Shown piece after piece: positions 1-64,000 of a stretch of DNA of 64,000 nt. How positions within the stretch are numbered: position 1 is the stretch's first letter; every line of letters begins with the position of its first letter. This DNA comes from Gammaproteobacteria bacterium. GTDB taxonomy: Bacteria; Pseudomonadota; Gammaproteobacteria; UBA4575. The translations under genes were made by a program, and so were the position numbers. The notes under the pieces were generated by a model. The model saw nothing but the letters and a program-made list of their open reading frames with translations. It was not told the origin of the DNA and searched no databases. The stretch lies in assembly GCA_026706595.1 (NCBI GenBank), contig JAPOYL010000011.1, positions 69,686-133,685 of the forward strand. The letters run 5' to 3'.

Positions 1-974
1 ACCTGAACAACCACATCGGAGTGCCGTTGACACTGCTGGATCTGAATGAAGGGCATCGCCACGCAGTGATCGAGATGGGTGCGAATCATGCGGGTGAAAT
101 CGAGAATCTCGCAAGGCTCGCAAGCCCCGACATCGGTGTGATCAGCAATATCGGGCCCGCGCATCTGGAGGGATTCGGTTCGCTGGAGGGCGTGGCGCGA
201 GCGAAAGCGGAACTGTACCGCTACATGAATCCGCGGGGTATTGCCGTGGTCAATGCCGATGAGCCGTATCTGCCTTTGTGGCGTGAAGACATCGGCACAC
301 GTCGGCAGGTTTCATTCGGGATCCGGCAGGATGCAGATGTCACTGGCGAAAAGACGGACTCACGCAAGGTCAGGATCCGAATGCCGACGGGAGAAATAAA
401 CACAACCCTGCAGGTTCCCGGACAACATGGCTTGTATAACGCACTTGCTGCCGCGGCAGTTTGTACGGGTCTCGAGATCGGGATTGAAGATATCCGAACC
501 GGCATTGAATCCGCAAAGCCCGTACCTGGCCGCCTTGTACGGCTCGAAGGAATTCATGGTGCGTGTGTCCTGGACGATACCTACAACGCCAATCCCGCCT
601 CGCTGTCCGTTGCGCTCGATGTGCAGGCACAGGAGCCCGGCGCACACTGGCTGGTACTTGGAGACATGGGAGAACTGGGCGCAGAAAGCATCGCCCTGCA
701 TAAAAAAGCCGGAATCATGGCCAGGAAATCCGGTATCACACGCCTGCTGGCAGTCGGCAAGCTGGCCGCCCATGCGGTGGAGACATTTGGCCAGGATGGC
801 GAGCATTTCTTGGAGCACCGGGACATTATCAAGGTTTTGTGCGATGAACTGGACGATCAGGTCTGTGTACTGGTGAAAGGCTCGCGCGCCATGCGACTGG
901 AAAAGGTTATAGAAGGGATCCGGGCACGTGCCCCTGCTGACTTGGGAGGCAGTCACAAAGAACATGCTGCTTGA
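1..974 (+). CDS. murF: UDP-N-acetylmuramoyl-tripeptide--D-alanyl-D-alanine ligase MurF, C-terminal part (5' truncated by window edge)
   Basis: Translation is continuous from the window start ([12 protein letters not shown]...). Mur ligase C-terminal domain motifs. Position immediately upstream of mraY. Confidence 0.85.
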
Positions 975-2046
975 ACTGTTCGAGTATCTGGAAAGCTTCC
1001 ACTCTGGATTCAATGTCTTCCAGTATCTGACCCTGCGTTCGATCCTGGCCGTGCTGACCGCCCTGATTATCTGCTTCGTGACGGCACCCGTCATGATCCG
1101 CAAGCTGAGCGACTACAAGGTGAGTCAGAACGTCAGGGATGACGGGCCACAGACTCATCATGCCAAGGCAGGTACGCCGACCATGGGCGGGGTGTTTCTG
1201 CTGTTTGCAATTTTCCTGAGCGCGATCCTGTGGAGTGATATGACCAACCGGTACGTGTGGTTTGTGCTGGCCACAACCTTTTTGTTTGGCCTGGTCGGCG
1301 CCGTGGATGACATCAAGAAACTGCTGGGCGGATCGAGCCAGGGGCTGACTGCAAAAAGCAAGTATTTCTGGCAGTCGGTCATCGGGATTGGCGTCGCGTT
1401 GCTGTTGTTCTATACGGCAGAGAGTTCCGTCGAATCCAGTCTGTATGTTCCATTTTTCAAGAATGTGATCATCCCCCTGGGTGCCTGGTTCGTGGTGCTC
1501 ACGTACATCGTCATCGTGGGTACCAGCAATGCAGTGAACCTGACCGATGGGCTGGATGGCCTGGCCATCATGCCGGTGGTCATGGTCGCTGGCACCCTCG
1601 GCATATTTTCGTATCTAAGCGGTAACCTGAATTTTTCGAGTTATCTTGCCATTCCGTATTTGCCGCTTGCCGGAGAACTGGTGGTGTTCTGTGGCGCGGT
1701 GGTTGGTGCCGGGCTGGGATTTCTCTGGTACAACGCGTACCCCGCACAGGTGTTTATGGGCGATGTCGGCGCACTGTCACTCGGCGCGGCCCTGGGGCTG
1801 CTGGCAGTTCTGGTGCGCCAGGAGATCGTGCTGATGATCATGGGCGGCCTTTTTGTTGTGGAAACCGTTTCCGTAATGATCCAGGTCGCATCTTACAAAC
1901 TCACGGGCAAAAGGGTTTTTCAGATGGCGCCCCTGCACCATCATTTTGAGATGGGAGGTTCACCGGAGCCCCGGGTGATCGTACGCTGCTGGATCATTAC
2001 GTTCGTACTCGTGCTGATCAGCCTGGCAACCCTGAAAATCCGATAA
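964..2046 (+). CDS. mraY: phospho-N-acetylmuramoyl-pentapeptide transferase MraY
   Basis: MLLELFEYL...[11 protein letters not shown]...[13 protein letters not shown]...MAPLHHHFE aligns along its full length with E. coli MraY. ATG at 964 overlaps the murF stop. Track ORF 928 is 5'-extended. Confidence 0.93.
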
Positions 2047-2050
2047 TGTC

Positions 2051-3406
2051 ATGGCACTGGCACTGCAAGAACAGATGATGGAAGACGCTCACGAATGCAT
2101 TGTTGTCGGGCTTGGCAAGACCGGCCTGTCGGTAGCGCGTCACTTGCACAGACGAGGCATTTCCTTCGCCATGACGGACACCCGGGACCAGCCTCCCGGG
2201 CTCGCTGCTTTCAGGCGGGAATTTCCGCATCTGGACATCTGCACGGGAGCCTTGCCAGCGCAGTGGTTTGCAGCAGCCAACCAGATCGTTCTGAGTCCCG
2301 GCGTGGATACAAGAAATCCGGCGATTCAGGCGGCGATTGCCCGGGGTGCAGAGTGTCTTGGAGATGTTGAACTGTTTGCAAGCGCCAACCGGGTGCCGGT
2401 CGTGGCTGTGACCGGCTCGAATGGGAAAAGCACTGTGGTTCAGTTGGTGACCGAGATGGCCTCTGCCTGCGGCTTGTGCGCGTATGCAGGCGGGAATATC
2501 GGAACCCCGGTACTGGACCTGCTCGAAAAAGATGACGCGCAGCTGTTTGTACTGGAGTTGTCGAGCTTCCAGCTTGAGTCCACATGGTCCCTGAAACCCC
2601 GCATCGGTGCGGTGTTGAACGTGTCTGCCGATCACCTCGATCGTCACGACAGCCTGGAGCAGTATGCAGAAATCAAGGCGCGCATCTATGCGCATGCGAG
2701 CTGCAGTGTGGTCAACCGGGATGACGGGTTCGTGATGAAGATGAAGACCTCCGGGATGGTCACGGATTTTGGCCTGGGTCGTCCAGCAGACCGTGGCTTC
2801 GGCCTGTTGCAACGGGGCATGCACTCGTACCTGGCCCAGGGGGATCATTGCCTGTTGTCGACAGACAGCCTCAAGATGCAGGGTGAGGCGGGCATCCTGA
2901 ATGCACTGGCAGCGCTGGCGATAGGCCATGCCTTTGGTCTGTCAATGGAAAATATGTGCAGCGTCCTCAAGCGTTTCAAGGGATTGCCGCACCGCTTGTC
3001 CCAGGTTGGCGAGTCCCGCGGTGTGGCCTGGTTCAATGACTCAAAAGGTACCAATGTCGGTGCCTCTGTCATGTCACTGAGAAGCCTGGAAAGCAATGTC
3101 ATCCTGCTGGCCGGAGGGATTTTCAAGGGAGGCGATCTGGCGGGTTTGCGGTCTGCAGTAGCCCGTCATGCCAAGCACGCAATTTTGTTCGGGCAGGATT
3201 CAGATTTGCTGCGGCAGGCTCTGCGCGGGGCCGTGCAGATTCATTCTGCAGATACCATGCGCGATGCCGTGGTCCAGGCCCAGGCACTTTCTGTGGCCGG
3301 TGACAAGGTGTTGCTGTCCCCGGCATGTGCAAGTTTCGACATGTATGAGAACTATATCGCGCGGGGCAGGGATTTCGAGAGCTGTGTCAGGGAGCTGGTG
3401 CTGTGA
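2051..3406 (+). CDS. murD: UDP-N-acetylmuramoylalanine--D-glutamate ligase MurD
   Basis: VVGLGKTGLS nucleotide-binding N-terminus, GSNGKST P-loop and Mur ligase domains, in dcw position. Start could instead be the internal Met at about 2075. Confidence 0.9.
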   Translation: MALALQEQMMEDAHECIVVGLGKTGLSVARHLHRRGISFAMTDTRDQPPGLAAFRREFPHLDICTGALPAQWFAAANQIVLSPGVDTRNPAIQAAIARGAECLGDVELFASANRVPVVAVTGSNGKSTVVQLVTEMASACGLCAYAGGNIGTPVLDLLEKDDAQLFVLELSSFQLESTWSLKPRIGAVLNVSADHLDRHDSLEQYAEIKARIYAHASCSVVNRDDGFVMKMKTSGMVTDFGLGRPADRGFGLLQRGMHSYLAQGDHCLLSTDSLKMQGEAGILNALAALAIGHAFGLSMENMCSVLKRFKGLPHRLSQVGESRGVAWFNDSKGTNVGASVMSLRSLESNVILLAGGIFKGGDLAGLRSAVARHAKHAILFGQDSDLLRQALRGAVQIHSADTMRDAVVQAQALSVAGDKVLLSPACASFDMYENYIARGRDFESCVRELVL

Positions 3407-4593
3407 ACTCATCCAGACGGTTTGTGCATGGAAGGGAGGCCCGCGAGGATGCAGAGCTGTCCCGTCAATGTGATGTCACGCTCGTCCTGTCTGCAGTACT
3501 GTTGCTCGGCATTGGCCTGGTGATGGTGGCATCCTCCTCGATAGAAATTGCAGACCGTGGTACCGGCGACCCGCTGTACTATTTCAAACGTCAGTTCATT
3601 TTTGCGGTGTTCGGCGTGCTGGCGGCCCTATTGCTCACCAAAGTCCGGCTGGCACACCTGGAACGTTCCGGCATGTTTTTGCTGTTTCTGATGGTGGCCC
3701 TTCTGGTACTGGTACTGATCCCGGGGATGGGCAGGACGGTGTACGGGAGTACGCGCTGGCTGGAGCTCGGCCCCCTGGGCATACAGGTTTCTGAAATTGT
3801 GAAGTTGTTGTTGATCATCTACCTTGCCGGCTATCTGGTCAGGCATGGGCAGCAGGTCATCGAGTCGTTCACCGGATTTGTACGGCCCATGCTGGTCTTG
3901 CTGATCCTGTTTACTTTGCTGCTGCTGGAACCCGATTTCGGTGCTGCCATCGTTTTGCTGGTTACCGCACTTGGCATGTTCTGGCTGGCAGGCGCCAAAA
4001 TCCTCAACTTCGTGATCCTGTTTATCGCATCGGCGGCTTCCATGGCCGTGATTGCCATCTCTTCCCCGTATCGCATGGAACGTCTCACTGCATTTCTCAA
4101 CCCCTGGTCTGACCCGTTCGGTTCAGGTTTTCAGTTGACCCAGTCACTGATTGCGATTGGCAGTGGCTCGTGGACCGGCCTGGGCCTGGGCGCCAGTGTG
4201 CAGAAACTTTTTTACCTGCCCAAGGCGCACAACGATTTCGTGTTTGCCGTCATTGCCGAGGAGCTGGGTCTGGTCGGAGTCGCCGTGGTGCTGCTGCTGT
4301 TCCTGGTGCTGGTTGTCAGGTGTTTCGCGATCGGCAAAAAGGTGGAGGAGAAGGGCATGAAGTTTGGTGCTCTGGTCTGTTACGGGATCGGGGTCTGGCT
4401 GGGGTTGCAGGTCTTCATCAACATCGGTGTCAACATGGGTGTATTGCCCACCAAGGGGCTGACATTGCCATTGATCAGTGCAGGAGGCAGTAGCCTGCTG
4501 GTCGTTTGCATGGCCATCGGCCTGGTCACCCGTGTACACATGGAGGGGGTGGCCGAAGGGTCTGGACTGGTGCGGAGGTTCAGGAACTCATGA
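3403..4593 (+). CDS. ftsW: cell division protein FtsW (SEDS family peptidoglycan glycosyltransferase)
   Basis: Polytopic SEDS protein. GTG start overlaps the murD stop (GTGA). Located between murD and murG. Confidence 0.9.
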   Translation: MNSSRRFVHGREAREDAELSRQCDVTLVLSAVLLLGIGLVMVASSSIEIADRGTGDPLYYFKRQFIFAVFGVLAALLLTKVRLAHLERSGMFLLFLMVALLVLVLIPGMGRTVYGSTRWLELGPLGIQVSEIVKLLLIIYLAGYLVRHGQQVIESFTGFVRPMLVLLILFTLLLLEPDFGAAIVLLVTALGMFWLAGAKILNFVILFIASAASMAVIAISSPYRMERLTAFLNPWSDPFGSGFQLTQSLIAIGSGSWTGLGLGASVQKLFYLPKAHNDFVFAVIAEELGLVGVAVVLLLFLVLVVRCFAIGKKVEEKGMKFGALVCYGIGVWLGLQVFINIGVNMGVLPTKGLTLPLISAGGSSLLVVCMAIGLVTRVHMEGVAEGSGLVRRFRNS

Positions 4594-5717
4594 AGGCGGC
4601 GCGCGCTCCAATCATGATTTTTGCAGCCGGTACGGGTGGTCATGTGTTTCCAGCACTTGCGGTGGCAAGGAAGCTTGAGCAGCAGGGTGTCCCGGTGGTC
4701 TGGGTGGGAACGAAAAAGGGCATAGAATCGCGTGTGGTGGCCAATACCGCCTATCGCTTTGAGGAGATTTCCATCGGCGGTCTTCGAAACAAGGATTTGC
4801 TGACCTACCTGCTGGCACCGGTCAAGCTGGGGCTTGCCGGGCTGCAGACCATCCGGCTGGTACTGAAACACAGGCCCTGCGCGGTACTGGGCATGGGCGG
4901 GTTTGTCTCCGGTACCGGCGGGCTGGCGGCTGCCTTGTTCAGGCGGCCCCTGGTCATCCATGAGCAAAACGCGATTTCGGGTCTGACCAATCGTCTTCTC
5001 GCACCGTTCGCCACCCACATCCTGGCGGCATTCCCAGGCACGTTCGCACGCAAGAACGTGGAAGTGGTCGGCAATCCGGTGCGCAAGGAAATTTCACGAG
5101 ACAAGCGTGAGCACGAAGTCGGTGATCCGGAAGACAGGCCGCTGCATGTGCTCGTGGTGGGCGGCAGCCTGGGCGCGCATACCCTGAACAAGACCGTGCC
5201 GGATGCAGTGGCATTGCTGGAGGCCGGAAAGCGCCCGCAAGTCTGGCATCAGAGTGGAGACAACAAGCTCGAATTCACGCAGCAGGCATACGACTCTCAC
5301 CGGATTGAAGCCCGTGTGGATGCATTCATCGAGAACATGCATGACGCCTATGCATGGGCAGACCTTGTGATTTGTCGCGCTGGCGCGATTACCGTGGCAG
5401 AACTTGCGATAGCGGGTGTCGGTGCTGTTTTTGTCCCGTACCCGTATGCCGTGGACGATCACCAGACGGCCAATGCCAGCGTGTTGGTCAAGGCGGGCGC
5501 GGCCTTCATGATCCAGGAGCGCGAGCTCAATGCATCCGGGCTGGCTGCACTGTTGCGCGATGTGGAAGTGCATCGATCCAAGGTCAGGGACCTTGCTGCG
5601 GCCATCCGGGGCTTTGCCAAGCCACGGGCTGCCGAAGACGTGGCAAAAATTTGCATGCAGGCCTGTCTGAAACGCAAGGGCGAGCACACAGGGCTGGCAG
5701 AGGATCCGGGCTCATGA
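4590..5717 (+). CDS. murG: UDP-N-acetylglucosamine--N-acetylmuramyl-(pentapeptide) pyrophosphoryl-undecaprenol N-acetylglucosamine transferase MurG
   Basis: IMIFAAGTGGHVFPALAVA G-loop near the N-terminus. ATGA overlap with the ftsW stop. Track ORF 4506 is 5'-extended. Confidence 0.92.
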   Translation: MKAARAPIMIFAAGTGGHVFPALAVARKLEQQGVPVVWVGTKKGIESRVVANTAYRFEEISIGGLRNKDLLTYLLAPVKLGLAGLQTIRLVLKHRPCAVLGMGGFVSGTGGLAAALFRRPLVIHEQNAISGLTNRLLAPFATHILAAFPGTFARKNVEVVGNPVRKEISRDKREHEVGDPEDRPLHVLVVGGSLGAHTLNKTVPDAVALLEAGKRPQVWHQSGDNKLEFTQQAYDSHRIEARVDAFIENMHDAYAWADLVICRAGAITVAELAIAGVGAVFVPYPYAVDDHQTANASVLVKAGAAFMIQERELNASGLAALLRDVEVHRSKVRDLAAAIRGFAKPRAAEDVAKICMQACLKRKGEHTGLAEDPGS

Positions 5718-7126
5718 CATTCAACATCGGACATTTTGCAACCCGCAAAATCAAGCGCGTGCACTTCGTGGGTATCGGTGGTTCCGGCATGGGCGGCATC
5801 GCCGAGGTGATGGTGAACCTGGGGTATCAGGTATACGGCTCCGACATCCAGGAGAACGCGATTACGAAGCGCCTGTCAAAACTGGGCGCGACGGTTTACG
5901 GCCATCACGATGCCGGCAATGTCCGGGATGCCGACGTCGTGGTGATGTCAAGCGCGGTAGGAGAGGATAACCCGGAGATCGCCGCCGCCCATGAACGGCG
6001 CATCCCGGTCGTGCCCCGCGCGGAGATGCTTGCCGAACTGATGCGTTTCCGTTACGGCATCGCGGTGGCGGGCACCCATGGCAAGACCACCACGACGAGT
6101 CTGATTGCATCCATACTTGCACACGCCGATCTGGACCCGACCTTTATCATCGGCGGCCGTGTCAACAGTTTTGGAAGCCACTCGAAGCTGGGTGCCGGAC
6201 AGTACCTGGTTGCCGAGGCGGACGAAAGCGATTCCTCGTTCCTGTACCTGCAGCCGATCATGTCGGTCGTGACCAATATCGATTCGGATCATCTGTCCGC
6301 GTACGGGGGCGATTTCAACACCTTGCAGGACGCATTCTTGCAGTTTATCCATCACTTGCCCTTTTATGGGGTGGCCGTTTTGTGTATGGACGATGACACG
6401 GTCCGCGCCCAGTTGCCAAAGATCTCGCGCCCGTGTGTCACCTACGGCTTTTCGGACCAGGCCGATTACCGGATCACCGAAGTCGAGAAGTCTGCACTGC
6501 AGACAAAATTTGTCCTGCTGCGGCCCGGCCGGCAGGCCCCGGTCAGGTTCGTACTGAATCTTCTGGGCATTCACAATGTCCTGAACGCGGTGGCGGCAGC
6601 GATTGTCGCACTGCAGCTTGACGTCAAGGAAAACTGCATACAGTCAGCCTTCGAGAACTTTCAGGGCATTGCGCGGCGTTTTCAGGTCTACCCGCAGATA
6701 TCCATTAACAACCGGCATGTTCAACTGGTGGACGACTATGGCCATCACCCTGCCGAAATCGCCGCTACGATGACCACTGCACGGGATGCTTGGCCCGGGC
6801 GCAGACTGACCGTGCTGTTCCAGCCGCACCGGTATTCGCGCACACGGGACCTGTTCGACGATTTTGTACGGGTGCTGAACGAAGCAGATGTCCTGATGCT
6901 GTGTGAGGTCTATGCGGCCAACGAAGAACCCTTGGTAGGGGCTGACAGCTTGGCTCTGAGTCGTGCACTCCGTGCACGGGGCAAGCTTGACCCGATCCTG
7001 GTGAAGGACTTGTCCGACATCCAGGCCACGCTGGAGCATGTCTCGGAGGACCAGGATGTTCTGCTCACCCTGGGAGCAGGCAGCGTCGGGGGCATTGCCC
7101 AGCATCTGGGTGAGATTTTCGCGTGA
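5714..7126 (+). CDS. murC: UDP-N-acetylmuramate--L-alanine ligase MurC
   Basis: MTFNIGHFATRKIKRVHFVGIGGSGMGGIAEV N-terminus, GTHGKTTT P-loop. ATGA overlap with the murG stop. Track ORF 5354 is 5'-extended. Confidence 0.93.
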   Translation: MTFNIGHFATRKIKRVHFVGIGGSGMGGIAEVMVNLGYQVYGSDIQENAITKRLSKLGATVYGHHDAGNVRDADVVVMSSAVGEDNPEIAAAHERRIPVVPRAEMLAELMRFRYGIAVAGTHGKTTTTSLIASILAHADLDPTFIIGGRVNSFGSHSKLGAGQYLVAEADESDSSFLYLQPIMSVVTNIDSDHLSAYGGDFNTLQDAFLQFIHHLPFYGVAVLCMDDDTVRAQLPKISRPCVTYGFSDQADYRITEVEKSALQTKFVLLRPGRQAPVRFVLNLLGIHNVLNAVAAAIVALQLDVKENCIQSAFENFQGIARRFQVYPQISINNRHVQLVDDYGHHPAEIAATMTTARDAWPGRRLTVLFQPHRYSRTRDLFDDFVRVLNEADVLMLCEVYAANEEPLVGADSLALSRALRARGKLDPILVKDLSDIQATLEHVSEDQDVLLTLGAGSVGGIAQHLGEIFA

Positions 7127-7133
7127 CACGGAT

Positions 7134-8033
7134 ATGGAAGCGGTACACGACATCGAAATGCTGCGCGGGACGCTAGAAAGAAATGCCTCGCTGGCACGAT
7201 TCACCAGCTGGAAGGTTGGCGGTGTTGCCGATCTTTTGTACAGGCCCGCGGACGTGCAGGACCTGAGAAATTTTTTGGCAGGCCAGGCGCAGGATATGCC
7301 GCTGACCTGGTTGGGTGGCGGTACCAATGTGCTTGTACGTGACGGGGGCGTACGGGGTACGGTGATTTTGCTGCATGGCTGTTTGGGAGGGCTGGAGATT
7401 GCAGGCCCCGGCATGGTCCGGGCAGAGGCAGGTGCTGCCTGCGCCAAGCTGGCACGCTTTTGTGCAGATCAGGAGTTGCAGGGTTCCGAGTTTCTGGTAG
7501 GCATCCCCGGCACGGTCGGGGGTGCGCTGGCCATGAATTCCGGTGCCTACGGTCATGCGACCTGGGAATTCGTATCGCACGCGCAGACCGTGGACCGACG
7601 TGGCGAGCTGCGCACCCGGCCTTGCGATGATTTCAGGCCGGGTTACCGCACGGTTCAAGTACCCCGGGATGAGTGGTTTGTCGGGGCCGTGTTCCGGTTT
7701 GTCCCCGGAGACGCGTCGCAGGCGAGGGCCGTCATTCGTTCGCTGCTGGAACGGCGCAATGCAGACCAGCCCCTGGGGAATCAGAGTTGTGGCTCGGTGT
7801 TCAGGAATCCGGAGCAGGATCATGCCGCCCGGCTGATCGAGAGCAGTGGCCTGAAGGGTACCTGCATCGGCGGGGCGCAGGTTTCGGAGAAACATGCAAA
7901 CTTCATCATCAATCTGGGACATGCCACGGCCGGGGATATCGAGGAACTGATCTGGAAGGTGCATGCGACCGTGGAGACCAAGCAGGGCGTCACGCTGGTT
8001 CCCGAGGTCAGGATTCTGGGGGAAGTGCAATGA
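7134..8033 (+). CDS. murB: UDP-N-acetylenolpyruvoylglucosamine reductase MurB
   Basis: FAD-binding MurB motifs (SWKVGG, GGGTNVL, C-terminal MurB domain). Lies between murC and ddl. Confidence 0.9.
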   Translation: MEAVHDIEMLRGTLERNASLARFTSWKVGGVADLLYRPADVQDLRNFLAGQAQDMPLTWLGGGTNVLVRDGGVRGTVILLHGCLGGLEIAGPGMVRAEAGAACAKLARFCADQELQGSEFLVGIPGTVGGALAMNSGAYGHATWEFVSHAQTVDRRGELRTRPCDDFRPGYRTVQVPRDEWFVGAVFRFVPGDASQARAVIRSLLERRNADQPLGNQSCGSVFRNPEQDHAARLIESSGLKGTCIGGAQVSEKHANFIINLGHATAGDIEELIWKVHATVETKQGVTLVPEVRILGEVQ

Positions 8034-8947
8034 CGGACGTCTCGCGCTTTGGCAAGGTTGCGGTGCTGATGGGAGGGCCGTCATCGGAACGTGAAATCTC
8101 TCTCAGGAGCGGTGCTGCAGTGCTGGATGCATTGCAGGAGGCAAATGTGGATGCGACGGCAATTGATGTATCCGGTGATGTATTCGAGCGGTTGCGTGCC
8201 GGAAAATTTGACCGGGCCTTCATCGCGCTGCATGGATCCCTGGGCGAGGATGGCTGTATCCAGGGCGGGCTGGAGGTAATCGGGCTGCCGTACAGCGGCA
8301 GTGGTGTGCTGGCATCCGGGATCTGCATGAACAAGCGCATGACCAAGCAGATCTGGTCCGGGCGCGGCATCCCGACACCTGGATTCCAGGTCATCAAAGG
8401 CTCCGTCGATCCGGATGCGCTGGTTGCAGAACTGGGCTTGCCCATGATCCTGAAGCCCGTGTCCCAGGGTTCGAGCATAGGCATCACCAAGGTCGACACC
8501 CGGGAAGAGGTTGTGCCGGCGTGGAAGCACGCGTGCGATTTTGAGGACACGGTGATTGCGGAACAGTGGATCGAGGGCAAGGAATACACGGTAGCCGTAC
8601 TGGATGGTCAGGCACTGCCCGCCATCCGGCTGGAAACCCCGCGGACCTTCTATGATTTTGATGCCAAATACGAATCCGGTGACACCCAGTACCACTGTCC
8701 TTCCGGGTTGTCTGCCGCGCAGGAAACGGCAATCAAGGCACAGGTGCTGCAGGCCTTCGCTGCCACGGCGGCCTCGGGCTGGGGGCGCGTCGACCTGATT
8801 GTGGACAACCATGAACAGCCGTGGTTTCTGGAGATCAATACGGTCCCTGGCATGACAGACCATAGCCTGGTGCCGATGGCTGCCAAGGCACAGGGCATCG
8901 GCTTTGTCGAGCTCGTGCTCAGAATACTGGAGACTTCACTGGCCTGA
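8030..8947 (+). CDS. ddl: D-alanine--D-alanine ligase
   Basis: VAVLMGGPSSEREISLRSG, ATP-grasp motifs (ILKPVSQGSSIGI, WFLEINTVPGMT). ATGA overlap with the murB stop. Track ORF 7673 is 5'-extended. Confidence 0.93.
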   Translation: MTDVSRFGKVAVLMGGPSSEREISLRSGAAVLDALQEANVDATAIDVSGDVFERLRAGKFDRAFIALHGSLGEDGCIQGGLEVIGLPYSGSGVLASGICMNKRMTKQIWSGRGIPTPGFQVIKGSVDPDALVAELGLPMILKPVSQGSSIGITKVDTREEVVPAWKHACDFEDTVIAEQWIEGKEYTVAVLDGQALPAIRLETPRTFYDFDAKYESGDTQYHCPSGLSAAQETAIKAQVLQAFAATAASGWGRVDLIVDNHEQPWFLEINTVPGMTDHSLVPMAAKAQGIGFVELVLRILETSLA

Positions 8948-8948
8948 G

Positions 8949-9758
8949 ATGACTGCGCGAAAACGAAAGCATGCGAACAAAACACCCGTGTCACAAACGG
9001 TGCCCGGTTATTTTTCACTGCGCAGTGCATGGGATGTGCTGGTGATCGCCGTGCTGCTGGGTGTCGTGGCATATGGCGCATACTGGATTCGCACCCACCA
9101 CCCAGGTCTGCTGGCATGGCCGCAGATCCAGCAGGTCACGGTCGAGGGCGAGGTGCATGCCGATGACCGTGAGACCTTCAAGGAGATCGTAACCGCACGT
9201 GTCGCGAAAGGATTTTTCCGTATCCCCATGGGACGGCTGCAACAGGAACTGGCGGAGTTGCCCTGGGTCTACCGGGTCAAGGTCCGGCGCACCTGGCCCG
9301 CCACGCTGGAGGTCACGGTGTACGGGCAAGATCCGATTGCCCGCTGGGGCAAGACGGGACTGATGAATGTGTACGGGGGAATCTTTTTCCCGGAATCCGT
9401 GTCGGCATCCCATACGGCATTACCCATGCTGTACGGGGAAGAGGCTCGCGCCGCAGTGCTGGCCGGTATATTCGAACGCAACATGCGCAGGCTGGAGCCA
9501 TTGGGCCTACAGCTGCAGGGACTGTTCGAGGATGGTCGCCTGTCCAAGCATCTGGTGTTGTCCAACGGGGTCGTACTGGTCCTCGGGCATGGTGAGCTTG
9601 GCAAGAAAGTCACGCGTTTCATGACCGCTTACGAGGAGTACCTGTCTCCACACATGGAGCAAGTGAAGAAAATTGACCTTCGCTATACCAACGGTCTGGC
9701 AGTCGAGTGGAAAGATCCCCAACTGGCAGGAAACTTCAAGCTGGAACACAAGCTATGA
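8949..9758 (+). CDS. ftsQ: cell division protein FtsQ
   Basis: N-terminal TM anchor followed by POTRA and FtsQ domains. Conserved position between ddl and ftsA. Confidence 0.85.
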   Translation: MTARKRKHANKTPVSQTVPGYFSLRSAWDVLVIAVLLGVVAYGAYWIRTHHPGLLAWPQIQQVTVEGEVHADDRETFKEIVTARVAKGFFRIPMGRLQQELAELPWVYRVKVRRTWPATLEVTVYGQDPIARWGKTGLMNVYGGIFFPESVSASHTALPMLYGEEARAAVLAGIFERNMRRLEPLGLQLQGLFEDGRLSKHLVLSNGVVLVLGHGELGKKVTRFMTAYEEYLSPHMEQVKKIDLRYTNGLAVEWKDPQLAGNFKLEHKL

Positions 9759-10990
9759 GCCGCAAGACAGAAAGAGACATCCTCGTCGGACTGGATATCG
9801 GTACTTCCAAGGTCACCGCGATTGTGGGCGAGGTGAATGACGAGGACCAGCTGGAGGTGATCGGGCTTGGCACCAGCCCGTCCCGGGGACTGAAAAAAAG
9901 TGTCGTTGTCAATATCGAGTCCACCGTGCAATCCATCCAGCGTGCGGTTGAGGAAGCCGAGTTGATGGCAGGGTGCCAGATACATTCCGTATACACCGGG
10001 ATTGCCGGCAGCCACATCCGCAGCATGAATTCCCATGGCATTGTCGGCATCAAGGACCGGGAAGTCTCCAAGGGGGATGTGGAGCGCGTGATCGATGCCG
10101 CCCGGGCCGTGGCCATTCCCGCAGACCAGAGGGTGCTGCAGGTGATGCCGCAGGAGTTTGTGATTGACCAGCAGGAGGGCATTCGAGAGCCGATCGGCAT
10201 GTCCGGTGTACGCCTCGAGGCAAAAGTCCACCTGGTCACAGGTGCCGTCAGTGTGGCGCAGAACATCATCAAGTGTATTCATCGCTGCGGACTGGAGGTG
10301 GACGATATCATCCTGGAGCAGCTGGCCTCGAGCAGTGCGGTGCTTATGGAAGATGAGAAAGAGCTGGGAATCTGCCTTGTCGATATCGGTGGAGGCACCA
10401 CGGATGTTGCCGTATTCACCGACGGTGCGATCAAGCACACTGCCGTGATCCCGATTGCAGGCACCCAGGTCACCAATGACATCGCGGTGGCCATGCGAAC
10501 CCCGACCCAGCATGCCGAAGATATCAAGATCAGGTATGCCTGTGCACTGCGGCAACTCGCGAATCCCGACGACACCATCGATGTCCCCAGTGCCGGAGAT
10601 CGAGAATCAAGGCAGCTTTCACGCCAGACGCTGGCTGAAATTGTAGAGCCGCGCTATGAGGAGTTGCTTTCGCTGGTGCTGGCTGAACTGGAGCGCAGCG
10701 GTTTCAAGGATCTGGTTGCGGCAGGCGTGGTACTGACCGGTGGCAGTTCAAGGATGGAAGGTGTGGTGGAGCTGGCGGAGGAGATTTTCCACATGCCCGT
10801 GCGTTTGGGTACAGCGCAGAATGTGACGGGCCTGGTGGATGTTGTAAGAAATCCGATTTATGCCACGGGGGTGGGTCTGCTTTTGTTCGGTTTCCAGAAC
10901 CAGAAGCTGGAGCAGAACGCCTTGTCGGGCGAGTCGGTCGTGGCAGGAGCGTTCAATAGGGTAAGGAGTTGGTTTCAAGGGAGTTTTTAA
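9755..10990 (+). CDS. ftsA: cell division protein FtsA
   Basis: Actin-like ATPase: ILVGLDIGTSKV phosphate-1 motif and DIGGGTTD. ATGA overlap with the ftsQ stop. Confidence 0.93.
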   Translation: MSRKTERDILVGLDIGTSKVTAIVGEVNDEDQLEVIGLGTSPSRGLKKSVVVNIESTVQSIQRAVEEAELMAGCQIHSVYTGIAGSHIRSMNSHGIVGIKDREVSKGDVERVIDAARAVAIPADQRVLQVMPQEFVIDQQEGIREPIGMSGVRLEAKVHLVTGAVSVAQNIIKCIHRCGLEVDDIILEQLASSSAVLMEDEKELGICLVDIGGGTTDVAVFTDGAIKHTAVIPIAGTQVTNDIAVAMRTPTQHAEDIKIRYACALRQLANPDDTIDVPSAGDRESRQLSRQTLAEIVEPRYEELLSLVLAELERSGFKDLVAAGVVLTGGSSRMEGVVELAEEIFHMPVRLGTAQNVTGLVDVVRNPIYATGVGLLLFGFQNQKLEQNALSGESVVAGAFNRVRSWFQGSF

Positions 10991-11031
10991 AATCTCATGC
11001 GCTAAGCATGAAAATCTAGAGGAGAAAGGTC

Positions 11032-12183
11032 ATGTTTGAACTGGTAGATACATATGGTGAGAATGCCGTCATCAAGGTGATCGGCGTGGGCGGAGGCGGT
11101 GGAAATGCCGTCATGCACATGGCGCAGTCCAACATTGACGGTGTGGATTTTATCTGTGCGAACACCGATTCGCAGGCGCTGAAAAGCACCAATGTCAAGA
11201 CGGTACTGCAGCTCGGGAACAATATTACCCAGGGACTGGGAGCCGGGGCCAACCCGGTAGTGGGCCGCGAGGCTGCACTTGAAGACCAGGACCGTATCCG
11301 TGAGTCCATCGCGGGAGCGGACATGCTGTTCATCACCGCCGGCATGGGTGGCGGAACCGGTACCGGTGCGGCGCCTGTGGTGGCAGAAATCGCCGAGGAA
11401 CTGGGTGTTTTGACGGTTGCCGTGGTAACCAAGCCGTTTCCCTTCGAGGGTGACAAGCGTATGAAGATCGCCAATGCCGGTATCGAGGAGCTCGTCAAGC
11501 ATGTTGACTCGCTGATCACGATACCCAATGAAAAGCTGCTGGCGGTCCTGGGCCGGGAAACCAACCTGCTGGATGCGTTCAAATCGGCCAACGACGTCCT
11601 GCGCGGTGCCGTGCAGGGAATCGCCGAACTGATCACCTGCCCGGGACTGATCAACGTGGATTTCGCCGATGTGCGCACGGTGATGTCGGAGATGGGAATG
11701 GCCATGATGGGCTCAGGCACCTCAACGGGTGCAGAGCGGGCACGCGAAGCTTCGGAAGCCGCGATCTCCAGTCCGTTGCTCGAGGACGTCAATATCGCGG
11801 GTGCCAAGGGTATTCTCGTGAATGTGACCGCAAGCGCCGGACTTTCCATTGGCGAATTCGACGAAATTGGCAGTCATATCAAGGGCTTGGCCTCGGATGA
11901 CGCTACGGTGGTCGTCGGCACGGTGATCGACGAGTCCATGCAGGACAGCCTGCGCGTGACGCTGGTGGCGACCGGCATCGGGTCAAAAACCACGCCGGCT
12001 CCGGCCAAACCCAAGATAACGCTGGTGGAGACCCCGGCCAAGAAGCCGGTCAAGGTCATGGATGAAGAGGTGAACAGCGCCAAGGGGCATGCCAAGCCTG
12101 GACCTGAAGTTGCCGCGAAAAACCAGGGGTACGATCTGGATTATCTGGATATTCCTACATTTTTGCGCACGCAAGCCGACTGA
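11032..12183 (+). CDS. ftsZ: cell division GTPase FtsZ
   Basis: Tubulin signature GGGTGTG, the NTD motif, and the conserved C-terminal peptide [22 protein letters not shown] upstream. Confidence 0.97.
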
Positions 12184-12337
12184 GCGGCGCACGCTTGGCG
12201 AAGCCAGGGTTTAAAATCTCTGGTGTAGTCATCGGGAAATTGTGTAATATTACAGAGATATTACCTGTTGCTCGGTATGCGGCTTGGGGATGCTGAAGGA
12301 ATCAGCGGCTGATAGCGATCTATAGGATGTACGGCCT

Positions 12338-13255
12338 GTGATACAACAAAGAACACTAAAGAATGTCATACGTGCGACGGGTGTAGGCCTACATACCGGC
12401 AAGAAAATCTACCTGACACTGCGCCCGGCACCTGTGGATTCCGGGGTCATTTTCCGTCGGGTTGATCTTGATCCGCCCCTTGAAATCAAGGCCAGTCCCG
12501 AGAATGTCGGCGATACCAGTCTGTCCACGACGCTGGTGTCCAAAGGTGTGCGTATTTCCACAGTCGAGCATCTGCTCTCTGCGATGGCGGGTCTGGGCAT
12601 AGACAATGCGTACGTGGATGTCAGTGCTCCGGAAGTGCCCATCATGGATGGCAGTGCGGGCCCCTTCGTTTTCCTGGTGCAATCCTCAGGCATCGTTGAG
12701 CAGAATGCCGCCAAGCGATTCATCCGGATCACCCGGTCCGTGAAGGTCAAGGAAGGCGACAAATGGGCCAGGTTTGACCCGTTCGATGGATTCAAGGTCG
12801 GGTTCATGATCGATTTCGATCACCCGGTCTTCAAGGCCGGTCCGCAAAAGGCCGAACTGGATTTTTCGACGACCTCTTTCGTCAAGGAAATATCACGATC
12901 TCGCACCTTCGGATTCATGCGCGACTTCGAGGCCCTGCGTTCACGCAACCTGGCGCTGGGAGGGAGCCTGGACAACTCGATTGCCGTGGATGATCACCGC
13001 ATCCTGAATGAGGACGGTCTGCGCTACGAGGATGAGTTTGTCAAACACAAGATTCTGGATGCCATCGGCGACCTGTACCTGCTCGGCCACAGCCTGATCG
13101 GTGCGTTCAGCGGCTACAAATCGGGACATGCCCTGAACAACAAGCTGCTGAGAAAACTGGTCGAAGATACGAATGCCTGGGAGGAAGTTACTTTCGAGGA
13201 TGGTGAGGAGAAAGTGCCCATCCTCTACAGTTCTCCTATCAGCGCCAACATCTAG
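12338..13255 (+). CDS. lpxC: UDP-3-O-acyl-N-acetylglucosamine deacetylase LpxC
   Basis: [23 protein letters not shown] is near-identical to the E. coli LpxC N-terminus. GTG start. Immediately after ftsZ. Confidence 0.93.
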
Positions 13256-13280
13256 TGACTGTCCGCCTGCCCGGCGTCCC

Positions 13281-13706
13281 TCAGTCCTTCCTGCCCTGTC
13301 TTGCCAGCCGGCGCAGCGCTTCTTTCAGTTCATGATCCTGTACGTGTTCGGCACATGCATTGATATGGCGGGCGCTGTCCGCCGAGAGGGGTGTGGCCGG
13401 TGCTGGTGGCTTTGGCTCACTGGTGGTTTTTCGGATTTTAATCTTTATCCGATTTAGGTATTCTCTTACCGCAAGGCCAAGCTCCTGGTTGAGTTGTTTC
13501 AGAATTTCATACTGCTGAAACCGGAGCAGGCTGGCATGGCCGGGGTCATCCGTGATGATTGTCAGGGTCCGGTCGTCGATGCTGGCTACCCAGCAGTGGC
13601 TGGCCAGTGTGGCAGGCAACTGCATCCTCAGGCTCAGGGTGAGCCGGTGCAGCAGCCTGGTTTTATTTTGCAGGCCTGTACTGATGTATGACGAGAGTTT
13701 CTGCAT
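13281..13706 (-). CDS. DUF721 family protein (DciA-like replicative helicase loader)
   Basis: About 140 aa, basic C-terminus. Conserved lpxC / DUF721 / M23 peptidase / secA synteny as in Pseudomonas. The internal Met (MQKLSSY) is the likely start. The track ORF begins 6 codons upstream at 13724. Confidence 0.6.
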   Translation of the reverse strand: MQKLSSYISTGLQNKTRLLHRLTLSLRMQLPATLASHCWVASIDDRTLTIITDDPGHASLLRFQQYEILKQLNQELGLAVREYLNRIKIKIRKTTSEPKPPAPATPLSADSARHINACAEHVQDHELKEALRRLARQGRKD

Positions 13707-13758
13707 CCGGATGGGCTCAGCCAAGGATGTTCAATAATCCAGATTAACTGTAACTGCA

Positions 13759-14664
13759 ATGAACATTATCATTTTCCCCCGGTCGTGCCTACGCCTCCTG
13801 TATGTCGAGCCGCGCAAGTGGTACCGGGCCGGCCTGCTTGCCGGTGCGATGCTGACACTGACGGTATTGCTCGGCTGCGGGTACATGCTGGGTCTGCACT
13901 TCGGCAATGAAGTGATCTTGAGCCAGTGGAAGGATGATATCGCAGAACATGAAGAGCGGCTGCAGCTGGCTCGCCAGGAAACCCGGGCTGAAGTCAGTGC
14001 ACTGACCACTCAGGCAGGGATGCTGCAGGCGCAGGTGCAGCGCATCGACGTGCTGGGCAGCGTGCTGATTGAAATGACAGGGCTTGAGCCTGAAGAGTTC
14101 AGCTTTGAGCCGGAATCCGGGATCGGCGGGCCAGCTCCGGTGATGGATGCCCCCGACGGCAGGCAACTGAAGATTGAATCCGAATTCGAACAGATCCAGA
14201 ACAACCTGGAGGCGCGCGAGCGCCAGCTGCAGGTGATCCGCGATGCGCTGGTCGACGAGAAGGTCAGGCAGGAAACCGAGCCACAGGGCCGACCGGTCGA
14301 GTACAGCTGGGTGTCCTCCCTGTTCGGCAAGCGCCGTGACCCCTTTACAGGTCACCCCGAACTGCACCATGGCGTGGATTTTGCCGGCCAGTCCGGCAGC
14401 AACGTGATGGCCGTTGCCGGGGGGATCGTCACGCGTGCGCGCAGGAACGGCGACTACGGCAAGCTGGTGGAAATTGATCACGGCAATGGCTACATGTCGC
14501 GCTATGCGCACAACAAGGTCTTGCTGGTGAAGGCAGGTGAGGTGGTTCGGCGCGGACACGTGATCGCCAAGCTGGGCAATACCGGCCGCTCGACGGGCCC
14601 CCATGTCCACTTCGAGATACTCAAGGACGGTGTCCAGATCGACCCGATGAAGTTCGTCAAGTAG
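13759..14664 (+). CDS. M23 family metallopeptidase (membrane-anchored, coiled-coil, EnvC/NlpD-like)
   Basis: N-terminal TM, central coiled-coil, and a C-terminal LytM domain with HxxxD and HxH motifs (HGVDFAG...GPHVHFEI). Confidence 0.85.
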   Translation: MNIIIFPRSCLRLLYVEPRKWYRAGLLAGAMLTLTVLLGCGYMLGLHFGNEVILSQWKDDIAEHEERLQLARQETRAEVSALTTQAGMLQAQVQRIDVLGSVLIEMTGLEPEEFSFEPESGIGGPAPVMDAPDGRQLKIESEFEQIQNNLEARERQLQVIRDALVDEKVRQETEPQGRPVEYSWVSSLFGKRRDPFTGHPELHHGVDFAGQSGSNVMAVAGGIVTRARRNGDYGKLVEIDHGNGYMSRYAHNKVLLVKAGEVVRRGHVIAKLGNTGRSTGPHVHFEILKDGVQIDPMKFVK

Positions 14665-14838
14665 CTTGGCTGCAGGCGGCTCCCAATTTACCTGGTCCAC
14701 ACCTTGCCCAGCGACGTGCACAAGCTGGTATCCTGCACGAGCCCGTTCGCGCTGCACGTGAGAACCACCGGATTTTGCCCATCGCCCGGGCTGTGCGGGA
14801 TGCGTTCCCGGCTTTCCGGCAATTGATGTAAGCACGCA

Positions 14839-17580
<2,742 letters not shown>

Positions 17581-17607
17581 GGGCCGTTTCCTGGAATCCG
17601 GTTTGGC

Positions 17608-18825
17608 ATGGTAATCTCACTGAATCCTCCCGAGCGACTGTCGCCGGTAAAAGGCATCCGGCTGGCGACGGCTGCGGCGGGCCTGCGCTACCGGGACCGG
17701 GATGACCTGGTCCTGGTGGAAATCTGCGAACAGGCCCAAACTGCAGCCCTGTTCACAGCCAACCGCTTTTGCGCGGCGCCCGTGGTTATCGCCCGCCGCC
17801 ATCTGGCTGCGGCACAACCCCGCTACCTGTTGATCAATGCCGGCAATGCCAATGCCGGCCTCGGTGAGCCGGGCCTGGATGATGCCCAGGTCACCTGTGC
17901 GGCACTCGCGAACGCGGGTGGTTGCCGGGAAACCGAAGTCCTGCCATTTTCCACCGGGGTCATCGGTGAACGCCTGGCCGTTGAGAAAATCACCTCGCAC
18001 TGCTCCTCGCTGGTGGGCAAACTGCAAGAAGATGCCTGGCTGCCCGCGGCACAGGCCATCATGACGACAGACACGGTCTGCAAGGGCCAGTCCCGACAGC
18101 TGCAACTGGACGGCAAGGCCGTGACGATCACGGGCATCGCCAAGGGCGCAGGGATGATTCGCCCGGACATGGCGACCATGCTGGCATTTGTTGCCACGGA
18201 CCTGGAGGTTGGCCCCGAGCAGGCGGTACGGCTTGTACGGGAAGCCACGCAGCAGTCATTTCACTGCATCACGGTCGATGGGGATACCTCAACCAACGAT
18301 GCCTGCGTGCTGATGGCCACCGCACGTTCCGGCGCGCGCTTCAGTGAACTGTCGACACCGGCCATGCAGGAATTCACCCGGGCGCTGAATTCCCTGTTCC
18401 TGTCCCTGGCCCAGGCCATTGTCCGCGACGGTGAGGGTGTGACGAAATACATTTGCATCCGGATCGAGCAGGCGCACAGTGAGAAGACGGCGCGCGACAT
18501 CGCATTCACCATTGCACACTCGCCGCTGGTCAAGACCTCGGCCTTCGCAAGTGATCCAAACTGGGGGCGCATCGTGGCTGCTGCCGGGCGTGCTCCGGGG
18601 GCGGCCCTGGACATGGATCGACTGTCCCTGTACATCAACGGCCTGGCGGTGATCGAGAACGGACAGCCTGCCCCGGGGTACACGGAGGCGGCAGGCTCCC
18701 AGGCAATGCAGGGCGAGGAGCTTGAGTTACGTCTTGCGCTGGGGTCGGGCAAGGCTACGGCGCAGATATGGACCACGGATCTCTCCCACGACTACGTGAG
18801 GATCAACGCGGAGTACCGGACCTGA
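17608..18825 (+). CDS. argJ: bifunctional glutamate N-acetyltransferase/amino-acid acetyltransferase ArgJ
   Basis: ArgJ fold with the autoproteolytic ATML/TTDT region (IMTTDTV). Follows secA as in Pseudomonas. Confidence 0.9.
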   Translation: MVISLNPPERLSPVKGIRLATAAAGLRYRDRDDLVLVEICEQAQTAALFTANRFCAAPVVIARRHLAAAQPRYLLINAGNANAGLGEPGLDDAQVTCAALANAGGCRETEVLPFSTGVIGERLAVEKITSHCSSLVGKLQEDAWLPAAQAIMTTDTVCKGQSRQLQLDGKAVTITGIAKGAGMIRPDMATMLAFVATDLEVGPEQAVRLVREATQQSFHCITVDGDTSTNDACVLMATARSGARFSELSTPAMQEFTRALNSLFLSLAQAIVRDGEGVTKYICIRIEQAHSEKTARDIAFTIAHSPLVKTSAFASDPNWGRIVAAAGRAPGAALDMDRLSLYINGLAVIENGQPAPGYTEAAGSQAMQGEELELRLALGSGKATAQIWTTDLSHDYVRINAEYRT

Positions 18826-18857
18826 GTGTTTCTCCCTTGAGCTCGGCCGCACCGCTC

Positions 18858-19787
18858 GTGCACGTGGTGGTCGGCATCGTGGAAAACTCAAGGGACGAAA
18901 TTCTGGTGATGAGGCGGCGCGCGGACGGTCATCTGGGTGGCCATGTCGAGTTTCCGGGCGGCAAGCTCGAAGCCGGCGAGTCTCCCGAGGCGGCACTGCA
19001 GCGTGAACTGAAAGAAGAGCTGGACATCGACATGTGCCGCTGTCGCCCCCTGATCCAAATCCCGTACTCCTATGCCGACAGAAACATTTTTCTGGATGTG
19101 TTCAGGGTGAGCGAATACTCGGGCGGGGCACGGTCGGTCGAGGGGCAGGAGATTGCATGGAAGAGCATCCCGGCCCTGGAAGGCCTGCGATTTCCAAAGG
19201 CGAACCACGGCATCGTGCGCGCACTGCAGTTACCGGGATTGATTCCGGTAACCCCCGGCGCGGAACAGGTCCAGGATTTCCTGCAGCATTTTGAAGACAC
19301 GGTCAGGCAGTCCGGGGTCGGACTGATCCATTTTCGCTCGCACGAACTGGACCCCCGGCACTATCTGCAACTGGCCGGGGAATGCCTGCGAACCTGTCAC
19401 CGCCACCAGGTGCGCCTGGTGCTGAACGCGGACGCTTCCTCTCTCAAACAGATTGATGCGGGCGGCCTGCATTTGACGAGCCGCAGGCTGGAGGCTGTGG
19501 ACACCAGACCGCTGGGCAGGGAGTACTTGGTCAGCGCCTCCTGCCACACGCTGGATGAAGTGCTGCATGCTTCGCAAGCAGGCCTGGACTACCTGTTCCT
19601 GGGCCCGGTGCGGGAGAAGGTTTCCGGTGGGCCCTTTGAGCCGTTGGGCTGGAAGCATTTTGCCCGCCTGGCGCGGCAAAGTGCCATTCCGGTGTATGCG
19701 ATCGGGGGCCTGGGTCCGGCAGACATCGATGTCGCCATTGCCCACGGAGGCCAAGGTGTAGCCGCCATCCGTGCCGTATGGCAGTAA
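18858..19787 (+). CDS. NUDIX hydrolase (MutT-like) fused to a thiamine-phosphate synthase/TenI-like domain
   Basis: N-terminal Nudix box GGKLEAGESPEAALQRELKEELDI. C-terminal TIM-barrel ThiE/TenI-like region (VYAIGGLGPADI). Start uncertain: the GTG at 18858 is chosen, but the track ORF starts at 18768 overlapping argJ. Confidence 0.75.
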   Translation: MHVVVGIVENSRDEILVMRRRADGHLGGHVEFPGGKLEAGESPEAALQRELKEELDIDMCRCRPLIQIPYSYADRNIFLDVFRVSEYSGGARSVEGQEIAWKSIPALEGLRFPKANHGIVRALQLPGLIPVTPGAEQVQDFLQHFEDTVRQSGVGLIHFRSHELDPRHYLQLAGECLRTCHRHQVRLVLNADASSLKQIDAGGLHLTSRRLEAVDTRPLGREYLVSASCHTLDEVLHASQAGLDYLFLGPVREKVSGGPFEPLGWKHFARLARQSAIPVYAIGGLGPADIDVAIAHGGQGVAAIRAVWQ

Positions 19788-19803
19788 TGCGTCTCGGGAG
19801 AGG

Positions 19804-20565
19804 CTAGAAGCCGCAGCAGGCCAGCTTGAACTCGATGTCGCTTCCGGTCTGCTTGGGCGTTTCACCCGCGCTGGACTGGGTCAGAAAGCGTATGGAGAAG
19901 CGCTGTTTTCCTGCACTGCACTCCGGGAAATAAGCCCGGTCTACACTGATACGGATCATCTGGCACGGTGTGGCTGGATCTAGGCTCTGGTGGTAGAAGC
20001 CATTCGTTGCCACCTGCTGGCTGAACGGCACGCTTTGGCGGATGAGTTGCAGGGACTGGGTGATGCCTTTACCAACCACCTGGAATGGCTCGATCCAGTC
20101 CATCAGTTCCTGCCTGCGCTGTGTGAACGATTGCCCCAGCCAGTGGTGGTATTCCGGGACGTCGAAGTCGCAGGTGCCTCCCGGGATGGAGGTCCTTTGA
20201 CGGATGCTGCTGATGAAGTCGTTGCTTTTCAGGTGGTCATTGATCTGGCCGTGGACCTCATGCAGTTCATCATACGCTGCCTTGTGTCCGGCCAGGATGC
20301 TGTTCAGCTTGACAGTATCGATCTTGGGCTGGTCTGCAAGCAGTTCCAGCGCATCGATCTGTCGCTTGAGCTGTTTCAGCAACTCCTGCTTTATGTCCCC
20401 GCGTGAAACCAGGTTGAAAATCTCGATCAGCGTGAGCAATGCCCCATGGGTGTCGTAAGGCTTGTCCTGCCGGGCGAAGAATGCAAACCGGTCGGCCAGC
20501 TGCTCGTAGCGCAGAAAGGTACGTATTCTCTCGTTCAGCGGCTGCTCGTAGCTGATGGTAGACAT
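19804..20565 (-). CDS. zapD: cell division protein ZapD
   Basis: MSTISYEQPLNERIRTFLRYE matches the E. coli ZapD N-terminus (EHPLNEKMRTWLRIE). Operon position upstream of coaE on the minus strand. Confidence 0.8.
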   Translation of the reverse strand: MSTISYEQPLNERIRTFLRYEQLADRFAFFARQDKPYDTHGALLTLIEIFNLVSRGDIKQELLKQLKRQIDALELLADQPKIDTVKLNSILAGHKAAYDELHEVHGQINDHLKSNDFISSIRQRTSIPGGTCDFDVPEYHHWLGQSFTQRRQELMDWIEPFQVVGKGITQSLQLIRQSVPFSQQVATNGFYHQSLDPATPCQMIRISVDRAYFPECSAGKQRFSIRFLTQSSAGETPKQTGSDIEFKLACCGF

Positions 20566-20579
20566 TGTGGTGCGTTTAT

Positions 20580-21188
20580 TCACGACACATCAGAGGGCTG
20601 GCCCAAAGTACTGTACTTATCATGCAGTATAGCAACCTTTTTCCGCAAACTTTTCAGGCTGCTGCAATTGTCGAGGACATCGTCGGCCTGCTTGAGCCGG
20701 GTGTCGCGGTCAAGCTGTGCCGAAATGATGGCGTCCACATGTGCCCGGCTGCAATGGTCCCGGGACATGACCCGTTCGGCCTGTTGCTCGACCGTGCAGT
20801 CGATGACGAGAATACGATCAGTCAGACCGGTGCCTTCGGTCTCGAGCAGCAAGGGAATCACGAGGATGCAGTACACGGCATCGAGCTGGAGGAGCTGGCG
20901 CCTGATTTCCCGGTATACCAGTGGGTGCAGCAGGCCTTCAAGGGTGCGGCGAAGGTTGGCGTCCGCGAAGACGGCCTGCCGCAACCGGTCACGCAACAGG
21001 GTCCGGCGGCTGTCGAAATAGTCATCCCCGAAAGTCTCGTGCAGTTGTTCAAGGACCTCTTCGGTTTCCGTCAGCTGTCGGGCGATGACATCGGCATCGA
21101 TGACCGGGACATTGAAGTCCTGTTCGAAGATACCGGCGACCGCCGACTTGCCGCAGCCGATGCCGCCTGTAAGGCCAACTACTAACAT
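20580..21188 (-). CDS. coaE: dephospho-CoA kinase
   Basis: MLVVGLTGGIGCGKSAV P-loop, about 200 aa. Confidence 0.9.
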   Translation of the reverse strand: MLVVGLTGGIGCGKSAVAGIFEQDFNVPVIDADVIARQLTETEEVLEQLHETFGDDYFDSRRTLLRDRLRQAVFADANLRRTLEGLLHPLVYREIRRQLLQLDAVYCILVIPLLLETEGTGLTDRILVIDCTVEQQAERVMSRDHCSRAHVDAIISAQLDRDTRLKQADDVLDNCSSLKSLRKKVAILHDKYSTLGQPSDVS

Positions 21189-21237
21189 CGCTATGGATAC
21201 GGGGTATACTGTAAAGACTCGCTTTGTCCCTCACCTT

Positions 21238-22401
21238 ATGAATATACATGAATACCAGGCCAAGGCCATTTTCTCGCGCTTTGGCGTGCCTGTTCTGGAC
21301 TCACACCTGGTTCGCCCGGGCGACGATGTGGAGCAGTTCTGCGAGTCCTTGGAGTCGCATGCCTGGGTTGTGAAGGCCCAGGTGCACGCAGGCGGGCGCG
21401 GCAAGGCCGGCGGTGTGATAAGGGCGGACAGCCGGCAGGATCTTGCCTCTGCCGTCTCCGGGATGCTTGGGGCCCGGCTGGTGACCCGCCAGACCGGTGA
21501 GGAAGGCCTGCCGGTGCAGGCCGTTTTGCTCGAAGCGGCCGTACAGATCCGCCGGGAGCTGTATCTGGCCCTGCTGGTAGACCGCGAGGCCGGGCAGGTC
21601 GCGATCATCGCTTCGGCCGCCGGCGGCATGGATATCGAGCAGGTCGCGCAACAGGCCCCTGACAAGATCATCGCGCAACATGTCCATCCGGCAGCCGGTC
21701 TGCAGCCCAGCCAGGTCCGCACGCTGGCCTATGCCCTGGGCCTGCAGAAGGACCAGGTTCGGCAGTTGCAGGCCATCCTGTTTGCCCTGTTCGAGATGTT
21801 TATTTCCAGCGATTGCAGCCTGGTGGAAATCAATCCGCTGATCATCGACGGGGATGACCGGCTGGTGGCACTGGATGCCAAAATCAACATCGATGACAAC
21901 GCGCTGTACCGCCAGGCGGACATCGCAAAGCTTCGCGATGCTACGCAGGGCAACCGTGACGAGGAGCGGGCCTGCGAACTGGGCCTCAATTATGTCCAGC
22001 TGGACGGGCGTATCGGCTGCATCGTGAACGGGGCCGGGCTTGCCATGGCTACCATGGACCTCGTCAAACACCAGGGCGGAGAGCCAGCCAATTTTCTGGA
22101 CGTGGGCGGGGCAATCACCCAGGAAAAGGTTGCCGAGGCCTTCAAGCTGGTGGTGCACGATGCACGTGTCAAGGCGGTACTGGTCAACATTTTCGGCGGC
22201 ATCGTGCGCTGTGACCTGATCGCGCGGGGTATCCTCGATGCCCTGCAGAGCGTTTCGCTGAAGGTGCCGGTCATCGTCTTGCTGCAGGGCACCCGGGCAG
22301 CCGAGGGCAGGAAGCTGCTCGAGAACCGGGATGCGGGGCTTCATCAGGCCGATACGCTGACCGAAGCGGCGCAACGGGCGATCCGTCTTGCCCGAACCTG
22401 A
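21238..22401 (+). CDS. sucC: succinate--CoA ligase [ADP-forming] beta subunit
   Basis: [20 protein letters not shown]-terminus, ATP-grasp and CoA-ligase domains. Track ORF 21085 is 5'-extended. Confidence 0.93.
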
Positions 22402-22427
22402 ACCGGCGTACCGTTGATCTGCAGTCC

Positions 22428-23300
22428 ATGAGCGTTCTTGTCGGGAGAGATACAAAGGTGCTGTGCCAGGGCATGACAGGTGCCCAGGGCACGTTTCATA
22501 CGCAACAGGCCCTGGACTACGGCACACAGGTGATCGCAGGGGTGACCCCGGGGCGGGGCGGGAGTTCTCACCTCGGGCTTCCCGTGTTTGACACCGTAGA
22601 CCAGGCACGCCAGGAGCACCAAGTCGATGCCAGTGTCATTTATGTTCCGGCTGCCTTTGCCGCGGATGCCATTCTCGAGTCCGCCTATGCAGGGGTCCCG
22701 CTGATTGTCTGTATTACCGAAGGAATCCCGATCCTCGACATGGTGAAAGTGAATGCGGTGCTTGAGAACTCGGATTCCGTGCTGGTGGGGCCGAACTGCC
22801 CGGGGGTCATCACCCCGGGGGAATGCAAAATCGGAATCATGCCAGGCGACATTCACCGTCCCGGCCAGGTCGGGATCGTTTCGCGCTCGGGCACCCTGAC
22901 CTATGTGGCCGTGGACCAGACCGTGCAGCATGGCATGGGCCAGTCCACCTGCATCGGTATTGGCGGAGACCCGATCCACGGGCTGGACTTCATCGACTGC
23001 CTGGCGCTGTTTGAACAGGACAAAGCCACGCAAGGCATCATCCTCGTCGGTGAGATCGGCGGCCAGGCCGAGGAACAGGCGGCCGAATATATCCAGGAAA
23101 AGGTATCGAAGCCGGTCGTGGCCTATGTGGCCGGTGTTACTGCACCCCCCGGCAAACGCATGGGGCATGCGGGGGCGATCATCAGCGGTGGCAAGGGAGG
23201 TGCCGAACAGAAGTACCGGGCCTTCGAGAAGGCCGGTGTCACCACCTCGCACAATCCCGCTGAACTCGGTGCGCTCATGCGTGCTCTGCTGGACCGTTGA
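22428..23300 (+). CDS. sucD: succinate--CoA ligase alpha subunit
   Basis: [15 protein letters not shown], the catalytic-His region SRSGTLTY and GHAGAII. Confidence 0.93.
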
Positions 23301-23322
23301 CCTGCGGGGTTTTCTGGCTGTG

Positions 23323-24978
23323 ATGAAAGACACACTGGACATCGCCCTGGCGCAGTGCAATTTCCTGGTCGGAGACTTGGAGGGGAATACCCGCCAGATC
23401 ATCGACAACGCCGTACATGCGCGCGACCAACTGGGCGCAGACCTGGTCGTGTTTTCCGAACTTTCGCTGACCGGCTACCCGCTCGAGGACCTGCTGTTCA
23501 ATGCGACGGTCCTGCCGCAGGTTGAGCAATGCCTGCAGACCCTGCAGCGTGAAATCCATGGCATCCACGTCGTGCTCGGTGCACCTTCAAGAGAAGGCGG
23601 TCAACTGTTCAATTCTGCATTCGTGATCCGGGATGGGGCTATGCTTGCGGTATATCACAAGCAGCAGTTGCCAAATTACGAGGTTTTTGACGAAAAGCGG
23701 TACTTCCATGCAGGCGATGCAGCCTGCGTCACGGATATCCAGGGCGTGCGGGTGGGGATCACGATCTGTGAGGATATCTGGGTGGGCGCGCCCGTAGAAC
23801 AAGCCGTGGCAGACGGGGCCGAACTCATCATCAACATCAATGCCAGCCCCTACCAGGTGCACAAGACGGACGAGCGCCTCGAGATCCTCAAGGCCCGTGT
23901 CCGGGAGCAGCGGGTTCCCATCGTGTACGTCAACCAGGTCGGCGGGCAGGACGAGTTGGTATTCGACGGCGAGTCCTGCTGCATCAACCGCCGGGGCGAA
24001 CCCTGCCTGCGGGCTCCGGCGTTCGAGCCCGGGATGTTCACCGTGCAGTACTCAAAGGCCGACTCGGACCTGCTGACCAGCGACTGCCTGCATGCCCCGC
24101 TGACGGGTGCTGCATCGGTGTACCGTGCGCTCGTGCTTGGGGTGCGCGACTACGTACTGAAAAACCGCTTTGACGGAGTGGTACTGGGTCTGTCCGGGGG
24201 GATCGACTCGGCCCTGACGCTGGTACTTGCGGTCGATGCCCTCGGGGCCGAACGGGTCCACGCGGTGATGATGCCGTTTCGCTACACATCCGCGATCAGC
24301 ATCGAGGATGCCGGGGCGCTGGCCGCAGGCCTGGGCGTTCAGCTGGACCAGATTCCCATCGAGGCAGCATTTACGGCAGTCACGCACGGCCTGGCGGCGG
24401 TGGCCCCGGGCCCCTCACAGGACGTGACCGAGGAGAATGTCCAGTCACGTCTTCGCGGGGTGTTCCTCATGGCGTTGTCGAACCGCACCGGGAGACTGTT
24501 GCTGACGACCGGGAACAAGAGCGAAATGTCCGTCGGCTATGCCACCCTGTATGGCGATATGGCCGGGGGGTTTGCGCCACTGAAAGATGTCTCCAAGACC
24601 CTGGTGTATGAGCTGGCGAGATACCGCAACGGGCTGGGTCAGGTCATCCCCGAGCGCGTGCTGCAGCGTGAGCCTACCGCAGAACTCGCCCCGGACCAGG
24701 TGGACCGCGACAGCCTGCCGCCCTATGAGCAGCTGGACCCGATTCTGGAAAAATTCGTGGAGCAGGACCTGAGCGTGGAGCACATCGTTGCCGATGGCTT
24801 TGACCGGCGCGTGGTCGAGCGTGTCGTGTCCATGGTGTTGCGAAACGAGTACAAGAGGCGCCAGGCACCTCCGGGGGTGAAGATTACGCGTCGTGCCTTC
24901 GGCAAGGACCGCCGTTACCCGATTACCAGCGGCTTTTCGGGAAGCCCGTCCCCACCGGGTACTCAGTCGCAGTCGTAG
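23323..24978 (+). CDS. nadE: glutamine-dependent NAD+ synthetase (N-terminal nitrilase/CN-hydrolase domain plus NadE domain)
   Basis: CN-hydrolase N-domain (IALAQCNF...FSELSLTGY...ICEDIW), followed by the PP-loop GLSGGIDS. Track ORF 22903 is 5'-extended. Confidence 0.88.
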   Translation: MKDTLDIALAQCNFLVGDLEGNTRQIIDNAVHARDQLGADLVVFSELSLTGYPLEDLLFNATVLPQVEQCLQTLQREIHGIHVVLGAPSREGGQLFNSAFVIRDGAMLAVYHKQQLPNYEVFDEKRYFHAGDAACVTDIQGVRVGITICEDIWVGAPVEQAVADGAELIININASPYQVHKTDERLEILKARVREQRVPIVYVNQVGGQDELVFDGESCCINRRGEPCLRAPAFEPGMFTVQYSKADSDLLTSDCLHAPLTGAASVYRALVLGVRDYVLKNRFDGVVLGLSGGIDSALTLVLAVDALGAERVHAVMMPFRYTSAISIEDAGALAAGLGVQLDQIPIEAAFTAVTHGLAAVAPGPSQDVTEENVQSRLRGVFLMALSNRTGRLLLTTGNKSEMSVGYATLYGDMAGGFAPLKDVSKTLVYELARYRNGLGQVIPERVLQREPTAELAPDQVDRDSLPPYEQLDPILEKFVEQDLSVEHIVADGFDRRVVERVVSMVLRNEYKRRQAPPGVKITRRAFGKDRRYPITSGFSGSPSPPGTQSQS

Positions 24979-25868
24979 GTTTTCAAGCGCAGGGTTTCCA
25001 GTGCGCGTGCCCAAACGCCTTCGGCACAGCTCTGTTCGTGCATCGCAAGACGTGCCGGTATCCGGCCATCCTCGGTGGTCTGGAAGTTTTCCGCGTACAC
25101 CCGGCGGGTATCGCCGGCCAGGTCCTCGAGGCCGAGCTTGGTGTAGGCCTGCTCCAGCATGTACAGCGCCTGTGGCATGACATCGGCACCCTGGTAGTGA
25201 TCTAGCACATAGCGCGCACGGTTGGCGGCGGCCACATAGGCTCCGCGGCGCAGGTAAAAATCCGCCACCTTGAGTTCGTATTCGGCAAGCTCGTTGCGCA
25301 GGTAGACCATGCGCCACTTGGCATCCTCGGTGTACTTGCTGTCCGGGTATTCCTCGATGATGAAGTCGAAGATCTGGAAGGCTTCGTACAATGAGGCGGG
25401 ATCGTTGTTGGAGGGATCACGCTCCAGGATGTAGTGCACGAAATTCCTTCCGCTGTCGAAGGTGGCGAGCCCCTTGATGTAATGCGCGTAGGCGATACTC
25501 GGGTGGCGTGGGTTCAGCTTGATGAACCGGTCGACTGTATCCCGTGACCGCTCGTAGTCGTTTTGCTTGTAGTAGGCATACCCCAGTTCGAGCTGGGCCT
25601 GTTGTGCATAACGTCCAAAGGGGTAGCGGGATTCCAGCAGCTCGTATTTCTCGATGGCCGTGGTGTAGTCGCGACTGCCCAGCGCCCTGTACGCTTGCCC
25701 GTAAAGCTCCGCTGCAGCCTCGTCCGCAGTGGGCTCCACCTGCTCTTCTTCCTCCTGCAGGATTCCGAACAGATCGAGTGCCCCACAGCCGCTTAGCATG
25801 CCCAGGCACGCCAGCAGGACAAGCAGGCGCAGCGCAAAAGCCGTAAAATTCGGTGCATGTGTTTTCAT
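24963..25868 (-). CDS. bamD: outer membrane protein assembly factor BamD (lipoprotein, TPR)
   Basis: Signal peptide with lipobox LSGC and TPR repeats. Divergent from rluD as in E. coli (yfiO-rluD). Has a C-terminal extension relative to E. coli BamD. Confidence 0.85.
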   Translation of the reverse strand: MKTHAPNFTAFALRLLVLLACLGMLSGCGALDLFGILQEEEEQVEPTADEAAAELYGQAYRALGSRDYTTAIEKYELLESRYPFGRYAQQAQLELGYAYYKQNDYERSRDTVDRFIKLNPRHPSIAYAHYIKGLATFDSGRNFVHYILERDPSNNDPASLYEAFQIFDFIIEEYPDSKYTEDAKWRMVYLRNELAEYELKVADFYLRRGAYVAAANRARYVLDHYQGADVMPQALYMLEQAYTKLGLEDLAGDTRRVYAENFQTTEDGRIPARLAMHEQSCAEGVWARALETLRLKTYDCD

Positions 25869-25911
25869 GGGCTCCGAGTATAGCCCTTTTTTGGACTCAA
25901 CCGCATCGACC

Positions 25912-26862
25912 ATGGGCGACGATCACCAGCTGTCGACAGTGATCCCTGCATCTCTCGCAGGGTTACGTCTGGATGCCGCATTGTCCCGGATCTTTCCGGA
26001 GTATTCGCGCACCCGTCTGCAGGAATGCATCCGCAGCCACGAGGTGCTGGTAAACGGCAGGGCATCGCGTCCGCGCGACATCGTATCCGGGGGCGAGCGG
26101 ATCGAGGGGCGGGTGCGTTTGCACGAGGAAAGCCCACTGCTGCCCGAGGAGATCGATCTCGAAATCGTCTATGAAGACCGGTCCTTGTTGGTCATCAACA
26201 AGCCCGCGGGGCTGGTGGTGCATCCCGGTGCCGGCAATCCGGCAGGCACCTTGGCCAATGCGTTGCTCCACCATGATCCCGGCCTGTCCGCCATCCCGAG
26301 GGCGGGCATCGTGCACCGCCTCGACAAGGACACCAGCGGATTGCTGCTTATCGCCCGGCAGCTGCAGAGTCACCGTGCGCTGGTCGAGATGCTGCAGCAA
26401 CGTCGGGTGAGCCGAAGGTATGCCGTGCTGGTGCACGGCCAGGTCATCGCGGGCGGTACGGTCGATGCCCCGGTGGGCAGGCATCCGGTCGACCGCAAGA
26501 AAATGGCCGTGCGCTCCGGTGGAAAACCGGCGATCACGCACTACCGGGTGAGCCAGCGCCTGGGGCCGTGCACGCTGCTCGAGGCACGGCTTGAAACCGG
26601 AAGAACCCACCAGATCCGCGTGCACATGGCACATCTCGGATTCCCGGTGGTAGGCGATCCAGTGTACGGGAGAAAAATCAGGGCGGGCGGGGACTGCGCG
26701 AGCCGGGCACTGGCCGGGTTTCCCCGCCAGGCCCTGCACGCAAGCCATCTCGAACTCACCCATCCAGAGGCTGCGAAAACGTGCAAGTGGTCGGCACCCC
26801 TGCCGCAGGATTTCCGCCAACTCCTGGATACGCTGAGCGCCCATGCCCATGCCGCCTCCTGA
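25912..26862 (+). CDS. rluD: 23S rRNA pseudouridine(1911/1915/1917) synthase RluD
   Basis: S4 domain followed by the RluA-family catalytic motif [12 protein letters not shown]. Track ORF 25729 is 5'-extended. Confidence 0.9.
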
Positions 26863-27592
26863 GTGGATCACGCCCGACTGGCCGGCCCCCGAAGGCGTGC
26901 GGGGCCTGTCGACTACCCGCTGCGGGGGCTTCAGCCAGGGCTCCTATTCGGGCTTCAACCTGGGCATGCATGTCGGGGATCGCCCACAACACGTCATGCA
27001 AAACCGCCGGCTGCTGCGCGAGGTCCTGCAGCTCCCGGGAGAGCCCTGCTGGCTGGAGCAGCGCCACGGCACACGGGTGATCCGCCTTCCCGCAACCCCT
27101 GCCAAAGCGCTTCGCGCCGATGCCGCCTACACCAAGGCGCCGGGGATCGTCTGTGCCGTGCAAACCGCGGATTGCCTGCCCGTGCTGTTTTGCGATCGCC
27201 AGGCAAGCTGTGTGGCCGTGGCCCATGCCGGCTGGCGCGGCCTGCTTGACGGGGTGCTGGAAAACACCGTGCAGGCACTTGGGATACCGGCTTCGCAACT
27301 GCTCTGCTGGCTGGGACCGGCCATCGGACCGGCGAAGTTCGAGATTGGCGAAGCCCTGAGGGAGCGGTTCATCGGCAAGATCCCCGGTCTCGCCCCGGCC
27401 TTTGCGCCCGGGCGCGATGGTAAATGCCTGGCCGATCTCTACGGGATTGCAACGAGTATCCTTGCGGCACAGGGCGTGCACACGGTATCCGGGGGCACGC
27501 ACTGCACCTACACGCAACACGAGCAATTCTTTTCCTACCGGCGCGACGGCACCACGGGGCGCATGGCCACCCTGGGCTGGCTGGACCCGTAG
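26843..27592 (+). CDS. pgeF: purine nucleoside phosphorylase / polyphenol oxidase-like YfiH (PgeF, DUF152)
   Basis: DUF152 Cu-oxidase-like domain (HGTRV...ADCLPVLF...AHAGWRG). Overlaps the rluD stop. Conserved rluD-yfiH-clpB order. Confidence 0.85.
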
Positions 27593-27611
27593 CGAAAGTT
27601 CGACCACTGCG

Positions 27612-27640
27612 CTTGAATCGCGCATCCCGTGCCCCCATTT
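27612..27640 (+). promoter_or_regulatory. sigma32 (RpoH) heat-shock promoter of clpB
   Basis: CTTGAA at 27612-27617, a 15-nt spacer, then CCCCATTT at 27633-27640. Sits 38 bp upstream of the clpB ATG and matches the TTGAAA-N13-15-CCCCATNT consensus. Confidence 0.75.
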
Positions 27641-27677
27641 CACAGGAAAGGCAAACATACTTATCCGGAGTCCGAGG

Positions 27678-30284
27678 ATGCGAATTGAAAAGCTCACCGC
27701 AAAATTCCAGCTTGCCCTGCAGGAGGCGCAGTCGATGGCCGCAGGCCGCGAGCACCAGTTCATCGAGCCGGTGCATCTCATGCTGGCGATGCTGGTCCAG
27801 GAACACAGTTCCGTGGCTGCTGTGCTGCAGCGCGCCGGCACCGATGTGGGACAGGTCAGGCAGCGCTGCGAGCAGGCGGTGCAGGGACTGCCCAAGGTGT
27901 CCGGCACGGCGGGTGAAATCCACCTCTCCAATACTCTCGGAAACCTGCTCAACATCACGGACCGGCTGGCCCAGCAGCACGGGGATGAATACATTGCCTC
28001 GGAAGTGTTCGCGCTTGCAGCACTCGAGGACCAGGGGGAGTTGGGCCGGATCCTGCGCGAGGCCGGTGCGGACAAGTCCGCCGTCGCGGCTTCCTTCAAG
28101 TCGATGCGTTCCGGGGAAAATGTCACCGACCCGAATGCCGAGGATACCCGCCAGGCGCTGGGCAAGTACACGGTGGACCTGACCGCCGAGGCCCTGAAAG
28201 GCAAGCTCGATCCGGTGGTCGGGCGCGATGATGAAATTCGCCGTGCGATCCAGGTGCTGCAGCGGCGCACCAAGAACAACCCAGTGCTGATCGGTGCACC
28301 CGGCGTTGGAAAAACCGCGATCGTGGAAGGCCTGGCACAACGCATCGTCAACGGGGAAGTGCCCGAGGGCATCAAGAACAAGAAGCTCCTTTCCCTGGAC
28401 CTCAGCGCCCTGATTGCCGGTGCGAAGTTCCGCGGCGAATTTGAAGAGCGGCTGAAAGCCGTGCTCAAAGAACTTTCCCGGCAGGAAGGACAGATCATTC
28501 TGTTTATCGACGAACTGCACACCATGGTGGGTGCCGGCCGGGCGGAGGGGGCCATGGACGCGGGCAACATGCTCAAGCCTGCGCTTGCCCGCGGAGAACT
28601 TCACTGTGTCGGCGCGACCACCCTGAATGAATACCGCCAGTACATCGAGAAAGATGCAGCGCTTGAGCGGCGCTTCCAGAAAATCCTGGTCGATGAACCG
28701 GGCGTGGAAGATGCGATCGCAATCCTGCGCGGCCTGAAAGAGCGCTACGAGACCCATCACGGGGTGGATATCACCGACCCTGCCATCGTCAATGCCGTCA
28801 CCCTTTCGCATCGCTACATCTCCGACCGGCAGCTGCCGGACAAGGCCATCGACCTGGTCGACGAGGCCGCCTCGCGCATCCGCATGGAAATCGACTCCAA
28901 GCCGGAGTCCATGGACCGGCTGGACCGCAAGCTGATCCAGCTCAAGATCGAACGGGAAGCGCTGAAAAAGGAATCCGATGACGCCTCCAGGAAGCACCTG
29001 GACGAGCTGGAGGCGGAAATTGCCCGGCTGGAGAAGTCCTATGCCGACCTCGAGGAGGTTTGGCGCTCGGAAAAAACGGTCCTGCAAAGCTCCCGGGAAA
29101 CCAAGGAGGCGCTGGAGCAGGCGCGCATCGAACTGGATGCCGCACACCGGGCCGGGGATTTGGCAAAAATGTCGGAGATGCAGTACGGGCGCATCCCCGA
29201 GCTGGAAAAACAGTTGCGTGAGGCGGCCAGTGCGGGCAACGAGGAGAACAGGTTGCTGCGCAACAAGGTGACAGATACTGCCGTCGCCGAGATCGTCTCG
29301 CGCTGGACGGGGATTCCGGTTGCAAAGATGCTTTCCGGAGAGCGCGAGAAGCTGCTGCGCATGGAGCAGGAGTTGCGTGCACGGGTCATTGGCCAGGATG
29401 AGGCGGTACGGGTAATCTCCGATGCCGTTCGAAGATCAAGAGCCGGGATCTCCGATCCGCGTCGCCCGAATGGCTCGTTCCTGTTCCTGGGTCCGACCGG
29501 GGTCGGCAAGACCGAGTTGACCAAGGCCCTGACCGAGTTCCTGTTCGACAACGAGGATGCCCTGATCCGCGTCGACATGTCCGAGTTCATGGAGAAGCAT
29601 TCCGTGGCCCGGCTGATCGGCGCCCCTCCGGGATACGTGGGGTACGAAGAGGGTGGCTACCTGACCGAGGCCGTACGTCGCAAGCCCTACAGCGTGGTGC
29701 TGATGGATGAAATCGAGAAGGCACATCCGGACGTGTTCAATATCCTGTTGCAGGTGCTCGATGACGGGCGCCTGACCGACGGGCACGGCAACACCGTGGA
29801 CTTCAAGAACACCGTGATCGTCATGACCTCCAATCTCGGCAGCGATGTCATCCAGGGGTTTGCTTCGTCAGAGGAGGAAGGTGCGGACCAGTACGAGGAG
29901 ATGAAGGCAGCGGTAATGGCCCTGGTGAACACCCGGCTGAAACCGGAGCTCATCAACCGCATCGATGACTGCATCGTGTTCCATTCGCTGTGCAGGGAAC
30001 ACATTCGCGCGATCACGGAAATCCAGCTGGGTCATCTGCAAAGGAGGGTGGCAGACCGGGATATTACCCTGGACTACTCCGAGGCTGCCCTGGACAAGCT
30101 TGCCGAAGCCGGTTTCGATCCCGTGTACGGGGCTCGCCCCCTGAAGCGGGCCGTGCAGGAAATGGTGGGAAATCCGCTGGCCCAAGCCCTGCTTGCCGGT
30201 GAGATCCGGCCTGGCCAGACCGTCCGGGTCGATGTACAGGGGGACGGGCTGGGCTTTGCCGCCACGAACCCCATGGCCGCCTGA
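27678..30284 (+). CDS. clpB: ATP-dependent chaperone (disaggregase) ClpB
   Basis: Two AAA+ modules ([18 protein letters not shown]), a middle coiled-coil domain, 868 aa. Track ORF 27402 is 5'-extended. Confidence 0.97.
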
Positions 30285-30552
30285 CAAGGCGGTAGTGCCT
30301 CTCAGGAACTGGAAAACGGGGTGTCCGGCGGTTGAGCGGGTCGGTTTTGGGAGCCTGCAGAAGTCAGGCTGGCCCAGGGACGACAGCGGTGGCAAAACCG
30401 AGTGCTACAGGTGATTTTATGGTGTGCAAATAGGTAAACGATTGCGTACTGTTGGCCGATCTGGTAAGGCACCCCAAAAATAAACATAAACATTTGAATT
30501 TAATACACTTTTTAAGGTGATGCCTGCACCTTTCATGCAAACATCGGAGTAT

Positions 30553-30581
30553 TTGCAGTTACAGAATCATGCTTGTATAAT
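30553..30581 (+). promoter_or_regulatory. candidate sigma70 promoter with extended -10, for the alkB-like gene
   Basis: TTGCAG at 30553-58, a 17-nt spacer, then TGnTATAAT at 30574-81, in the AT-rich region after clpB. A 5'UTR of about 130 nt leads to the GGAGG RBS at 30699. Confidence 0.5.
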
Positions 30582-30714
30582 CGAGCGTATCTAATGCCCC
30601 CGAATGGGCGAGTGTCCGTGTGGATATACAGGTCATGAGAGAGGGCAACGGAAAAAGATATGCTAAACAATTAAATTTGTAGTTAACCGAGCGAATGCTG
30701 GAGGTGCATATACA

Positions 30715-31869
30715 ATGATGAAACTTATGATTAACGCAAGGTACTGGTTCGCCCCGATCCTGATCATCGTCACGATGTTCGGAGTACTGATGGGCGGCAT
30801 GTTCGTATGGGTCGGACTGCTGCTGTTGGGCGTTGGTATCGTGATCGACACAGCCATGAAGTGGCAAAGTTCCGGTGCAGGCTTTGACCGGAGCGGAGAA
30901 ACGATGGGTGTGCCCTGGCTACAGAACAGCGTGATGTACGTCATGTTGGGAGTATTCGTACTCCTGCAACTGGCGCTCGCATGGCGTATCTACCAGTACG
31001 TCAATGGTGTCCCGCTGAGTGCCGGGTTCGACCATGTCATGTTTGGATTCCTGCCTTATATGAATGGAATCTCCGGACTTGACCTGATCGGTGCCACGAT
31101 ATCCTCAGGCATCTTTGCCGGTATTGGTATTATTTATGGACATGAACTGAGCCATACGAAGGGATTTGCCTTTGCCATTTCCCGCTCAATGATGGCGCTG
31201 AGTGGCAAAGCTCACTTCAGCTATGCACATGTCTATAACCACCATCTGGAACTGGCACACGAAGATGATCCTGCTACGTCACCGCGTGGAAGAACCATCT
31301 ACCGACACTATCCATTGGCCGGAATCGGGCAGTCCCGCTTCCTGTACAGAATGGAGAAGCAACGTCTGGAGCGTCTGGGCAAATCCTGGTTCACATGGGA
31401 AAATCGCTGGCTGCGTGGCTATGCCATGAGCCTGCCGACCCTGTTCCTGTTCTGGTTTGCCGGCGGCTGGATTGGTATTGCCTGCCTGTCAGTTGTATGG
31501 CTGATCTCAAACTTTGAGCTCGAAGCCCTCAACTACATGGAGCATTACGGCTTGATTCGTGAGAAGGGACAGCCGATTGACTATCGTCATTCATGGGACA
31601 ACGCAACAGCGTTCACCAGCTGGTTCTTCATCGAGATTGGCCGTCAGGCAGATCACCATGACCGTGGTGAAACCCACTTCTGGGAGCTGGATGACGTAGG
31701 TGCTCCTAACACCGGATGGGGTTACTTCACCTTGTTTGCCATCGCGCTCATACCGCCGCTTTACCACATGTATATGAAGAAGGAACTGGCAAAGTGGGAC
31801 AGAGAGCGTGCCTCAGAGGGCGAGCGTGCGATTGCTGATCGCCTCAACCGTCAGGTTGGTTACGCTTAA
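30715..31869 (+). CDS. AlkB-family integral-membrane non-heme di-iron hydroxylase (alkane 1-monooxygenase-like / fatty acid desaturase superfamily)
   Basis: His boxes in AlkB order: HELSHTK, HVYNHH followed by DPATSPRGRT (AlkB has EHNKGHH...DPATSRMGE), NYMEHYGL, and RQADHH (the first His of box 3 is replaced by Gln). N-terminal TM helices. Strong RBS. Confidence 0.8.
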   Translation: MMKLMINARYWFAPILIIVTMFGVLMGGMFVWVGLLLLGVGIVIDTAMKWQSSGAGFDRSGETMGVPWLQNSVMYVMLGVFVLLQLALAWRIYQYVNGVPLSAGFDHVMFGFLPYMNGISGLDLIGATISSGIFAGIGIIYGHELSHTKGFAFAISRSMMALSGKAHFSYAHVYNHHLELAHEDDPATSPRGRTIYRHYPLAGIGQSRFLYRMEKQRLERLGKSWFTWENRWLRGYAMSLPTLFLFWFAGGWIGIACLSVVWLISNFELEALNYMEHYGLIREKGQPIDYRHSWDNATAFTSWFFIEIGRQADHHDRGETHFWELDDVGAPNTGWGYFTLFAIALIPPLYHMYMKKELAKWDRERASEGERAIADRLNRQVGYA

Positions 31870-31892
31870 GCTCTGATTTCGGAGAACGCAAA

Positions 31893-31943
31893 TTTTTAGC
31901 ATAGTCATGTGCCCGGGCTTCGTCCCGGGCACATGCGCTAAAA
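31893..31943. terminator. bidirectional rho-independent terminator-like hairpin
   Basis: TTTTT, then ATGTGCCCGGG cttcgt CCCGGGCACAT (11-bp GC-rich stem), then AAAAA. Located directly after the alkB-like stop. Confidence 0.55.
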
Positions 31944-32378
31944 AGAAGCGTTGAATGACGGGGGAAAGCCGGGAACAAAAACAAGGAGAAGATCCCGGCG
32001 AATAACACCTGCGGTCGATAAGAAGAAACTGGACCACGGTGTCGATGAACGACAGGCTGATCTAAACGTTCTGTATGCGAGTCGCACTGTGGAAAGTCCA
32101 GGCAGGAAAGAATAACAATTTGTAATTATCGGTCTTGGGGCCGACACGGCAAGAATCAAGACGGTAAACTTCAATCCTGTACCCAGTGGGCACAGGAGCA
32201 GAGGGGCTCGGGGTCTGGAACCCTGGCATTTACAGATATCAGGAGGACGCTATAAACGTTATGTGCGTGTAGCCGCAGGGACGGCTTATTCTATCCTGAC
32301 TGTTTTTACTACCCTGGGTGACCGGCTTAGGTAACCCCGGACATAACAAACAACTCCAAACATAACGAGGTATAAACA

Positions 32379-33059
32379 ATGTTAGGTGATCATTTGGCGG
32401 ACAAAATGAAATTTTATGGGAACCCCTCATGCCTGCGCAGCGCGATGTGCATGTTCACCGCTGCCGAGAAGGGCGTGGACTTAGAGGGCCACTTTGTCGA
32501 TCCCAATGGAACGGGTGCGGCTGACGTTCAGGCGCTTGCGCCGCATGGCTTGTTGCCTGTACTGAAGGACGTCGATTTCGTCGTTTGCGGACAACAAGGC
32601 ATCATGTCCTATCTGGACGACAAGGGCTTTGGTCCATCCCTGATTCCCCGTAATGGCGTCGTGCGTGCAATCCACTACATGTGGAATCAGCTCGCCACCG
32701 ATATTGCACTGGACGCAGTTGCTGGATTGATGTCCGGTACTGGGGATGCTGCAGCCGCATCGGGGTGCTTCGATCTTCTGAATTCGCATCTGGCATCCAA
32801 GAGCAATCCTGCGCTGCGCGGTGATTTCATTTGTGGAGCCTTCAGTCTCGCAGATATCCACTGGGCTGCCCTGGCACAAGGCTGCATGCTTGCCGACAGC
32901 AGCGATGTGGTGGAGTCCAGACCGGCCGTTGCAAAATGGTGGGGCCTGGTCAAGTCGCATCCCAGCACGAGCAAGGAAAACATCCGCGGCTATGATGTGC
33001 TTCCGACCAAGACGGACATCAGCGGCAACAGCCTGCGTGGTGTCACGATTAATGTCTAG
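32379..33059 (+). CDS. glutathione S-transferase-fold protein, paralog 1
   Basis: Thioredoxin-like N-domain (KFYGNPSC...GLLPVLKDVDFVV.GQQGIMSYL) and a helical C-domain (GAFSLADIHW, KWW). RBS GAGG. Confidence 0.7.
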   Translation: MLGDHLADKMKFYGNPSCLRSAMCMFTAAEKGVDLEGHFVDPNGTGAADVQALAPHGLLPVLKDVDFVVCGQQGIMSYLDDKGFGPSLIPRNGVVRAIHYMWNQLATDIALDAVAGLMSGTGDAAAASGCFDLLNSHLASKSNPALRGDFICGAFSLADIHWAALAQGCMLADSSDVVESRPAVAKWWGLVKSHPSTSKENIRGYDVLPTKTDISGNSLRGVTINV

Positions 33060-33354
33060 AAGGGCTGGGCCTCTTACTATTCATTAATCACGGGTTTCCT
33101 TGAAAGCGGACCTGCAGGGCGGCATCGTCCGGTCAGGTCCCGGGGAAACACGAGCAAGTTATTATGGATTGACCTTGGTGGGAATGCCGGGGTTGGTCGT
33201 GAAGCGACGATGCCTTGAGTCCCTTGGCAGAGGGACCCGGGTGGATGGCGCTTCAAGAAAAGAATTTACGGGCCACAGGGTTTTCAGATTACTCTGGGGG
33301 ACTCCGGTTGCATTATAAATACTCGAATTTAATCTGAGTCAGGAGGTGTGACTA

Positions 33355-33561
33355 ATGTATTCATTCAGAGCAATCGTTGTGATGCTGATATTTTCTGCGG
33401 CCGTCTACTACGGCATGGGTATGCTGGGTCTCACTGCAGCCCATTCCGATCCCTTGATGGCGCTTGCCGGAGCAGTGGTCCTGCTGGTGGCTTTGGTCAT
33501 CAACGTATGGATCTATCTCAAGCTCGCTGGCGAGCATCCGTTTAAATGGTTCAAGGAGTAG
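33355..33561 (+). CDS. small two-TM membrane protein (68 aa), unknown function
   Basis: Strong RBS AGGAGGTG 7 nt upstream. Two predicted TM helices. Followed by a strong hairpin. Confidence 0.55.
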   Translation: MYSFRAIVVMLIFSAAVYYGMGMLGLTAAHSDPLMALAGAVVLLVALVINVWIYLKLAGEHPFKWFKE

Positions 33562-33627
33562 AATCCTCCTACTAAAGGAAGCCATTCGTAGCGCGCAAGC
33601 GCGATCCTAATAAAAAGTGTCAGGCAA

Positions 33628-33666
33628 CTGGACCTGGAGCAAACGAATGTTTGCTCCAGGTCCAGC
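33628..33666 (+). terminator. strong stem-loop (17-bp perfect inverted repeat), probable terminator/attenuator
   Basis: CTGGACCTGGAGCAAAC gaatg GTTTGCTCCAGGTCCAG. No canonical U-tract follows. Confidence 0.45.
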
Positions 33667-33739
33667 CAGCCGTTCTGTAAAAAACCGGACAAAAGGGCGC
33701 CTACAGCTCGAGTCTGTCATAGCAGCTACATAACTGACA

Positions 33740-34408
33740 ATGGGACTATTTTCACGCAAAAAGAAACCTGCCGAGAAGGTTCGTCTACTCGGTCATCCTG
33801 GACATGCCGATACCTGCAAGAGCCTGTACCTGGGTGCTGAAAAAGGGGTTCAGCTGGATCCCGAACTCATTGACATCCGAAGCGAACAGTATCCAGATGA
33901 GACACTGCGGTCAGTGTCACCTTTTGGCAAGCTTCCTTGCCTGGTTGAGGGAGAGGTGGTCACCTCCGGTATTGCGGCCGTATTGCCTTACCTGGATGTG
34001 CGTGGCGGCGGGCAACCGCTGACACCCCGCAAGGCACAGCATTTGGGCACCCAGAATTACTGGATCGAGGTGGGTGCACAGCAGGTGCAGCCAAGGATCG
34101 AGGCCCTGGTGGATGGCCAGCCTGCAGAGGAAGCCAAAGATGGATTGCAAAAGATCTTTGATGGCATGGATGCACATCTGCAAGGCAAGGAGTGCATAGT
34201 TGGCGCATTTTCCTTTGCAGATGTCCATTGGGTGGCCTACCTGCACCTGTTGCATGTAGCAGGCCAGAACAGCCTCATCGACGAGCGGCCCAACCTGAAA
34301 GCCTGGTTCGAGCATATGAAGGTCCGCAAAGGCAGTCACGGCATTGCCTATACGGCTATGCCGTCGGCAGCGGACATTCAGCGAGGCGGATTTGCGAACG
34401 CCGCCTGA
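33740..34408 (+). CDS. glutathione S-transferase-fold protein, paralog 2
   Basis: GKLPCLVEGEVV.TSGIAAVLPYL, GAFSFADVHW, KAWFEHM. Same architecture as paralogs 1 and 3. Confidence 0.65.
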   Translation: MGLFSRKKKPAEKVRLLGHPGHADTCKSLYLGAEKGVQLDPELIDIRSEQYPDETLRSVSPFGKLPCLVEGEVVTSGIAAVLPYLDVRGGGQPLTPRKAQHLGTQNYWIEVGAQQVQPRIEALVDGQPAEEAKDGLQKIFDGMDAHLQGKECIVGAFSFADVHWVAYLHLLHVAGQNSLIDERPNLKAWFEHMKVRKGSHGIAYTAMPSAADIQRGGFANAA

Positions 34409-34454
34409 ACGGCAGAGCACGTTGGTCTGACACCCCTTTGGAGCCACAACGAAT

Positions 34455-35237
34455 ATGAGTGATTTGTTTGAGTTCGGCCGTGCAGCGGACCCGACGGCGA
34501 GCAGCCAGTACGGGGCAAGCGGCGATATGAAAAAAACCCAGTACGTGCTGCAGCTGCTGGGATTCCCGGGGGATGCGGGAACGCTGAAATGCTTGGTCAC
34601 GGCGGTGGAAGTGGGCATGGAGACTGATTGCGGGATTCTCGATATCACGGCAGGTGCCCATGAGTCGGGTGACTACCTGCAGGTCTCGCCACTAGGCTTG
34701 GTGCCTGCACTCAAGGAAGCCGATTACATCGTCACCGGAGAGTTGGGTATCATGAGCTATATCGAGGCCCGGGGGCTGGGCAAGCGCCTGCCACCCAAGA
34801 ATGCAGGCCTGCTGGCTGCCCAGAACTACTGGGGCGATCTTGCCTGCAGCGAGGCCAAACCGCATGTGGAGTCGATCGTGCAGCAGCGCATTTACGCACC
34901 GATGCAGGGCAAAGACTCTGATGGTGTGGCGGTGGACCAAGCCCGTTCGGGGCTTTCCGCGGTGCTGGATGCCCTGGACGGACAGCTTGCCGGCAAGGAA
35001 TTCATTATCGGAGACTATTCATTCGCTGATATCCACTGGACAGCTTACGTTCATCTCCTGTATGAGGCGGGAGAAGGGGATTTGGTTGATTCCCGCGCCA
35101 ATATCAAGGCCTGGTTTGACCGTATCCGGACACACAAGAGCTATTGCGGGCAGGACATCGTGGCATATGACCTGCTTCCGAAGCTTGAAGGCATAAAAAA
35201 CAAGCAGTTGCACTCGGTGGAAGTGTCAGACTATTGA
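34455..35237 (+). CDS. glutathione S-transferase-fold protein, paralog 3 (with N-terminal ~25-aa extension)
   Basis: LGLVPALKEADYIV.GELGIMSYI, GDYSFADIHW, KAWFDRI. RBS GGAG. Confidence 0.7.
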   Translation: MSDLFEFGRAADPTASSQYGASGDMKKTQYVLQLLGFPGDAGTLKCLVTAVEVGMETDCGILDITAGAHESGDYLQVSPLGLVPALKEADYIVTGELGIMSYIEARGLGKRLPPKNAGLLAAQNYWGDLACSEAKPHVESIVQQRIYAPMQGKDSDGVAVDQARSGLSAVLDALDGQLAGKEFIIGDYSFADIHWTAYVHLLYEAGEGDLVDSRANIKAWFDRIRTHKSYCGQDIVAYDLLPKLEGIKNKQLHSVEVSDY

Positions 35238-35270
35238 TTATCGAGTACCGGTGGGGAAGAATGACGGATC

Positions 35271-35711
35271 ATGTGGGGATCATCTAAAAAACAGGACCGT
35301 CAGATCAAGGGTGTTACCGGTGCCATTACACCTTTTGTCACGGATACGCTGGGCAGGCTGGACCCGGAAGATCTCGAGGAAGCCTCGATCAAGCGCAAGT
35401 ATGCGATTTACTACATCTACGGTGCCGTTTTATACTTGGCCGAGTATGATGACCTGGGCAAGGACGTCAAGGCGGTACTGGTCACCAATATCCTGGGCGA
35501 GCAAATGAGCGTCGATCAGGCGGCGATTGACAAACTGCCGGTGACCGAGGACCATGCAGATGCTGTGAGGGAAACGCAGTTCATGATTGAGGGGGCCAGT
35601 GCACTGCGCAACTGGCTGACCACAGGGGAACGCGAAAAGAACGCCGCGTACCTGAAGGAGTTGCTGGATAACCCGGACTGTATAACCGGGGAGAGTGAAA
35701 CAGAGCACTGA
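35271..35711 (+). CDS. hypothetical acidic soluble protein (146 aa)
   Basis: ORF sits 33 bp after GST paralog 3 and is probably co-transcribed. No motif recognised. Confidence 0.45.
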   Translation: MWGSSKKQDRQIKGVTGAITPFVTDTLGRLDPEDLEEASIKRKYAIYYIYGAVLYLAEYDDLGKDVKAVLVTNILGEQMSVDQAAIDKLPVTEDHADAVRETQFMIEGASALRNWLTTGEREKNAAYLKELLDNPDCITGESETEH

Positions 35712-35808
35712 ATCGATTGAATTTTAGGCAGGCCTGGGTATTCGCATAAATGATATTCAGGCGTTATGATAAGTTTAGCGGCAAAAAACAATTAAAAAGG
35801 AGGCGTGT

Positions 35809-35916
35809 ATGTCTGATGGTGGAGGAAATGATGCCATGGTATTCGTGGTCGCAATGGTCTTCGGCGTTGCTGTGATCGTACTCACGTTATACCTGGCTGG
35901 CTTAATTCCTATGTAA
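35809..35916 (+). CDS. small hydrophobic peptide (35 aa, single TM), not in ORF track
   Basis: atg at 35809 preceded by AAAAGGAGG at a 7-nt spacing. Translation MSDGGGNDAMVFVVAMVFGVAVIVLTLYLAGLIPM, then TAA. Confidence 0.5.
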   Translation: MSDGGGNDAMVFVVAMVFGVAVIVLTLYLAGLIPM

Positions 35917-36605
35917 AAAATGGTTCGGGAGCAGAGGGGCTCCTGATCCGTATTCAATTTGCGAAAGGGGGGTTGCAACTTATCCCAGGCTCGTCAAATC
36001 GGCAGACCTGCCGATTTGACCCGTGGGGGCGCAGCCCGTCTCCCTTTCCCGCCCTATAAATCTTTCAGGTTCTTACAGAAAATCTGCCCGGGATTCAGGT
36101 ACAAATACCCGAGACTTTTCCTTTATGCCTGCATATCTGATCATGTTTTGATCACTTTAGAGGGATGATGGGCTGAAGTCCTGGATCAGGGAGTAAAAAA
36201 ACATCGATTCGTGAGGTACGCCTTCAGGTCATGATTCAGTCTACGGGGTACCATTTGCCTTGATTTCACGGTAATATTCGTTACACTTATATGACAAGTA
36301 CGCAGCACCTATAGTGATCCGACCGAAAGGGGCAGGAATAGGCGGCTGTAGAGACATAAGAATCAGGCTGCTCAAAGCCGCGATAGAGAGGAAAAAGGGG
36401 GATCTGGATTGACACTGACAGCAATATGCAATGCCAGCCTCAATTCAATCTGTACAACTTACTTCTGTCAAAACCAAATCGTCAGCCACCTGTAAATCAT
36501 ACGACTAGCGGCTGACATGAGAATAAGAAATTCAAACAAAATTTTAGTTAGCAAAATTCATCGTAACCAATCAAACAAGACTACTTATAACCGGGAGGGT
36601 AACCA

Positions 36606-38132
36606 ATGAGAGAAGTTTTTAATCGGTGGTTAGCAATTGCGTTGCTGGCATCGCTGGCCATTTCAGGGACTGCCTATGCAGGCCCGTACGGCTACGATCT
36701 GCACAACGTGCTGGCTCCACGTTCAGCGGGTATGGCGGGTACCAGCATTGCCAAGCCTCTGGATAACGTGTCGGCAATCTTTGGTAACCCTGCCGCATTG
36801 ACGGACTGGACGGGAACGGAGTTCACGTTTGGTGCCACTTACTACAAGCCCGAAGTCAGACTGGATCACTCGGGGGCCTTCAATCTTCCGACCTATGCAG
36901 GTTCGGTACCTGATGCTGTCTTTGGTGAATTTGCGGTACCGGGGCATTCTAAAGAAGGAGGTACTGCCATCGTATGCGGTAACCCAAACGCGTTCTGTAT
37001 TCCCGATGCAGCATTTGACGACGCGGTCAACGGCAACGAGGGCTACATCGTACCGCAGGTGGGTGTGACACAGGATCTGCGGCCGCTCGGCTTGCCCGCT
37101 GTACTGGGCGCGGGACTGACCGCTGTTTCTGGTATCGGTGTGGAGTTTCGTCATGTTGAAGAAACCCTGGGACTGGGCGCGGAGTTCATCGTCCTGGGCG
37201 CGAACTTCTCCCTTGGCTGGGAGCTGAATGAGCGGGTATCTATTGGTGGTGCAGCTACGATAACGTATGCCTACTTGGACCTTGGCTTAGCAGCGACTTC
37301 AGGCGTAACTCATGACACCGGCATGCGTGGAACACTAGGCTTGACTTACGAAGATATCTTGCCAGGTACCCGGTTGGGCGTGTTCTACATGACGGAACTA
37401 CAGCATGTGTTTGACGACATTATTGCCGTACCGCCTGATGATTATGCGCCAGCGCAAGGTGACGCATTCGAAGGATATGGTGACGATGCACCGGTTCGCT
37501 ACGCCTCCATTCCTATTGAGGAGCCGCGTACGATTGGTATCGGCATCTCCAATGAGACCTTCATGGACGGCAACCTGCTGGTTGCAGCCGATGTGATGTG
37601 GAAGAACTGGGAAGAGGCCGACTTCTGGGGCGATGTCTACGAGGACCAGATGGTCTACAGCATCGGTGCCCAGATGAAGATGGGCAACTGGCGTTTCCGT
37701 GCCGGGTATGGCTATGCCGATGATCCGACGGATCGAGATGCACAGGGCGTCAAGGGACTACCCTATGTCTGCTCTTCAGCAACGAGATGTAATGTAATCC
37801 CTGTAGGCAGTGGGAATGACAGCATATTGCATCTTGGGCAATCAGTCCTTGAGTACCTGCAGGCTTCACAGACCGAGGTGATCTATCGCCACCGCGCCAC
37901 GCTAGGTGTGGGGTACATGGGCTTCCTGGCTCCGTTCCTGAACATTGACGGCCATGTAGGCGTGCAGTTCAAGGAGCGCAACCACTACAGTGCGGGTCCT
38001 GTCCAGACAGCAGGCGTTGTTAGTGCTAATGGGGTAGACCTAGGTCCTTTTGATGGATCAGCAACAACCACGGCCGCAGATGTCTGGTCTTGGCATGCAG
38101 GCTTTGCTCTGACCTGGAACTTCCAGTACTGA
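36606..38132 (+). CDS. FadL/TodX-family outer-membrane hydrophobic-compound transporter
   Basis: Signal peptide ending AYA. N-terminal hatch motif IFGNPAAL (the NPA motif of FadL/TodX). Alternating beta-strand pattern. C-terminal aromatic WNFQY. Confidence 0.75.
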   Translation: MREVFNRWLAIALLASLAISGTAYAGPYGYDLHNVLAPRSAGMAGTSIAKPLDNVSAIFGNPAALTDWTGTEFTFGATYYKPEVRLDHSGAFNLPTYAGSVPDAVFGEFAVPGHSKEGGTAIVCGNPNAFCIPDAAFDDAVNGNEGYIVPQVGVTQDLRPLGLPAVLGAGLTAVSGIGVEFRHVEETLGLGAEFIVLGANFSLGWELNERVSIGGAATITYAYLDLGLAATSGVTHDTGMRGTLGLTYEDILPGTRLGVFYMTELQHVFDDIIAVPPDDYAPAQGDAFEGYGDDAPVRYASIPIEEPRTIGIGISNETFMDGNLLVAADVMWKNWEEADFWGDVYEDQMVYSIGAQMKMGNWRFRAGYGYADDPTDRDAQGVKGLPYVCSSATRCNVIPVGSGNDSILHLGQSVLEYLQASQTEVIYRHRATLGVGYMGFLAPFLNIDGHVGVQFKERNHYSAGPVQTAGVVSANGVDLGPFDGSATTTAADVWSWHAGFALTWNFQY

Positions 38133-38152
38133 TTAAAGTCAGTAGTCTTTTG

Positions 38153-38187
38153 GAAAAAAGGGGTGGCATATGCCACCCCTTTTTTTG
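38153..38187. terminator. rho-independent terminator (bidirectional)
   Basis: AAAAAA, then GGGGTGGCATATGCCACCCC (a perfect 20-nt palindromic hairpin), then TTTTTTTG. Confidence 0.85.
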
Positions 38188-38327
38188 TTTCTGACCATAT
38201 TCCCAAAAGTTCCATTTGAGAATACAGGGACTAGTCCCTATCAGAGCCTTGTACAGTCCAAATTATTGGAATTTCAAATTTGATCATAGACATGTCATAT
38301 CAGCTTTTTCTAACAACACCCGTTTCA

Positions 38328-38374
38328 TTTCTGTATAATTCATCTGGTTGATCAATCGTTTCTGTATACAGAAA
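38328..38374 (+). promoter_or_regulatory. candidate promoter (-10 TATAAT at 38334-39) plus perfect 16-bp palindromic operator TTTCTGTATACAGAAA (38359-38374)
   Basis: Direct repeat TTTCTGTATA at 38328 and 38359. The second copy forms the perfect palindrome, 52 bp upstream of the precursor ATG. Confidence 0.5.
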
Positions 38375-38426
38375 TTGTGCCTTGCTCCGCAGGACACACA
38401 TAACAATTGTTGGAGGTTTTATAACG

Positions 38427-38807
38427 ATGGATAAGAAACGTCGTGATTTTAATAAGCTGATGGTGGCTGCAGCAGCTGGATTGATGGCTGGAAGCCAGAC
38501 GGTTGCCTTGGCGGGTCACCCGGGCCATGAAGGTTGTCCGAAGCATAGCTGTAAAGGCCAGAATGAATGCAAGGGCAAGGGTGGCTGCAAGTCAAGCGAC
38601 AACGGTTGCGCAGGCAAGAACTCATGCAAGGGCAAGGGTGGTTGTGATCCAGCCCACACGTATGAGAAGCATGCCTGTAAGGGCCAGAATGCCTGCAAAT
38701 GCCAGGGTGGCTGCAAGTCAGGTGACAACGGCTGTGCCGGTAAAAATTCATGTAAAGGCAAGGGTGGCTGCCAGCTTCCAGTTGACCCCAGCCACATGGA
38801 AGGATAA
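38427..38807 (+). CDS. Cys-rich exported precursor-like protein (bufferin/HvfA-like, DUF2282-type), 126 aa, 13 Cys
   Basis: GGAGG RBS. Twin-arginine signal KRRDFNKLMVAAAAGLMAGSQTVALA. Two 34-aa repeats, each with 6 Cys in a CKGQNxCKGKGGCKSxDNGCAGKNSCKGKGGC pattern. Immediately upstream of a DUF692/DUF2063 pair. Confidence 0.75.
   Translation: MDKKRRDFNKLMVAAAAGLMAGSQTVALAGHPGHEGCPKHSCKGQNECKGKGGCKSSDNGCAGKNSCKGKGGCDPAHTYEKHACKGQNACKCQGGCKSGDNGCAGKNSCKGKGGCQLPVDPSHMEG
38544..38771 (+). repeat. tandem intragenic repeat (2 units of ~102 nt, period ~126 nt) encoding the 6-Cys modules
   Basis: Near-identical nucleotide blocks (tgcaagggcaagggtggctgcaagtca...). They explain the overlapping repetitive ORF-track translations at 38503-38835 on both strands. 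Confidence 0.8.
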
Positions 38808-38967
38808 GCAGTACCTAGCAACTCACTTGTTGTAAAGTTCTGACATTTCCAAAAACGGTTTGAGCATCAACAGGGCTACCGAGTACGGTATGCCCTGTTG
38901 ATTGCTTGAATCCTTTCTCTACTGGTAACATGCTTACCAGGCAAATCTGATTCACAAGGTGGTTTCT

Positions 38968-39819
38968 GTGTCTGTAAAAAACCGCTGGAACTTCCCTGAC
39001 CTTGGACTTGGAATCGGGCTTCGCACAGTCCATTTCAATCACGTTCTTGAACACTGGCCCAAGGTGGACTGGTTCGAGATCCTGTCCGAGAATTTCATGA
39101 ACACGGAAGGAAATCCCGTACGTGTGCTGGACCAGATTGCAGAACGCTACCCGATTGTCATGCACGGGGTTTCCATGTCGATCGGCAGCACGGACCCCAT
39201 CGATTTTGACTACTTCACAAGGCTGAAGGCCCTGGCCGAACGGGTGAACGCCCACTGGCTTGGAGACCATGTCTGCTGGACCGGGGTGCATGGGAAAAAC
39301 GGCCACGACCTCTATCCGCTGCCCTACAATGAGGAATCCTTGGCCTTTCTAGTGGACAGGATACGCACCGTCCAGGATTTCCTGGAGCGTCCCCTGATCC
39401 TGGAGAACCCCTCGACCTACCTGGCCTTTGCAAATTCCACCATGCCCGAAGAGGAATTCCTGGCCCGCATGGCCGAGGAGTCGGACTGCGGACTGCTGCT
39501 GGACGTCAACAACGTCTATGTCACCTGCCGCAACCACGGACTGGATTCCATGGCTTATCTGGATGCGCTCCCCTATGACCGGGTGGTGCAGATTCATCTG
39601 GCCGGGCATACCGACAAGGGTACGCACTGCATCGACACGCACAACGGCCGGGTCATTGACCCGGTGTGGGACCTGTATGCCGAGGTTCAGCGCCGCGCCG
39701 GAAACCGTGCCACGTTGATTGAGTGGGATGCCGACATTCCTTCGTTTGAAGAGGTCCATGCCGAGGTTCTGAAGGCGGCGCAATTCCGCCAGATGACCGA
39801 ACTGCGCCATGCCTCGTGA
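38968..39819 (+). CDS. DUF692 family protein (MbnB/BufB/HvfB-like multinuclear-iron TIM-barrel enzyme)
   Basis: Xylose-isomerase-like TIM barrel with conserved His/Asp/Glu ligand pattern (HGVSMSIGS..., HVCWTG, ENPSTY, QIHLAGH, LIEWD). GTG start with AAGGTGG RBS. The track ORF starts 9 nt upstream. Confidence 0.8.
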
Positions 39820-40663
39820 CGACTCGCGGCTGGAAAGCCTCGAGCAATGGATGTATTTGGTCGTAAGCCACCCTGAGGGTGCCAAGGCCGGAGTCGAAGC
39901 AAGTTCCAAGCTGGATAGTGACGCGGCACACGACCTTGAACAAACCGTCCTGCCTTCCGATAAACTGACTCCGCTGGAGTGCGTCTCGGTCTATGCCGAC
40001 ATGTACTTCTGGCGATTTATCGAGATTATGGCCGGGGAATACCCGACCGTGCAGCACATCCTTGGAGAGGAGTTGTTCAACCAAGTAGTCAGGGATTACA
40101 TTGCACATCATCCCTCGACGCACTACAACCTGAATCGCCTGAGCATCAAGTTCCCGCATTACCTGGAAAAGGAGGTCACGGATCTTCCGCACCAGCCTTT
40201 TGTGGTTGCAATCGCCACGGTTGAACGTGTCATGGAGGATGCCTTCGATGACCCGCATCGGGAGAAGATCTCCCCGGAGGCTATCCAGAGCATCCCGGGG
40301 GAGCAATGGGGCGACATCCGGCTGCAGTTCAACCCGGCCCTGTATCTACTGGAACTGGATTATCCGGTCAATGACTATATGACGGCGGTGAATGAAAACC
40401 GCCATATGGACATCCCGCAGGCCGATAAGACATTTGTCGTGGTGTATCGTTGCGATTACACGGTCTGGCGTGAAGACCTGGACTATGAAAGCTACCTGCT
40501 GTTATCGCGGCTTAAGGACGGGGAGTCCTTGGGTGAAGCCCTAGAGAGTTGCACCCTGCAAGAAGGTGTTGACGCCGACAAGATTACGGCCAGCTTGGGT
40601 GAGTGGTTTCAGCGATGGACTGCCCAGGAATTCTTCTGCGGTCTTGAAATCGATTCTGATTGA
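39809..40663 (+). CDS. DUF2063 family protein (MbnC/BufC/HvfC-like partner)
   Basis: Overlaps the DUF692 stop by 11 nt, suggesting translational coupling. About 280 aa, consistent with the obligate DUF692-DUF2063 pairing. Confidence 0.7.
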
Positions 40664-40776
40664 CTCCAGCCTGAACCTGTAAAAGATGTAAGGGCCAAGA
40701 ATGGCCTGAGCCTGATAGGTGGTCGAAGTGCAAGCCCACCAGAGGCTACTAGTTGGGGTCAGTAGAGTTCGGTGTG

Positions 40777-41106
40777 TTATGGGATGCAGCGAAAGACCGC
40801 AAAGGTCTGCTGCCCGCGATCCACTTTCGACATCGGTACGACCGTGTCACCGCCCATATGGATTGCACTGTTGCGTGCCAGACGCTGTAACTGGTGTGCA
40901 ATCGTGGAAGGACTTTTGGGTACGAGACCCAAGTATTTCTCGCCGATACTGACCGTTGCCCCGCCATTTTTCTGGCAGTTTTTTACATCATCGGGGCTTA
41001 GCACGCGTGCTTTTTCCCCTTCAATGGTCAGTTCGATGGTTTCACAGGAGGCCAGGACAAATAAGGTCGCAGTTACCAGGACTGCAATTCGAAGTTTGGA
41101 AATCAT
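40777..41106 (-). CDS. small lipoprotein (109 aa), unknown function (RcsF-like size and Cys pattern)
   Basis: Signal peptide with lipobox LASC. No reliable family assignment. Confidence 0.5.
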   Translation of the reverse strand: MISKLRIAVLVTATLFVLASCETIELTIEGEKARVLSPDDVKNCQKNGGATVSIGEKYLGLVPKSPSTIAHQLQRLARNSAIHMGGDTVVPMSKVDRGQQTFAVFRCIP

Positions 41107-41317
41107 GGCCGATTCAGTTGTGGGTCGGTATGGATGTGTCGCCGATCTGTTACCTTCAGACCCCGCAAATGGTACAGGAATATGTATAAAAAATACAGAA
41201 CCGTTCCTGAAGTGTAGTGTCTAGCTGACCAAAATTATGAGGGCGCCGGCGTTGCTTGTTTTGGGCTTGAGTTTACTTTCTTCTGACGTGTACCGGCCCG
41301 CCAAGTATTCCTTTGCA

Positions 41318-43045
41318 TCAGGTCTTAGACGTGCTGATCCGGTCCTGCAGGAACTCCAGGATATTTTCCATTGGGATCTGTTGGGCTTCTTGTTCGTGCC
41401 GGCTCTTGTACTCGATCTCGTTTTGCTGCAGACCTCTCTCACTGACCACGATGCGGTGGGGAATACCGATCAACTCATGGTCGGCAAACAGTAATCCGGG
41501 ACGCAAATCCCGGTCATCCAGCAGCACCTCCAGCCCCAAGGCTTCAAGTTCGTGGTGTAGCTGTTCACTGGTCTTCGCCACCTGATCGGATTTTCCCGCA
41601 TTGATGGGGATGACGGAGATACTGAACGGAGCAATCGTCTGCGGCCAGAGGATACCCTGCTCATCGAAATTCTGTTCGATGGCAGCGGCGATCACCCGCG
41701 TGACCCCGATCCCGTAACAACCCATCGTGACCACCTGTTCGCGCCCGTCCCGGTCCAGCACACAGGCCTTGAGCGCCATGCTGTACTTGTCGCCCAGTTG
41801 GAAGATGTGACCCACCTCGATGCCGCGCTTGACGGTCACCGTACCCTTACCATCCGGACTGACATCCCCGGTGGCAATCTTGCGCAGGTCTTGGCTCTCG
41901 TGCTGGCTAAAGTCTAGCAGGTCCCGGTCCCAGTTCACCCCGGTGTAATGAAACCCCTCCTCATTAGCTCCGCACACGAAATTTCGAAGGGTGTGGGCCG
42001 CATGATCCATGATCACCGGGCAATTCAGCTCCAGAGGGCCAAGTGAGCCTGGCTTGCAGCCAAGCTGCGCCTCGATTTCAGGTTCGCTTGCAAATTCCAG
42101 TGGGGTTGCCACAGCTTCGAGTTTCTGGGCCTTCACGGCATTCAGTTCATGGTCACCGCGAAGCACCAGTGCCACCAGCGGGTCCGATTCCCCCTTCACG
42201 ATCAGGGTTTTGGCTACCTGATCGGGCGCGACCTTTAAAAACGCGCACACTTCCTCGATGCTGTGACAGTCTGGGGTGGCTGTTTTCTCAAGCGGTCTCG
42301 AAGCAGAAGCGTCGGTATTTTGCACGGGTGCAACCGGTGCAAGCTCCACGTTGGCCGCATAGTCACTTTCCGTCGAGAATGCAATGGCATCCTCACCGGA
42401 CTCGGCCAGCACGTGAAATTCATGCGATACGTTGCCCCCGATGCTGCCGGTGTCGGCTTCCACGGTTTTGAACTGCAGGCCAAGGCGGGTGAAAATGCTG
42501 ACATAGGTGTCGTACATCACGTTATAGGTGGATTCCAGGCTCTCCTTGTCGAGGTGGAAGGAATAGGCATCCTTCATGATGAATTCACGCGCACGCATGA
42601 CTCCGAAACGCGGGCGGATCTCATCGCGAAACTTGGTCTGGATCTGGTAATAATTGACCGGCAACTGCTTGTAGCTCCGAATCTCGCGACGCACCAAGTC
42701 GGTGATGACCTCCTCATGCGTAGGGCCATAGCAGAAATCCCTGTGGTGACGGTCCTGCATGCGCAGCAACTCGGGCCCATACTGGTCCCAGCGTCCCGAC
42801 TCCTGCCAGAGTTCTGCGGGTTGTATGGAAGGCATCAGCACTTCGACCGCGCCCGACCTGTCCATTTCCTCGCGGATCACGTTCTCTACCTTGCGCAGGA
42901 TACGGAGACCAAGGGGCAGCCACGTGTACAGTCCGGAGGCCAGGCGGCGAATCATACCGGACCGCAGCATCAGCTGATGACTTACGAGTTCCGCATCTGC
43001 GGGCGACTCCTTGAGTGTCGACAATGGGAACTGACTTACGCGCAT
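41318..43045 (-). CDS. proS: proline--tRNA ligase
   Basis: 575 aa class II aaRS with an INS editing domain. N-terminus [46 protein letters not shown]. Confidence 0.97.
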
Positions 43046-43269
43046 GTGTGCCTGGTAGTTGTGATGTTCCAGCCCAAGAGCCCACCGCTGATGACGGTAA
43101 TCATCCGCTTATGGGTAACTGGAAGGAACTGTGTGTCGGTTTCAAGTAATGATACCTGCCAGGATGCATTATATTTTTTTTATGGGGTATAAAAACCATG
43201 CACATGCGTACCTAGCATGCGTGTATACTACGTAAATCTGCAACCAAAACAAGCTCCCGGGGAGTTGAG

Positions 43270-44178
43270 ATGGCAGATCGTCGGCTACAAGTATTCCACA
43301 CCGTTGCGAAATTGCTGAGCTTCACCAAGGCTGCAGAAACACTGCACATGACGCAACCGGCCGTGACCTTTCAGGTGCGCCAGCTCGAGGAGCACTTCAA
43401 TACCCGACTGTTCGACCGAACCCACAACCGCGTCACGCTGACCGAGGCCGGGCGCAGGTGCTACAAGTATGCAGAGCAGATCTTCGAGCTGTATGCGGAG
43501 ATGGAGAATTTTGTCAAGGAGCTGACCAGCGACGTCAGCGGCACGTTGACCCTGGGTGCCAGTACGACCATAGCCGAATACATGCTGCCGAGCCTGCTGA
43601 GCGGGTTCACCAAGAAATTTCCCGAAATCCAGCTGCGCCTGAAGGTGTCCAACACCGAAGGCATTGTTTCCATGATTGAGAACAGCGTGATTGATCTCGG
43701 CATTGTGGAAGGCCCGGTCACCAACAAGAATCTGCTGGTCGAGGTCTGCCGGGTCGACCACTTGGTGGTAATCGTCTCTCCCGGGCACGAACTCGCCAAG
43801 CGTGCCTCCATCTCCATGGAGGAACTCATGCATTTCCCGTTCATCGGACGAGAGGAGGGTTCCGGTACGCGCGACGTGATCATGGGCCACATGACCAAGA
43901 TGGGGCTGGACCGGAATAACCTGAATGTCTGCATGGAACTGGGCAGCCCGGAATCCATTAAGGGCGCAGTCGAGGCCGGCATGGGGGTATCGATTGTGTC
44001 CGGTGCCACGATTGAGAAAGAACTCAAGCTCAAGGTGTTGAACAAGCTGGATCTTGATCCCCAGCTTGAGCGGGAATTTTCCTTTGTCCGCCAGCGCCAG
44101 AAATTTCGCCTGCGAGCCATGGACGAATTGCTGGACTATGCGCGCGGCTACTGCGGCCCGAAAAAACAGGCGGTATGA
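43270..44178 (+). CDS. LysR-family transcriptional regulator
   Basis: N-terminal wHTH (LQVFHTVAKLLSFTKAAETLHMTQPAVTFQVRQLE) and a C-terminal substrate-binding domain. Divergent from proS. Confidence 0.85.
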   Translation: MADRRLQVFHTVAKLLSFTKAAETLHMTQPAVTFQVRQLEEHFNTRLFDRTHNRVTLTEAGRRCYKYAEQIFELYAEMENFVKELTSDVSGTLTLGASTTIAEYMLPSLLSGFTKKFPEIQLRLKVSNTEGIVSMIENSVIDLGIVEGPVTNKNLLVEVCRVDHLVVIVSPGHELAKRASISMEELMHFPFIGREEGSGTRDVIMGHMTKMGLDRNNLNVCMELGSPESIKGAVEAGMGVSIVSGATIEKELKLKVLNKLDLDPQLEREFSFVRQRQKFRLRAMDELLDYARGYCGPKKQAV

Positions 44179-44316
44179 GTCCCGGTACTGATTCATTGTT
44201 GTCTGGAATGAGGGGCACTGACGCAGTCACCGAACAGGCTGCCCACCTGTACAGTCCGACCCGTTCTCGAAAAGGTATCTGATGCGCCAGTCTGAGTTAC
44301 GGCATCGAAGCGATTT

Positions 44317-45414
44317 ATGATCGAATACATCAAAAACTGGTACCAGCGGAATTTCTCGGATCCGCAGATCGTCATTCTGGCACTTTGCCTGATTGTCGGA
44401 TTTGCCAGTGTGCTGCTGTTTGGCGATCTTCTCGCCCCCCTGATTGCCAGTATCGTCATCGCGTACGTGCTGGATGGTGTCGTAGGGCTGCTCGAGCAAG
44501 GCAAGATCCCCAGACTCCTTTCACTGTTGCTGGTCTTTCTTGGCTTTATCGCCCTGTTGATCTTGATCCTGTTCGGGCTGATCCCGAAACTGTCACAGCA
44601 ACTCACCCAGTTTTTCCGTGAGCTTCCCGGCATGATCACGCAGGGTCAGAGCCTGCTGATGCAGTTGCCGGACAAATACCCAAGCCTTGCGCAAATCTTC
44701 ACGGAAGCGCAAATGACGGAGATGATCGACTCGCTGCGCTCGCAGCTGATTGCGGTGGGTCAGAGTGTCCTCAGCCAGCCCTTGGAATCTGTAGTGGGCC
44801 TGATCACGATCATCGTCTACCTGATCATTGTTCCCCTGCTGGTGTTCTTTTTTCTCAAGGACAAGGGCAAGATCCTGGAGTGGGCAGAGAGTTTCCTGCC
44901 TTCGAACCGCGAGCTGACGAACGAGGTCTGGGTCGAGGTCAACAAAAAGATTGCAAGCTACATCCGCGGCAAGGTGATTGAGATCCTGGTGGTCTGGGTC
45001 GCCACCTATGTCACGTTTGCCTTTTTCGGTCTCGACTATGCCATGCTGCTTTCATTCCTGGTGGGTATCTCAGTCATCATCCCCTACGTGGGGGCGGCCG
45101 TGGTGACCGTCCCGGTGTTGTTTGTAGCCTACTTTCAATGGGGGCTGAGTTCCCAGTTCGTGTATTTGTTGCTGGCTTACGCTGCGGTCCAGATTCTGGA
45201 CGGCAACGTGCTGGTACCCCTGCTGTTCTCCGAGTTCGTCAATCTGCATCCGGTCGCGATTGTCGCGGCGGTGCTGATTTTCGGGGGGATCTGGGGGGTC
45301 TGGGGCGTGTTTTTCGCGATTCCCCTTGCGACACTTTTCCACGCGGTGATCCGGGCATGGTCCTCGATCAACCAGGGTTCATGGCAAAAACAGCAATCCC
45401 TGTCCGGTGGATGA
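44317..45414 (+). CDS. AI-2E family transporter (UPF0118/PerM/TqsA-like)
   Basis: 365 aa, about 8 TM helices, AI-2E family topology and motifs. Confidence 0.75.
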   Translation: MIEYIKNWYQRNFSDPQIVILALCLIVGFASVLLFGDLLAPLIASIVIAYVLDGVVGLLEQGKIPRLLSLLLVFLGFIALLILILFGLIPKLSQQLTQFFRELPGMITQGQSLLMQLPDKYPSLAQIFTEAQMTEMIDSLRSQLIAVGQSVLSQPLESVVGLITIIVYLIIVPLLVFFFLKDKGKILEWAESFLPSNRELTNEVWVEVNKKIASYIRGKVIEILVVWVATYVTFAFFGLDYAMLLSFLVGISVIIPYVGAAVVTVPVLFVAYFQWGLSSQFVYLLLAYAAVQILDGNVLVPLLFSEFVNLHPVAIVAAVLIFGGIWGVWGVFFAIPLATLFHAVIRAWSSINQGSWQKQQSLSGG

Positions 45415-45536
45415 GGTCCGTGCCATCACGGCACCGGACTGTCAGTGCGTGCAGAACCCGTTATTTTCTTGTAATGACAGGGTTCGATCAGTACCATCCG
45501 AAGCCTTTCTGATCTGAACTTCATTTGGGGAATCCG

Positions 45537-46412
45537 GTGTTCAAAGGCAGCATGGTCGCAATGGCTACGCCGATGCATGAAGATGGCGCAGTCGATTACG
45601 GCACTCTGGCAGACTATGTCGAATTCCATATCGAGAATGACACGGATGTGCTGGTCCCGGCCGGCACCACGGGCGAGTCTGCAACGCTTGATCATGCCGA
45701 ACACTGCGAGCTGATTCGATTTGTCGTCAAGCAGGCCCGGGGCCGGGTTCCCGTCATTGCAGGAACGGGTTCGAATTCGACCCATGAGACGATCGAGCTG
45801 ACACGATGCGCCAAGGAAGCCGGCGCAGATGCCTGCCTGCTGGTCACTCCCTATTACAACAAACCCACCCAGGAGGGGCTGATCCTGCATTATGAAGCCG
45901 TTGCCAAAGCGGTTGCGATTCCACTGATTCTGTATAATGTGCCCGGGCGCACCGCATGTGATATGTTGGCACCGACGGCAGTCAGACTTTCCAAGCTGGA
46001 CAACATCATCGGGATCAAGGAGGCCACCGGAGACATCAGTCGTTGCCAGGAGATTCTTGCAGGCTGCCGGGAAGGGTTTTTGCTGATCAGTGGCGATGAT
46101 GCCACGGCCATGGAATTCATGCTTGCCGGGGGCAAGGGCGTCATCACCGTGACAGGAAATGTCGCACCCAGGCTGTTTCATACCTTATGCATGGCATGCT
46201 TGGAGGGGGACCGGACCAAGGCACAGCAGGCCAATGCCAGGCTTGAGCGCCTGAACCGCGATCTTTTTGTGGAGTCCAACCCGATCCCGGTAAAGTGGTG
46301 TCTGACTGAAATGGGCCTGTTTCCAGCGGGCATACGCTTGCCCATGACCCCCCTGTCGAGTGCGTACCATGAAACATTGCGAGAAGCCTTGCAGTTGGCA
46401 GGCAGCTTATAA
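45537..46412 (+). CDS. dapA: 4-hydroxy-tetrahydrodipicolinate synthase
   Basis: VFKGSMVAMATPM...LVPAGTTGES, with Schiff-base lysine region IIGIKEATG. GTG start. The track ORF starts 12 nt upstream. Confidence 0.92.
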   Translation: MFKGSMVAMATPMHEDGAVDYGTLADYVEFHIENDTDVLVPAGTTGESATLDHAEHCELIRFVVKQARGRVPVIAGTGSNSTHETIELTRCAKEAGADACLLVTPYYNKPTQEGLILHYEAVAKAVAIPLILYNVPGRTACDMLAPTAVRLSKLDNIIGIKEATGDISRCQEILAGCREGFLLISGDDATAMEFMLAGGKGVITVTGNVAPRLFHTLCMACLEGDRTKAQQANARLERLNRDLFVESNPIPVKWCLTEMGLFPAGIRLPMTPLSSAYHETLREALQLAGSL

Positions 46413-46422
46413 ACATGACCGG

Positions 46423-47502
46423 ATGACTTCTATGTGCAAGTATCTATTTTCCGCGCGGTTCGTGCTTGCGGTGGCCCTGCTGCCCTTGGCGCTGGGCGGC
46501 TGCGGTTTTCTGAAGACAGGGAACGAGGACTACTCGGGCAGTGCCTCGACGAAACCGCTTGAGGCGCCACCTGACTTGGTGACTCCGGATTGGGAAGATA
46601 GCCTGAGGATCCCAAAAACGGCAGGTGACAGGGTCAGTGCCCTGCAGACACAGGTGCCGGCCGTGGGTGCCAGCGTACTTCCCGAGTTTCTTGAGATGCG
46701 TGTGCGCAAGGAGGGTCCGACCCGCTGGCTGGAAGTGGACACCGATCCGGTTACCCTGTGGCCGCTGCTGCGCAGATTCTGGCAGGAGGAAGGCTTCAGA
46801 ATCGCTGAAGATGAACCGGCACTGGGCTACATGGAAACCCACTGGGCCCAGGATATGGGCCGCCTGCGCGATGCATCTTCCAACCGGGAGGGGATTGACG
46901 TGGTGACGGAGAAGTTCCGGATGCGCCTTGAGCGCCAACCCAATGCGGTGACCAACCTTTACCTGACGCGGCGCGGTCTGGAGGTCGCTGCAGTCAATGC
47001 TGATGACCAGATTCTATGGAAACCGCAACCCCCGAACCCTGACCGCGAAGCGGAGATGACGGTACGGTTAATGGAGTTTCTGGGTATTTCGAAAGAAGAA
47101 GCCGCACTCAAGTTTGCAAGCCCGGATTCCCGTGCCCTGTACCTCGACATCCGGAACATCGAAGGAATCCCGGTGCTGATGGTGGGCGATGTCTTCCCGC
47201 GGGTCTGGCGCAGAACCGGTGTAGCCCTGGATCGTTCAGGCCTGGTCATCGAAGATCACAATCGCGACAAGGGAATATACTTTGTCTCCATGGAGCCGGA
47301 CCCGGTCTCCACAGGGGCGGGTGTGCAGGATGGCAATGCCATAGCGGTGCAGTATCAGATACACCTGCTCAGCCAGGGCAGACAGACACTGATCACGGCC
47401 CACAAGGATGGTCAAGAGCAGGCGGTAATCCCGGCAGAGACAGCAAGGAAACTGCTGCGCAGGATCATCTCCGCATATCCGGGCAACTACCCGCGTGCGT
47501 AG
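46423..47502 (+). CDS. bamC: outer membrane protein assembly factor BamC (NlpB lipoprotein)
   Basis: Lipobox LALGGC. Follows dapA as in E. coli (dapA-nlpB). Confidence 0.8.
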   Translation: MTSMCKYLFSARFVLAVALLPLALGGCGFLKTGNEDYSGSASTKPLEAPPDLVTPDWEDSLRIPKTAGDRVSALQTQVPAVGASVLPEFLEMRVRKEGPTRWLEVDTDPVTLWPLLRRFWQEEGFRIAEDEPALGYMETHWAQDMGRLRDASSNREGIDVVTEKFRMRLERQPNAVTNLYLTRRGLEVAAVNADDQILWKPQPPNPDREAEMTVRLMEFLGISKEEAALKFASPDSRALYLDIRNIEGIPVLMVGDVFPRVWRRTGVALDRSGLVIEDHNRDKGIYFVSMEPDPVSTGAGVQDGNAIAVQYQIHLLSQGRQTLITAHKDGQEQAVIPAETARKLLRRIISAYPGNYPRA

Positions 47503-47512
47503 CCGCGGGATT

Positions 47513-49447
47513 TCATGAGGCAGTTTTGGTCTTTCGTCGTCGGGTTCGCTTGACGGCGGGCTTCTTGCTTTTCTGACTTTCTTTTACGAACTGCTGGATG
47601 GACCCCAGGATGCCGTCTGCATCCAGTCCTGCGTCTGACAACTGTTCCTCGCGGGTGGCGTGGTTCAGGTAATGATCCGGCAAGCCCAGGTTTTTGATAC
47701 GGACAGGAAGCTGGCCAATTGCCAAAACTTCGTTGACCGCAGAGCCTGCGCCGCCTGCCACGACATTGTCTTCGATCGTGACAATAAACTCGTGTGCCTT
47801 GGCAACATCGATAATGAGGGCCTGGTCGATCGGCTTGACGAACCGCATGTCGACCACGGTGGCATCCAGTTGTTCACCAACATTGAGGGCATCATGCACG
47901 GGACTTCCAAAGGCCAGAATGGCGATGCGTTTGCCCTGGCGTAGCACCTTGGCCTTTCCGACCTCTACCGCATTCATCTCGGACTCGACCGGGGTGCCCG
48001 GCCCGCTGCCTCGAGGATAGCGCACGGCCGCCGGACATTCCTGCAGGTAGGCCGTGTAGAGCATCCGCCGTGTCTCATTTTCATTGCTGGGTGTCATCAC
48101 CACCATGTTCGGGACACAACGCAGGTAGGTCAGGTCAAAGCTGCCCGCGTGTGTCTGTCCGTCACCACCCACCACTCCGGCCCGGTCGATCGCGAACATG
48201 ACGGGCAGGTTTTGCACAGCCACGTCATGGACCAACTGATCGTAGCCGCGCTGCAGGAAGGTCGAATAGATGGCCACGATCGGCTTGACATCCTCACAGG
48301 CCATGCCGGCGGCAAGTGTTACGGCATGCTGTTCTGCAATGGCAACATCAAAGTAGCGGTCCGGAAATTCCTTGGAAAACCGGACCAGGCCCGAGCCTTC
48401 ACGCATGGCAGGCGTGATGGCCATCACGCGTTCATCCTGCTTGGCAATATCGCAAAGCCAGTCGCTGAAAACCTGCGTATAGGTGACTTTCTTGGGTGGC
48501 CCGCCCGATTTGACGACTCCGACACTTGGTTCGAAGGTAGGCACGGCATGGTAGCCTACCGGGTCCGATTCCGCCTTCGCATAGCCCTTGCCCTTGACGG
48601 TACAGATATGCAATAGCCGAGGGCCTTCCAGGCGTTTCAGGTTTTTCAGAATTTTTATCAGGCTGCCCGCATCATGTCCGTTTGCAGGGCCGTAATAGCT
48701 CAGTCCCAGTTCCTCAAACAGTGTCCCGGGAGGTGTCACCACACCCTTGACATGTTCCGTGATGCGCCCCACAAACTCATTCGCAAACGGGATGGGCTGT
48801 AGCAGTTTTTCACTGCTCTTGCTGATGGTGGCCGACATTTGTCCGGAGAGTATCCGGGTCAGGTAATTCGTCATGGCGCCGATATTGGGCGAAATCGACA
48901 TTTCGTTGTCATTGAGTATGACCAGCAGGTCAGCATTGCTGTCCCCCAGGTGATTCAGGGCTTCATATGCCATTCCGCCCGTGATGCCGCCGTCTCCAAT
49001 GACCGCGATGACTTTGCGCTTCTTGCTCTGCGGCGCACTGGCAATGGCCATCCCCAGCGCGGCCCCGATGGAAGTGCTCGAATGGCCGGTTCCGAAATGG
49101 TCATGTTTACTTTCACTGCGTTTTGGGAACGGTGCCAGTCCGTCCTTGGTCCGGATGGTCGTAATGCGGTCTTTGCGGCCCGTGAGGATCTTGTGCGGGT
49201 AGCACTGGTGGCCGACATCCCACACGATGCGGTCATGCGGGGTGTTGAAGACATAGTGTAGGGCAACGGTGATTTCGACAGCACCGAGCCCACCCCCGAA
49301 GTGCCCGCCACAACTGGCAATGGAATCCAGCAGGAAGTCCCGCAGCTCATCCGCCACTGCAGGCATCTGGTTTTCCCGCAGGGCCCGCAGATCAGCTGGG
49401 CTGTCAATCTTGGATAACAGGGGATAGCGTGATTTGTCCATAGGCAT
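47513..49447 (-). CDS. dxs: 1-deoxy-D-xylulose-5-phosphate synthase
   Basis: Full-length alignment to E. coli Dxs, including the TPP-binding [18 protein letters not shown] motif. Carries a ~22-aa Lys/Arg-rich C-terminal extension. Confidence 0.96.
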
Positions 49448-49493
49448 CAGGAGTAGTCAGATTGATTGCTGCAGACAGGCTAAAGCCAGTGCG

Positions 49494-50396
49494 CTATGAA
49501 ATTCGTCTTATTATATATTGACTTACAGCGTACAGCGTTGCCCACTGAAAATCCAGATGGTCGATTTCCTTGCAGGCCTGCTGCAACAACTCTTCAGCCA
49601 TGTTTGCGGCCTGTTCCATTCCCACAATGCTCGGGTAGGTAGGCTTGTTTTGCGCCGCATCGGAGCCCTGTGGTTTACCCAGAACTTCCGTCTCGCCCTG
49701 GATGTCAAGAATATCGTCGCGAATCTGGAACAGCAGTCCGATGTAATCGGCAAAGCGGGCAAATCGCTCATAGACCTCGGGTGTATTCATCTCACTCGCA
49801 ATCACCGCCATCAGCACACTGGTCCTGATCAGTGCCCCGGTCTTGAGGCGATGCATGTGCTTCAGCTCTTTTTCATCGAGTGGTTTGTTGACAGAAGCAA
49901 GGTCGATCGCCTGTCCGCCAACCATGCCCTGTGAGCCGGCCCCTTCACCGAGGAGTTGGGCCATCCTGACCCGTCGCTCTGGCGGGTTGGCTGGATCGTT
50001 GGCCAATATGGAAAAGGCCAGGGCCTGAAGGGCATCGCCTGCCAGGATGGCATTGGCCTCTCCGAAGGCATTGTGGCAGGTCGGTCGTCCACGGCGCAGG
50101 TCGTCGTCGTCCATTGCCGGGAGGTCGTCATGGATCAGGGAGTAACTGTGTATCAGTTCTACGGCACAGGCTGGTGCATCCAGTTTTTCCACGGGCACGT
50201 CCAGCGCCTCTCCAGTGGCATACAGCAGTACCGGGCGTATTCGTTTGCCTTCTCCCAGTACGGTATAGCGCATGGCCTCGTGCAATACTGCAGGCGGTTC
50301 AGATGCTGCAGGAAGCCAGTTTTCAAGTTGTTGGTTGACACGCCCAGCATACAGACTGAGGATTTCGTCAATCTTTTTCGGGCATTTCTCCGTCAT
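49494..50396 (-). CDS. ispA: (2E,6E)-farnesyl diphosphate synthase / geranyltranstransferase
   Basis: FARM motif [17 protein letters not shown] and second Asp-rich motif. Start is either 50396 or 50423. Confidence 0.9.
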
Positions 50397-50598
50397 CGAA
50401 GTTTTTTTCTGTCCAGTCTCCATTTTCCTTGCTCAGAACTGAAATTTTCTGTTCCGCCTGCTGCAATGCCTGGCGACACTGGCGTGTGAGCTTGACGCCC
50501 TGTTCAAAGCACTTGAGCGACTCCTCCAGGGACAGGCCACCTTTTTCCAACTTGTCGACCAGTTCTTCAAGTTGTTTTAATGATTTTTCAAAATCCAT
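50368..50598 (-). CDS. xseB: exodeoxyribonuclease VII small subunit
   Basis: 77 aa. [28 protein letters not shown]... Classic xseB-ispA-dxs operon order. The track ORF is 5'-extended. Confidence 0.9.
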
Positions 50599-50878
50599 GG
50601 TTGACGTTGTAGTTTTTTGTGACGATTTTGGAAGGGAACACAGATCGACCACACACGGCTTTTCCTCCAGCAAGAACCAGTACCGGTGCCGACCATCATG
50701 CACCGTATCATAGCACGCCACCCTGAAGGCTAAGGTGCGTGACCATCGCATGCACGAGCCAGGTGACACGCATTTTGACAGGCACACCTGGACCTTCTTA
50801 CAGAGCCAGTATTCTTACCAGTCGTAAGTCCCCCGTACAAGCTGGACGTGGGGCCGGTGCTGTCCGACCGCATTAACC

Positions 50879-50899
50879 AATATGTTATACTATAATATT
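50879..50899 (+). promoter_or_regulatory. Zur box (zinc uptake regulator operator) upstream of zur-znuCB
   Basis: AATATGTTATACTATAATATT matches ATGTTATA-n-TATAACAT at 15 of 17 positions. It overlaps a TATAAT -10. Confidence 0.6.
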
Positions 50900-50965
50900 A
50901 AAATGGGGCACCAAGATGCGAGTCCTGCGTCGTGTCGTTACTCTCTTCTGACCAAGGTGATATCC

Positions 50966-51469
50966 ATGGACCAGCCATCTTTTCCACAACGCCAGCATGA
51001 TCATGAAGCCTGCGTTCATGCAGGTATGGCGCATGCGGAAGCCGCATGCGAGAGTCGTAATGAGCGCTTTACGGCAAATCGCCGCTCCGTTCTCAAGTTG
51101 CTGCTAGCTGGGCATCGCCCGCTAGGCGTCTACGAACTCATGAAACAGTTTGACTGGAAAGGGCGCAAACCTGCACCCGCCCAGATTTATCGTGCACTCG
51201 AGTTTCTGGAATCCATTGGCCTCGTACACCGTATTGAAAGCTGCAACGCCTATCTCGCATGCAACCGTCCTGGCCGCCACCACTGCACTATATTTCTGGT
51301 GTGTGAGCAGTGCAAAACGGTTGCTGAAGTCGAGGCTGAACGCATGCAGGGTGCCATCACAGATCTTGCTGGACAGACCGGCTTCGAACTTCACTCCCAG
51401 GTTCTCGAGGCCCGCGGACTTTGTCCGGAGTGCGTCGGTGCTGCAGCAACCGACGAGGCAGACAGTTGA
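50966..51469 (+). CDS. zur: Fur-family zinc uptake regulator Zur
   Basis: wHTH followed by Cys/His metal sites (HCTIFLVCEQC, CPEC). Operonic with znuCB. An alternative later start lies at about 51029. Confidence 0.8.
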   Translation: MDQPSFPQRQHDHEACVHAGMAHAEAACESRNERFTANRRSVLKLLLAGHRPLGVYELMKQFDWKGRKPAPAQIYRALEFLESIGLVHRIESCNAYLACNRPGRHHCTIFLVCEQCKTVAEVEAERMQGAITDLAGQTGFELHSQVLEARGLCPECVGAAATDEADS

Positions 51470-51471
51470 AC

Positions 51472-52272
51472 ATGGGCAGGGTCCGGTTGATCGAGGCCCG
51501 GGGAATCCGCATTCGCAGAAAAGGGCGCTTGCTTCTTCACGGGGTGGACATCCATGTGGACCGGGGGGAAGTGGTGACGCTGATCGGGCCAAACGGTGCT
51601 GGTAAAACCACGCTCGTGCGGGTACTGCTTGGATTGCTGGCGCCGGATAACGGTCATGTACAGCGTGAATCCTCTGTCCAGGTAGGGTATGTGCCCCAGC
51701 ATCTCCACCTGAACTCGACCATGCCACTTTCTGTAAAGCGCATGATGAACCTGACCGGCCGGCCCCCTTCGGGTGCTGTTGAGGATGCACTGGATGAAAC
51801 CGGATCCCTGAAGTTGCTTGAAGCCCGTATGGCTGATCTTTCGGGTGGCGAACTGCGCAGGGTGTTGCTGGCACGTGCGCTGCTGAGTCAGCCTGATCTG
51901 CTGATCCTGGATGAACCTGTGCAGGGGGTAGATTATATTGGGGAAGCAGACATGTACGCACTGATCGCGGAGATTGTTGCGCGCCATGGATGTGGTGTAC
52001 TCATGGTGAGCCATGATCTCCATATCGTGATGGCTGCTACGGACAGGGTCGTCTGTCTGAATCACCACATATGCTGTACCGGAGTGCCCCAAGAAGTAGT
52101 TGGGCATGACGAATTCCAGCGTCTGTTCGGCACGCGTGCAGGAGTCGTAACCGCGCTCTACCAGCACAGCCACGACCATGTGCATGATCCCGCCAGTGTT
52201 GTGCAGCCAGCATGCGATGAGGATGCATTTCCGCGTATGCGGTCTGTGGAGGAAGTCAAGGATGCTGGATGA
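51472..52272 (+). CDS. znuC: zinc ABC transporter ATP-binding protein ZnuC
   Basis: Walker A GPNGAGKTT, signature LSGGE, His-rich C-terminal tail HSHDHVHD. Track ORF is 5'-extended. Confidence 0.9.
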   Translation: MGRVRLIEARGIRIRRKGRLLLHGVDIHVDRGEVVTLIGPNGAGKTTLVRVLLGLLAPDNGHVQRESSVQVGYVPQHLHLNSTMPLSVKRMMNLTGRPPSGAVEDALDETGSLKLLEARMADLSGGELRRVLLARALLSQPDLLILDEPVQGVDYIGEADMYALIAEIVARHGCGVLMVSHDLHIVMAATDRVVCLNHHICCTGVPQEVVGHDEFQRLFGTRAGVVTALYQHSHDHVHDPASVVQPACDEDAFPRMRSVEEVKDAG

Positions 52273-53071
52273 TTTTTTCGTTCGCGCACTCTTAGTGGCC
52301 GCCGGCGTGGGCTGTGTTGCCGGACCGCTTGGCTGCTTTTTGCTGTGGCGCAGGATGGCCTATTTTGGGGATACCATGGCACATTCTGCCCTGCTGGGCG
52401 TAGCGCTTGGGATGGTCCTCGGCAGTTCACCGGTTCTCGGGGTTTTTACCATTGTAATTGTGACTGCATTGTCTTTGCTGTTTCTGCAAAGAGCAGTCCA
52501 TCTCGCCAGTGACACCCTGCTGGGACTGCTCTCGCATACAGCCTTGGCCTTGGGAGTGGTGGTGCTTGCCATCTCCGGTTCAGCAAACGGGCATAGCCTC
52601 TTGGGTTACCTATTCGGTGATGTACTGGCCGTGACCCGTATGGACCTTGCCATGGTCTGGGTCGGGGGGCTTATTTGCCTCGCAGTACTGGCTTACATTT
52701 GGCGCCCGCTGGTCGCGCTCACCGTGCACGAGGACCTGGCTCGTGCAGAAGGCAGTCCGGTTGAACGCTGCCAGATCATCTACATGATTCTGATGGCCGG
52801 AGCCGTGGCAGCCGGCATGAAGGTGGTTGGTGTACTGCTGGTGGTGGCCATGCTCATCATCCCGGCTGCGGCAGCCCAATCCCTGTCCCGCACACCGGAG
52901 CAGATGGCGGTACTTGCTGCCATCATCGGTATCATTTCAGGAGGCGGTGGCCTGTATGGCTCACTGGTACTGGATACTCCCTCCGGTCCGTCGATCGTGG
53001 TGATGGCAGGAATTCTTTTCCTGATCAGCCTGTTGATCCAGCCCATCAGCCGGGCGCTGGAATCTGCCTAA
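52262..53071 (+). CDS. znuB: zinc ABC transporter permease ZnuB
   Basis: ABC-3 family permease with 8 TM helices. Overlaps the znuC stop. Confidence 0.88.
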   Translation: MLDDFFVRALLVAAGVGCVAGPLGCFLLWRRMAYFGDTMAHSALLGVALGMVLGSSPVLGVFTIVIVTALSLLFLQRAVHLASDTLLGLLSHTALALGVVVLAISGSANGHSLLGYLFGDVLAVTRMDLAMVWVGGLICLAVLAYIWRPLVALTVHEDLARAEGSPVERCQIIYMILMAGAVAAGMKVVGVLLVVAMLIIPAAAAQSLSRTPEQMAVLAAIIGIISGGGGLYGSLVLDTPSGPSIVVMAGILFLISLLIQPISRALESA

Positions 53072-53153
53072 GTCAGATTATCTTGTTTTAAATCCTTGTC
53101 GGTGTTTGCGCTGTACCTGCAAAACCAGGTATTCATCAATTGCAGCAAGCCGA

Positions 53154-53456
53154 TCAGGCAGCAATCGGCCGGGCTTTTGCGATTCGTGCCTTTCGTTTTG
53201 GAGTGTGCAGAGCCTTCCATAACTCGTTTCGCTGTTGCAGGTTTAACCAGAAATCAACTGTGTTTCCAAAGACTGTCGCAAGCATCAACGCGGTATCTAC
53301 CGTGACAGCACGGCGGTTGGTACATAGCTCGTTGACAGTTTTTCGACTCACACCCATCGCTTCTGCCAGCTGTCCTTGGGTCAATTCCATAGGTATGAGG
53401 AACTCCTCGGTAATCATTTCACCCACGCTGACGGGTTGCCGTTTTGTGATATTCAT
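53154..53456 (-). CDS. higA: HigA-family antitoxin (XRE HTH)
   Basis: EEFLIPMELTQGQLAEAMGVSRKTVNELCTNRRAVTVDTALMLATVFGNTVDFWLNLQ matches HigA/VapI antidotes. Lies downstream of the toxin gene. Confidence 0.85.
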   Translation of the reverse strand: MNITKRQPVSVGEMITEEFLIPMELTQGQLAEAMGVSRKTVNELCTNRRAVTVDTALMLATVFGNTVDFWLNLQQRNELWKALHTPKRKARIAKARPIAA

Positions 53457-53480
53457 AGCCTGCCTCACCGGTAATCATGG

Positions 53481-53762
53481 TTATCCAGATAGATGTACAT
53501 GAGCCTCACCACGTTCATCCGACCAGGAAAACACCAGTCGCCATTGTTTATTGACGCGTATCGAGTGCTTACCAGCCAAATTTCCTCTCAACTTTTCAAG
53601 GCGGTTACTTGGCGGTGATCGCAAGTCGAGCTCACAGGTCGCATCATCAATCAATTGCAGCTTGCGGAAAAGCCGGTCTTCAATATCAGCAGGTATTTTC
53701 CTACTCGCTTTATTCTGCAGATAAAAGATATGCAGCCATCGTTCCCGAAAACTGTGGATCAA
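53481..53762 (-). CDS. higB: HigB-family toxin (RelE/ParE superfamily mRNA interferase)
   Basis: 93 aa. ...DLRSPPSNRLEKLRGNLAGKHSIRVNKQWRLVF matches HigB. Toxin-first gene order. Confidence 0.85.
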   Translation of the reverse strand: MIHSFRERWLHIFYLQNKASRKIPADIEDRLFRKLQLIDDATCELDLRSPPSNRLEKLRGNLAGKHSIRVNKQWRLVFSWSDERGEAHVHLSG

Positions 53763-53867
53763 AAGTGACCTCCTTCAATACGTAACATTGTGATGCACAT
53801 GGTTACTCTTAGCAAGCAAAAAAACTGGTCAGGCAATCAGCTTGAGTTCTGGGGTTATTGAATGGCT

Positions 53868-54719
53868 TCAGTCGGGGGTTGGGCGGACTTGGCTTGGACG
53901 CGCATCAAACTCTATCTGCTCTGTACCATGATATACGAGAAAGGCACGCCCCTTGGCGCGCGCGATCATGACGATACCCAGGTCACGAGCCAGTTCCAGG
54001 CCCATGTGAGTGACTCCCGAGCGCGACAGTAGCACTGGAATACCCATGTGTGCAGATTTCATGATCATCTCGGAGGTCAGGCGACCGGTGGTGTAGAAAA
54101 TCTTATCCGCACCTGTAACGTGCTCAAGCCACATCCAGCCCGAGATGGCATCTGCAGCATTATGTCTGCCCACGTCTTCAACGAATTTCAGGATTTCAGT
54201 GTCGTGGCAAAGTGCACAGCCATGTACAGCACCTGCCCGCTTGTAAATTTCATTGAAGCGGGTGATGGCTGTTAGCAAGTCATAGATTTTCGACTGCTTC
54301 AGGGCCACCTTCGGCAGTTGCACGTCGTACAGCTTGTCCAGGGTGCAACTGAAGACCGTGCCCTGTCCGCAGCCTGAAGTTACCGTCCGTTTGCTCAGTT
54401 TTTCCTCCCAGTCGGTGATTTCCCGGCCCTCACAGGTCATGATCTCGACGGTTTCCCGCTCCCAGTCCACCTCGACCGAGGCAATGTCGGAAATATCTTC
54501 CAGCAGACGCTGGTTACGCAGGTAGCCGAGCGCGAGCTCTTCCGGATGGGTGCCCAGGGTCATCAGTGTCACGAGCTCGCGGCCGTTCACTTTCAGGGTC
54601 AGTGGGGACTCTCCTGCGACCTGTACCTCGCGCTGCTCATGAAACTGGTTGGTGACGGTCACCGCATGCGTGGGCGCAAGTCCCTGCCGTGACATCTTGG
54701 GTCGGTAATGCAGGTTCAT
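53868..54719 (-). CDS. fdhD: formate dehydrogenase accessory sulfurtransferase FdhD
   Basis: FdhD/NarQ family motifs (TTGRLTSEMIMKSAHMGIPVLLSRSG, conserved Cys in SGCG). Confidence 0.75.
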   Translation of the reverse strand: MNLHYRPKMSRQGLAPTHAVTVTNQFHEQREVQVAGESPLTLKVNGRELVTLMTLGTHPEELALGYLRNQRLLEDISDIASVEVDWERETVEIMTCEGREITDWEEKLSKRTVTSGCGQGTVFSCTLDKLYDVQLPKVALKQSKIYDLLTAITRFNEIYKRAGAVHGCALCHDTEILKFVEDVGRHNAADAISGWMWLEHVTGADKIFYTTGRLTSEMIMKSAHMGIPVLLSRSGVTHMGLELARDLGIVMIARAKGRAFLVYHGTEQIEFDARPSQVRPTPD

Positions 54720-54723
54720 CGCA

Positions 54724-56076
54724 CTAGGCAATGTGTCCAACCGCTTCACCCAACTGGCGGACCGCAATCACTTCCAGCCCAGGCAACCGGGTCTTGGGCT
54801 GATTGGCCTCGGGGATAATCGCTTTGGTCACACCGTGCTCCCGTGCCTCCTTTAGGCGGGTCAGGCCGTTATAGACCGGGCGAACCTCACCCGTCAGTCC
54901 GATCTCACCAAAGGCTGCAAGCCCGCGATCCAGTGTGCGGTTTTTGAAACTGGAGTAGGTCGCCAGCAGCACCGCGAGGTCAGCTCCTGTCTCCTTCAAC
55001 TGGACGCCGCCGACGATGTTCACGAACACATCCTTGTCATAGATATCGACGCCTCCATGCCTGTGCAGTATTGCAAGCAGCATGGTCAGCCGGTTCTGGT
55101 CAATCCCGATCGCCACTCGCCTCGGATGGGTTGCTGGAGTGTCCTCCACCAGGGCCTGCACTTCCAGCAACAAGGGCCGGGTGGCCTCACAGGTTACGGT
55201 GATCACGCTGCCGGGAGCCGTGTTTGCGTGGCGCGACAAAAAGATGGCTGATGGGTTTTTGACACCCTTCAGGCCGGTATCCTGCATCACGAAGACCCCC
55301 AGTTCGTTGACTGCCCCGAAGCGGTTCTTGGCTGCCCTCAACACGCGGTAACGCCCGCCATCGTCACCTTCGAAATACAGCACCGTATCCACGACGTGCT
55401 CAAGCACCCGCGGTCCGGCAATCGAGCCTTCCTTGGTGACGTGGCCAATCATGAAAACCGTGGTATCGGTTTGCTTGGCGAACTGGGTGACGCGGTTGGC
55501 ACATTCTCTGACCTGGGAAATAGAACCGGCGGCCGAAGGAGTTTTCTCAGAGGCCAGCGACTGGATCGAGTCGATGACCATAATGCTCGGGCGTTCCCGC
55601 ATGGCACAGGCCAGAATCTCTTCAAGACGGGTAGAGGCCAGCACACGCAGCGGTGCATTCTTGTAGCCTAGCCGCTCTGCACGCAGGGCCACCTGCTGCA
55701 GGGACTCTTCGCCCGTCACGTACAGGGCGCGCTGGTGATCCAGGGCGCACAGGACCTGCAGCAGAAGGGTTGATTTGCCGATGCCGGGATTTCCTCCGAC
55801 CAGCACCACGGAGCCCGTAACAATTCCACCGCCCAGCACCCGGTCGAGTTCCGCAAGTGTAGTGGCCGTGCGGTCCTGCGACTCGAAGGAAATTTCGCTG
55901 ACGGTCTGAATTTCAGCAACATCCCCGGCATGCAACAGCGAGATGGCCTTGTTTTGCCTGAGCACGGCAGACTGCTTCTCGATCGTGTTCCAGGCCCCGC
56001 AGCTGGGGCACTGGCCTGTCCACTTGGTGAAAAGACCAGTGCATTCCGTACAGACAAAACTTGATTCCTTGGCCAT
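54724..56076 (-). CDS. radA: DNA repair protein RadA/Sms
   Basis: N-terminal C4 zinc finger (CTEC...CPSCGAW), RecA-like Walker A GNPGIGKST, KNRFG motif, and a C-terminal Lon-protease-like domain. Confidence 0.95.
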   Translation of the reverse strand: MAKESSFVCTECTGLFTKWTGQCPSCGAWNTIEKQSAVLRQNKAISLLHAGDVAEIQTVSEISFESQDRTATTLAELDRVLGGGIVTGSVVLVGGNPGIGKSTLLLQVLCALDHQRALYVTGEESLQQVALRAERLGYKNAPLRVLASTRLEEILACAMRERPSIMVIDSIQSLASEKTPSAAGSISQVRECANRVTQFAKQTDTTVFMIGHVTKEGSIAGPRVLEHVVDTVLYFEGDDGGRYRVLRAAKNRFGAVNELGVFVMQDTGLKGVKNPSAIFLSRHANTAPGSVITVTCEATRPLLLEVQALVEDTPATHPRRVAIGIDQNRLTMLLAILHRHGGVDIYDKDVFVNIVGGVQLKETGADLAVLLATYSSFKNRTLDRGLAAFGEIGLTGEVRPVYNGLTRLKEAREHGVTKAIIPEANQPKTRLPGLEVIAVRQLGEAVGHIA

Positions 56077-56134
56077 TTGGGTATTGTACCCGAGAGGTGA
56101 GGGCAACTCTTGGCCGAGCTGCTGGAGTCCAGGC

Positions 56135-57412
56135 CTAGACTGCCTCAGGATGCTTGCGCAGTTGCGGGCTGATCCTGGCCGTGCGGACCGCATTCTTGTG
56201 AATGCGCACGACTTCGATCGGGTAGCCGTCGATCAGCACGGTAGTGCCCGGTTCAGGAATGGATTCCATCTGTTCCAGAATCAGGCCATTGATGGTCTTG
56301 GGCCCGTGATCATGCAGTTCCAGGTTAAGCGCCTTGTTGACGTCCCGGATATGTGTGCCACCGTCCACGAAGTACGTGCCATCCTGCTGGGGATGAATCT
56401 CGACATCGTAGGTGGCGGGATCATTGGTGAACTCGCCGACAATCTCCTCGAGCAGGTCTTCCAGCGTGACCAGCCCCTGGATATCCCCGAATTCGTCCAC
56501 CACTAGGCTGGACCTTCGTTTTTTGTCTTGCAGTTCGAACAGCAATTTTTTCAGATTGGTGCCTTCCGGGATGAAATACGGCTCGCGTAACGCCTGCTCC
56601 AGGTCCTCGAGTTCGATCTCCTTGTGGATGACGTTGATGAACAGCTTGCGAACATGCAGGAAGCCGACCACATTGTCGATGTTGCCACGGCAGACAGGGA
56701 TTCGTGTATAGGAAATATTCTTCAGCTGCGAGACGATTTCTTCCCAGTCATCCTCAAGGTCGAGCGCGACAATCTCGTTTTTCGGAATCATGATGTCCTC
56801 CACCGTGGTTTTTTCCAGGTCAAGAACCCCCAACAGCATCTGCTGGTGTTCACTGGAGATGGAGGTGTGCTCATCATCCACCACGGTGCGCAATTCCTCG
56901 TGGCTGAGCGAGTTGAGGGTGCTGTCCTTGACTTCGATGCCGAACGCCCGCAGCAGGGTGTTGGCAAACAGGTTCACGGTCCAGACGAAGGGGTACGTTA
57001 CGGCAAGCAACGGCACGTAGACTACCGCCGCCGGCAATGCCAGTTTTTCTGCATGCAGTGCCGCTACCGTTTTCGGGGTCAGTTCGGCAAAGATCAGGAT
57101 CACAAAGATCAGGATGAAAGTGGCGACCGCAATGCCGATATCGCCGTGCAGGCGATAACCGATGTAGGCGGACAGCTGGGCAATCAGGATGTTGACCACA
57201 TTGTTGCCGAGCAGGATCAGGCCAATGAGGCGGTCAGGTTTTTCGAGCAGCTTTTGCGCCTGCTTTGCACCGCGGCGTCCGGTGCGGACCATGTGCCGGA
57301 GGCGATAGCGATCCAGCGCCATCAATGCCGTTTCCGAGCCTGAAAAAAATGCGGAGAGGATAAATAGAATAAACAACACCGAAAACAGTGTGCCTATCGA
57401 GAAATCGTCCAA
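56135..57412 (-). CDS. HlyC/CorC-family transporter (DUF21-CBS pair-CorC_HlyC)
   Basis: N-terminal DUF21 TM domain, tandem CBS domains, and a C-terminal transporter-associated domain. Confidence 0.8.
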   Translation of the reverse strand: MDDFSIGTLFSVLFILFILSAFFSGSETALMALDRYRLRHMVRTGRRGAKQAQKLLEKPDRLIGLILLGNNVVNILIAQLSAYIGYRLHGDIGIAVATFILIFVILIFAELTPKTVAALHAEKLALPAAVVYVPLLAVTYPFVWTVNLFANTLLRAFGIEVKDSTLNSLSHEELRTVVDDEHTSISSEHQQMLLGVLDLEKTTVEDIMIPKNEIVALDLEDDWEEIVSQLKNISYTRIPVCRGNIDNVVGFLHVRKLFINVIHKEIELEDLEQALREPYFIPEGTNLKKLLFELQDKKRRSSLVVDEFGDIQGLVTLEDLLEEIVGEFTNDPATYDVEIHPQQDGTYFVDGGTHIRDVNKALNLELHDHGPKTINGLILEQMESIPEPGTTVLIDGYPIEVVRIHKNAVRTARISPQLRKHPEAV

Positions 57413-57472
57413 GGTCTACGCGACCCTCCGGTAATAAAGATACCTACATTAACGGCTGTAGCGCTGAAATTG

Positions 57473-58300
57473 TCAAGTAACCGGGATAGAAATCGCACGC
57501 TGCAGGATCAATTCCAGGACGAACTTGCTGCCGAGGTAGGCCAGAAACAAGAACCCGAAGCCACCCAGGGTCCAGCGCATGGCCATGGATCCCCGCCAGC
57601 CAAACTGCCAGCGACCCCAGAGCAACAGTGCAAATACCATCCATGCCAGAACCGACAGGACGGTCTTGTGCACCACATGCTGTTCAAACATGTCTTCCAG
57701 AAACAGGAATCCGCTGACGAGCGCAATACTCAGCAGCAAAAACCCGACACCAATGGTCTGGAACAGGAATTTCTCCGTATCGTGCAGTGGTCCCAGCGCA
57801 CGTGTCATGCCACCCAGCTGATGCTTGCGCAGGTGCCGGTCCTGGGCATACAGCAGGATGGACTGCAGGGCGGATATTGCCAAAACACTGAAGGCGAACA
57901 ATGAGGCGACGATGTGCAACTGCAGGCCATGCAGATTGAGCGCAGAGGCCGCGATTTCGGGCCTGTAGATGGTCAATGCAATGCTGGTCACGACAATGGG
58001 CAACACCAGCAGGCCAAGAAGTTCTGCCTTGCGGGCCGTGGACAGGACCAGCACCAGGACCGCAATGATGAAGAACAGGATGGACACCGCATTGTAGAAC
58101 GTCAGGTTGAGACCCTGTGCGGTGAAGGTCTGCGGGTACAGGTACGCAGCATGCAGGAAGCATGCAACTCCCCAGACGGTCAGCATCAGGCTGCGGTTGC
58201 CGTCATGCTCGCTTTCGCTCAACTTGTATGTGCGCCACAGGATCACCACAAAGGTCAGGGCGTAAAATGCGATCGCTGCAAACTTCAATAGGCTTGACAT
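57473..58300 (-). CDS. inner membrane protein YpjD-like (cytochrome c assembly CcsA-like family)
   Basis: About 8 TM helices. Conserved divergent arrangement with ffh. Confidence 0.65.
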   Translation of the reverse strand: MSSLLKFAAIAFYALTFVVILWRTYKLSESEHDGNRSLMLTVWGVACFLHAAYLYPQTFTAQGLNLTFYNAVSILFFIIAVLVLVLSTARKAELLGLLVLPIVVTSIALTIYRPEIAASALNLHGLQLHIVASLFAFSVLAISALQSILLYAQDRHLRKHQLGGMTRALGPLHDTEKFLFQTIGVGFLLLSIALVSGFLFLEDMFEQHVVHKTVLSVLAWMVFALLLWGRWQFGWRGSMAMRWTLGGFGFLFLAYLGSKFVLELILQRAISIPVT

Positions 58301-58443
58301 GGCCGGTACATGAACAGGTAAACCTGGAAAATTGTCTTCATACGCAATCCCTGAAAAAGGTCGTGGCGTTTTTCCACTATACTATGCAACAGGCAAAATG
58401 CTACACATGGCAGCTTGGCTGAACCTGGAGGTTTCAGACACGC

Positions 58444-59802
58444 ATGTTTGAGAATTTAACCGGCCGACTTGGCGGAACCGTAAAGAAACTGCGCGGACAG
58501 GCGCGCCTGAGCGAGGAAAATATCCAGGGGACGCTGCGTGAAGTCCGAATGGCCCTGCTCGAGGCGGACGTGGCTTTGCCCGTGGTGCGTGGATTCATTG
58601 ACCGCGTCAAGCAAAAAGCGCTGGGCAAGGAGGTTCTGCAAAGCCTTTCTCCCGGTCAGTCCTTCATCAAGGTCGTTCATGATGAACTGATCCACCTCAT
58701 GGGGGATGCCAACGAGGAACTCACCTTGGCGGCACAGCCCCCGGTGGTGATCCTGGTCGCGGGCCTGCAGGGATCGGGCAAGACGACCAGCGTGGCCAAG
58801 CTCTCCCGCTGGCTGAGCGAGCAGCGAAAAAAGAGCGTTGCAGTGACAAGCTGTGACGTGTACCGGCCTGCAGCGATTGACCAGCTGGAGACGCTGGCAC
58901 AGCAGGTGGGTGCCGAGTTCATACCGAGCGAAACCTCGGAGAAACCTGTCGAGATTGCCCGCCGCGCCGTGGACCATGTCCGCAAACAGTTCAGGGATGT
59001 CTTGCTGATCGATACGGCGGGTCGCCTGCATGTCGATGACGACATGATGCAGGAAATCAGCGCCCTGCATGAAGCCGTGCAACCCACGGAAACCCTGTTC
59101 GTGGTGGACAGCATGAGCGGTCAGGATGCTGCGGTCTCGGCCCAGGCATTCAACGATGCCCTGCCGCTCACGGGTGTGGTCCTAACCAAGACCGACGGGG
59201 ATGCGCGCGGAGGGGCTGCCTTGTCCGTGCGGGAAGTCACAGGCAAGCCGATCAAGTTTTTGGGCACGGGTGAAAAAGTCACCGCACTCGAACCCTTTTA
59301 CCCGGAGCGTATCGCCTCGCGCATCCTGGGCATGGGCGATGTCGTAAGTCTGGTCGAGAAGGTTGAGCAGGAAGTCGACCAGGCACAGGCCCACAAACTT
59401 GCCAAGAAAATCAAAAAGGGGAAAGGCTTTGATCTGGTCGACCTGAAACAGCAGCTTGAGCAGATGATGAACATGGGCGGTCTGACCAACCTGGTCGACA
59501 AGATCCCCAGCACGGCGGGCATGTTGCCCAAAAATGCCAAGGCGCTGGCGGACGAGAAGATGCTGCCGCGCATGATTGCCATCATCTCTTCGATGACCCC
59601 CCATGAGCGCCGTTTTCCGGACGTGATCAAGAATACGCGAAAGCGCAGGATCGCTGCCGGCTCCGGCACCCAGATACAGGACGTTAACCGCCTGCTGAAA
59701 CAGCACATGCAGATGAAGAAAATGATGAAGAAAGTTTCCAGAAAAGGAGGACTGCAGAGAATGATGCAGTCCATACAGGGCAAGGCCCCTCCTCCCCACT
59801 AG
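58444..59802 (+). CDS. ffh: signal recognition particle protein Ffh
   Basis: N and G domains (GLQGSGKTT, DTAGR) and a Met-rich M domain. Confidence 0.97.
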   Translation: MFENLTGRLGGTVKKLRGQARLSEENIQGTLREVRMALLEADVALPVVRGFIDRVKQKALGKEVLQSLSPGQSFIKVVHDELIHLMGDANEELTLAAQPPVVILVAGLQGSGKTTSVAKLSRWLSEQRKKSVAVTSCDVYRPAAIDQLETLAQQVGAEFIPSETSEKPVEIARRAVDHVRKQFRDVLLIDTAGRLHVDDDMMQEISALHEAVQPTETLFVVDSMSGQDAAVSAQAFNDALPLTGVVLTKTDGDARGGAALSVREVTGKPIKFLGTGEKVTALEPFYPERIASRILGMGDVVSLVEKVEQEVDQAQAHKLAKKIKKGKGFDLVDLKQQLEQMMNMGGLTNLVDKIPSTAGMLPKNAKALADEKMLPRMIAIISSMTPHERRFPDVIKNTRKRRIAAGSGTQIQDVNRLLKQHMQMKKMMKKVSRKGGLQRMMQSIQGKAPPPH

Positions 59803-59895
59803 GCGTGCTCGCTGCAGGGGAGGAGAGGTTCGGCTTTCTTTTCGGACTAAATTGCGTACAATGCACGGTCTTCTGACACGTACTGGACAATATTT

Positions 59896-60147
59896 GTGGT
59901 AACGATTCGACTGTCCCGGGGCGGAGCCAAGAAACGCCCTTTTTACAACATTGTGGTCACCGATTCCCGCAAGCGCAGGGATAGTGGATATATCGAGCGC
60001 ATCGGCTATTTCAATCCAGTCGCCAAGGGCCAGGAAATCGGTTTCTTTATTGAAGCCGAGCGCTACGAGCACTGGCTGGGGCATGGCGCGCAGCCGAGTG
60101 AGCGCGTGGCAAACCTGGTCAAGCAGCACCTCAAACAGGCGGTATAG
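59896..60147 (+). CDS. rpsP: 30S ribosomal protein S16
   Basis: [21 protein letters not shown]... Confidence 0.97.
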
Positions 60148-60172
60148 CAGGAGCCGCGACCCGTTCGGGAAG

Positions 60173-60691
60173 TTGGGCCAGCATCCAGGTATCCAGGTAG
60201 GCTACGTACAGGGAGCCTTTGGGATAAAAGGCTGGCTCAGGATTCATTCCTTTTGTCGCCCCAAAGAGCAGATCCTTGAATATGCCTCGTGGGATTTGCG
60301 CATGGGCCATCTCGAGAATTCCTATCAACCGGACCAGGGCAGGCTGCATGGCCATGGAGTGGTCGTGCATTTGTCGGGGATTGACACGCGCACCCAGGCC
60401 GAGGCCCTCAAACGCGCCCAGATCTGGGTGTCGACCGTGCAGTTGCCGTCATTGCCCGCCGGCGAGTATTACTGGTACCAGCTCATTGGGCTTGATGTGA
60501 AAACGGTGGCTGGGCAGGGGCTGGGGAGAATCGAGCGCCTGATGGAAACGGGTACGCATGACGTGCTTGTGGTCAAGGACGGTGACAGCGGGACGGAAGT
60601 ACTGATCCCTTATCTGCCGGGAGATGTGGTGAAAGAAGTCGATCTTGAGCACAAGCGGATGACGGTGGACTGGCTGCTTGAATACAGCTAG
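60173..60691 (+). CDS. rimM: ribosome maturation factor RimM
   Basis: GAFGIKGWLRIHS, PRC barrel. Start codon uncertain: a TTG at 60173 is chosen and no in-frame ATG/GTG lies near. Confidence 0.8.
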   Translation: MGQHPGIQVGYVQGAFGIKGWLRIHSFCRPKEQILEYASWDLRMGHLENSYQPDQGRLHGHGVVVHLSGIDTRTQAEALKRAQIWVSTVQLPSLPAGEYYWYQLIGLDVKTVAGQGLGRIERLMETGTHDVLVVKDGDSGTEVLIPYLPGDVVKEVDLEHKRMTVDWLLEYS

Positions 60692-60700
60692 AAGGTTTCA

Positions 60701-61444
60701 ATGATGCGGATCCGGATTATCACCCTGTTTCCCGAGATGGTTCTGAACCTGGCCCGCTTCGGGGTCATCGGCCGTGCCATCGAGGGTGGCCTGGTGGAAC
60801 TGGATACATTGAACCCGAGTGATTATTCCACGGACCCCCATGGCCGTGTCGATGACCGGCCTTACGGGGGCGGCCCGGGCATGGTGATGCGCTATGAGCC
60901 ACTGCAAAAGGCAATTCACCGGGCCCGTGACAATGAACCGGACAGCCATGTCGTGTGCCTGTCCGCACAGGGCAAGCTGTTCGAGCAAAAGGATGTGGCT
61001 CGCCTGCTCGCCTATACCAATCTTGTGCTCGTGGCAGGCCGCTATGAGGGTATCGATGAAAGGCTGGTGGAAGCCGAGACAGATGAAGAGCTCTCGGTGG
61101 GCGATTTTGTTGTCAGTGGCGGAGAGTTGCCGGCCATGCTGCTGGTGGATGCCCTGATCCGGCATGTGCCTGGTGCCTTGGGCCACGAGGAATCGGCTCG
61201 ACAGGATTCCTTTGTTGACGGGATGCTCGATTGCCCGCATTATACGCGCCCGGGGAAGATTGATGGCCGCGAGGTCCCGGAGGTGCTGCTTCAGGGGGAT
61301 CATCAAGCCATCGAGCGCTGGCGGCAAAAACAGGCACTGGGCCGCACTTGCCTGCGCAGGCCGGATGTATTTGCCAAGCTGGACCTCAGCGAGGAGCAAA
61401 AAGCCCTGCTGGAAGAGTACCTGCAGGAGCACGGAATTCAATGA
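60701..61444 (+). CDS. trmD: tRNA (guanine37-N1)-methyltransferase TrmD
   Basis: SPOUT-fold TrmD motifs (RYEGIDERL, SGGELPAM). Confidence 0.96.
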   Translation: MMRIRIITLFPEMVLNLARFGVIGRAIEGGLVELDTLNPSDYSTDPHGRVDDRPYGGGPGMVMRYEPLQKAIHRARDNEPDSHVVCLSAQGKLFEQKDVARLLAYTNLVLVAGRYEGIDERLVEAETDEELSVGDFVVSGGELPAMLLVDALIRHVPGALGHEESARQDSFVDGMLDCPHYTRPGKIDGREVPEVLLQGDHQAIERWRQKQALGRTCLRRPDVFAKLDLSEEQKALLEEYLQEHGIQ

Positions 61445-61466
61445 ATACCTAAGGTAAGAGGCAGTC

Positions 61467-61811
61467 ATGACCAACATCATCGAAGAGCTGAACCGAGAGC
61501 AGCTCAAGCAAGACATTCCGGAATTCAATCCCGGTGATACCGTGGTGGTGCAGGTCAAGGTCAGGGAGGGAAACCGCCAGCGTCTGCAGGCTTTTGAAGG
61601 GGTGGTCATTGCAAAGCGCAATCGCGGAATCAACTCGGCGTTCACCGTGAGGAAGCTTTCCCATGGAGAAGGGGTCGAACGCACCTTTCAAACGCACAGC
61701 CCCCAGATTGCGGGCATCAAGGTGAAGCGCAGGGGCAAGGTGAGGCGTGCCAAGCTGTACTACCTGCGGGGCAGGACCGGCAAGGCCGCCCGAATCAAGG
61801 AAAAAATCTAG
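61467..61811 (+). CDS. rplS: 50S ribosomal protein L19
   Basis: [28 protein letters not shown]... Confidence 0.97.
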
Positions 61812-61890
61812 TCCTCTCCAGCATTCGGAGAATCTCCATCCCCGCTATAAGGGAGACTGCGGGCACTAACGAACGAACCCCACCCGGTGG

Positions 61891-61917
61891 TTTTGGCTCG
61901 AAACCGTTTCGGTTTTG
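61891..61917 (+). terminator. candidate rho-independent terminator after rplS
   Basis: CGAAACCGtttCGGTTTTG hairpin followed by a T-rich run. Confidence 0.45.
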
Positions 61918-61988
61918 CGTGCCCACGAAAGCGTGCTCCTGAAATAATGTACGCCCGCCCACGGACACGGGTAAAATCAGCCATTCCA

Positions 61989-62459
61989 ATGAGAAAAACG
62001 ATCTTAGCCACCCCGATTGGAAACCTTGTCGTGGAATACGAAGGTGATTTCGTGCTGGCTGTACGGGCAACGGACGCGGGTGTGCTCGCGGCCCGGGACG
62101 CCTTTGCCAGGGAGGTACAAAAACAGCTGAAAGCCTGGTTCGCGGGACGGCTGAAGAAGTTTGACATCCCATTCCTGTTTCCGGATGCGACCGACTTTCA
62201 GATGCGTGTCTGGGACCAGATTACGAGGATTCCGTTTGGTGACACGCAGACGTATGGAGAGATCGCCCGGAAAATAAAATCCGGTCCTCGGGCTGTGGGC
62301 GGCGCCTGCCGGTGCAATGACCTGCTGCTGATTGTTCCCTGCCACCGCGTGGTTGCAGTGACCGGCCTGGGGGGATTCATGGGCGACAGGGATGGCAGCC
62401 TGGTACGTCGCAAGCAGTGGTTGCTTGAGCACGAACAAAAGTGTCAGCACGGGTGCTGA
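61989..62459 (+). CDS. ogt: methylated-DNA--protein-cysteine methyltransferase
   Basis: Active-site motif IVPCHRVV and the HTH TYGEIA. Track ORF is 5'-extended. Confidence 0.85.
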   Translation: MRKTILATPIGNLVVEYEGDFVLAVRATDAGVLAARDAFAREVQKQLKAWFAGRLKKFDIPFLFPDATDFQMRVWDQITRIPFGDTQTYGEIARKIKSGPRAVGGACRCNDLLLIVPCHRVVAVTGLGGFMGDRDGSLVRRKQWLLEHEQKCQHGC

Positions 62460-62493
62460 GGCAGGCCCCTGTCGGCTCTCAATTGCTTAAGTC

Positions 62494-63195
62494 ATGCACA
62501 TCCATTACCTGAAACATGTACCTTTCGAGGGCCTGGGAAGCATGGAGAATATTTTTGTCTCCGAGGGGTACCGTCTTTCGAATACGTGCCTGTATCTGGA
62601 ACAGCCGTTACCACCCGCTCGCAGTATTGATGCCTTGGTCATCATGGGTGGGCCCATGGGTGTGCACGACACAGCCCGTCATCCATGGCTGGTGCGGGAA
62701 AAGGAATTTATTGAGTCTGCAATACGCCGCCAGATTCCCGTGCTGGGTGTGTGCCTGGGTGCACAACTGCTTGCCGAGGTGCTCGGTGCCCGCGTGAATA
62801 AAAATGTCCACGAGGAAATCGGCTGGTTTCCGGTGCAGCGCACACAGGAGCCTCACGGTACCTGTGCACAAGACTTCCCGGCGAGCTTTGAGGCCCTGCA
62901 CTGGCACGGGGACACGTTTTCGATACCCTCAGGTGCGACCAATTTTATCGCAAGTGAGGGCTGTGCAAACCAGGCCTTCGTCTACGGAGACCATGTGCTG
63001 GCCCTGCAGTTCCACCTCGAGATGCTGCCCAGCAACGTGCAGGCCATCTACCAGGCATGCGGTGATCCCAACCAGACTGGCCCCTTCATCCAGGGGCTGG
63101 ATGAAATGCTGGCGCCGGCTGAAAAATTTTGTCAGGCTCACAGGATCCTGAAGGAATTTATAAGGGCCTTTATTTCTCGGAAAACGGCCATATAA
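62494..63195 (+). CDS. class I glutamine amidotransferase-like protein
   Basis: GATase1 catalytic Cys in VLGVCLGAQLL, plus a His/Glu region. Confidence 0.65.
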   Translation: MHIHYLKHVPFEGLGSMENIFVSEGYRLSNTCLYLEQPLPPARSIDALVIMGGPMGVHDTARHPWLVREKEFIESAIRRQIPVLGVCLGAQLLAEVLGARVNKNVHEEIGWFPVQRTQEPHGTCAQDFPASFEALHWHGDTFSIPSGATNFIASEGCANQAFVYGDHVLALQFHLEMLPSNVQAIYQACGDPNQTGPFIQGLDEMLAPAEKFCQAHRILKEFIRAFISRKTAI

Positions 63196-63229
63196 ACTAG
63201 TTAATGCACCTGATTTACAGGAGAAGACG

Positions 63230-63436
63230 ATGGAAGACAACAGCAGAAAAGACATTCGTGCGCTGCTCAAGACCTTTGGCGTGCGGGCAGACGAGGCGAT
63301 CGTAGGGCACCTGGCTAGGAATCCAGGAGTCAGCAGGCTCAGGCTGAAAGTGTGTCTTCATGACCTGACTGAATATGGTGATCACTCACCGGACGGGTCT
63401 TTATCACTGGAAGTGGAAAGCGACATCAACCGGTAA
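63230..63436 (+). CDS. small hypothetical protein (68 aa) upstream of htpG
   Basis: RBS CAGGAGAAG. A 30-bp gap to htpG suggests co-transcription. Confidence 0.35.
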   Translation: MEDNSRKDIRALLKTFGVRADEAIVGHLARNPGVSRLRLKVCLHDLTEYGDHSPDGSLSLEVESDINR

Positions 63437-63466
63437 ATTCTTACAACTGATTTCTGAAGAGACAAA

Positions 63467-64000
63467 ATGAGTACGGAAACGAAAAAAGAGACTTTGCAGT
63501 TCGAGACTGAAGTCACGCAGCTTTTGCATCTGATGATCCATTCTCTTTATTCGAACAAGGAGATATTTCTGCGTGAGCTGATTTCCAATGCCTCGGATGC
63601 CTGTGACAGGCTGCGCTTTGAGGCCATCTCCAATGATGCCTTGCTGAACAAGGATACGGATCTCAAGATACAGGTCGAGTTTGACAAGGATGCCCGTACC
63701 GTCACGGTTCGTGACAACGGTGTTGGCATGAGCCGTGAGGAAGTGGTCGGCAATATCGGCACCATTGCCCGCTCGGGAACCCGGGAGTTCCTCGACCAGC
63801 TCACCGGGGACCAGAGCAAGGACTCGCACCTCATCGGCCAGTTCGGAGTTGGTTTTTATTCCGCATTCATTGTTGCCGAGAAAGTTACCCTGACCACCCT
63901 GAAGGCGGGCCTGGAGGAAGACCATGCGGTTCGCTGGGAATCCCAGGGCACGGGCTCGTATACACTGGAGGATGTGAAGAAGGCCAGGCGTGGCACTGAA
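63467..64000 (+). CDS. htpG: chaperone HtpG (Hsp90), N-terminal part (3' truncated by window edge)
   Basis: Bergerat ATPase motifs ([28 protein letters not shown]). Confidence 0.95.

Follow-up and report, generated by a model that had tools for sequence, protein, structure and literature searches.

What does a set of genes for an AlkB-like oxygenase, three GST-fold paralogs, small membrane peptides and a FadL/TodX-type channel do between clpB and the bufferin operon of a gammaproteobacterium (lineage UBA4575), and does it belong to the core of its host? Here, we analysed a stretch of 64,000 nucleotides (the window) and re-found this gene content at positions 30285-38190, with all listed genes on the plus strand (Table 1). 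The family calls for the oxygenase, the GST-fold proteins and the channel, made in an earlier sequence-only reading, were borne out by Pfam and PDB comparisons, and the gene combination indeed matches no described operon type.

Table 1. Genes and candidate signals of the region.
Feature	Position	Strand	Evidence
Candidate sigma-70-like promoter, TTTGCA-18-TATAAT	30552..30581	+	upstream of the AlkB-like gene; 10/12 positions match
AlkB-like, integral-membrane di-iron oxygenase, AlkB fold, 384 aa	30715..31869	+	Pfam FA_desaturase 1.8e-24; solved AlkB 8sbb 3e-28
Hairpin	31906..31935	+	12-bp perfect arms, 6-nt loop, 37 nt past the AlkB-like stop codon
GST1, GST-fold, 226 aa	32379..33059	+	GST domains; fold confirmed by AF2 and Foldseek
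p68, 68 aa, two transmembrane helices	33355..33561	+	33-69% identity in distant loci
Hairpin	33628..33665	+	17-bp perfect arms, 4-nt loop, 3' of p68
GST2, GST-fold paralog, 222 aa	33740..34408	+	GST_C 30.2 bits (cut-off 20.7)
GST3, GST-fold paralog, 260 aa	34455..35237	+	GST domains; helix 1 K-C pair kept
p146, soluble, 146 aa	35271..35711	+	32-41% identity in L013-L019
p35, 35 aa, single transmembrane helix	35809..35916	+	hydrophobic core residues 9-27; gene called in L001, L002
Hairpin	35993..36020	+	13-bp arms, past p35
FadL/TodX/CymD-family outer-membrane channel for hydrophobic substrates, 508 aa	36606..38132	+	Toluene_X 38.5 bits (cut-off 29.7)
Perfect 32-nt palindrome (A6...T6), AAAAAAGGGGTGGCAT/ATGCCACCCCTTTTTT	38154..38185		between module end and bufferin operon

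The region had been described as an accessory island of lower GC. Its GC content was mildly below that of the window (0.529 vs 0.574; left flank, 0.599), but the signal was weak, the GC3 of its genes (0.58-0.68) deviating by no more than about 1.3 sd from the window mean (0.667, sd 0.068). The dip is mostly due to low coding density (66% in the region vs 89%), and the long AT-richer intergenic gaps noted earlier are real, at 430 bp (GC 0.47), 509 bp (0.50) and 689 bp (0.46). Recent acquisition of an island, which would make its content a poor guide to the host's core physiology, would be in line with the GC below the left flank, the AT-richer spacers, the differing chromosomal sites of the gene set between lineages and a 5.5 kb insertion at the clpB junction in one relative (L010). 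However, besides the ordinary GC3, tRNA genes, integrase genes and flanking repeats were all absent, a search of 72,556 plasmids returned no close homolog, and of the eight related species-level genomes (L005-L012), most have the gene set beside clpB and the bufferin operon. In the AlkB-like tree these genomes form one clade, with neighbouring genes diverging in step, and a complementary gene pair has been kept at the ancestral site, as described below. Neither an accessory island nor a strain-specific or horizontally acquired set is therefore upheld; recent acquisition is largely refuted and very improbable, and the region is half of a widely conserved chromosomal gene module.

We then compared 72 comparable loci from many lineages, 39 of which carry GST1. 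The AlkB-like gene, GST1 and p68 were found together in all 39 of these loci and form an invariant core trio, GST1 being obligately associated with the AlkB-like gene across lineages. Further partners were a reductase (28 of the 39 loci), Fer4_19 (26), a truncated globin (17) and a FadL gene located 3' of the module (17), and their identities rest on the Pfam domains Fer2 + FAD_binding_6 + NAD_binding_1 (reductase), Fer4_19, Bac_globin and CbbQ/NorQ + VWA. Relatives carry a fuller module, with an XylA-like Fd-FNR reductase, a Fer4_19 ferredoxin, a truncated globin and a two-component regulator. The core genes are kept across many gammaproteobacterial lineages, and sulfur-oxidising symbionts with genomes of 1.6-2 Mb also carry the module. 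Moreover, dN/dS was below 0.2 for every gene of the region, and the AlkB-like protein retained 99% amino acid identity over L006-L010 (dS 0.07-0.17), while ClpB of the same species showed 92-97%. Judged from these comparisons, all genes of the region are under purifying selection and functional.

The earlier reading had also stressed the lack of a regulator or electron carrier. This holds locally, since no regulator, rubredoxin (by motif) or reductase was detected in the region or elsewhere in the 64-kb window, nor were globin or NorQ/D-like genes. However, a Fer4_19 gene and a reductase gene lie on the same chromosome (1,848,999 bp), about 200 kb from the AlkB-like locus. The distant reductase, P0391, shares 61% identity with the in-module reductase of L013, and the pair sits between pnp-msrB and dksA-xseA-guaBA, the position of the whole module in genomes of the L021/L085 type. 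Because the two genes remain at the site that houses the whole module elsewhere, the module has been split in this genome rather than orphaned, and we infer from this synteny that the distant Fer4_19 and reductase serve the AlkB-like enzyme. The rubredoxin and AlkS-type regulator that had been expected beside an AlkB come from the wrong comparison, the architecture being closer to XylMA/XylN and CymAaAb/CymD.

Within the region, the candidate promoter falls in the conserved part (30525-30714; 80-96% nucleotide identity with five relatives) of an otherwise divergent spacer (30285-30524; only 39-57%). The hairpin behind the AlkB-like gene is a possible terminator or attenuator, and the palindrome looks like a bidirectional intrinsic terminator closing the module ahead of the bufferin operon. 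The hairpins and the A6...T6 palindrome agree with the strong bidirectional terminators noticed earlier, but a consensus terminator scan found no excess (6 sites vs 8.2 +/- 2.8 in shuffled sequence).

The AlkB-like protein carries the conserved motifs HELSH (143/147), HVYNHH (172/176/177), NYMEHYGL (H277) and RQADHH (Q311, H314, H315). The NYxEHYG motif is an AlkB signature, while a third box of the QxxHH type is typical of front-end desaturases too. The protein belongs to a divergent AlkB-fold subfamily, and the first histidine of this box was replaced by Gln in 49 of 49 aligned members; as Gln takes the place of one of the nine histidine ligands of AlkB, its chemistry may differ from that of AlkB. 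A fold search against the PDB gave AlkB (8f6t, 8sbb; TM 0.71-0.77) as the sole significant matches, with no solved desaturase. The family is unusually conserved, at 67-70% identity across orders, and some genomes other than the source carry two copies identical over the coding sequence. A second, GST-less copy in other genomes adjoins fabA and a MerR/B12-type regulator.

Could the enzyme then be an ordinary n-alkane hydroxylase, with a ferredoxin and reductase in place of rubredoxin and the GSTs as bystanders? Methylophaga, the genus of a species with an apparent counterpart of the module (M. thiooxydans, below), has been associated with hydrocarbon enrichments. The nearest solved structures and the best plasmid matches are alkane 1-monooxygenases (31-35% identity), some sources give this name to family members, and an active fusion of AlkB with a ferredoxin and a ferredoxin reductase has been described (PMC8918992). 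In contrast, the module loci examined hold no alcohol or aldehyde dehydrogenase, acyl-CoA synthetase or rubredoxin, every member has the QxxHH box, and GST1 and p68 are strictly linked to the AlkB-like gene. Furthermore, the high identity across orders and the identical duplicate copies suggest a core physiological role rather than an opportunistic catabolic one, and we consider an n-alkane hydroxylase improbable.

GST1 is a genuine GST fold. Its AF2 model (pLDDT 90) aligned with phi, lambda, zeta and omega GSTs at a TM of about 0.7 and about 20% identity, and a Cys at the usual catalytic position (Cys18) and a K23-C24 pair are conserved; the usual Glu-Ser glutathione-binding motif is not. GST2 shares 26% identity with GST1, has His at the catalytic position and evolves at a dN/dS of about 0.1-0.2. 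GST2 and GST3 are confined to the L005-L019 clade, in which p146 always comes next after GST3; p146 itself gave no significant match in Pfam, NCBIfam or PDB. Of the small proteins, p68 (dN 0.006-0.013) may be a subunit in the membrane or an assembly factor, and p35 (dN = 0 and dS 0.04-0.17 against four relatives) is probably a real gene. The channel evolves fast (dS about 1, dN about 0.1); its N terminus includes a hydrophobic, signal-like stretch, the previously noticed NPA hatch motif is present at residues 61-63 (N61-P62-A63), and CymD (6z34) is its best PDB match.

Given these partners, the sequence-only reading had proposed, as one hypothesis, that the AlkB-like enzyme turns an imported alkene or other hydrocarbon into an epoxide, whose ring the GST paralogs then open by adding glutathione, on the model of the isoprene and styrene pathways. 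The AlkB fold, the FadL-type channel and the GST fold with its conserved Cys all agree with this, and the strict linkage between oxygenase and GST1 would make sense if the product were reactive and required thiol chemistry. However, conjugate dehydrogenase and CoA-transferase genes were absent from all 39 module loci, GST1 lacks the conserved Glu-Ser motif, the module occurs in the small genomes of sulfur-oxidising symbionts, and the sole expression evidence concerns dimethylsulfide (DMS), not alkenes. An epoxide pathway is therefore doubtful, with a rather low probability.

The expression data that we located for module-like genes point to DMS only. In the marine methylotroph Methylophaga thiooxydans grown on DMS rather than methanol, genes with module-like annotations were up 29- to 136-fold, including a 'Membrane protein, aromatic hydrocarbon degradation' (1469 on DMS vs 18 on methanol), an 'Oxidoreductase, NAD-binding' (618 vs 12) and a cyanoglobin (601 vs 21) (PMC6548844). 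MDMS009_82, which was induced 9.3-fold by DMS (PMC6548844), is 73% identical to an SCO4226-like gene within the Methylophaga-type module L074; with this sequence-verified neighbour and the matching annotations, MDMS009_226, _906, _61 and _199 are apparent module orthologs. No first enzyme of DMS breakdown has yet been assigned in Methylophaga, and Methylophaga genomes lack dmoA (PMC6548844); extracts were without DMS monooxygenase activity in the work of Boden et al., as reported in a paper citing it. Stress from methanethiol, sulfide or H2O2 could also account for the induction on DMS.

The authors of that study read the DMS-induced 'fatty acid desaturase' as lipid maintenance (PMC6548844), and the AlkB-like enzyme might accordingly modify membrane lipids under sulfide, thiol or oxidative stress, by hydroxylation or desaturation of acyl chains or of some other membrane lipid. 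Membership of the Pfam FA_desaturase superfamily, the desaturase-like QxxHH box, induction during H2O2-generating growth on DMS, the GST-less copy beside fabA, and the very high conservation with presence in small symbiont genomes are all consistent with such a role. In contrast, the fold search matched AlkB and no solved desaturase, the AlkB signature motif is present, an outer-membrane channel for hydrophobic substrates is linked in 17 of the 39 loci, and the M. thiooxydans gene annotated as such a channel was co-induced 80-fold. An internal lipid substrate is hard to reconcile with a linked, co-induced uptake channel, and we regard lipid modification as unlikely.

We therefore favour, at somewhat better than even probability, the region as the oxygenase half of a split three-component monooxygenase module of the AlkB/XylM type acting on a small hydrophobic substrate, for which DMS or a related volatile organosulfur compound is the leading, though unproven, candidate. 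In this scheme, NADH would reduce the XylA-like [2Fe-2S]-FNR reductase. The AlkB-like enzyme of the inner membrane would receive the electrons, probably by way of the 59-aa Fer4_19 ferredoxin, and would use O2 to oxidise a substrate admitted across the outer membrane by the FadL/TodX-type channel. GST1 and p68 may be subunits or assembly factors, or may carry out a thiol-dependent step on a reactive product. With DMS, hydroxylation of a methyl group would give methanethiol and formaldehyde. The module is split in this sponge-symbiont-like lineage, the AlkB-like gene, GST1 and p68, together with the clade-specific GST2, GST3, p146 and FadL, being placed between clpB and the bufferin operon and Fer4_19 and the reductase remaining at the ancestral site about 200 kb away.

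Compared with known systems, DmoA of Hyphomicrobium would share only the proposed conversion of DMS to methanethiol and formaldehyde, if the DMS reading is right; it is a soluble flavin-dependent enzyme of unrelated fold. The glutathione-dependent epoxide pathways for isoprene (IsoI/IsoJ) and styrene (StyI/StyJ) also link an oxygenase to GST-fold genes. They use soluble di-iron or flavin oxygenases with conjugate dehydrogenase and CoA-transferase genes, whereas such conjugate-processing genes are absent from the loci examined and GST1 is about 20% identical to any solved GST. AlkB of the P. putida GPo1 type (8F6T and 8SBB are from Fontimonas thermophila) has the same fold and shares histidine boxes 1 and 2, NYxEHYG, the last two box-3 histidines and comparable hydrophobic segments. 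It differs in sequence (22-35% identity) and in the box-3 His that is Gln in the AlkB-like family, and the module has an Fd-FNR-type partner in place of rubredoxin and rubredoxin reductase, with no alk-type regulator or downstream alk genes. AlkB-family hydroxylases are also driven without rubredoxin in ferredoxin-ferredoxin reductase-AlkB fusions (Nie 2014; Williams and Austin 2021/2022, PMC8918992), while the module has separate genes, a Fer4_19-type ferredoxin and the GST1 and p68 partners.

The closest systems are XylM/XylA with XylN (TOL upper operon) and CymAa/CymAb with CymD; in the p-cymene operon, too, an AlkB-family hydroxylase is encoded together with an XylA-type reductase. Both share with the module an AlkB-family integral-membrane di-iron hydroxylase, a single-polypeptide [2Fe-2S]-ferredoxin/FNR reductase (Fer2 + FAD_binding_6 + NAD_binding_1), labelled 'xylene monooxygenase electron transfer component' by some sources in the module, and a FadL-family outer-membrane channel, with CymD as the best solved relative. 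XylM is about 31% identical to the AlkB-like protein over 63% of its length. Unlike these systems, the module has no alcohol or aldehyde dehydrogenase genes, and its reductase gene lies 200 kb off in this genome; specific to it are the obligate GST-fold partner and the two-helix 68-aa partner, together with the Fer4_19 ferredoxin, truncated globins and the QxxHH third box.

The region between clpB and the bufferin operon encodes a divergent membrane di-iron oxygenase (AlkB-like), three GST-fold paralogs (GST1-3), three small proteins named by their length in amino acids (p68, p146 and p35) and a FadL/TodX-family channel. Gene calls, Pfam searches and motif checks confirmed the inventory and coordinates of the sequence-only reading, and its AT-rich spacers of 430, 509 and 689 bp are real. 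The lower GC of the region (0.529, compared with 0.574 for the window, 0.599 for the left flank and 0.558 for the right flank) was also found, but the dip, although genuine, is modest and due mostly to the long spacers (GC 0.37-0.53); coding density is 66% versus 89%. GC3 of the genes was 0.58-0.68 against a window mean of 0.667 (sd 0.068), so that no gene lies more than about 1.3 sd under the mean. Of the strong bidirectional terminators claimed, a perfect palindrome and hairpins are present, but the sites returned by a generic terminator scan were not in excess of those in shuffled sequence. A search of the whole window with Rfam gave no match inside the region. A match to MAT2A_D, a vertebrate 3′UTR stem-loop, at 2290-2330 (35.1 bits, gathering score 32) is almost certainly due to chance, the host being bacterial.

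Features of the region, in window positions, and the reductase gene at the second locus of the same genome (L087, positions of that locus)
Feature	Position	Strand	Remarks
clpB	end at 30284	+	left neighbour
AlkB-like, 384 aa	30715-31869	+	Pfam FA_desaturase 1.8e-24, 87 bits; no NCBIfam model
Hairpin	31906-31935		after AlkB-like gene
GST1	32379-33059	+	GST domain
p68, 68 aa	33355-33561	+	two hydrophobic helices
Hairpin	33628-33665		after p68
GST2	33740-34408	+	GST domain, above GST_C cut-off
GST3	34455-35237	+	GST domain, above GST_C cut-off
p146, 146 aa	35271-35711	+	without family
p35, 35 aa	35809-35916	+	one hydrophobic helix
Hairpin	35993-36020		after p35
FadL/TodX-family protein, 508 aa	36606-38132	+	Toluene_X 38.5 bits, cut-off 29.7; N61-P62-A63
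Perfect palindrome A6...T6	38154-38185		after FadL gene
Bufferin operon (BufA2-like, BufB, HvfC-like protein), then proS	3′ of FadL/TodX gene	+	
Reductase P0391	L087 10001-11098		in trans to AlkB-like

The region had been described as an accessory island that might be strain-specific. Every one of the eight species-level genomes that form the immediate clade (L005-L012) has the AlkB-like-to-FadL gene set, and in most of them it adjoins clpB and the bufferin operon (L009 lacks the downstream bufferin genes); such sharing beside clpB had itself been named as evidence against strain specificity. Scans for tRNAs and for direct repeats at island boundaries found none, and a search of 72,556 plasmids gave no oxygenase homolog above 35% identity. 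A genomic island was therefore rejected, on these results and on the GC3 values. In the L010 genome, clpB is separated from the AlkB-like gene by an insertion of 5.5 kb (3769-9200) with genes for an AAA/DUF4143 ATPase and for a protein of 1383 aa without a Pfam match. A tie to the adjacent bufferin (BufA/B/C) operon was also rejected, because a bidirectional terminator intervenes and the link is missing outside this clade. The bufferin precursor (38382-38807) has a tandem pair of Cys-rich repeats (38540-38644 and 38666-38770, 82% identical) and matches the BufA2 model in two stretches, at 50 bits, under the 60-bit cut-off.

Every gene of the region showed dN/dS below about 0.2, indicating that none is decaying, and FadL evolves fastest. 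The AlkB-like protein is 99% identical across L006-L010, compared with 92-97% for ClpB in the genomes where it was comparable, so that the conservation of the oxygenase equals or exceeds that of a housekeeping chaperone. Its synonymous divergence from L007-L010 (0.07-0.17) is three to five times under that of clpB, gst1-3 and bufB (0.33-0.66), but is not lower than that of its neighbours against L011. Recent exchange of alleles between species, or constraint on synonymous sites, could account for the low values. In nine of the sampled genomes the AlkB-like gene is present twice, at different chromosomal sites, with 99.4-100% DNA identity between the copies (L020/L021, L024/L034, L033/L042, L039/L040, L030/L031, L036/L041, L048/L050, L057/L063 and L055/L064; about 9990-11141 in each). 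In most pairs the identity begins about 10 nt 5′ of the start codon and ends near the stop codon; in two pairs it runs 70-90 nt further. One copy heads a GST1/reductase module, and the other has as neighbours fabA and the gene for a MerR regulator that includes a B12-binding domain. This looks like ongoing gene conversion of the kind seen in amoA/pmoA or tufA/tufB.

Among solved structures, the AlkB-like sequence matched two AlkB structures only (3e-28 for 8sbb with phmmer, 2e-25 for the other), and its AF2 model (pLDDT 84) gave significant Foldseek matches only to 8f6t and 8sbb (TM 0.71-0.77), with no desaturase structure matched. It retains HELSH, HVYNHH, NYMEHYGL (residues 273-280, aligned with NYIEHYGL of the solved AlkBs) and the last two His of box 3, that is, eight of the nine AlkB histidine iron ligands (HxxxH, HxxHH, HYG-motif H, HxxHH). 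The first His of box 3 is replaced by Gln311 (RQADHH versus RHSDHH), which is invariant across the 49 family members aligned. Identity to plasmid-borne AlkB and XylM was 31-35% over the C-terminal 63%. Given the AlkB-only fold and sequence matches, Gln311 and this level of identity, the protein is AlkB-fold and AlkB/XylM-like, not a strict AlkB-family member. Plain alkane hydroxylation as its putative activity seems very improbable to us, and lipid modification markedly unlikely.

Relatives of the AlkB-like protein were gathered by exact-protein look-up and a one-genome-per-species scan, and were present in at least 253 places in the one-genome-per-species collections. Oxygenases 67-85% identical to it occur, with taxa as named in the records, in Ca. 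Porisulfidus (sponge-associated sulfur oxidisers), Ca. Oxydemutatoraceae, Thiotrichales, Thiogranum, Cocleimonas, Thiothrix and Methylophaga. Loci of the Ca. Porisulfidus type (L072 14157-20342; also L049, L068, L070 and L073) encode a protein of about 830 aa that joins a GlnE-like nucleotidyltransferase domain to a second FA_desaturase/AlkB-like domain, a distant one at 25-27% identity; the fusion gene is followed by genes for a YcaO protein (777 aa) and for a 383-aa protein without known family.

We then compared the surroundings of the oxygenase by clustering the ORFs of 80 loci and counting components with tblastn in the 72 loci with enough downstream sequence. GST1 lies 3′ of the oxygenase in 39 of these 72 loci, and all 39 also carry p68. 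A XylA-type reductase of about 361 aa (Fer2, FAD_binding_6 and NAD_binding_1), annotated by some sources as ‘xylene monooxygenase electron transfer component’, was present in 28 of the 39, a 59-aa Fer4_19 ferredoxin in 26, and a truncated globin and a FadL-type channel in 17 each. The oxygenase is normally accompanied by an electron-transfer chain, and in several lineages also by a regulator. The sister clade (L013-L019) also has GST2, GST3 and p146, and in several of its loci a PAS histidine kinase, its LuxR-type response regulator partner gene and a gene for an acyl-CoA-dehydrogenase-like protein lie 5′ of the module. The sister-clade modules also have nearby a VWA protein resembling NorD/CbbO, accompanied in some loci by a NorQ/CbbQ-like ATPase. 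The pair adjoins the module in two different arrangements, Methylophaga-type genomes included (L074 6728-9713 and L013 16355-18361, both on the minus strand), and might serve the di-iron enzyme as a chaperone for metal insertion. A role as Rubisco activase is unlikely, because the same pair flanks the module in Methylophaga-type loci. Modules of that type carry four more genes 3′ of FadL (L074 15417-18742), namely those for a second truncated globin whose N terminus has a hydrophobic, signal-like stretch, a SCO4226-like protein, a nitronate monooxygenase-family protein and a protein of about 400 aa with a weak SAM-methyltransferase match.

The sequence-only reading had found neither electron carrier nor regulator. 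None is present in the window, but the reductase and ferredoxin lie elsewhere in the same genome. With the L013 reductase as query, the search returned a single-member cluster at 90% identity; the locus of that member, P0391 (L087), is about 200 kb from the window locus on the same chromosome (OZ242174.1, 1,848,999 bp). The order there is rimP-nusA-infB-rbfA-truB-rpsO-pnp-msrB, a gap of about 300 bp, Fer4_19, a 470 bp gap, the reductase, dksA-like, xseA, guaB and guaA. This is the exact position of the whole module in genomes of the L021, L023, L033 and L085 type, in the order AlkB-like, globin, Fer4_19, GST1, reductase and p68. The two loci are complementary, with AlkB-like, GST1 and p68 in the window and Fer4_19 and the reductase at L087, and a second sponge MAG (L086) has an identical msrB-Fer4_19-reductase-dksA arrangement. 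The gaps of the L087 locus contained no remnants of alkB-like, GST1 or p68. Likewise, tblastn with Fer4_19, reductase, globin, regulator and NorQ/D-like proteins gave no match below E = 0.03 in the window spacers, the missing module components left no trace across the 64 kb, and the spacers are not recognisable as pseudogenes. The sole hint of a gene remnant, at 32143-32211 (minus strand) between the AlkB-like gene and GST1, shows 47% identity over 21 aa (E = 0.08) to NorD-like VWA proteins of L014 and L017 and is probably due to chance. Reciprocal loss after duplication would be the simplest history of the split. The split module appears to resolve the puzzle of an ‘orphan oxygenase’, with donors predicted to act in trans. 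On balance, we lean towards a three-component AlkB/XylM-type monooxygenase acting on an imported small hydrophobic substrate, with its electron donors encoded in trans.

The GST-fold proteins may contribute a thiol-dependent catalytic step or serve as structural partners. The AF2 model of GST1 (pLDDT 90) shows a thioredoxin-like N-domain and a helical C-domain, with TM of about 0.7 to phi, lambda, zeta and omega GST classes in Foldseek at about 20% identity. At the usual catalytic position GST1 has Cys18, which is mostly conserved; K23-C24 is conserved and the cis-Pro P60 is invariant, while the Glu-Ser pair that binds the gamma-glutamyl group of glutathione is Gln-Gly and not conserved. The GST1 family is small (306 matches) and reaches, beyond gammaproteobacterial MAGs, Thiogranum and Ca. 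Thiodiazotropha. GST2 and GST3 occur in the L005-L019 clade only. Identities among the three GST-fold proteins are 26-35%, and the catalytic position is His in GST2 and Asp in GST3. A PDB sequence search with p146 gave no match. The oxygenase and the GST-fold enzymes had led to the proposal of alkene epoxidation with glutathione conjugation. In the glutathione-dependent epoxide pathways for isoprene and styrene, dehydrogenase and CoA-transferase genes process the conjugate, but neither type was present in the window or among the conserved neighbours of the 80 loci, and we regard this proposal as very unlikely.

AlkB enzymes perform sulfoxidation and heteroatom demethylation, so that dimethylsulfide (DMS) is a chemically plausible substrate. 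Within the favoured three-component monooxygenase reading, we consider DMS a tentative and rather doubtful candidate. In a transcriptome and proteome comparison of Methylophaga thiooxydans on DMS and methanol, the most DMS-induced transcripts listed included MDMS009_226 (annotated as carrying a fatty acid desaturase domain; 1359 on DMS versus 10 on methanol), MDMS009_906 ‘Membrane protein, aromatic hydrocarbon degradation’ (1469 versus 18), MDMS009_61 (annotated as an oxidoreductase with an NAD-binding domain; 618 versus 12) and MDMS009_199 cyanoglobin (601 versus 21) (PMC6548844). By annotation, the four match components of the Methylophaga-type module (L069, L074 and L084). A fifth gene, MDMS009_82, the sole one of the five compared by sequence, is 73% identical to the SCO4226-like gene inside the L074 module, and its protein was DMS-induced 9.3-fold (PMC6548844). 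M. sulfidovorans, also a DMS degrader, has an oxygenase 70% identical to AlkB-like. Methylophaga lacks dmoA and ddhA, and its primary DMS enzyme is unknown according to the authors (PMC6548844); a preprint from December 2025 continues to list it as unidentified. DMS monooxygenase activity was not detected in extracts, according to work cited in PMC6548844. The induction of the matching genes might instead be a response to thiol, sulfide or peroxide stress, and our literature search returned no relevant paper tying AlkB to DMS, methanethiol, truncated haemoglobin or sponge symbionts.

We put forward only as a speculation, and an unlikely one, that AlkB-like, GST1 and p68 with Fer4_19 and the XylA-like reductase are the missing DMS-initiating enzyme of Methylophaga and, by extension, of many marine sulfur-oxidising bacteria and animal symbionts. 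The reductase and ferredoxin would drive the AlkB-like/GST1/p68 trio, which would convert DMS to methanethiol and formaldehyde; such a membrane di-iron DMS monooxygenase would be unrelated to DmoA. The module is widespread, with carriers among marine methylotrophs and free-living sulfur oxidisers as well as among the symbionts of sponges and probably of lucinids, and no member has been characterised. If DMS or another volatile is oxidised, a recognised gap in the marine sulfur cycle would be filled and a gene marker missed by current surveys gained. Even otherwise, the module suggests that an AlkB annotation in marine metagenomes does not always denote an alkane hydroxylase, and that the electron donors of an oxygenase that looks like an ‘orphan’ may be encoded elsewhere on the chromosome.

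The comparison with AlkB-rubredoxin systems drawn in the sequence-only reading did not hold. The electron donors of AlkB are rubredoxin and rubredoxin reductase, whereas here they would be an Fd-FNR reductase and the Fer4_19 ferredoxin, linked in relatives and in trans in this genome; a scan for rubredoxin-like CxxC...CxxC gave no candidate in the region and no rubredoxin motif in the window. The architecture is instead of the XylMA/XylN and CymAaAb/CymD type. XylM/CymAa-type systems differ in having adjacent alcohol and aldehyde dehydrogenases, and neither the window region nor the examined module loci encode any of these enzymes of the aromatic side-chain pathway. Shared with them are the hydroxylase linked to a Fer2-FAD-NAD reductase (28/39 loci) and the FadL/TodX/CymD-type channel (17/39), and, in line with this architecture, the closest solved relative of the FadL/TodX protein of the window is CymD.

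What the first reader, a model, noticed from the sequence alone, without database searches (positions are those of the whole stretch)
30715..31869. AlkB-like hydroxylase with Gln replacing the first His of the third histidine box
Boxes 1 and 2 and the NYxEHYGL motif are canonical (HELSH, NHH...DPATS, NYMEHYGL). The third box reads RQADHH where AlkB has RHSDHH. QxxHH third boxes are typical of front-end desaturases rather than alkane hydroxylases. This enzyme may therefore have hydroxylase/desaturase hybrid character or an altered substrate.
Basis: partly seen in the sequence, partly recalled or inferred. Interest (0 to 1): 0.5.

Follow-up and report, generated by a model that had tools for sequence, protein, structure and literature searches.

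The report
Gln-variant AlkB monooxygenase, possible DMS oxidiser
This gene encodes a membrane iron enzyme of the alkane-hydroxylase (AlkB) type in which one iron-binding histidine is always glutamine; it belongs to a tight, uncharacterised marine family whose Methylophaga member is strongly switched on by dimethylsulfide, so it is a testable candidate for a long-missing dimethylsulfide-oxidising enzyme.

Summary
ORF 30715..31869 (+) encodes 384 aa with HELSH, HVYNHH, NYMEHYGL and RQADHH. Alignment to the solved AlkB structures puts Gln311 opposite the first His of box 3, which is an Fe2 ligand.

The Gln is not an error. All 260 family sequences that cover the box have RQ[A/G]DHH, and both Gln codons are used.

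The family is tight and isolated. Members are 62-99% identical to each other. The nearest relatives, ferredoxin-reductase-type AlkBs, are only about 31% identical and all keep His.

The predicted structure (pLDDT 92.8) matches only AlkB in the PDB (TM 0.78-0.79). The "desaturase hybrid" idea is therefore not supported. The Gln looks convergent with front-end desaturases.

In relatives the gene heads an operon that also encodes:
- a truncated globin
- a small ferredoxin
- a GST-like protein
- a XylA-type reductase
- a 67-aa membrane peptide
- a FadL/TodX porin

In Methylophaga thiooxydans this operon lies about 8 kb from methanethiol oxidase. Published data show 29-136-fold induction on dimethylsulfide (DMS).

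My best reading is a functional AlkB-type monooxygenase for a small hydrophobic substrate, most likely DMS. The substrate is inferred, not shown. The window's own operon lacks the reductase, ferredoxin and globin.

The parts
30715..31869 (+). AlkB-fold membrane di-iron monooxygenase, Gln-box subfamily (384 aa)
   Evidence: ORF and translation. Pfam FA_desaturase 1.8e-24. PDB sequence hits are AlkB 8sbb and 8f6t. AF2 model pLDDT 92.8. Foldseek finds only AlkB, TM 0.78-0.79.
31141..31155 (+). His box 1, HELSH (H143, H147)
   Evidence: Invariant His columns. They correspond to Fe1 ligands H137 and H141 of FtAlkBG.
31228..31245 (+). His box 2, HVYNHH (H172, H176, H177). It has family-specific Asn175 (Gly in relatives) and Ala171 (Glu in relatives).
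31531..31554 (+). NYMEHYGL motif (E276 and H277, which correspond to Fe2 ligands E271 and H272 of FtAlkBG)
31642..31659 (+). Box 3, RQADHH. Gln311 (CAG, nt 31645-31647) replaces the Fe2-ligand His (H311 in FtAlkBG numbering, H321 in 8sbb numbering).
32379..33059 (+). GST-like protein 1. It is the orthologue of the GST-like gene that follows the hydroxylase in 40 of 80 related loci and has a conserved P-x-C motif near the N-terminus.
   Evidence: Pfam GST_N_2. Clustering and synteny. 47% identical to the M. thiooxydans operon GST.
33355..33561 (+). Small (68 aa) two-helix membrane peptide, conserved in the operon
   Evidence: tblastn with the M. thiooxydans 67-aa ORF: 46% identity, E 7e-15. Present in 42 sources.
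33740..34408 (+). GST-like protein 2 (paralogue)
   Evidence: Pfam GST_C. Cluster c1.
34455..35237 (+). GST-like protein 3 (paralogue)
   Evidence: Pfam GST_C and GST_N. Cluster c1.
35271..35711 (+). Conserved 146-aa protein of unknown function (cluster c10); it follows the GST genes in 14 loci
   Evidence: No Pfam hit.
36606..38132 (+). FadL/TodX/XylN-family outer-membrane channel for hydrophobic compounds
   Evidence: Pfam Toluene_X 6.5e-10. 31% identical to the FadL of the M. thiooxydans operon. Cluster c7 is found downstream of the hydroxylase in 18 loci.

Best explanation
The gene encodes a working AlkB-fold integral-membrane di-iron monooxygenase from a distinct, strongly conserved marine gammaproteobacterial subfamily.

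Metal site (inferred from alignment):
- Fe1 keeps its five His ligands.
- Fe2 is held by three His, the Glu of NYxEHYGL and Gln311 in place of the fourth His.
- Several second-shell residues differ from the nearest AlkBs: A171, N175, E307, D313, D316, H321.

Electron supply: in most relatives, electrons come from NADH through a XylA-type [2Fe-2S]-FAD reductase, with or without a 59-aa ferredoxin, encoded in the same operon. In the window's lineage that reductase is not encoded nearby.

Other operon parts and their inferred roles:
- A FadL/TodX porin brings a small hydrophobic substrate across the outer membrane.
- A truncated globin, present in relatives, may supply or buffer O2.
- Cys-type GST-like proteins may deal with a thiol or electrophilic product.

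Most likely substrate: dimethylsulfide (DMS) or a close methylated-sulfur analogue. Hydroxylation of a methyl group would give a hemithioacetal. That would fall apart to methanethiol and formaldehyde, feeding methanethiol oxidase and sulfide oxidation.

Shown here: the fold, ligand conservation, an invariant Gln, operon composition, and the DMS induction and mtoX linkage of the Methylophaga orthologue.
Inferred: metal binding by Gln, the electron path, the substrate and the product.
For: Fold and ligands:
- AF2 model with pLDDT 92.8 and pTM 0.91.
- Foldseek finds only 8f6t and 8sbb, TM 0.78-0.79.
- 8 of 9 His plus Glu276 are invariant.
- Gln311 aligns with H311, an Fe2 ligand.

Selection on Gln:
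- 260/263 family sequences have RQ[A/G]DHH, and both Gln codons are used.
- Within-family identity is 62-99% (median 70%), against 26-36% to the nearest relatives.
- The whole family falls into one 50%-identity cluster among 1.84 billion representatives.

Operon:
- The hydroxylase is followed by a GST-like gene in 40 of 80 loci. A Fer2-FAD-NAD reductase gene lies in 38 of the 80 loci; some of these sit beside a molybdopterin oxidoreductase rather than in the hydroxylase operon.
- A tblastn search of the window plus 88 loci, including M. thiooxydans' own four and two AlkB reference loci, finds matches to the 59-aa ferredoxin in 31 sources, the 67-aa peptide in 42, the globin in 22 and the FadL in 23.
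- The reductase is 41% identical to XylA. Its best PDB sequence matches are oxygenase reductases: BenC, MMOR and T4moF.

DMS link:
- The M. thiooxydans DMS010 family member (EEF81234.1, 'Fatty acid desaturase domain protein') heads the same operon about 8 kb from an SBP56 methanethiol oxidase and a SCO1/MauG gene.
- Table S6 of PMC6548844 gives these DMS versus methanol transcript values:
  - 'Fatty acid desaturase domain protein' MDMS009_226: 1359 vs 10
  - NAD-binding oxidoreductase _61: 618 vs 12
  - cyanoglobin _199: 601 vs 21
  All three are on the '-' strand, as expected for this operon.
- MDMS009_82, 9.3-fold up in the DMS proteome, is 91/91 identical to the SCO4226-like ORF of the same operon.
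- That paper reports no dmoA or DMS dehydrogenase in any Methylophaga and says an unrecognised monooxygenase may exist.
- M. sulfidovorans, another DMS degrader, carries the same operon.
Against: - No enzymology exists for any family member.
- The equation of MDMS009_226, _61 and _199 with the operon genes rests on annotation strings and strand, not on sequence.
- The DMS-induced FadL-type porin MDMS009_906 is listed on the '+' strand. It may therefore be a different copy.
- PMC6548844 cites Boden et al. 2010 as finding no DMS monooxygenase activity in DMS-grown M. thiooxydans. Its authors read the induction as membrane-lipid repair under H2O2 stress.
- mtoX lies within reach of the operon only in Methylophaga (L080, L085), not in the other 80-odd loci.
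- The window itself has no mtoX, reductase, ferredoxin, rubredoxin or globin in 64 kb, so its electron donor is unknown.
- Whether Gln binds iron cannot be told from sequence.
Confidence: 0.4

Rival explanations
1. It is an ordinary n-alkane 1-monooxygenase. It would be a divergent AlkB that oxidises medium- or long-chain alkanes such as marine pentadecane or hexadecane, with ferredoxin-reductase-type electron supply. On this view the Gln is a tolerated ligand variant with no change of substrate class.
For: - AlkB fold and motifs.
- The nearest relatives are AlkBs of hydrocarbon degraders (Marinobacter, Hydrocarboniphaga, Ketobacter, Hydrocarboniclastica, Polaromonas CJ2). These also use a Fer2-FNR partner, fused or adjacent. 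PMC8918992 reports that the fused class is active on alkanes.
- A FadL-type porin is in the operon.
- Methylophaga-like alkB sequences are counted as alkB in marine metagenomes (PMC4021335).
Against: - The conserved operon has no alcohol or aldehyde dehydrogenase or acyl-CoA ligase. The Polaromonas and GPo1-type clusters do have them (versus 18, 67).
- Conservation is extreme and the gap to all other AlkBs is sharp.
- Carriers are mainly sulfur-oxidising symbionts with 1.6-2.1 Mb genomes and restricted methylotrophs.
- Induction is by DMS, not a hydrocarbon.
- In an oil-exposure metatranscriptome, the Methylophaga transcripts that rose were methylotrophy genes, not alkB.
Confidence: 0.22
2. 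It oxidises some other small hydrophobic compound taken up through the FadL porin. Candidates are a methyl halide, a short alkene such as isoprene whose epoxide the GST would open, or a sponge or algal metabolite. DMS would then be only a gratuitous inducer or a side substrate.
For: - The layout of hydroxylase, XylA-like reductase and XylN/TodX-like porin is generic for hydrophobic-substrate oxygenases.
- GSTs accompany epoxide-forming and dehalogenating pathways (established knowledge).
- The window lineage has three GST paralogues and no mtoX nearby.
Against: No positive evidence for any specific alternative. The only expression data available point to DMS.
Confidence: 0.2
3. It is a membrane-lipid-modifying enzyme: a desaturase or acyl-chain hydroxylase for lipid homeostasis under oxidative stress. 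This is the reader's hydroxylase/desaturase hybrid idea and the interpretation offered by Kroeber and Schaefer.
For: - QxxHH is the front-end desaturase signature, and Gln is essential there.
- The second genomic context places the gene next to FabA and a MerR/B12-binding regulator.
- The authors of PMC6548844 suggested lipid repair.
Against: - AlkB fold, with no structural match to SCD1 or Scs7p.
- No cytochrome b5 domain.
- NYxEHYGL is specific to AlkB and XylM.
- A porin, a dedicated reductase, a ferredoxin, a globin and a GST make an odd set for an enzyme acting on the cell's own lipids.
Confidence: 0.1
4. It is an inactive relic or a sequencing artefact: loss of a metal ligand has killed catalysis.
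For: In GPo1 AlkB the ligand histidines are reported as indispensable (PMC10110569).
Against: - The ORF is full length.
- Identity is 62-99% across hundreds of independent sequences.
- Gln is invariant and encoded by both codons.
- All other ligands are kept.
- Copies within one genome are kept identical.
- Transcription is induced 136-fold in M. thiooxydans.

Confidence: 0.02

Closest known systems
AlkB alkane 1-monooxygenase (P. putida GPo1 type; Fontimonas thermophila structures 8SBB and 8F6T)
   Same: Same fold (TM 0.78-0.79). The helix pattern of the model matches the six-transmembrane-helix AlkB architecture. His boxes 1 and 2, the NYxEHYGL motif with its Glu, and the last two His of box 3 are all present. 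Eight of nine His ligands are conserved.
   Different: The first His of box 3 (Fe2 ligand H311/H321) is Gln. Identity is only 23-25%. The box 2 context is HVYNHH, not EHxxGHH. There is no rubredoxin or rubredoxin reductase. Relatives use a Fer2-FNR reductase. No alkane-catabolic genes are in the operon.
Ferredoxin-reductase-type AlkBs: fused ferr_ferrR_AlkB (Limnobacter, Polaromonas naphthalenivorans CJ2 pPNAP01) and the unfused pair in Hydrocarboniclastica marina
   Same: These are the closest sequence relatives (26-36% identity, E about 1e-50). Box 2 is of the HVY(G/N)HH type. The electron donor has the same Fer2-FAD-NAD architecture, fused or adjacent.
   Different: All keep His (RHSHHH or RHxDHH). 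Their sequence diversity is normal (38-100% within the group, against 62-99% in the Gln family). In the one fused cluster inspected (Polaromonas CJ2) the gene sits next to a GMC oxidoreductase and an acyl-CoA ligase. PMC8918992 reports the class as active on alkanes.
XylM/XylA xylene monooxygenase of the TOL plasmid pWW0 (with the XylN porin)
   Same: Same operon logic: membrane hydroxylase, [2Fe-2S]-FAD reductase and FadL-family porin. The hydroxylase is 28-30% identical and the reductase 41% identical to XylA.
   Different: XylM keeps His at the Gln position (NHINHH). The xyl operon carries benzyl alcohol and benzaldehyde dehydrogenases. The Gln-family operon instead carries a GST, a globin and a small ferredoxin.
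Front-end (delta-4/5/6/8) fatty-acid desaturases with a QxxHH third box
   Same: The same residue change at the analogous position of the third histidine box. Gln is essential there (PMC5215697, PMC6130074).
   Different: A different branch of the superfamily. They have a cytochrome b5 fusion with HPGG, which is absent here. They lack the NYxEHYGL motif. No structural match to the desaturase or hydroxylase folds in the PDB was found. The resemblance is convergent, not common descent.
DmoA dimethylsulfide monooxygenase of Hyphomicrobium sulfonivorans
   Same: Only the proposed reaction (DMS + O2 + NADH giving methanethiol + formaldehyde), and only if the best explanation is right.
   Different: DmoA is an unrelated soluble flavin-dependent enzyme (established knowledge). 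It is absent from Methylophaga genomes (PMC6548844).

Membership tests
AlkB / membrane alkane hydroxylase family | FA_desaturase-superfamily domain and the AlkB fold | tested here: met
   Pfam PF00487 1.8e-24. Foldseek hits only 8f6t and 8sbb, TM 0.78-0.79.
AlkB / membrane alkane hydroxylase family | His box 1, HE[L/M]xH | tested here: met
   HELSH at 143-147, invariant His.
AlkB / membrane alkane hydroxylase family | His box 2, EHxxGHH | tested here: inconclusive
   All three His are present (H172, H176, H177). The flanking Glu is Ala171 and the Gly is Asn175 throughout the family.
AlkB / membrane alkane hydroxylase family | NYxEHYGL motif with the Glu and His ligands | tested here: met
   NYMEHYGL at 273-280.
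AlkB / membrane alkane hydroxylase family | His box 3, (LQR)HxxHH: all nine His ligands present | tested here: not met
   RQADHH. Gln311 replaces the first His in all 260 family sequences that cover the box.
AlkB / membrane alkane hydroxylase family | Rubredoxin / rubredoxin-reductase electron supply and alk catabolic genes nearby | tested here: not met
   No rubredoxin in the 64-kb window. Relatives carry a Fer2-FNR reductase and a 59-aa ferredoxin instead. The conserved operon has no alcohol or aldehyde dehydrogenase.
AlkB / membrane alkane hydroxylase family | Terminal hydroxylation of n-alkanes | not testable with these tools
   Needs an enzyme assay. No characterised member was found in the searched literature.
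XylM/XylA-type two-component membrane monooxygenase | Hydroxylase encoded next to a [2Fe-2S]-FAD-NAD reductase | tested here: inconclusive
   A reductase of this type is present in 38 of 80 related loci and in Methylophaga. It is absent from the window and its closest relatives L001-L008.
Front-end fatty-acid desaturases | QxxHH third box | tested here: met
   QADHH. Motif definition from PMC5215697.
Front-end fatty-acid desaturases | Cytochrome b5 domain (HPGG) and the acyl-lipid or acyl-CoA desaturase fold | tested here: not met
   Pfam finds only FA_desaturase. No desaturase-fold match in the PDB.
DMS monooxygenase (functional class) | DMS-dependent O2/NADH consumption giving methanethiol and formaldehyde | not testable with these tools
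   Indirect evidence only: DMS induction of the orthologous operon and mtoX adjacency in M. thiooxydans.

The most novel reading that the evidence does not exclude
The Gln-box AlkB family, with its XylA-type reductase, is the missing membrane-bound dimethylsulfide monooxygenase of marine methylotrophs and sulfur-oxidising bacteria, including sponge symbionts. It would convert DMS to methanethiol and formaldehyde. The His-to-Gln change at Fe2 would be the adaptation of an alkane hydroxylase active site to a thioether substrate.
Probability: 0.35. Interest if true: 0.85.

Novelty: new variant of a known kind. Interest (0 to 1): 0.62.

Why it matters
Three reasons.

1. The nine-His site of AlkB was reported as invariant and indispensable (PMC10110569). 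A large natural family that replaces one ligand with Gln, under strong selection, is a ready-made probe of how that unusual long-distance di-iron centre works.

2. These sequences are abundant in marine metagenomes (clusters of up to 341 member sequences). Surveys count them as alkB (PMC4021335). If they do not oxidise alkanes, estimates of marine hydrocarbon-degrading potential are inflated.

3. The first enzyme of DMS degradation in Methylophaga has been unknown since at least 2010. This analysis names a specific operon that can be tested directly. It would also link DMS to the energy metabolism of sulfur-oxidising sponge symbionts.

Tried and rejected
- NCBIfam gives no hit for the query, nor for bona fide AlkB or XylM, so it is uninformative.
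- An Rfam scan of 29.5-39 kb found only a sub-threshold PrrB/RsmZ hit. No riboswitch lies upstream of the gene.
- Promoter and terminator scans around the gene give no more sites than shuffled sequence.
- I searched the window for a reductase, rubredoxin, globin, small ferredoxin and MtoX, and for decayed remnants in the intergenic gaps. None was found.
- Literature searches for AlkB with Methylophaga, sponge symbionts with alkane monooxygenase, 'Porisulfidus' and 'Oxydemutator' found no functional study of the family. A search for DMS monooxygenase with AlkB also found none.
- The supplement of PMC6548844 does not hold the sequence of MDMS009_226, so the tag-to-protein link could not be shown by sequence. 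Only MDMS009_82 could be.
- The predicted model's coordinates are not exposed, so I could not measure the distance from Gln311, or from the new invariant His321, to the metal site.
- I considered a pseudogene or sequencing error and rejected it on the conservation data.
Full report
**1. The observation**

ORF 30715..31869 (+) is open for 384 codons. It contains these motifs:

| Motif | Residues | Nucleotides |
|---|---|---|
| HELSH | 143-147 | 31141-31155 |
| HVYNHH | 172-177 | 31228-31245 |
| NYMEHYGL | 273-280 | 31531-31554 |
| RQADHH | 310-315 | 31642-31659 |

Pfam assigns one FA_desaturase domain (E 1.8e-24).

The only solved structures with detectable sequence similarity are the two Fontimonas thermophila AlkB entries (8sbb E 3e-28, 8f6t E 2e-25). 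Both ungapped local alignments put Gln311 under the first His of RHSDHH.

I also aligned the protein with XylM of pWW0, a GPo1-type AlkB, the fused Polaromonas protein and the unfused Hydrocarboniclastica protein. The placement is the same. H143, H147, H172, H176, H177, H277, H314 and H315 are invariant columns.

The condition 'alignment places a His here after correct gap placement' is not met.

**2. Which ligand is replaced**

Chai et al. (PMC10113152) assign the ligands as follows:
- Fe1: H137, H141, H167, H172, H314
- Fe2: H171, H272, H311, H315 and E271

Counting through the 8f6t alignment, the SEQRES index is 3 higher than the paper's numbering. Gln311 of the window protein then corresponds to H311, an Fe2 ligand. 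This residue is H321 in the numbering of Guo et al., PMC10110569. That paper calls the nine His invariant across species and indispensable.

**3. The Gln is a selected, clade-defining character**

- The first search gave 1227 homologues. All 111 of the best 120 (68-90% identical) in which the regex located box 3 have RQ[A/G]DHH, and all 120 have HVYNHH.
- Over all family sequences fetched, 260 of 263 have RQ[A/G]DHH. The other three are fragments.
- At the DNA level CAG (47 times) and CAA (37 times) are both used. Gln is therefore kept through synonymous change.
- An exhaustive HMMER search of 1.84 billion 50%-identity representatives shows one full-length representative for the family (71% identity). 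The next full-length hits are at about 33% identity, E about 1e-50. Every full-length hit below the gap in which box 3 could be located has His at this position, as RHSHHH or RHxDHH.
- Identities:

| Comparison | Range | Median |
|---|---|---|
| Within the family | 62-99% | 70% |
| Family to outgroup | 26-36% | 31% |
| Within the outgroup | 38-100% | 47% |

- 26 positions are fixed differently in the two groups. Many sit at the metal boxes: A171 (Glu in relatives), N175 (Gly), E307 (Asn), G309 (Thr), Q311 (His), D313 (His), D316 (Ala) and H321 (Pro).

The Fe2 environment has thus been remodelled as a package.

**4. The fold**

An AlphaFold2 model was built on 102 sequences. It has mean pLDDT 92.8 and pTM 0.91.

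Foldseek against the PDB finds 8f6t (TMq 0.79) and 8sbb (0.78). Nothing else has E below 0.001. In particular no SCD1, Scs7p or other desaturase or hydroxylase structure appears.

QxxHH is indeed the hallmark of front-end desaturases, and Gln is essential there (PMC5215697, PMC6130074). But those enzymes carry a cytochrome b5 domain and belong to another branch of the superfamily.

The resemblance is convergent. 'Hybrid hydroxylase/desaturase' is not supported.

**5. Source and distribution**

The window is identical over this gene (100% in the tblastn match) to chromosome OZ242174.1, a 1.85-Mb gammaproteobacterial MAG.

Relatives occur in:
- Ca. Porisulfidus and Ca. Oxydemutatoraceae (sponge-associated sulfur oxidisers)
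- Thiothrix, Cocleimonas and Thiogranum
- Piscirickettsiaceae, 'Chromatiales' and 'Thiotrichales' MAGs
- Methylophaga

Sources name them 'fatty acid desaturase', 'alkane 1-monooxygenase' or 'hypothetical protein'. I found no characterised member.

**6. Gene neighbourhood**

I clustered the ORFs of 80 genome loci, ran Pfam on representatives and did a tblastn survey for small genes. Two recurrent contexts emerged.

*Context A* reads, in order:
1. hydroxylase
2. truncated globin (Bac_globin)
3. 59-aa Fer4_19 ferredoxin
4. GST-like protein with a conserved P-x-C motif
5. Fer2 + FAD_binding_6 + NAD_binding_1 reductase
6. 67-aa membrane peptide
7. FadL/TodX porin

The reductase is 41% identical to XylA. 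Its best PDB sequence matches are BenC, MMOR and T4moF.

The layout mirrors xylM-xylA...xylN of the TOL plasmid. It also mirrors the Fer-FNR partners, fused or adjacent, of the nearest AlkB relatives.

*Context B* places the gene divergently from a MerR/B12-binding regulator and FabA.

*The window lineage (L001-L008)* has a reduced form of context A:

| Part | Coordinates |
|---|---|
| Hydroxylase | 30715-31869 |
| GST-like 1 | 32379-33059 |
| 68-aa peptide | 33355-33561 |
| GST-like 2 | 33740-34408 |
| GST-like 3 | 34455-35237 |
| Conserved 146-aa protein | 35271-35711 |
| FadL/TodX | 36606-38132 |

It has no reductase, ferredoxin, rubredoxin or globin anywhere in the 64 kb, and no decayed remnants. 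ClpB lies upstream.

**7. The link to dimethylsulfide**

Kroeber and Schaefer (PMC6548844) compared M. thiooxydans DMS010 grown on DMS and on methanol.

Their Table S6 lists these among the most DMS-induced transcripts:

| Locus tag | Annotation | DMS vs methanol | Strand |
|---|---|---|---|
[quoted passage not shown] | MDMS009_199 | glbN cyanoglobin | 601 vs 21 | - |

The family member of strain DMS010 is EEF81234.1 / WP_008290017.1. UniRef names it 'Fatty acid desaturase domain protein'. It is 69% identical to the window protein.

Its contig GG657883.1 carries the context-A operon on the minus strand. The operon lies about 8 kb from an SBP56 methanethiol oxidase gene and a SCO1/MauG gene.

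Table S5 gives the sequence of MDMS009_82, which is 9.33-fold up in the DMS proteome. That sequence is 91/91 identical to the SCO4226-like ORF of the same operon.

So one operon member is tied to DMS induction by sequence. Three more are tied by annotation and strand. The porin tag is on the other strand and may be a second copy.

The same paper states that:
- no Methylophaga genome has dmoA or DMS dehydrogenase
- DMS monooxygenase activity was not detected in earlier work

M. sulfidovorans, also a DMS degrader, has the identical operon.

**8. Mechanistic reading**

DMS is sterically a propane analogue. Methyl hydroxylation by an AlkB-type centre would give CH3-S-CH2OH. That decomposes to methanethiol and formaldehyde, which is the DMS monooxygenase reaction (established chemistry; inference here).

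Methanethiol oxidase would then give sulfide, which these sulfur oxidisers and M. thiooxydans can use.

Suggested roles of the other parts, all inferred:
- The porin would admit the volatile substrate.
- The globin could buffer O2.
- The Cys-type GST-like proteins could handle thiol or formaldehyde adducts.

A softer, more oxygen-rich Fe2 site (3 His + Glu + Gln) might disfavour unproductive sulfur ligation or S-oxygenation. This last point is speculation.

I give this substrate assignment about 0.35-0.4. The more general claim is that this is a functional AlkB-fold monooxygenase subfamily with a conserved Gln ligand variant and ferredoxin-reductase-type electron supply. I hold that claim at about 0.85.

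**9. Rivals**

- *Ordinary alkane hydroxylase (0.22).* It fits the fold and the nearest relatives. It does not fit the operon content, the carriers, the tight conservation or the DMS induction. In an oil-exposure metatranscriptome the rising Methylophaga transcripts were methylotrophy genes.
- *Another small hydrophobic substrate (0.2).* This cannot be excluded, especially for the window lineage with three GSTs and no mtoX nearby.
- *Lipid desaturase or hydroxylase (0.1).* It is contradicted by the fold and the operon.
- *Relic or artefact (0.02).* It is excluded by conservation.

**10. Novelty and score**

The protein fails one defining feature of AlkB, the nine-His site. I therefore do not file it as a plain member. 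It is a new variant of a known kind.

The bare motif observation is of moderate interest. The isolated family, the remodelled Fe2 site and the concrete, testable DMS lead raise it to 0.62.

Noticed in passing
Locus pairs L016/L017, L029/L038, L020/L030, L035/L036, L026/L027, L032/L037, L044/L046, L053/L059, L051/L060 (about 7986-9232 in each): Nine genomes carry two copies of the Gln-box gene, one in the reductase/GST operon and one next to MerR-B12/FabA. The two copies are 99.4-100% identical in DNA over the coding region only, and the flanks are unrelated. This looks like ongoing gene conversion that keeps one enzyme under two regulatory regimes.
   Followed up: partly
window 38382-41224 (+): A bufferin/MbnB-like RiPP cluster. 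It has a Cys-rich repeat precursor ORF with a signal-like N-terminus (38382..38807, CKGQNxCKGKGGC repeats), an MbnB_TglH_ChrH enzyme (38959..39819, E 8e-106), a DUF2063 partner (39809..40663) and a 150-aa ORF (40772..41224).
   Followed up: partly
window 33355-33561 (+): A 68-aa two-helix membrane ORF lies between GST-like genes 1 and 2. tblastn matches to its Methylophaga homologue are found in 42 of the 89 sequences searched. It was missed by my 90-aa ORF cut-off.
   Followed up: partly
L085 6781-9590 (-); also L022, L039, L055, L057, L065, L070, L078, L080, L089: A CbbQ/NorQ-type AAA+ gene and a VWA (NorD/CbbO-like) gene are transcribed divergently from the hydroxylase in Methylophaga and some other lineages. 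Such pairs are known as metal-insertion or remodelling chaperones, so a role in loading the di-iron site is conceivable.
   Followed up: no
L017, L019, L026, L029, L030, L032, L036, L046, L051, L053, L072, L073 (about 7411-7806): MsrB (methionine-R-sulfoxide reductase) lies directly upstream of the hydroxylase on the same strand in 12 loci. This is another methyl-thioether/sulfoxide enzyme, though the adjacency may be coincidental.
   Followed up: no
window 31870-32378 and 35712-36605: Two long gaps (509 and 894 bp) lie inside the apparent operon and hold no credible ORF. In relatives the first gap holds the globin and ferredoxin genes. No remnants are detectable.
   Followed up: yes
window 38153-38239 (-): A weak PrrB/RsmZ-like Rfam match (22.4 bits against a gathering score of 44, E 0.07) just downstream of the FadL gene. 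It is probably chance.
   Followed up: no
Proteins P0127, P0128, P0133 and many others; L083, L082: The nearest AlkB relatives carry RHSHHH in box 3, with the Asp of RHSDHH replaced by a third His. Several are fused to Fer-FNR domains at the N-terminus (754 aa) or carry C-terminal extensions (786 and 742 aa).
   Followed up: no
window 27369-30395, both strands: Many long ORFs overlap clpB (27402..30284) on the opposite strand and in other frames. I take them to be overlapping-frame artefacts, not genes.
   Followed up: no

Follow-up and report, generated by a model that had tools for sequence, protein, structure and literature searches.

Three GST-fold paralogues without the canonical glutathione-site residues in an AlkB/XylM-type monooxygenase island of marine Gammaproteobacteria

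The three genes hereinafter referred to as GST1, GST2, and GST3 code for GST-fold proteins that, judging from their sequences, form one small, distinct clade; they are fixed parts of a gammaproteobacterial, marine gene island that harbors an integral-membrane monooxygenase of the AlkB/XylM type. In our preferred interpretation, which we hold with roughly even confidence, they represent cytoplasmic accessory proteins, devoid of a G-site and independent of glutathione, that are fixed in this island. Their canonical glutathione site has been lost, and for this reason they are most likely not glutathione-conjugating enzymes; the data suggest both a lack of GSH binding and an accessory role.

The genes lie in the window, that is, the whole stretch of 64 kb of DNA that was analysed, where the trio and its surroundings comprise the following features:

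30715–31869, + strand: AlkB/XylM-type integral-membrane di-iron monooxygenase, 384 aa (Pfam FA_desaturase, 87 bits).
31870–32378, no strand: non-coding gap; relatives have a truncated globin and a small Fer4_19 ferredoxin here, lost in the window lineage.
32379–33059, + strand: GST1, GST-fold protein of 226 aa.
33060–33354, no strand: non-coding gap; relatives have a Fer2-FAD-NAD (XylA/BenC/MmoC-type) reductase here, lost in the window lineage.
33355–33561, + strand: sm68, a small protein for which two TM helices are predicted and whose C-terminus has a conserved PFKW motif.
33740–34408, + strand: GST2, GST-fold protein of 222 aa.
34455–35237, + strand: GST3, GST-fold protein of 260 aa.
35271–35711, + strand: p146, a conserved 146-aa ORF directly after GST3.
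35809–35916, + strand: ORF of 35 aa with a single TM segment and a conserved ribosome-binding site.
36606–38132, + strand: FadL/TodX-family outer-membrane channel for hydrophobic compounds (Pfam Toluene_X, 38.5 bits).

The three intact GST ORFs were found on the + strand, precisely at the limits given in the earlier note. According to the dN/dS analysis, the window genes are all under purifying selection, with values of 0.03–0.08 for the hydroxylase, 0.05–0.08 for sm68, 0.05–0.19 for the three GST genes in the window lineage (GST2 being the fastest-evolving of them), and 0.12–0.32 for p146. The last gene follows GST3 in the window lineage and in Thiogranum-type clusters; a 70-aa ORF occupies the same site in Sedimenticola-type clusters, with no detectable relatedness to p146, and neither of them, nor sm68, matches any Pfam family. 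As for non-coding elements, a hairpin was found directly 3' of the AlkB-like stop codon and two conserved blocks (35993–36020 and 36249–36290) upstream of the FadL gene; scans of 30300–38400 for promoters and terminators gave no excess over the shuffled expectation, and Rfam returned nothing above threshold. A tblastn search of the window (E ≤ 10) retrieved no traces of genes for the globin, the ferredoxin, the reductase, or the regulators.

The presence of three divergent GST-fold paralogues was borne out by HMM, phmmer, and Foldseek matches and by a pairwise identity of 28–32%; a 47-nt trace of their paralogy persists at the DNA level in the ADIHW region. The Pfam GST_C family scores above cut-off in GST2 and GST3, and GST1 lies slightly under it (GST_N_2, 24.5 vs 25 bits). 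Probing the PDB with phmmer retrieved Phi-class GSTs for GST3 (E 1e-21) and GST2 (E 6.5e-14), and both SspA (E 2e-7) and the Phi class (E 4e-7) for GST1. Moreover, Foldseek searches with the AlphaFold models of GST1 (pLDDT 92) and GST3 (pLDDT 89) pointed to Phi-class GSTs for both. The elements of the cytosolic GST fold (a thioredoxin-like N-domain, the cis-Pro before beta3, an all-helical C-domain, and the S/T-x-x-D N-capping box) were recognised on the basis of AlphaFold secondary structure and Foldseek for GST1 and GST3, and of HMM and phmmer matches for GST2; the cis-Pro is invariant, and the SFAD/SLAD box is found in the whole trio. In a neighbor-joining tree including Phi-class and ordinary bacterial GSTs, the GST1, GST2, and GST3 groups are monophyletic. 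No more than 23 representatives at E ≤ 1e-30 were retrieved from 1.84 billion proteins, and all three genes are everywhere annotated as "glutathione S-transferase family protein".

The three proteins share the motif G[AD][FY]S[FL]AD[IV]HW ... K[AW]W[FW]. Its presence had been indicated correctly, but the phmmer alignment identified it as the usual core motif of alpha6/alpha7 in Phi-type GSTs rather than a special signature. The N-terminal leaders are real, since orthologues keep them from residue 1, and they precede beta-1 by about 9 aa in GST1 (conserved as MLGDHL..KM), 13 aa in GST2 (whose N-terminus MGLFSRKKK combines an LF motif and a polybasic run), and 31 aa in GST3 (conserved as M.DLF.FG...YG..GDMKKTQY); the C-terminus of GST3 is likewise a conserved tail, with D[YF] as its last residues. 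The possibility that these extensions are signal peptides was discarded because they lack a hydrophobic core.

Plant Phi-class GSTs, such as poplar GSTF7 (5F06), AtGSTF9 (6F05), and maize GST III (1AW9), are the nearest known class overall, with a TM-score of up to 0.85 (normalised to the target). The likeness concerns the alpha6 "S.AD.H" and alpha7 "KAWW" motifs, the cis-Pro, and a basic residue at the position of Arg16. However, Phi-class members carry the catalytic Ser in P-x-S and share at least about 40% identity, whereas the trio shows only 19–27% identity to them, has the Ser replaced (by Cys/Asp, His, and Asp, respectively), and lacks the Glu66-Ser67, Gln53, and His40-Lys41 glutathione contacts; furthermore, it is bacterial, operon-embedded, and provided with conserved N- and C-terminal extensions.

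Concerning the catalytic position, a Cys or Ser had been proposed for each protein. This holds for GST1 (Cys18, in NPSC), but GST2 and GST3 have His22 and Asp40, and the Cys residues attributed to them are located in helix alpha1, 4 and 6 positions beyond the catalytic one. The "KC" Cys at the distance of 6 looks like a buried structural residue because it alternates with V/A/L/I and aligns with Val17 of the Phi class. The position is variable in each family, with C40/D16 in GST1 (n = 56), D37/H14/Q5/N3 in GST3 (n = 59), and D20/H6/N6/Q3/T1 in the 36 GST2 sequences from the loci; hence, the conserved Ser/Cys/Tyr that active GSTs have at the start of alpha1 is missing, the Cys of the window GST1 being itself non-conserved in its family. 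Likewise, the G-site side chains of active enzymes (Glu/Gln-Ser/Thr, a polar residue before the cis-Pro, and the alpha2 basic/His pair) are not retained as a set. In particular, Glu66, which anchors glutathione, is replaced by Gly in 56 of 56 GST1, 58 of 59 GST3, and 30 of 36 GST2 sequences; the window copies have Gly71 in GST1, Gly77-Ile78 at the Glu-Ser site of GST2, and Gly95-Glu96 at that of GST3. The Gln53 and His40-Lys41 contacts are replaced across the families, with the structural cis-Pro remaining invariant, and Ser67 is lost except that 42 of the 56 GST1 proteins have a Thr there. Since GST1 has this Thr and, in 40 of 56 sequences, a catalytic-position Cys, it may retain some residual thiol chemistry. 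In the GST3 family, an acidic residue (E/D in 48 of 59) directly follows the lost Glu and might partly stand in for it.

A chemistry of the Cys type (omega, beta, or LigE-like) had been suggested for the trio; the proximity to the Phi class, the non-conserved catalytic position, and the replaced glutathione-site residues do not agree with it. Among the features of Cys-type GSTs (omega, beta, lambda, DHAR, and LigG), the Cys occurs in GST1 alone, whose Glu66 is a Gly; omega and lambda structures rank below the Phi class in the Foldseek search with GST1, and the beta-class GstA model yields 17–22 bits against a cut-off of 198. The earlier note had also regarded a failure to bind GSH and the lack of GST-fold HMM matches as evidence against itself; matches to the fold were obtained, whereas a loss of canonical GSH binding is predicted.

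The proposed tie between the trio and the neighboring AlkB-like oxygenase was upheld by a synteny conserved across many lineages. GST2 lies directly upstream of GST3 in 33 of 33 genome loci and in 31 of 31 metagenome loci (≥10 kb), and the two genes have been duplicated as a unit in Methylophagaceae; they represent an obligate gene pair whose products probably form a heterodimer. GST1, in turn, is linked to the genes for the AlkB-like enzyme, the small TM protein, and FadL, as in the compact AlkB-GST1-sm-FadL module of locus L070, which has no GST2/3. In about two thirds of the loci, an AlkB-like gene is found no more than 10 kb away, and in about one third, GST2-GST3 occur without one at that distance; conversely, loci L064 and L069 harbor the AlkB-like gene alone. 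The physical and functional coupling of GST2-GST3 with the AlkB-like gene is therefore not obligatory. The sm68 gene accompanies every AlkB-like gene located in the island and is missing where the latter is missing. A FadL or OmpW channel recurs beside the island in other lineages. Relatives possess additional parts (a truncated globin, a ferredoxin, and a reductase of the XylA/BenC/MmoC type), all three lost in the window lineage; the globin and ferredoxin occupy the site of the first gap in L015–L020 and L078, and in relatives GST1 is found between the ferredoxin and reductase genes. A search of the literature for AlkB-GST systems of these bacteria brought up no account of this island. The earlier note had considered that housekeeping GSTs conserved at this locus in relatives would speak against it; the genes are indeed conserved there, but in a specialised island rather than as housekeeping functions.

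GST2-GST3 often adjoin regulators of the FixLJ or FNR type. The Fnr partner is bona fide (270 bits vs a cut-off of 228), the FixJ-like response regulator falls just under its cut-off (234.5 vs 255 bits), and the FixL-like kinase scores far below; inspection by eye of the latter did not reveal an evident proximal-His heme motif, and for this reason we do not call it an O2 sensor. Perfect FNR boxes lie upstream of GST2 in L030, L040, L041/43/46, and L047, and one-mismatch boxes upstream of the AlkB-like gene and OmpW. The scan of the window for FNR boxes returned a single match with one mismatch, remote from the cluster and not above the chance level. Finally, a 439-aa "GST2-GST3 fusion" (P0371) was considered as Rosetta-stone support for a heterodimer and was rejected, as it is a frameshifted read-through with an out-of-frame middle.

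The hydroxylase belongs to the AlkB/XylM family, having the FA_desaturase domain and the histidine boxes, with the HELSH, HVYNHH, NYMEHYGL, and RQADHH motifs all retained. It matches AlkB in the PDB (8sbb, E 3e-28) and shares about 30% identity with plasmid AlkB as well as with pWW0 XylM. Because it has no NCBIfam equivalog match, it is, on sequence grounds, a separate subfamily, and an unusually conserved one: among 1227 homologues, the top 120 all have an identity of 68% or more, and conservation is about 70% across the sampled sulfur-oxidising and methylotrophic Gammaproteobacteria. Several databases label it as alkane 1-monooxygenase. The similarity to known systems extends to its partners, since the hydroxylase of relatives is paired with a XylA-type reductase and the island includes an outer-membrane FadL or OmpW channel, as XylM/XylA is associated with XylN and AlkB with AlkL. 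XylN is the FadL-type channel of the XylM/XylA system of the TOL plasmid pWW0. The three GST-fold proteins, the 2-TM peptide, the ferredoxin, and the truncated globin are extras of the island, with no counterpart among the components of XylMA or AlkBGT.

In the scheme that we propose, GST1 would be part of the hydroxylase module together with the AlkB-like enzyme, the small 2-TM protein, and the FadL channel. A small hydrophobic substrate would enter via the FadL-type channel and would then undergo hydroxylation in the inner membrane. On its cytoplasmic side, the GST-fold proteins would follow with a glutathione-independent action, either by binding or processing the labile product or by docking the hydroxylase to its partners via their conserved N- and C-terminal extensions.

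As to the substrate, the island may oxidise dimethylsulfide-type compounds, the foremost candidate being dimethylsulfide (DMS) itself or a related methyl-sulfur compound. In several lineages, GST2-GST3 adjoin methanethiol oxidase, persulfide dioxygenase, and SQR genes; MtoX, SCO1/MauG, PDO-rhodanese, and SQR are in the same island in L005, L020, L031/L032, L110, L111, L112, and L115. Furthermore, four Methylophaga thiooxydans genes, equated with island components by annotation match only, are up about 30–140-fold on DMS. Values on DMS vs methanol are 1359 vs 10 for a "fatty acid desaturase domain protein", 1469 vs 18 for a FadL-type membrane protein, 618 vs 12 for an NAD-binding oxidoreductase, and 601 vs 21 for glbN (PMC6548844); GST genes are not named in the tables of that paper. 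According to two papers, it is not known which enzyme turns DMS into methanethiol in bacteria that contain MtoX (PMC6548844; bioRxiv 10.64898/2025.12.05.692423). A tentative and rather doubtful extension would see in the island the first DMS-breakdown enzyme system of MtoX bacteria, consisting of hydroxylase, small TM protein, and FadL channel, to which most lineages add ferredoxin, reductase, and globin. As a membrane-bound DMS methyl-hydroxylase, the AlkB-like enzyme would yield methanethiol and formaldehyde, and the trio would be GSH-independent handlers of hemithioacetal or methanethiol, delivering to MtoX, PDO, and SQR. The island would then be a functional analogue of DmoAB, the flavin-dependent dimethylsulfide monooxygenase of Hyphomicrobium, although the protein families are unrelated and the island has no DmoA homologue.

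MtoX, SQR, PDO, Fnr, OmpW, and VWA genes were looked for in the 64-kb window and not found. The lack of the methanethiol oxidase, SQR, and PDO genes counts against our preferred interpretation, as does the lack of globin, ferredoxin, and reductase in the window lineage.

An alternative that we consider unlikely is a non-catabolic island responding to microoxic conditions or to nitrosative or sulfide stress, with globin, ferredoxin, and reductase handling O2 or NO, the AlkB-like enzyme remodelling lipids at low O2, and the GST-fold proteins serving as stress-protective ligand or redox proteins. The FadL/OmpW channels beside the hydroxylase point instead to an exogenous hydrophobic substrate, and the hydroxylase-reductase-channel set resembles XylM/XylA/XylN (the likeness to XylM and XylA was tested); the co-location with MtoX/PDO/SQR and the roughly 100-fold DMS induction fit catabolism as well. 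In its favor are the FNR boxes and the fnr gene beside the island, the truncated globins of relatives, and the NorD/CbbO-like VWA, CbbQ/NorQ AAA+, nitronate monooxygenase, and alternative oxidase neighbors of some lineages, together with the authors' own reading of the Methylophaga desaturase as membrane-lipid maintenance under H2O2 stress (PMC6548844).

It is more improbable that GST2-GST3, and perhaps GST1, represent a non-catalytic heterodimer like SspA or MglA-SspA, contacting RNA polymerase or FixJ/FNR and tuning the transcription of the island. SspA is also without a functional G-site, like the trio, and is the top solved match of GST1; in NCBIfam, GST1 likewise matches best two GST folds that are non-catalytic, SspA and FzlA. 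Francisella MglA-SspA offers a precedent for two GST-fold paralogues that pair without glutathione use, and in many loci GST2-GST3 lie directly downstream of a FixJ-like regulator or divergent from fnr. However, scores with the SspA model (35.5 and 20.9 bits) are far below the equivalog cut-off of 314, GST2 and GST3 are nearer to Phi-class enzymes, many loci hold the pair without an adjacent regulator, the window pair is flanked by structural genes, among them sm68 and p146, within a membrane monooxygenase island, and the sequences display no identified DNA- or RNAP-binding feature.

Several GST-fold genes beside an oxygenase or catabolic cluster also recall LigE/LigF/LigG and IsoI/StyI/StyJ, but those enzymes need glutathione binding and a catalytic residue, whereas the site of the trio is degenerate. 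LigF is a distant structural match (Foldseek rank 44), and IsoI and StyI/J are set apart by gene neighborhood, as no genes for lignin-ether, isoprene, or styrene catabolism or for GSH-adduct processing occur around more than 60 loci; the neighborhood lends no support to the conjugation and lyase series that had been envisaged. It is highly improbable that the trio consists of active Cys/Ser-type GSTs that convert an epoxide or ether formed by the neighboring oxygenase in conjugation and lyase steps, whether sequential or stereo-complementary: the fold, the Cys of the window GST1, and the conserved oxygenase linkage would suit it, but the G-site Glu is Gly in essentially all members and other GSH contacts are lost, the catalytic position is Asp/His/Asn/Gln in GST2/GST3 and Asp in 16 of 56 GST1 orthologues, Phi and SspA are closer than omega, beta, or LigE/F/G, and the island contains no downstream GSH-adduct-processing genes.

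That the glutathione site of the trio is lost family-wide suggests that the label "glutathione S-transferase family protein" is misleading as to their function. If the hydroxylase is not active on alkanes, its alkane 1-monooxygenase label may in turn mislead surveys that use it as a marker of hydrocarbon degradation. Moreover, in view of the co-location with mtoX/pdo/sqr and the roughly 100-fold induction by DMS of the apparent Methylophaga counterparts, the island provides a concrete, clonable candidate for the step from DMS to methanethiol in MtoX bacteria.

The three open reading frames under study all lie on the forward strand:

32379-33059, + strand, GST1, 226 aa
33740-34408, + strand, GST2, 222 aa
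34455-35237, + strand, GST3, 260 aa

Their positions and paralogy, the Pfam and solved-structure matches and the confident AlphaFold models confirmed that they encode three GST-fold proteins. The pairwise identity is 28-32%, and a 47-nt DNA repeat in three copies is still detectable around the ADIHW motif of the three genes. GST2 and GST3 scored above the Pfam GST_C cut-off and GST1 just under (GST_N_2, 24.5 vs. 25 bits). Among solved structures, GST3 and GST2 matched plant Phi-class GSTs (E 1e-21 and 6.5e-14, respectively), and GST1 matched SspA (2e-7) and the Phi class (4e-7) roughly equally. AlphaFold models of GST1 (pLDDT 91.7, pTM 0.90) and GST3 (pLDDT 89.1, pTM 0.89), built from the family alignments, superposed best on Phi-class GSTs. 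The common C-domain motif pointed out in the earlier note is present; it belongs to the ordinary Phi-type alpha6/alpha7 core and is no special signature. The N-terminal extensions are real (9 residues in GST1, about 13 in GST2 and 31 in GST3) and are kept from residue 1 in the orthologues; signal peptides were ruled out.

Neighbour-joining placed GST1, GST2, and GST3 together as one monophyletic unit with respect to a Phi enzyme and ordinary bacterial GSTs, with GST1 and GST3 as sister groups and GST2 fast-evolving. When 1.84 billion representatives were searched with a profile, only 23 sequences were retrieved at E<=1e-30, after which the scores dropped to the generic GST level. On these sequence data, the three groups are a distinct, small clade, whose named members are found in Sedimenticola, Candidatus Thiodiazotropha, Thiogranum, Thiohalocapsa, and Methylophaga sulfidovorans, together with many uncultured Gammaproteobacteria. 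The window itself matches one metagenome scaffold and one 1.85-Mb MAG chromosome.

The glutathione site was compared with the poplar GSTF7 sequence, aligned to the three families (59 relatives of GST3, 56 of GST1, and, from the fetched loci, 36 sequences of GST2). Gly takes the place of the Glu responsible for binding the gamma-glutamyl amine in 58/59 GST3, 56/56 GST1, and 30/36 GST2 sequences; the following Ser is E/D in GST3, T in GST1, and variable in GST2; and Gln53 and His40-Lys41 are replaced across the three families. The structural cis-Pro is invariant. Judged from these alignments, the canonical glutathione contacts are gone from all three families. The catalytic position is occupied by D (37), H (14), Q (5), or N (3) in GST3, by D, H, N, Q, or T in GST2, and by C (40) or D (16) in GST1. 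Of the three window proteins, GST1 alone has the catalytic Cys proposed earlier, and its Sedimenticola, Thiodiazotropha, and Chromatiaceae orthologues have Asp; the Cys of the window GST2 and GST3 sits four and six residues further along helix alpha1. The residue six positions on alternates with V/A/L/I and aligns to Phi Val17, so that, from helix geometry, it looks buried and structural. With the canonical contacts replaced, a glutathione conjugation and lyase route of the LigE/F/G or StyI/J kind is not supported.

Three elements are conserved specifically in this family. Two are the N-terminal extensions and the inter-domain linker (+G.G..L.P+N); the third, present in GST1 and GST3, is a C-terminal tail (H.S.S... 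LP...DI....L..V.I), which the GST3 model predicts with high confidence. From general GST topology, we take these elements to lie away from the active-site cleft, and for this reason they would fit a docking surface better than a catalytic pocket.

The gene neighbourhood was analysed by mapping the cluster proteins on 33 loci from genomes and 31 from metagenomes, the latter at least 10 kb long, which revealed a conserved island of two modules. In module A, a membrane di-iron monooxygenase of the AlkB/XylM type is accompanied by GST1, a small protein of 66-77 aa with two TM helices, and an outer-membrane channel (FadL/TodX or OmpW); most lineages add a 60-aa Fer4_19 ferredoxin, a XylA/BenC/MmoC-type reductase (Fer2-FAD-NAD), and a truncated globin. 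Module B consists of GST2 directly followed by GST3 in 33/33 genome and 31/31 metagenome loci, a pair duplicated as a unit in Methylophagaceae; a GST2-GST3 "fusion" protein turned out to be an artefact. Upstream of the pair there are typically genes for an ACAD-like flavoprotein together with a kinase and a regulator (FixL-like and FixJ-like, respectively); alternatively, the pair is divergent from a bona fide fnr gene. The hydroxylase keeps all the AlkB His motifs, has about 30% identity to AlkB as well as to XylM, and is unusually conserved (at least 68% identity across the best 120 of 1227 homologues). The hydroxylase-reductase-channel set resembles XylM/XylA/XylN; the likeness to XylM and XylA was computed here, and XylN is the corresponding FadL-type channel of the xylene system. 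The island was not found described in the literature searched.

No trace or pseudogene remnant of the globin, ferredoxin, or reductase genes is left in the window, whose lineage has lost all three; 31870-32378 and 33060-33354 are non-coding gaps where relatives have the globin and ferredoxin, and the reductase. This loss of the electron-transfer and globin set occurred in a small-genome lineage whose hydroxylase is still highly conserved. The remaining window genes are under purifying selection (dN/dS 0.03-0.19, and up to 0.32 for p146, at 35271-35711). Compared with two relatives (L010, L011), the AlkB-like gene (30715-31869) and sm68 (33355-33561) have a dS of 0.10-0.21, 3-6 times below the 0.4-1.0 of their neighbours, which suggests either strong codon constraint or recent recombination of these genes only.

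Other genes accompany the island in some lineages. A VWA protein of the NorD/CbbO type (670-730 aa) is divergent from or just after it in M. sulfidovorans (L062, with a CbbQ/NorQ AAA+ partner) and in loci L005, L015-L018, L110, and L112; one speculation is that it might help to mature the metal centre of the di-iron hydroxylase. In one Methylophaga-like lineage (L065-L067, 11367-11993), GST3 has a gene for an alternative oxidase (AOX) as its neighbour, and a small SCO4226-like protein (PF14026) follows the FadL gene in three lineages (L062, 12641-12916; L070, 12623-12895).

Several further elements lie within or downstream of the cluster:

33628-33665, perfect 17-nt inverted repeat with a 4-nt loop, between the sm68 stop and the GST2 start
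35809-35916, 35-aa single-TM ORF (MSDGGGNDAMVFVVAMVFGVAVIVLTLYLAGLIPM) with a conserved AAAGGAGG ribosome-binding site
35993-36020, conserved palindrome with 13-bp arms (GTCAAATCGGCAG-N2-CTGCCGATTTGAC), upstream of the FadL gene
36249-36290, nearly invariant 42-nt block (TACCATTTGCCTTGATTTCACGGTAATATTCGTTACACTTAT), upstream of the FadL gene
38382-38807, Cys-rich secreted peptide with a twin-arginine-type leader, weak DUF7640
38959-39819, MbnB/TglH/ChrH-family DUF692 enzyme, 353 bits
39809-40663, DUF2063/HvfC protein

The inverted repeat could form a hairpin within the operon, as an attenuator or an RNA-stability element. The 35-aa ORF is kept in L011, L013, and L014 with changes mostly of synonymous type. 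Across the same loci, the sequence around the palindrome and the 42-nt block is saturated with change; the palindrome is probably a terminator or operator, and the 42-nt block is probably a promoter or operator. The 38382-40663 cluster, syntenic in L006, L013, and L014 and also present in L033, looks like a bufferin-type RiPP cluster.

As for regulation, perfect FNR boxes (TTGAT-N4-ATCAA) precede GST2 in L030, L040, L041, L043, L046, and L047, six loci that represent about four lineages. In L041, L043, and L046, boxes with one mismatch lie 64-136 nt before the AlkB-like and OmpW genes, beside the bona fide fnr; a scan of the window found none near the cluster. These boxes suggest anaerobic or microoxic activation of an O2-requiring monooxygenase. 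FNR control and the globins would fit a role of the island in microoxic stress equally well.

In several places the island contains or adjoins genes for methanethiol oxidase (SBP56) together with SCO1/MauG, for a fusion of persulfide dioxygenase with rhodanese, and for SQR-type proteins. These places are an Arenicellales genome (L005), the genomes of Cocleimonas (L020) and Methylophaga (L031/L032, continuous with L062), and the marine metagenome contigs L110, L111, L112, and L115. The order in L112 is MtoX, SCO1/MauG, TlpA, hydrolase, ACAD, kinase, regulator, GST2, GST3, PDO, SQR, ..., AlkB-like. A search of the window for MtoX, SQR, and PDO genes found none. RNA-seq of M. thiooxydans on dimethylsulfide (DMS) vs. 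methanol includes four genes matching island components by annotation, among them "membrane protein, aromatic hydrocarbon degradation" (1469 vs. 18), "oxidoreductase NAD-binding domain" (618 vs. 12), and glbN (601 vs. 21) (PMC6548844, Table S6). They were co-induced on DMS with mtoX, SCO1/MauG, sqr, and a rhodanese-PDO fusion; GST genes are not named in the DMS/methanol tables of that paper, whose authors considered the first enzyme of DMS breakdown missing and possibly an unrecognised monooxygenase (PMC6548844). According to a 2025 preprint, this enzyme is still unknown in MtoX bacteria (bioRxiv 10.64898/2025.12.05.692423). The leading candidate for the substrate is a methyl-sulfur compound, in view of the likeness to XylM/XylA/XylN, the channels in the outer membrane, the induction on DMS, and the neighbouring mtoX, pdo, and sqr genes.

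GST1-GST3 are best read as glutathione-independent GST-fold accessory proteins of an AlkB/XylM-type system. Non-catalytic GST folds acting as adaptors or heterodimers have precedents in SspA, MglA-SspA, and FzlA. GST1 would be tied to the hydroxylase module and GST2-GST3 would work as a pair; the proteins may act on a labile product by binding or processing it, hold the complex together as scaffolds, or have a regulatory role.

Follow-up and report, generated by a model that had tools for sequence, protein, structure and literature searches.

The comparative evidence firmly supports the identification of a 35-codon open reading frame (ORF), at positions 35809-35916 on the forward strand of the window (the whole 64,000-nucleotide stretch of DNA analyzed here), as a real protein-coding gene under purifying selection. 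Its product, MSDGGGNDAMVFVVAMVFGVAVIVLTLYLAGLIPM, is predicted to be a small inner-membrane protein with a single transmembrane (TM) helix, translated from a strong Shine-Dalgarno (SD) site of its own and forming a fixed unit with the 146-residue protein encoded directly upstream; we consider it probable, with moderate confidence, that it serves as the membrane-embedded partner of that protein, which appears to be its most likely role. The peptide defines a previously undescribed family, lacking a database model though of a familiar kind, namely the small single-TM proteins, and this family is carried by uncultured marine Gammaproteobacteria inside a cluster of alkane-hydroxylase-like and glutathione-transferase-like (GST-like) genes. 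Small membrane proteins are systematically under-annotated, and the present family brings with it a clear candidate partner.

A 35-codon gene and its protein family

The ORF begins with an ATG at 35809 and ends with a TAA at 35914-35916, and is identical in position and sequence to one reported in a preliminary description of this DNA, which had singled it out as a single-TM peptide with a consensus ribosome-binding site. That site, AAAAAGGAGG, is indeed present on the same strand at 35794-35803, 5 nt before the start codon, the spacer between the last G of its GGAGG and the ATG being CGTGT; the 7-nt spacing originally given reflects a counting convention, and the distance is near optimal by either count. 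Also as first described, the peptide contains one hydrophobic helix, seen as a single hydrophobic stretch covering residues 10-33 (best 19-residue Kyte-Doolittle mean 2.9), and a Gly-rich N-terminus, MSDGGGND. A chance occurrence of such an ORF is excluded: when every ATG ORF of 25-59 residues on both strands of the window (n = 566) was scored for an SD-like 5-mer 4-10 nt upstream and for a 19-residue Kyte-Doolittle mean of at least 2.0, the former was found in 7 and the latter, transmembrane-grade stretch in 11, and the 35-residue ORF alone combined GGAGG with such a stretch. A split gene or a readthrough product of the 146-residue gene was likewise ruled out by the different frame, the variable and unconserved spacer of 20-109 nt, and the peptide's own SD site.

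The description of the peptide as unannotated holds relative to a 60-residue ORF cutoff but not for the public gene callers, which call the exact 35-residue product in 30 blocks of a public collection (21 contigs of these were read), and its relatives are named "hypothetical protein" in JGI/IMG. Since it is called, if unnamed, in public collections, the peptide is already known to gene callers and simply uncharacterized. No family match to it was recovered in Pfam, NCBIfam, PADLOC or PHROG, and scans of NCBIfam and Pfam with all 13 members of the family alignment (A4) yielded best E-values of 0.03-0.5, for single members and far below cutoffs. The NCBIfam and Pfam profiles of curated small-membrane-protein families (KdpF, CydX, MgtU, EYxxD and others) also gave no significant match to the peptide.

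The coding status of the ORF follows from an excess of synonymous changes in its frame, together with the retention of frame, start and SD site in orthologous loci. The peptide is identical in 16 loci that were examined, part of them fetched via the peptide and part independently via the neighboring gene, while the 146-residue neighbor is 87-100% identical there. Ten distinct DNA versions of the ORF vary at 11 sites through at least 14 substitutions, 13/14 of which are synonymous in its frame, where about 27% would be expected at random (P about 5e-7); the sole non-synonymous change among the 14 is the conservative N7S of locus L019. Read in the other frames, the same substitutions are synonymous in 1/14 cases in four of them and in 10/14 in the wobble-complement frame, and a codon-periodic substitution pattern is seen in relatives in the ORF's frame only. 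Across the 26-codon ungapped core of 11 diverged members, pS ranges from 0.30 to 0.91 while pN is at most 0.28, and dN/dS lies between 0 and 0.38 wherever it can be estimated, with synonymous sites near saturation. Frame, start, SD site and sequence are all kept down to about 45% identity, clearly contrary to the refuting outcome named in the preliminary description, a reading frame not conserved in homologous loci. Selection on the amino-acid sequence extends along the whole helix.

A representative search with the single 35-residue sequence returned two clusters only, and recovered a 40-residue relative, P0010, whose loci (L020-L025) show the gene order 68-residue protein, GST, GST, 138-residue protein and peptide, followed by a convergent gene for a 725-residue protein. 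The wider family was uncovered by using the better-conserved GST-like protein 3 (GST3; 34455-35237, forward strand) as an anchor for collecting loci, which gave 72 metagenome loci in addition to genome loci, and by a profile scan for peptide homologues over all six-frame segments of these, which detected the peptide in many further loci. The resulting 15 distinct diverged sequences, of 30-43 residues, are unified by M1, a polar GGN(N/D) N-terminus, the motif M-[VI]-F-[VI]-[TV]-A-M-x-x-G and a second motif, L-[YW]-L-[AS]-G. All 15 start with ATG and are preceded, at 5-9 nt, by an SD-like purine-rich motif (GGAGG, GAGGA, GAGG or GGGG), apart from which their upstream spacers of 20-109 nt are unalignable. 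Within the AMxxG motif, which has small-xxx-small spacing, M16 and G19 are invariant, and A15 and the helix-end aromatic residue are nearly so; a small-xxx-small motif and an aromatic at the helix end, conserved in this way, are typical of helix-helix packing. The peptides of loci L102 and L106, MSGNNDGVVMKTAMFVGLVVIAVAVILAVL and MPDQDDDLVKKVAMAVGAVLIIIAIVLGVM, retain an acidic N-terminus and the AMxxG motif.

In several respects the family resembles KdpF, CydX, AcrZ and MgtS/MgtU, which share with it the small size (30-43 residues in the present family), a single TM helix, an SD site of their own, a fixed position beside one partner gene, conservation over the hydrophobic face and the ease with which they are missed by length cutoffs. 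Unlike these, the peptide shows no sequence relation to them and almost no charged residues, and its constant neighbor is a soluble helical protein of 146 residues rather than a polytopic transporter or oxidase.

The two-gene unit with the 146-residue protein

The upstream partner (35271-35711, forward strand) is confidently modeled as an all-helical protein (pLDDT 88, pTM 0.85) with no predicted TM segment. It matches no known family or fold, and a PDB search recovered neither a structural nor a sequence relative, which makes it a confident model standing apart from the solved structures. YxYGAxxYLAxYD and MxEGAxALR mark its conserved surface. The peptide gene lies on the same strand directly downstream of the 146-residue gene in 36/36 testable loci, a count that rests on about 15-20 independent, phylogenetically related lineages, with a gap of 20-109 nt between stop and ATG; among the loci that can be tested, the peptide is seen only where the 146-residue protein occurs. 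In five other loci with the 146-residue gene only, the DNA ends within 92 nt of that gene, and in the lone locus with the peptide only, the sequence begins 64 nt upstream of the peptide. Both proteins are missing from 62 related loci with GST3 homologues.

The gene 3' of the peptide varies between lineages, being FadL-like in the window's clade and in L037, the convergent 725-residue gene in L020-L025, a globin in L105, and PpoB2/DUF2182 in L102 and L106. In the last two loci, the pair is bounded by DUF1326 on one side and PpoB2/DUF2182 on the other, at a distance from GST3 and from any intact AlkB gene; PpoB2 we take to be a tyrosinase-operon gene, and the literature found under this name concerned Marinomonas mediterranea oxidases only. 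No peptide accompanies the most distant relatives of the 146-residue protein (L103 and L104), whose genes are followed after 7 nt by a convergent one, indicating that this protein can exist alone. With these two exceptions, the two genes form a fixed unit that is independent of the other neighbors, including the downstream gene and AlkB. A search for natural fusions of the 146-residue protein to a TM tail found none, P0202 being a chimera with an unrelated C-terminus.

The adjacency in 36/36 loci, taken together with the 62 loci that have neither protein, suggests that the peptide is probably a partner of the 146-residue protein rather than a general subunit of the AlkB-like enzyme. As neither of the two matches a known family or fold, the functions that we infer for them are drawn from gene context, and a physical interaction between them and a role in the pathway of the cluster are proposed on these grounds. 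In the family members that carry basic residues (L040, L041, L102, L105 and L106), every K/R lies N-terminal of the helix and none C-terminal, and the charged residues of the C-tails are D/E only. By the positive-inside rule, this distribution suggests an N-in/C-out topology, in which the GGN(N/D) segment would lie in the cytoplasm alongside the 146-residue protein; the version in the window lacks positive charges altogether, and its probable topology is taken from that of its homologues. The peptide would thus be translated from its own strong SD site and inserted as one TM helix, with its N-terminus probably cytoplasmic. The AMxxG and LYL(A/S)G faces of the helix would pack against another copy of the peptide or against another membrane protein of the cluster, while the short polar N-terminus, by contacting the 146-residue cytoplasmic protein, would bring it to the membrane. 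A hydrophobic substrate is presumably processed there by the AlkB-type monooxygenase, the 68-residue protein and the GST-like proteins. On this reading, the peptide would be a membrane partner or anchor of the 146-residue protein, within a module accessory to the AlkB-like/GST-like system.

The AlkB-like/GST-like cluster and its 68-residue protein

The cluster is large and uncharacterized, and is carried by Sedimenticola, Candidatus Thiodiazotropha and Thiogranum as well as by uncultured Gammaproteobacteria whose chromosomes are small (about 1.85-1.97 Mb); the named metagenome-assembled sources of GST3 homologues are Candidatus Thiodiazotropha, Thiohalocapsa and Thiogranum. A literature search on it returned nothing specific. 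In the window, all of its genes lie on the forward strand, starting with a homologue of the AlkB-type membrane di-iron monooxygenases (30715-31869), which belongs to the FA_desaturase family (PF00487, 87 bits; 8SBB, E = 3e-28; 8F6T, E = 2e-25). This is followed by GST-like protein 1 (GST1; 32379-33059), the 68-residue two-TM protein (33355-33561), GST-like protein 2 (GST2; 33740-34408), GST3, the 146-residue protein and the peptide, and then by an outer-membrane channel of the FadL/TodX family (36606-38132), which occupies the position 3' of the peptide in the window's own clade. The core present in most loci with GST3 homologues comprises the AlkB-like protein, the 68-residue protein, GST2 and GST3. 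In fuller versions this core is joined by genes for a Fer2-FNR reductase, a Fer4 ferredoxin and a truncated globin, and by an acyl-CoA-dehydrogenase-like gene accompanied by those of a PAS histidine kinase and a LuxR-type regulator.

The AlkB homologue (with its match to 8SBB) and the FadL/TodX channel recall the AlkB/XylM systems with their FadL/XylN-type channels, and the Fer2-FNR reductase and ferredoxin in the clusters of relatives recall the XylA-like reductase of such systems. Unlike these, the window's lineage has neither reductase nor ferredoxin in the 64 kb, and tblastn likewise recovered no globin and no acyl-CoA-dehydrogenase-like, kinase or regulator gene there (E > 0.005). The intervals 31870-32378 and 33060-33354 are non-coding gaps in the window, at the places where L032, L037 and L105 have the ferredoxin and the Fer2-FNR reductase. 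Despite the absence of these genes, the AlkB-like, GST-like and small proteins of the window are intact and under selection. To our knowledge, neither the three GST-like proteins nor the 68-residue protein, the 146-residue protein or the 35-residue peptide are known from characterized AlkB/XylM systems.

The preliminary description had also noted the 68-residue two-TM ORF with its ribosome-binding site, AGGAGGTG, and this too is present as described, so that the cluster encodes two small membrane proteins, one with a single TM helix and one with two. Its further idea, of direct binding of the peptide to the AlkB-like monooxygenase as an accessory subunit or regulator, fares less well and now appears rather unlikely. 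KdpF, CydX and AcrZ bind large membrane partners directly, and in the main clade the peptide and the AlkB homologue do share one co-oriented cluster; in L102, no more than about 10 kb separates the pair from the regulators and the GST1 end of a cluster of this type, and the conserved small-xxx-small motif would suit packing against a polytopic partner. However, most of the 62 GST3-homologue loci that lack the peptide, including that of the cultured Sedimenticola thiotaurini (L026), retain the AlkB-like gene, the 68-residue gene and GST2, whereas in L106 and L102 the pair adjoins DUF1326 and PpoB2, and AlkB is either missing from the vicinity or reduced to a remnant. These two observations weaken a direct accessory role; of the original proposal, the single-TM small protein is supported, and the link to the oxygenase, as stated, is not.

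AlkB is tracked instead by the 68-residue protein, whose gene follows the AlkB-like gene or the reductase wherever an AlkB-like gene was detected, in dozens of diverse loci. As it tracks these genes and the peptide does not, the 68-residue protein emerges as the better, and a strong, candidate for a small accessory subunit of the AlkB-type enzyme. No family model matches it; its sequence contains a conserved HSDPL...PF[KR]WF, and it also adjoins DUF1326 in L106. Matching the small proteins to the large ones, that is, the 68-residue protein to AlkB and the 35-residue peptide to the 146-residue protein, narrows the experiments needed on the function of the cluster.

A more speculative extension, to which we assign a low probability, is that the peptide, the 146-residue and 68-residue proteins and the three GST-like proteins are all subunits of one membrane-bound AlkB-type di-iron monooxygenase assembly, in which thiol conjugation would be coupled to the oxidation of a hydrophobic substrate; several of the GST-like proteins and the reductase have an M-x-G-F/L-F-x-K-K-K N-terminus in common. 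Such an assembly would represent a previously undescribed enzyme architecture, widespread among marine sulfur-oxidizing and symbiotic Gammaproteobacteria, and retained in the reduced genome of the window's lineage without a reductase in the cluster.

Several otherwise unrelated soluble proteins of the cluster share an N-terminal start of the form M-x-G-[LF]-F-x-[KR]-K-K, which may represent a common membrane-targeting or docking tag. Examples are seen in GST2 (33740; MGLFSRKKK), in the reductases of L026 (6317; MFGFLKKK) and L032 (about 7809; MFGAFKKK), and in P0211 (MGFFSRLFGGK) and P0212 (MGFFKGLFSK). A second, rearranged version of the supercluster is present in L102, a relative with 5.18 Mb (8639-9093 and 7113-8405), where a FadL-like gene, a decayed N-terminal fragment of the AlkB-like gene, a gene for a 121-residue protein, DUF1326, the 146-residue homologue, the peptide and PpoB2 are followed by two tandem copies of the acyl-CoA-dehydrogenase-like, kinase and regulator trio.

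Flanking DNA elements and other readings of the ORF

The 97-nt spacer after the 146-residue gene contains a promoter-like site on the forward strand, TTCGCA-18-TATGAT (35741-35770, its TATGAT at 35765-35770), which is weak evidence at 9/12 matches; promoter-like sites are no more numerous in the region than expected by chance, and this one is kept in the close clade but not in distant relatives. A forward-strand stem-loop lies 4 nt after the stop codon of the peptide (35920-35951), and its pairing is kept in L004, L005 and L006 through G-U/A-U/G-C changes; a hairpin is found at the same place after the peptide in L017 and L018. It is possible that this element, which has no clear U tract, is a terminator or a 3' stabilizer. 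Further downstream is a perfect 13-bp palindrome, GTCAAATCGGCAG-AC-CTGCCGATTTGAC (35993-36020), within a strongly folding 3' region (35961-36052, z = -3.95). It is complete, and at this site only, in 15/18 matching loci, a set that includes duplicate retrievals of the same contigs, and is not a dispersed repeat. One arm only is found in L005, L013 and L017; that of L013 is displaced and lies on the minus strand. The palindrome region could be an operator of the FadL-like gene or a 3' RNA element, and an Rfam scan of 35000-37000 recovered nothing meaningful.

The structured 3' region bears on a further reading, very unlikely in our estimation, under which the peptide damages membranes as the toxin of a type I-like toxin-antitoxin pair, or is a toxin that the 146-residue protein neutralizes. 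The peptide is comparable in size and hydrophobicity to TisB, Hok, Ldr and Ibs, being short and very hydrophobic with a strong SD site, and besides the conserved structured region, the convergent gene 25 nt downstream in one clade could supply antisense transcription. Unlike these toxins, the peptide is syntenic in an operon-like cluster and no conserved antisense element was found with it: its synteny inside a metabolic cluster is strict across lineages, it is present in a single copy per locus in loci of up to 20 kb that were examined, fixed after the 146-residue gene, and beyond the close clade neither 3' nor antisense sequence shows conservation. Consensus scans, themselves weak evidence, located neither a minus-strand promoter-like site at the ORF nor an Rfam match, and the defense and phage profiles of PADLOC and PHROG gave no significant matches. 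Type I toxins of such kind also usually have a basic C-terminus, which the peptide does not.

The strongly structured gap of 690 nt that separates the ORF from the FadL-like gene in the window might likewise suggest a regulatory leader peptide, or a spacer-borne ORF, controlling that gene. This is highly improbable and largely refuted by the change of downstream gene between lineages, as the peptide sequence is conserved in front of four different genes, one of them convergent, and is under amino-acid selection along the entire helix, which is not required of a leader peptide. Least credible of all is that the ORF specifies the precursor to a peptide that is secreted or modified (a bacteriocin or RiPP), with a possible tie to the bufferin genes 2.5 kb downstream. 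The small size, the Gly-Gly-containing N-terminus and the MNIO/bufferin cluster at 38427-40663 speak for it; against it, Cys residues, a signal peptide and a leader of the usual length are all lacking from the peptide, and the bufferin cluster, which encodes a BufA2-like precursor of its own, is absent beside the peptide in L004, L020-L025, L102, L105 and L106.

The bufferin-type RiPP cluster at 38427-40663 is complete: its Cys-rich repeat precursor is BufA2-like over two matched stretches, its MNIO maturase BufB scores 357 bits in NCBIfam (cutoff 310), and an HvfC/DUF2063 partner is encoded as well. Most close relatives have this cluster, which is missing or replaced in L004. Strain-level differences are also seen beside the conserved peptide: in L006 (6832-8372) the FadL-like gene is split into pieces of 102 and 241 residues, and in L002 (8689-9516) a TIR_2/Y4lF gene is inserted after FadL. 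The G+C content falls from about 0.60-0.66 at 22-30 kb of the window to 0.47-0.60 across the AlkB-like/GST-like cluster (30001-41000). In most relatives this cluster is located between clpB and proS, which argues that it is a stable part of the lineage and not a recent island.
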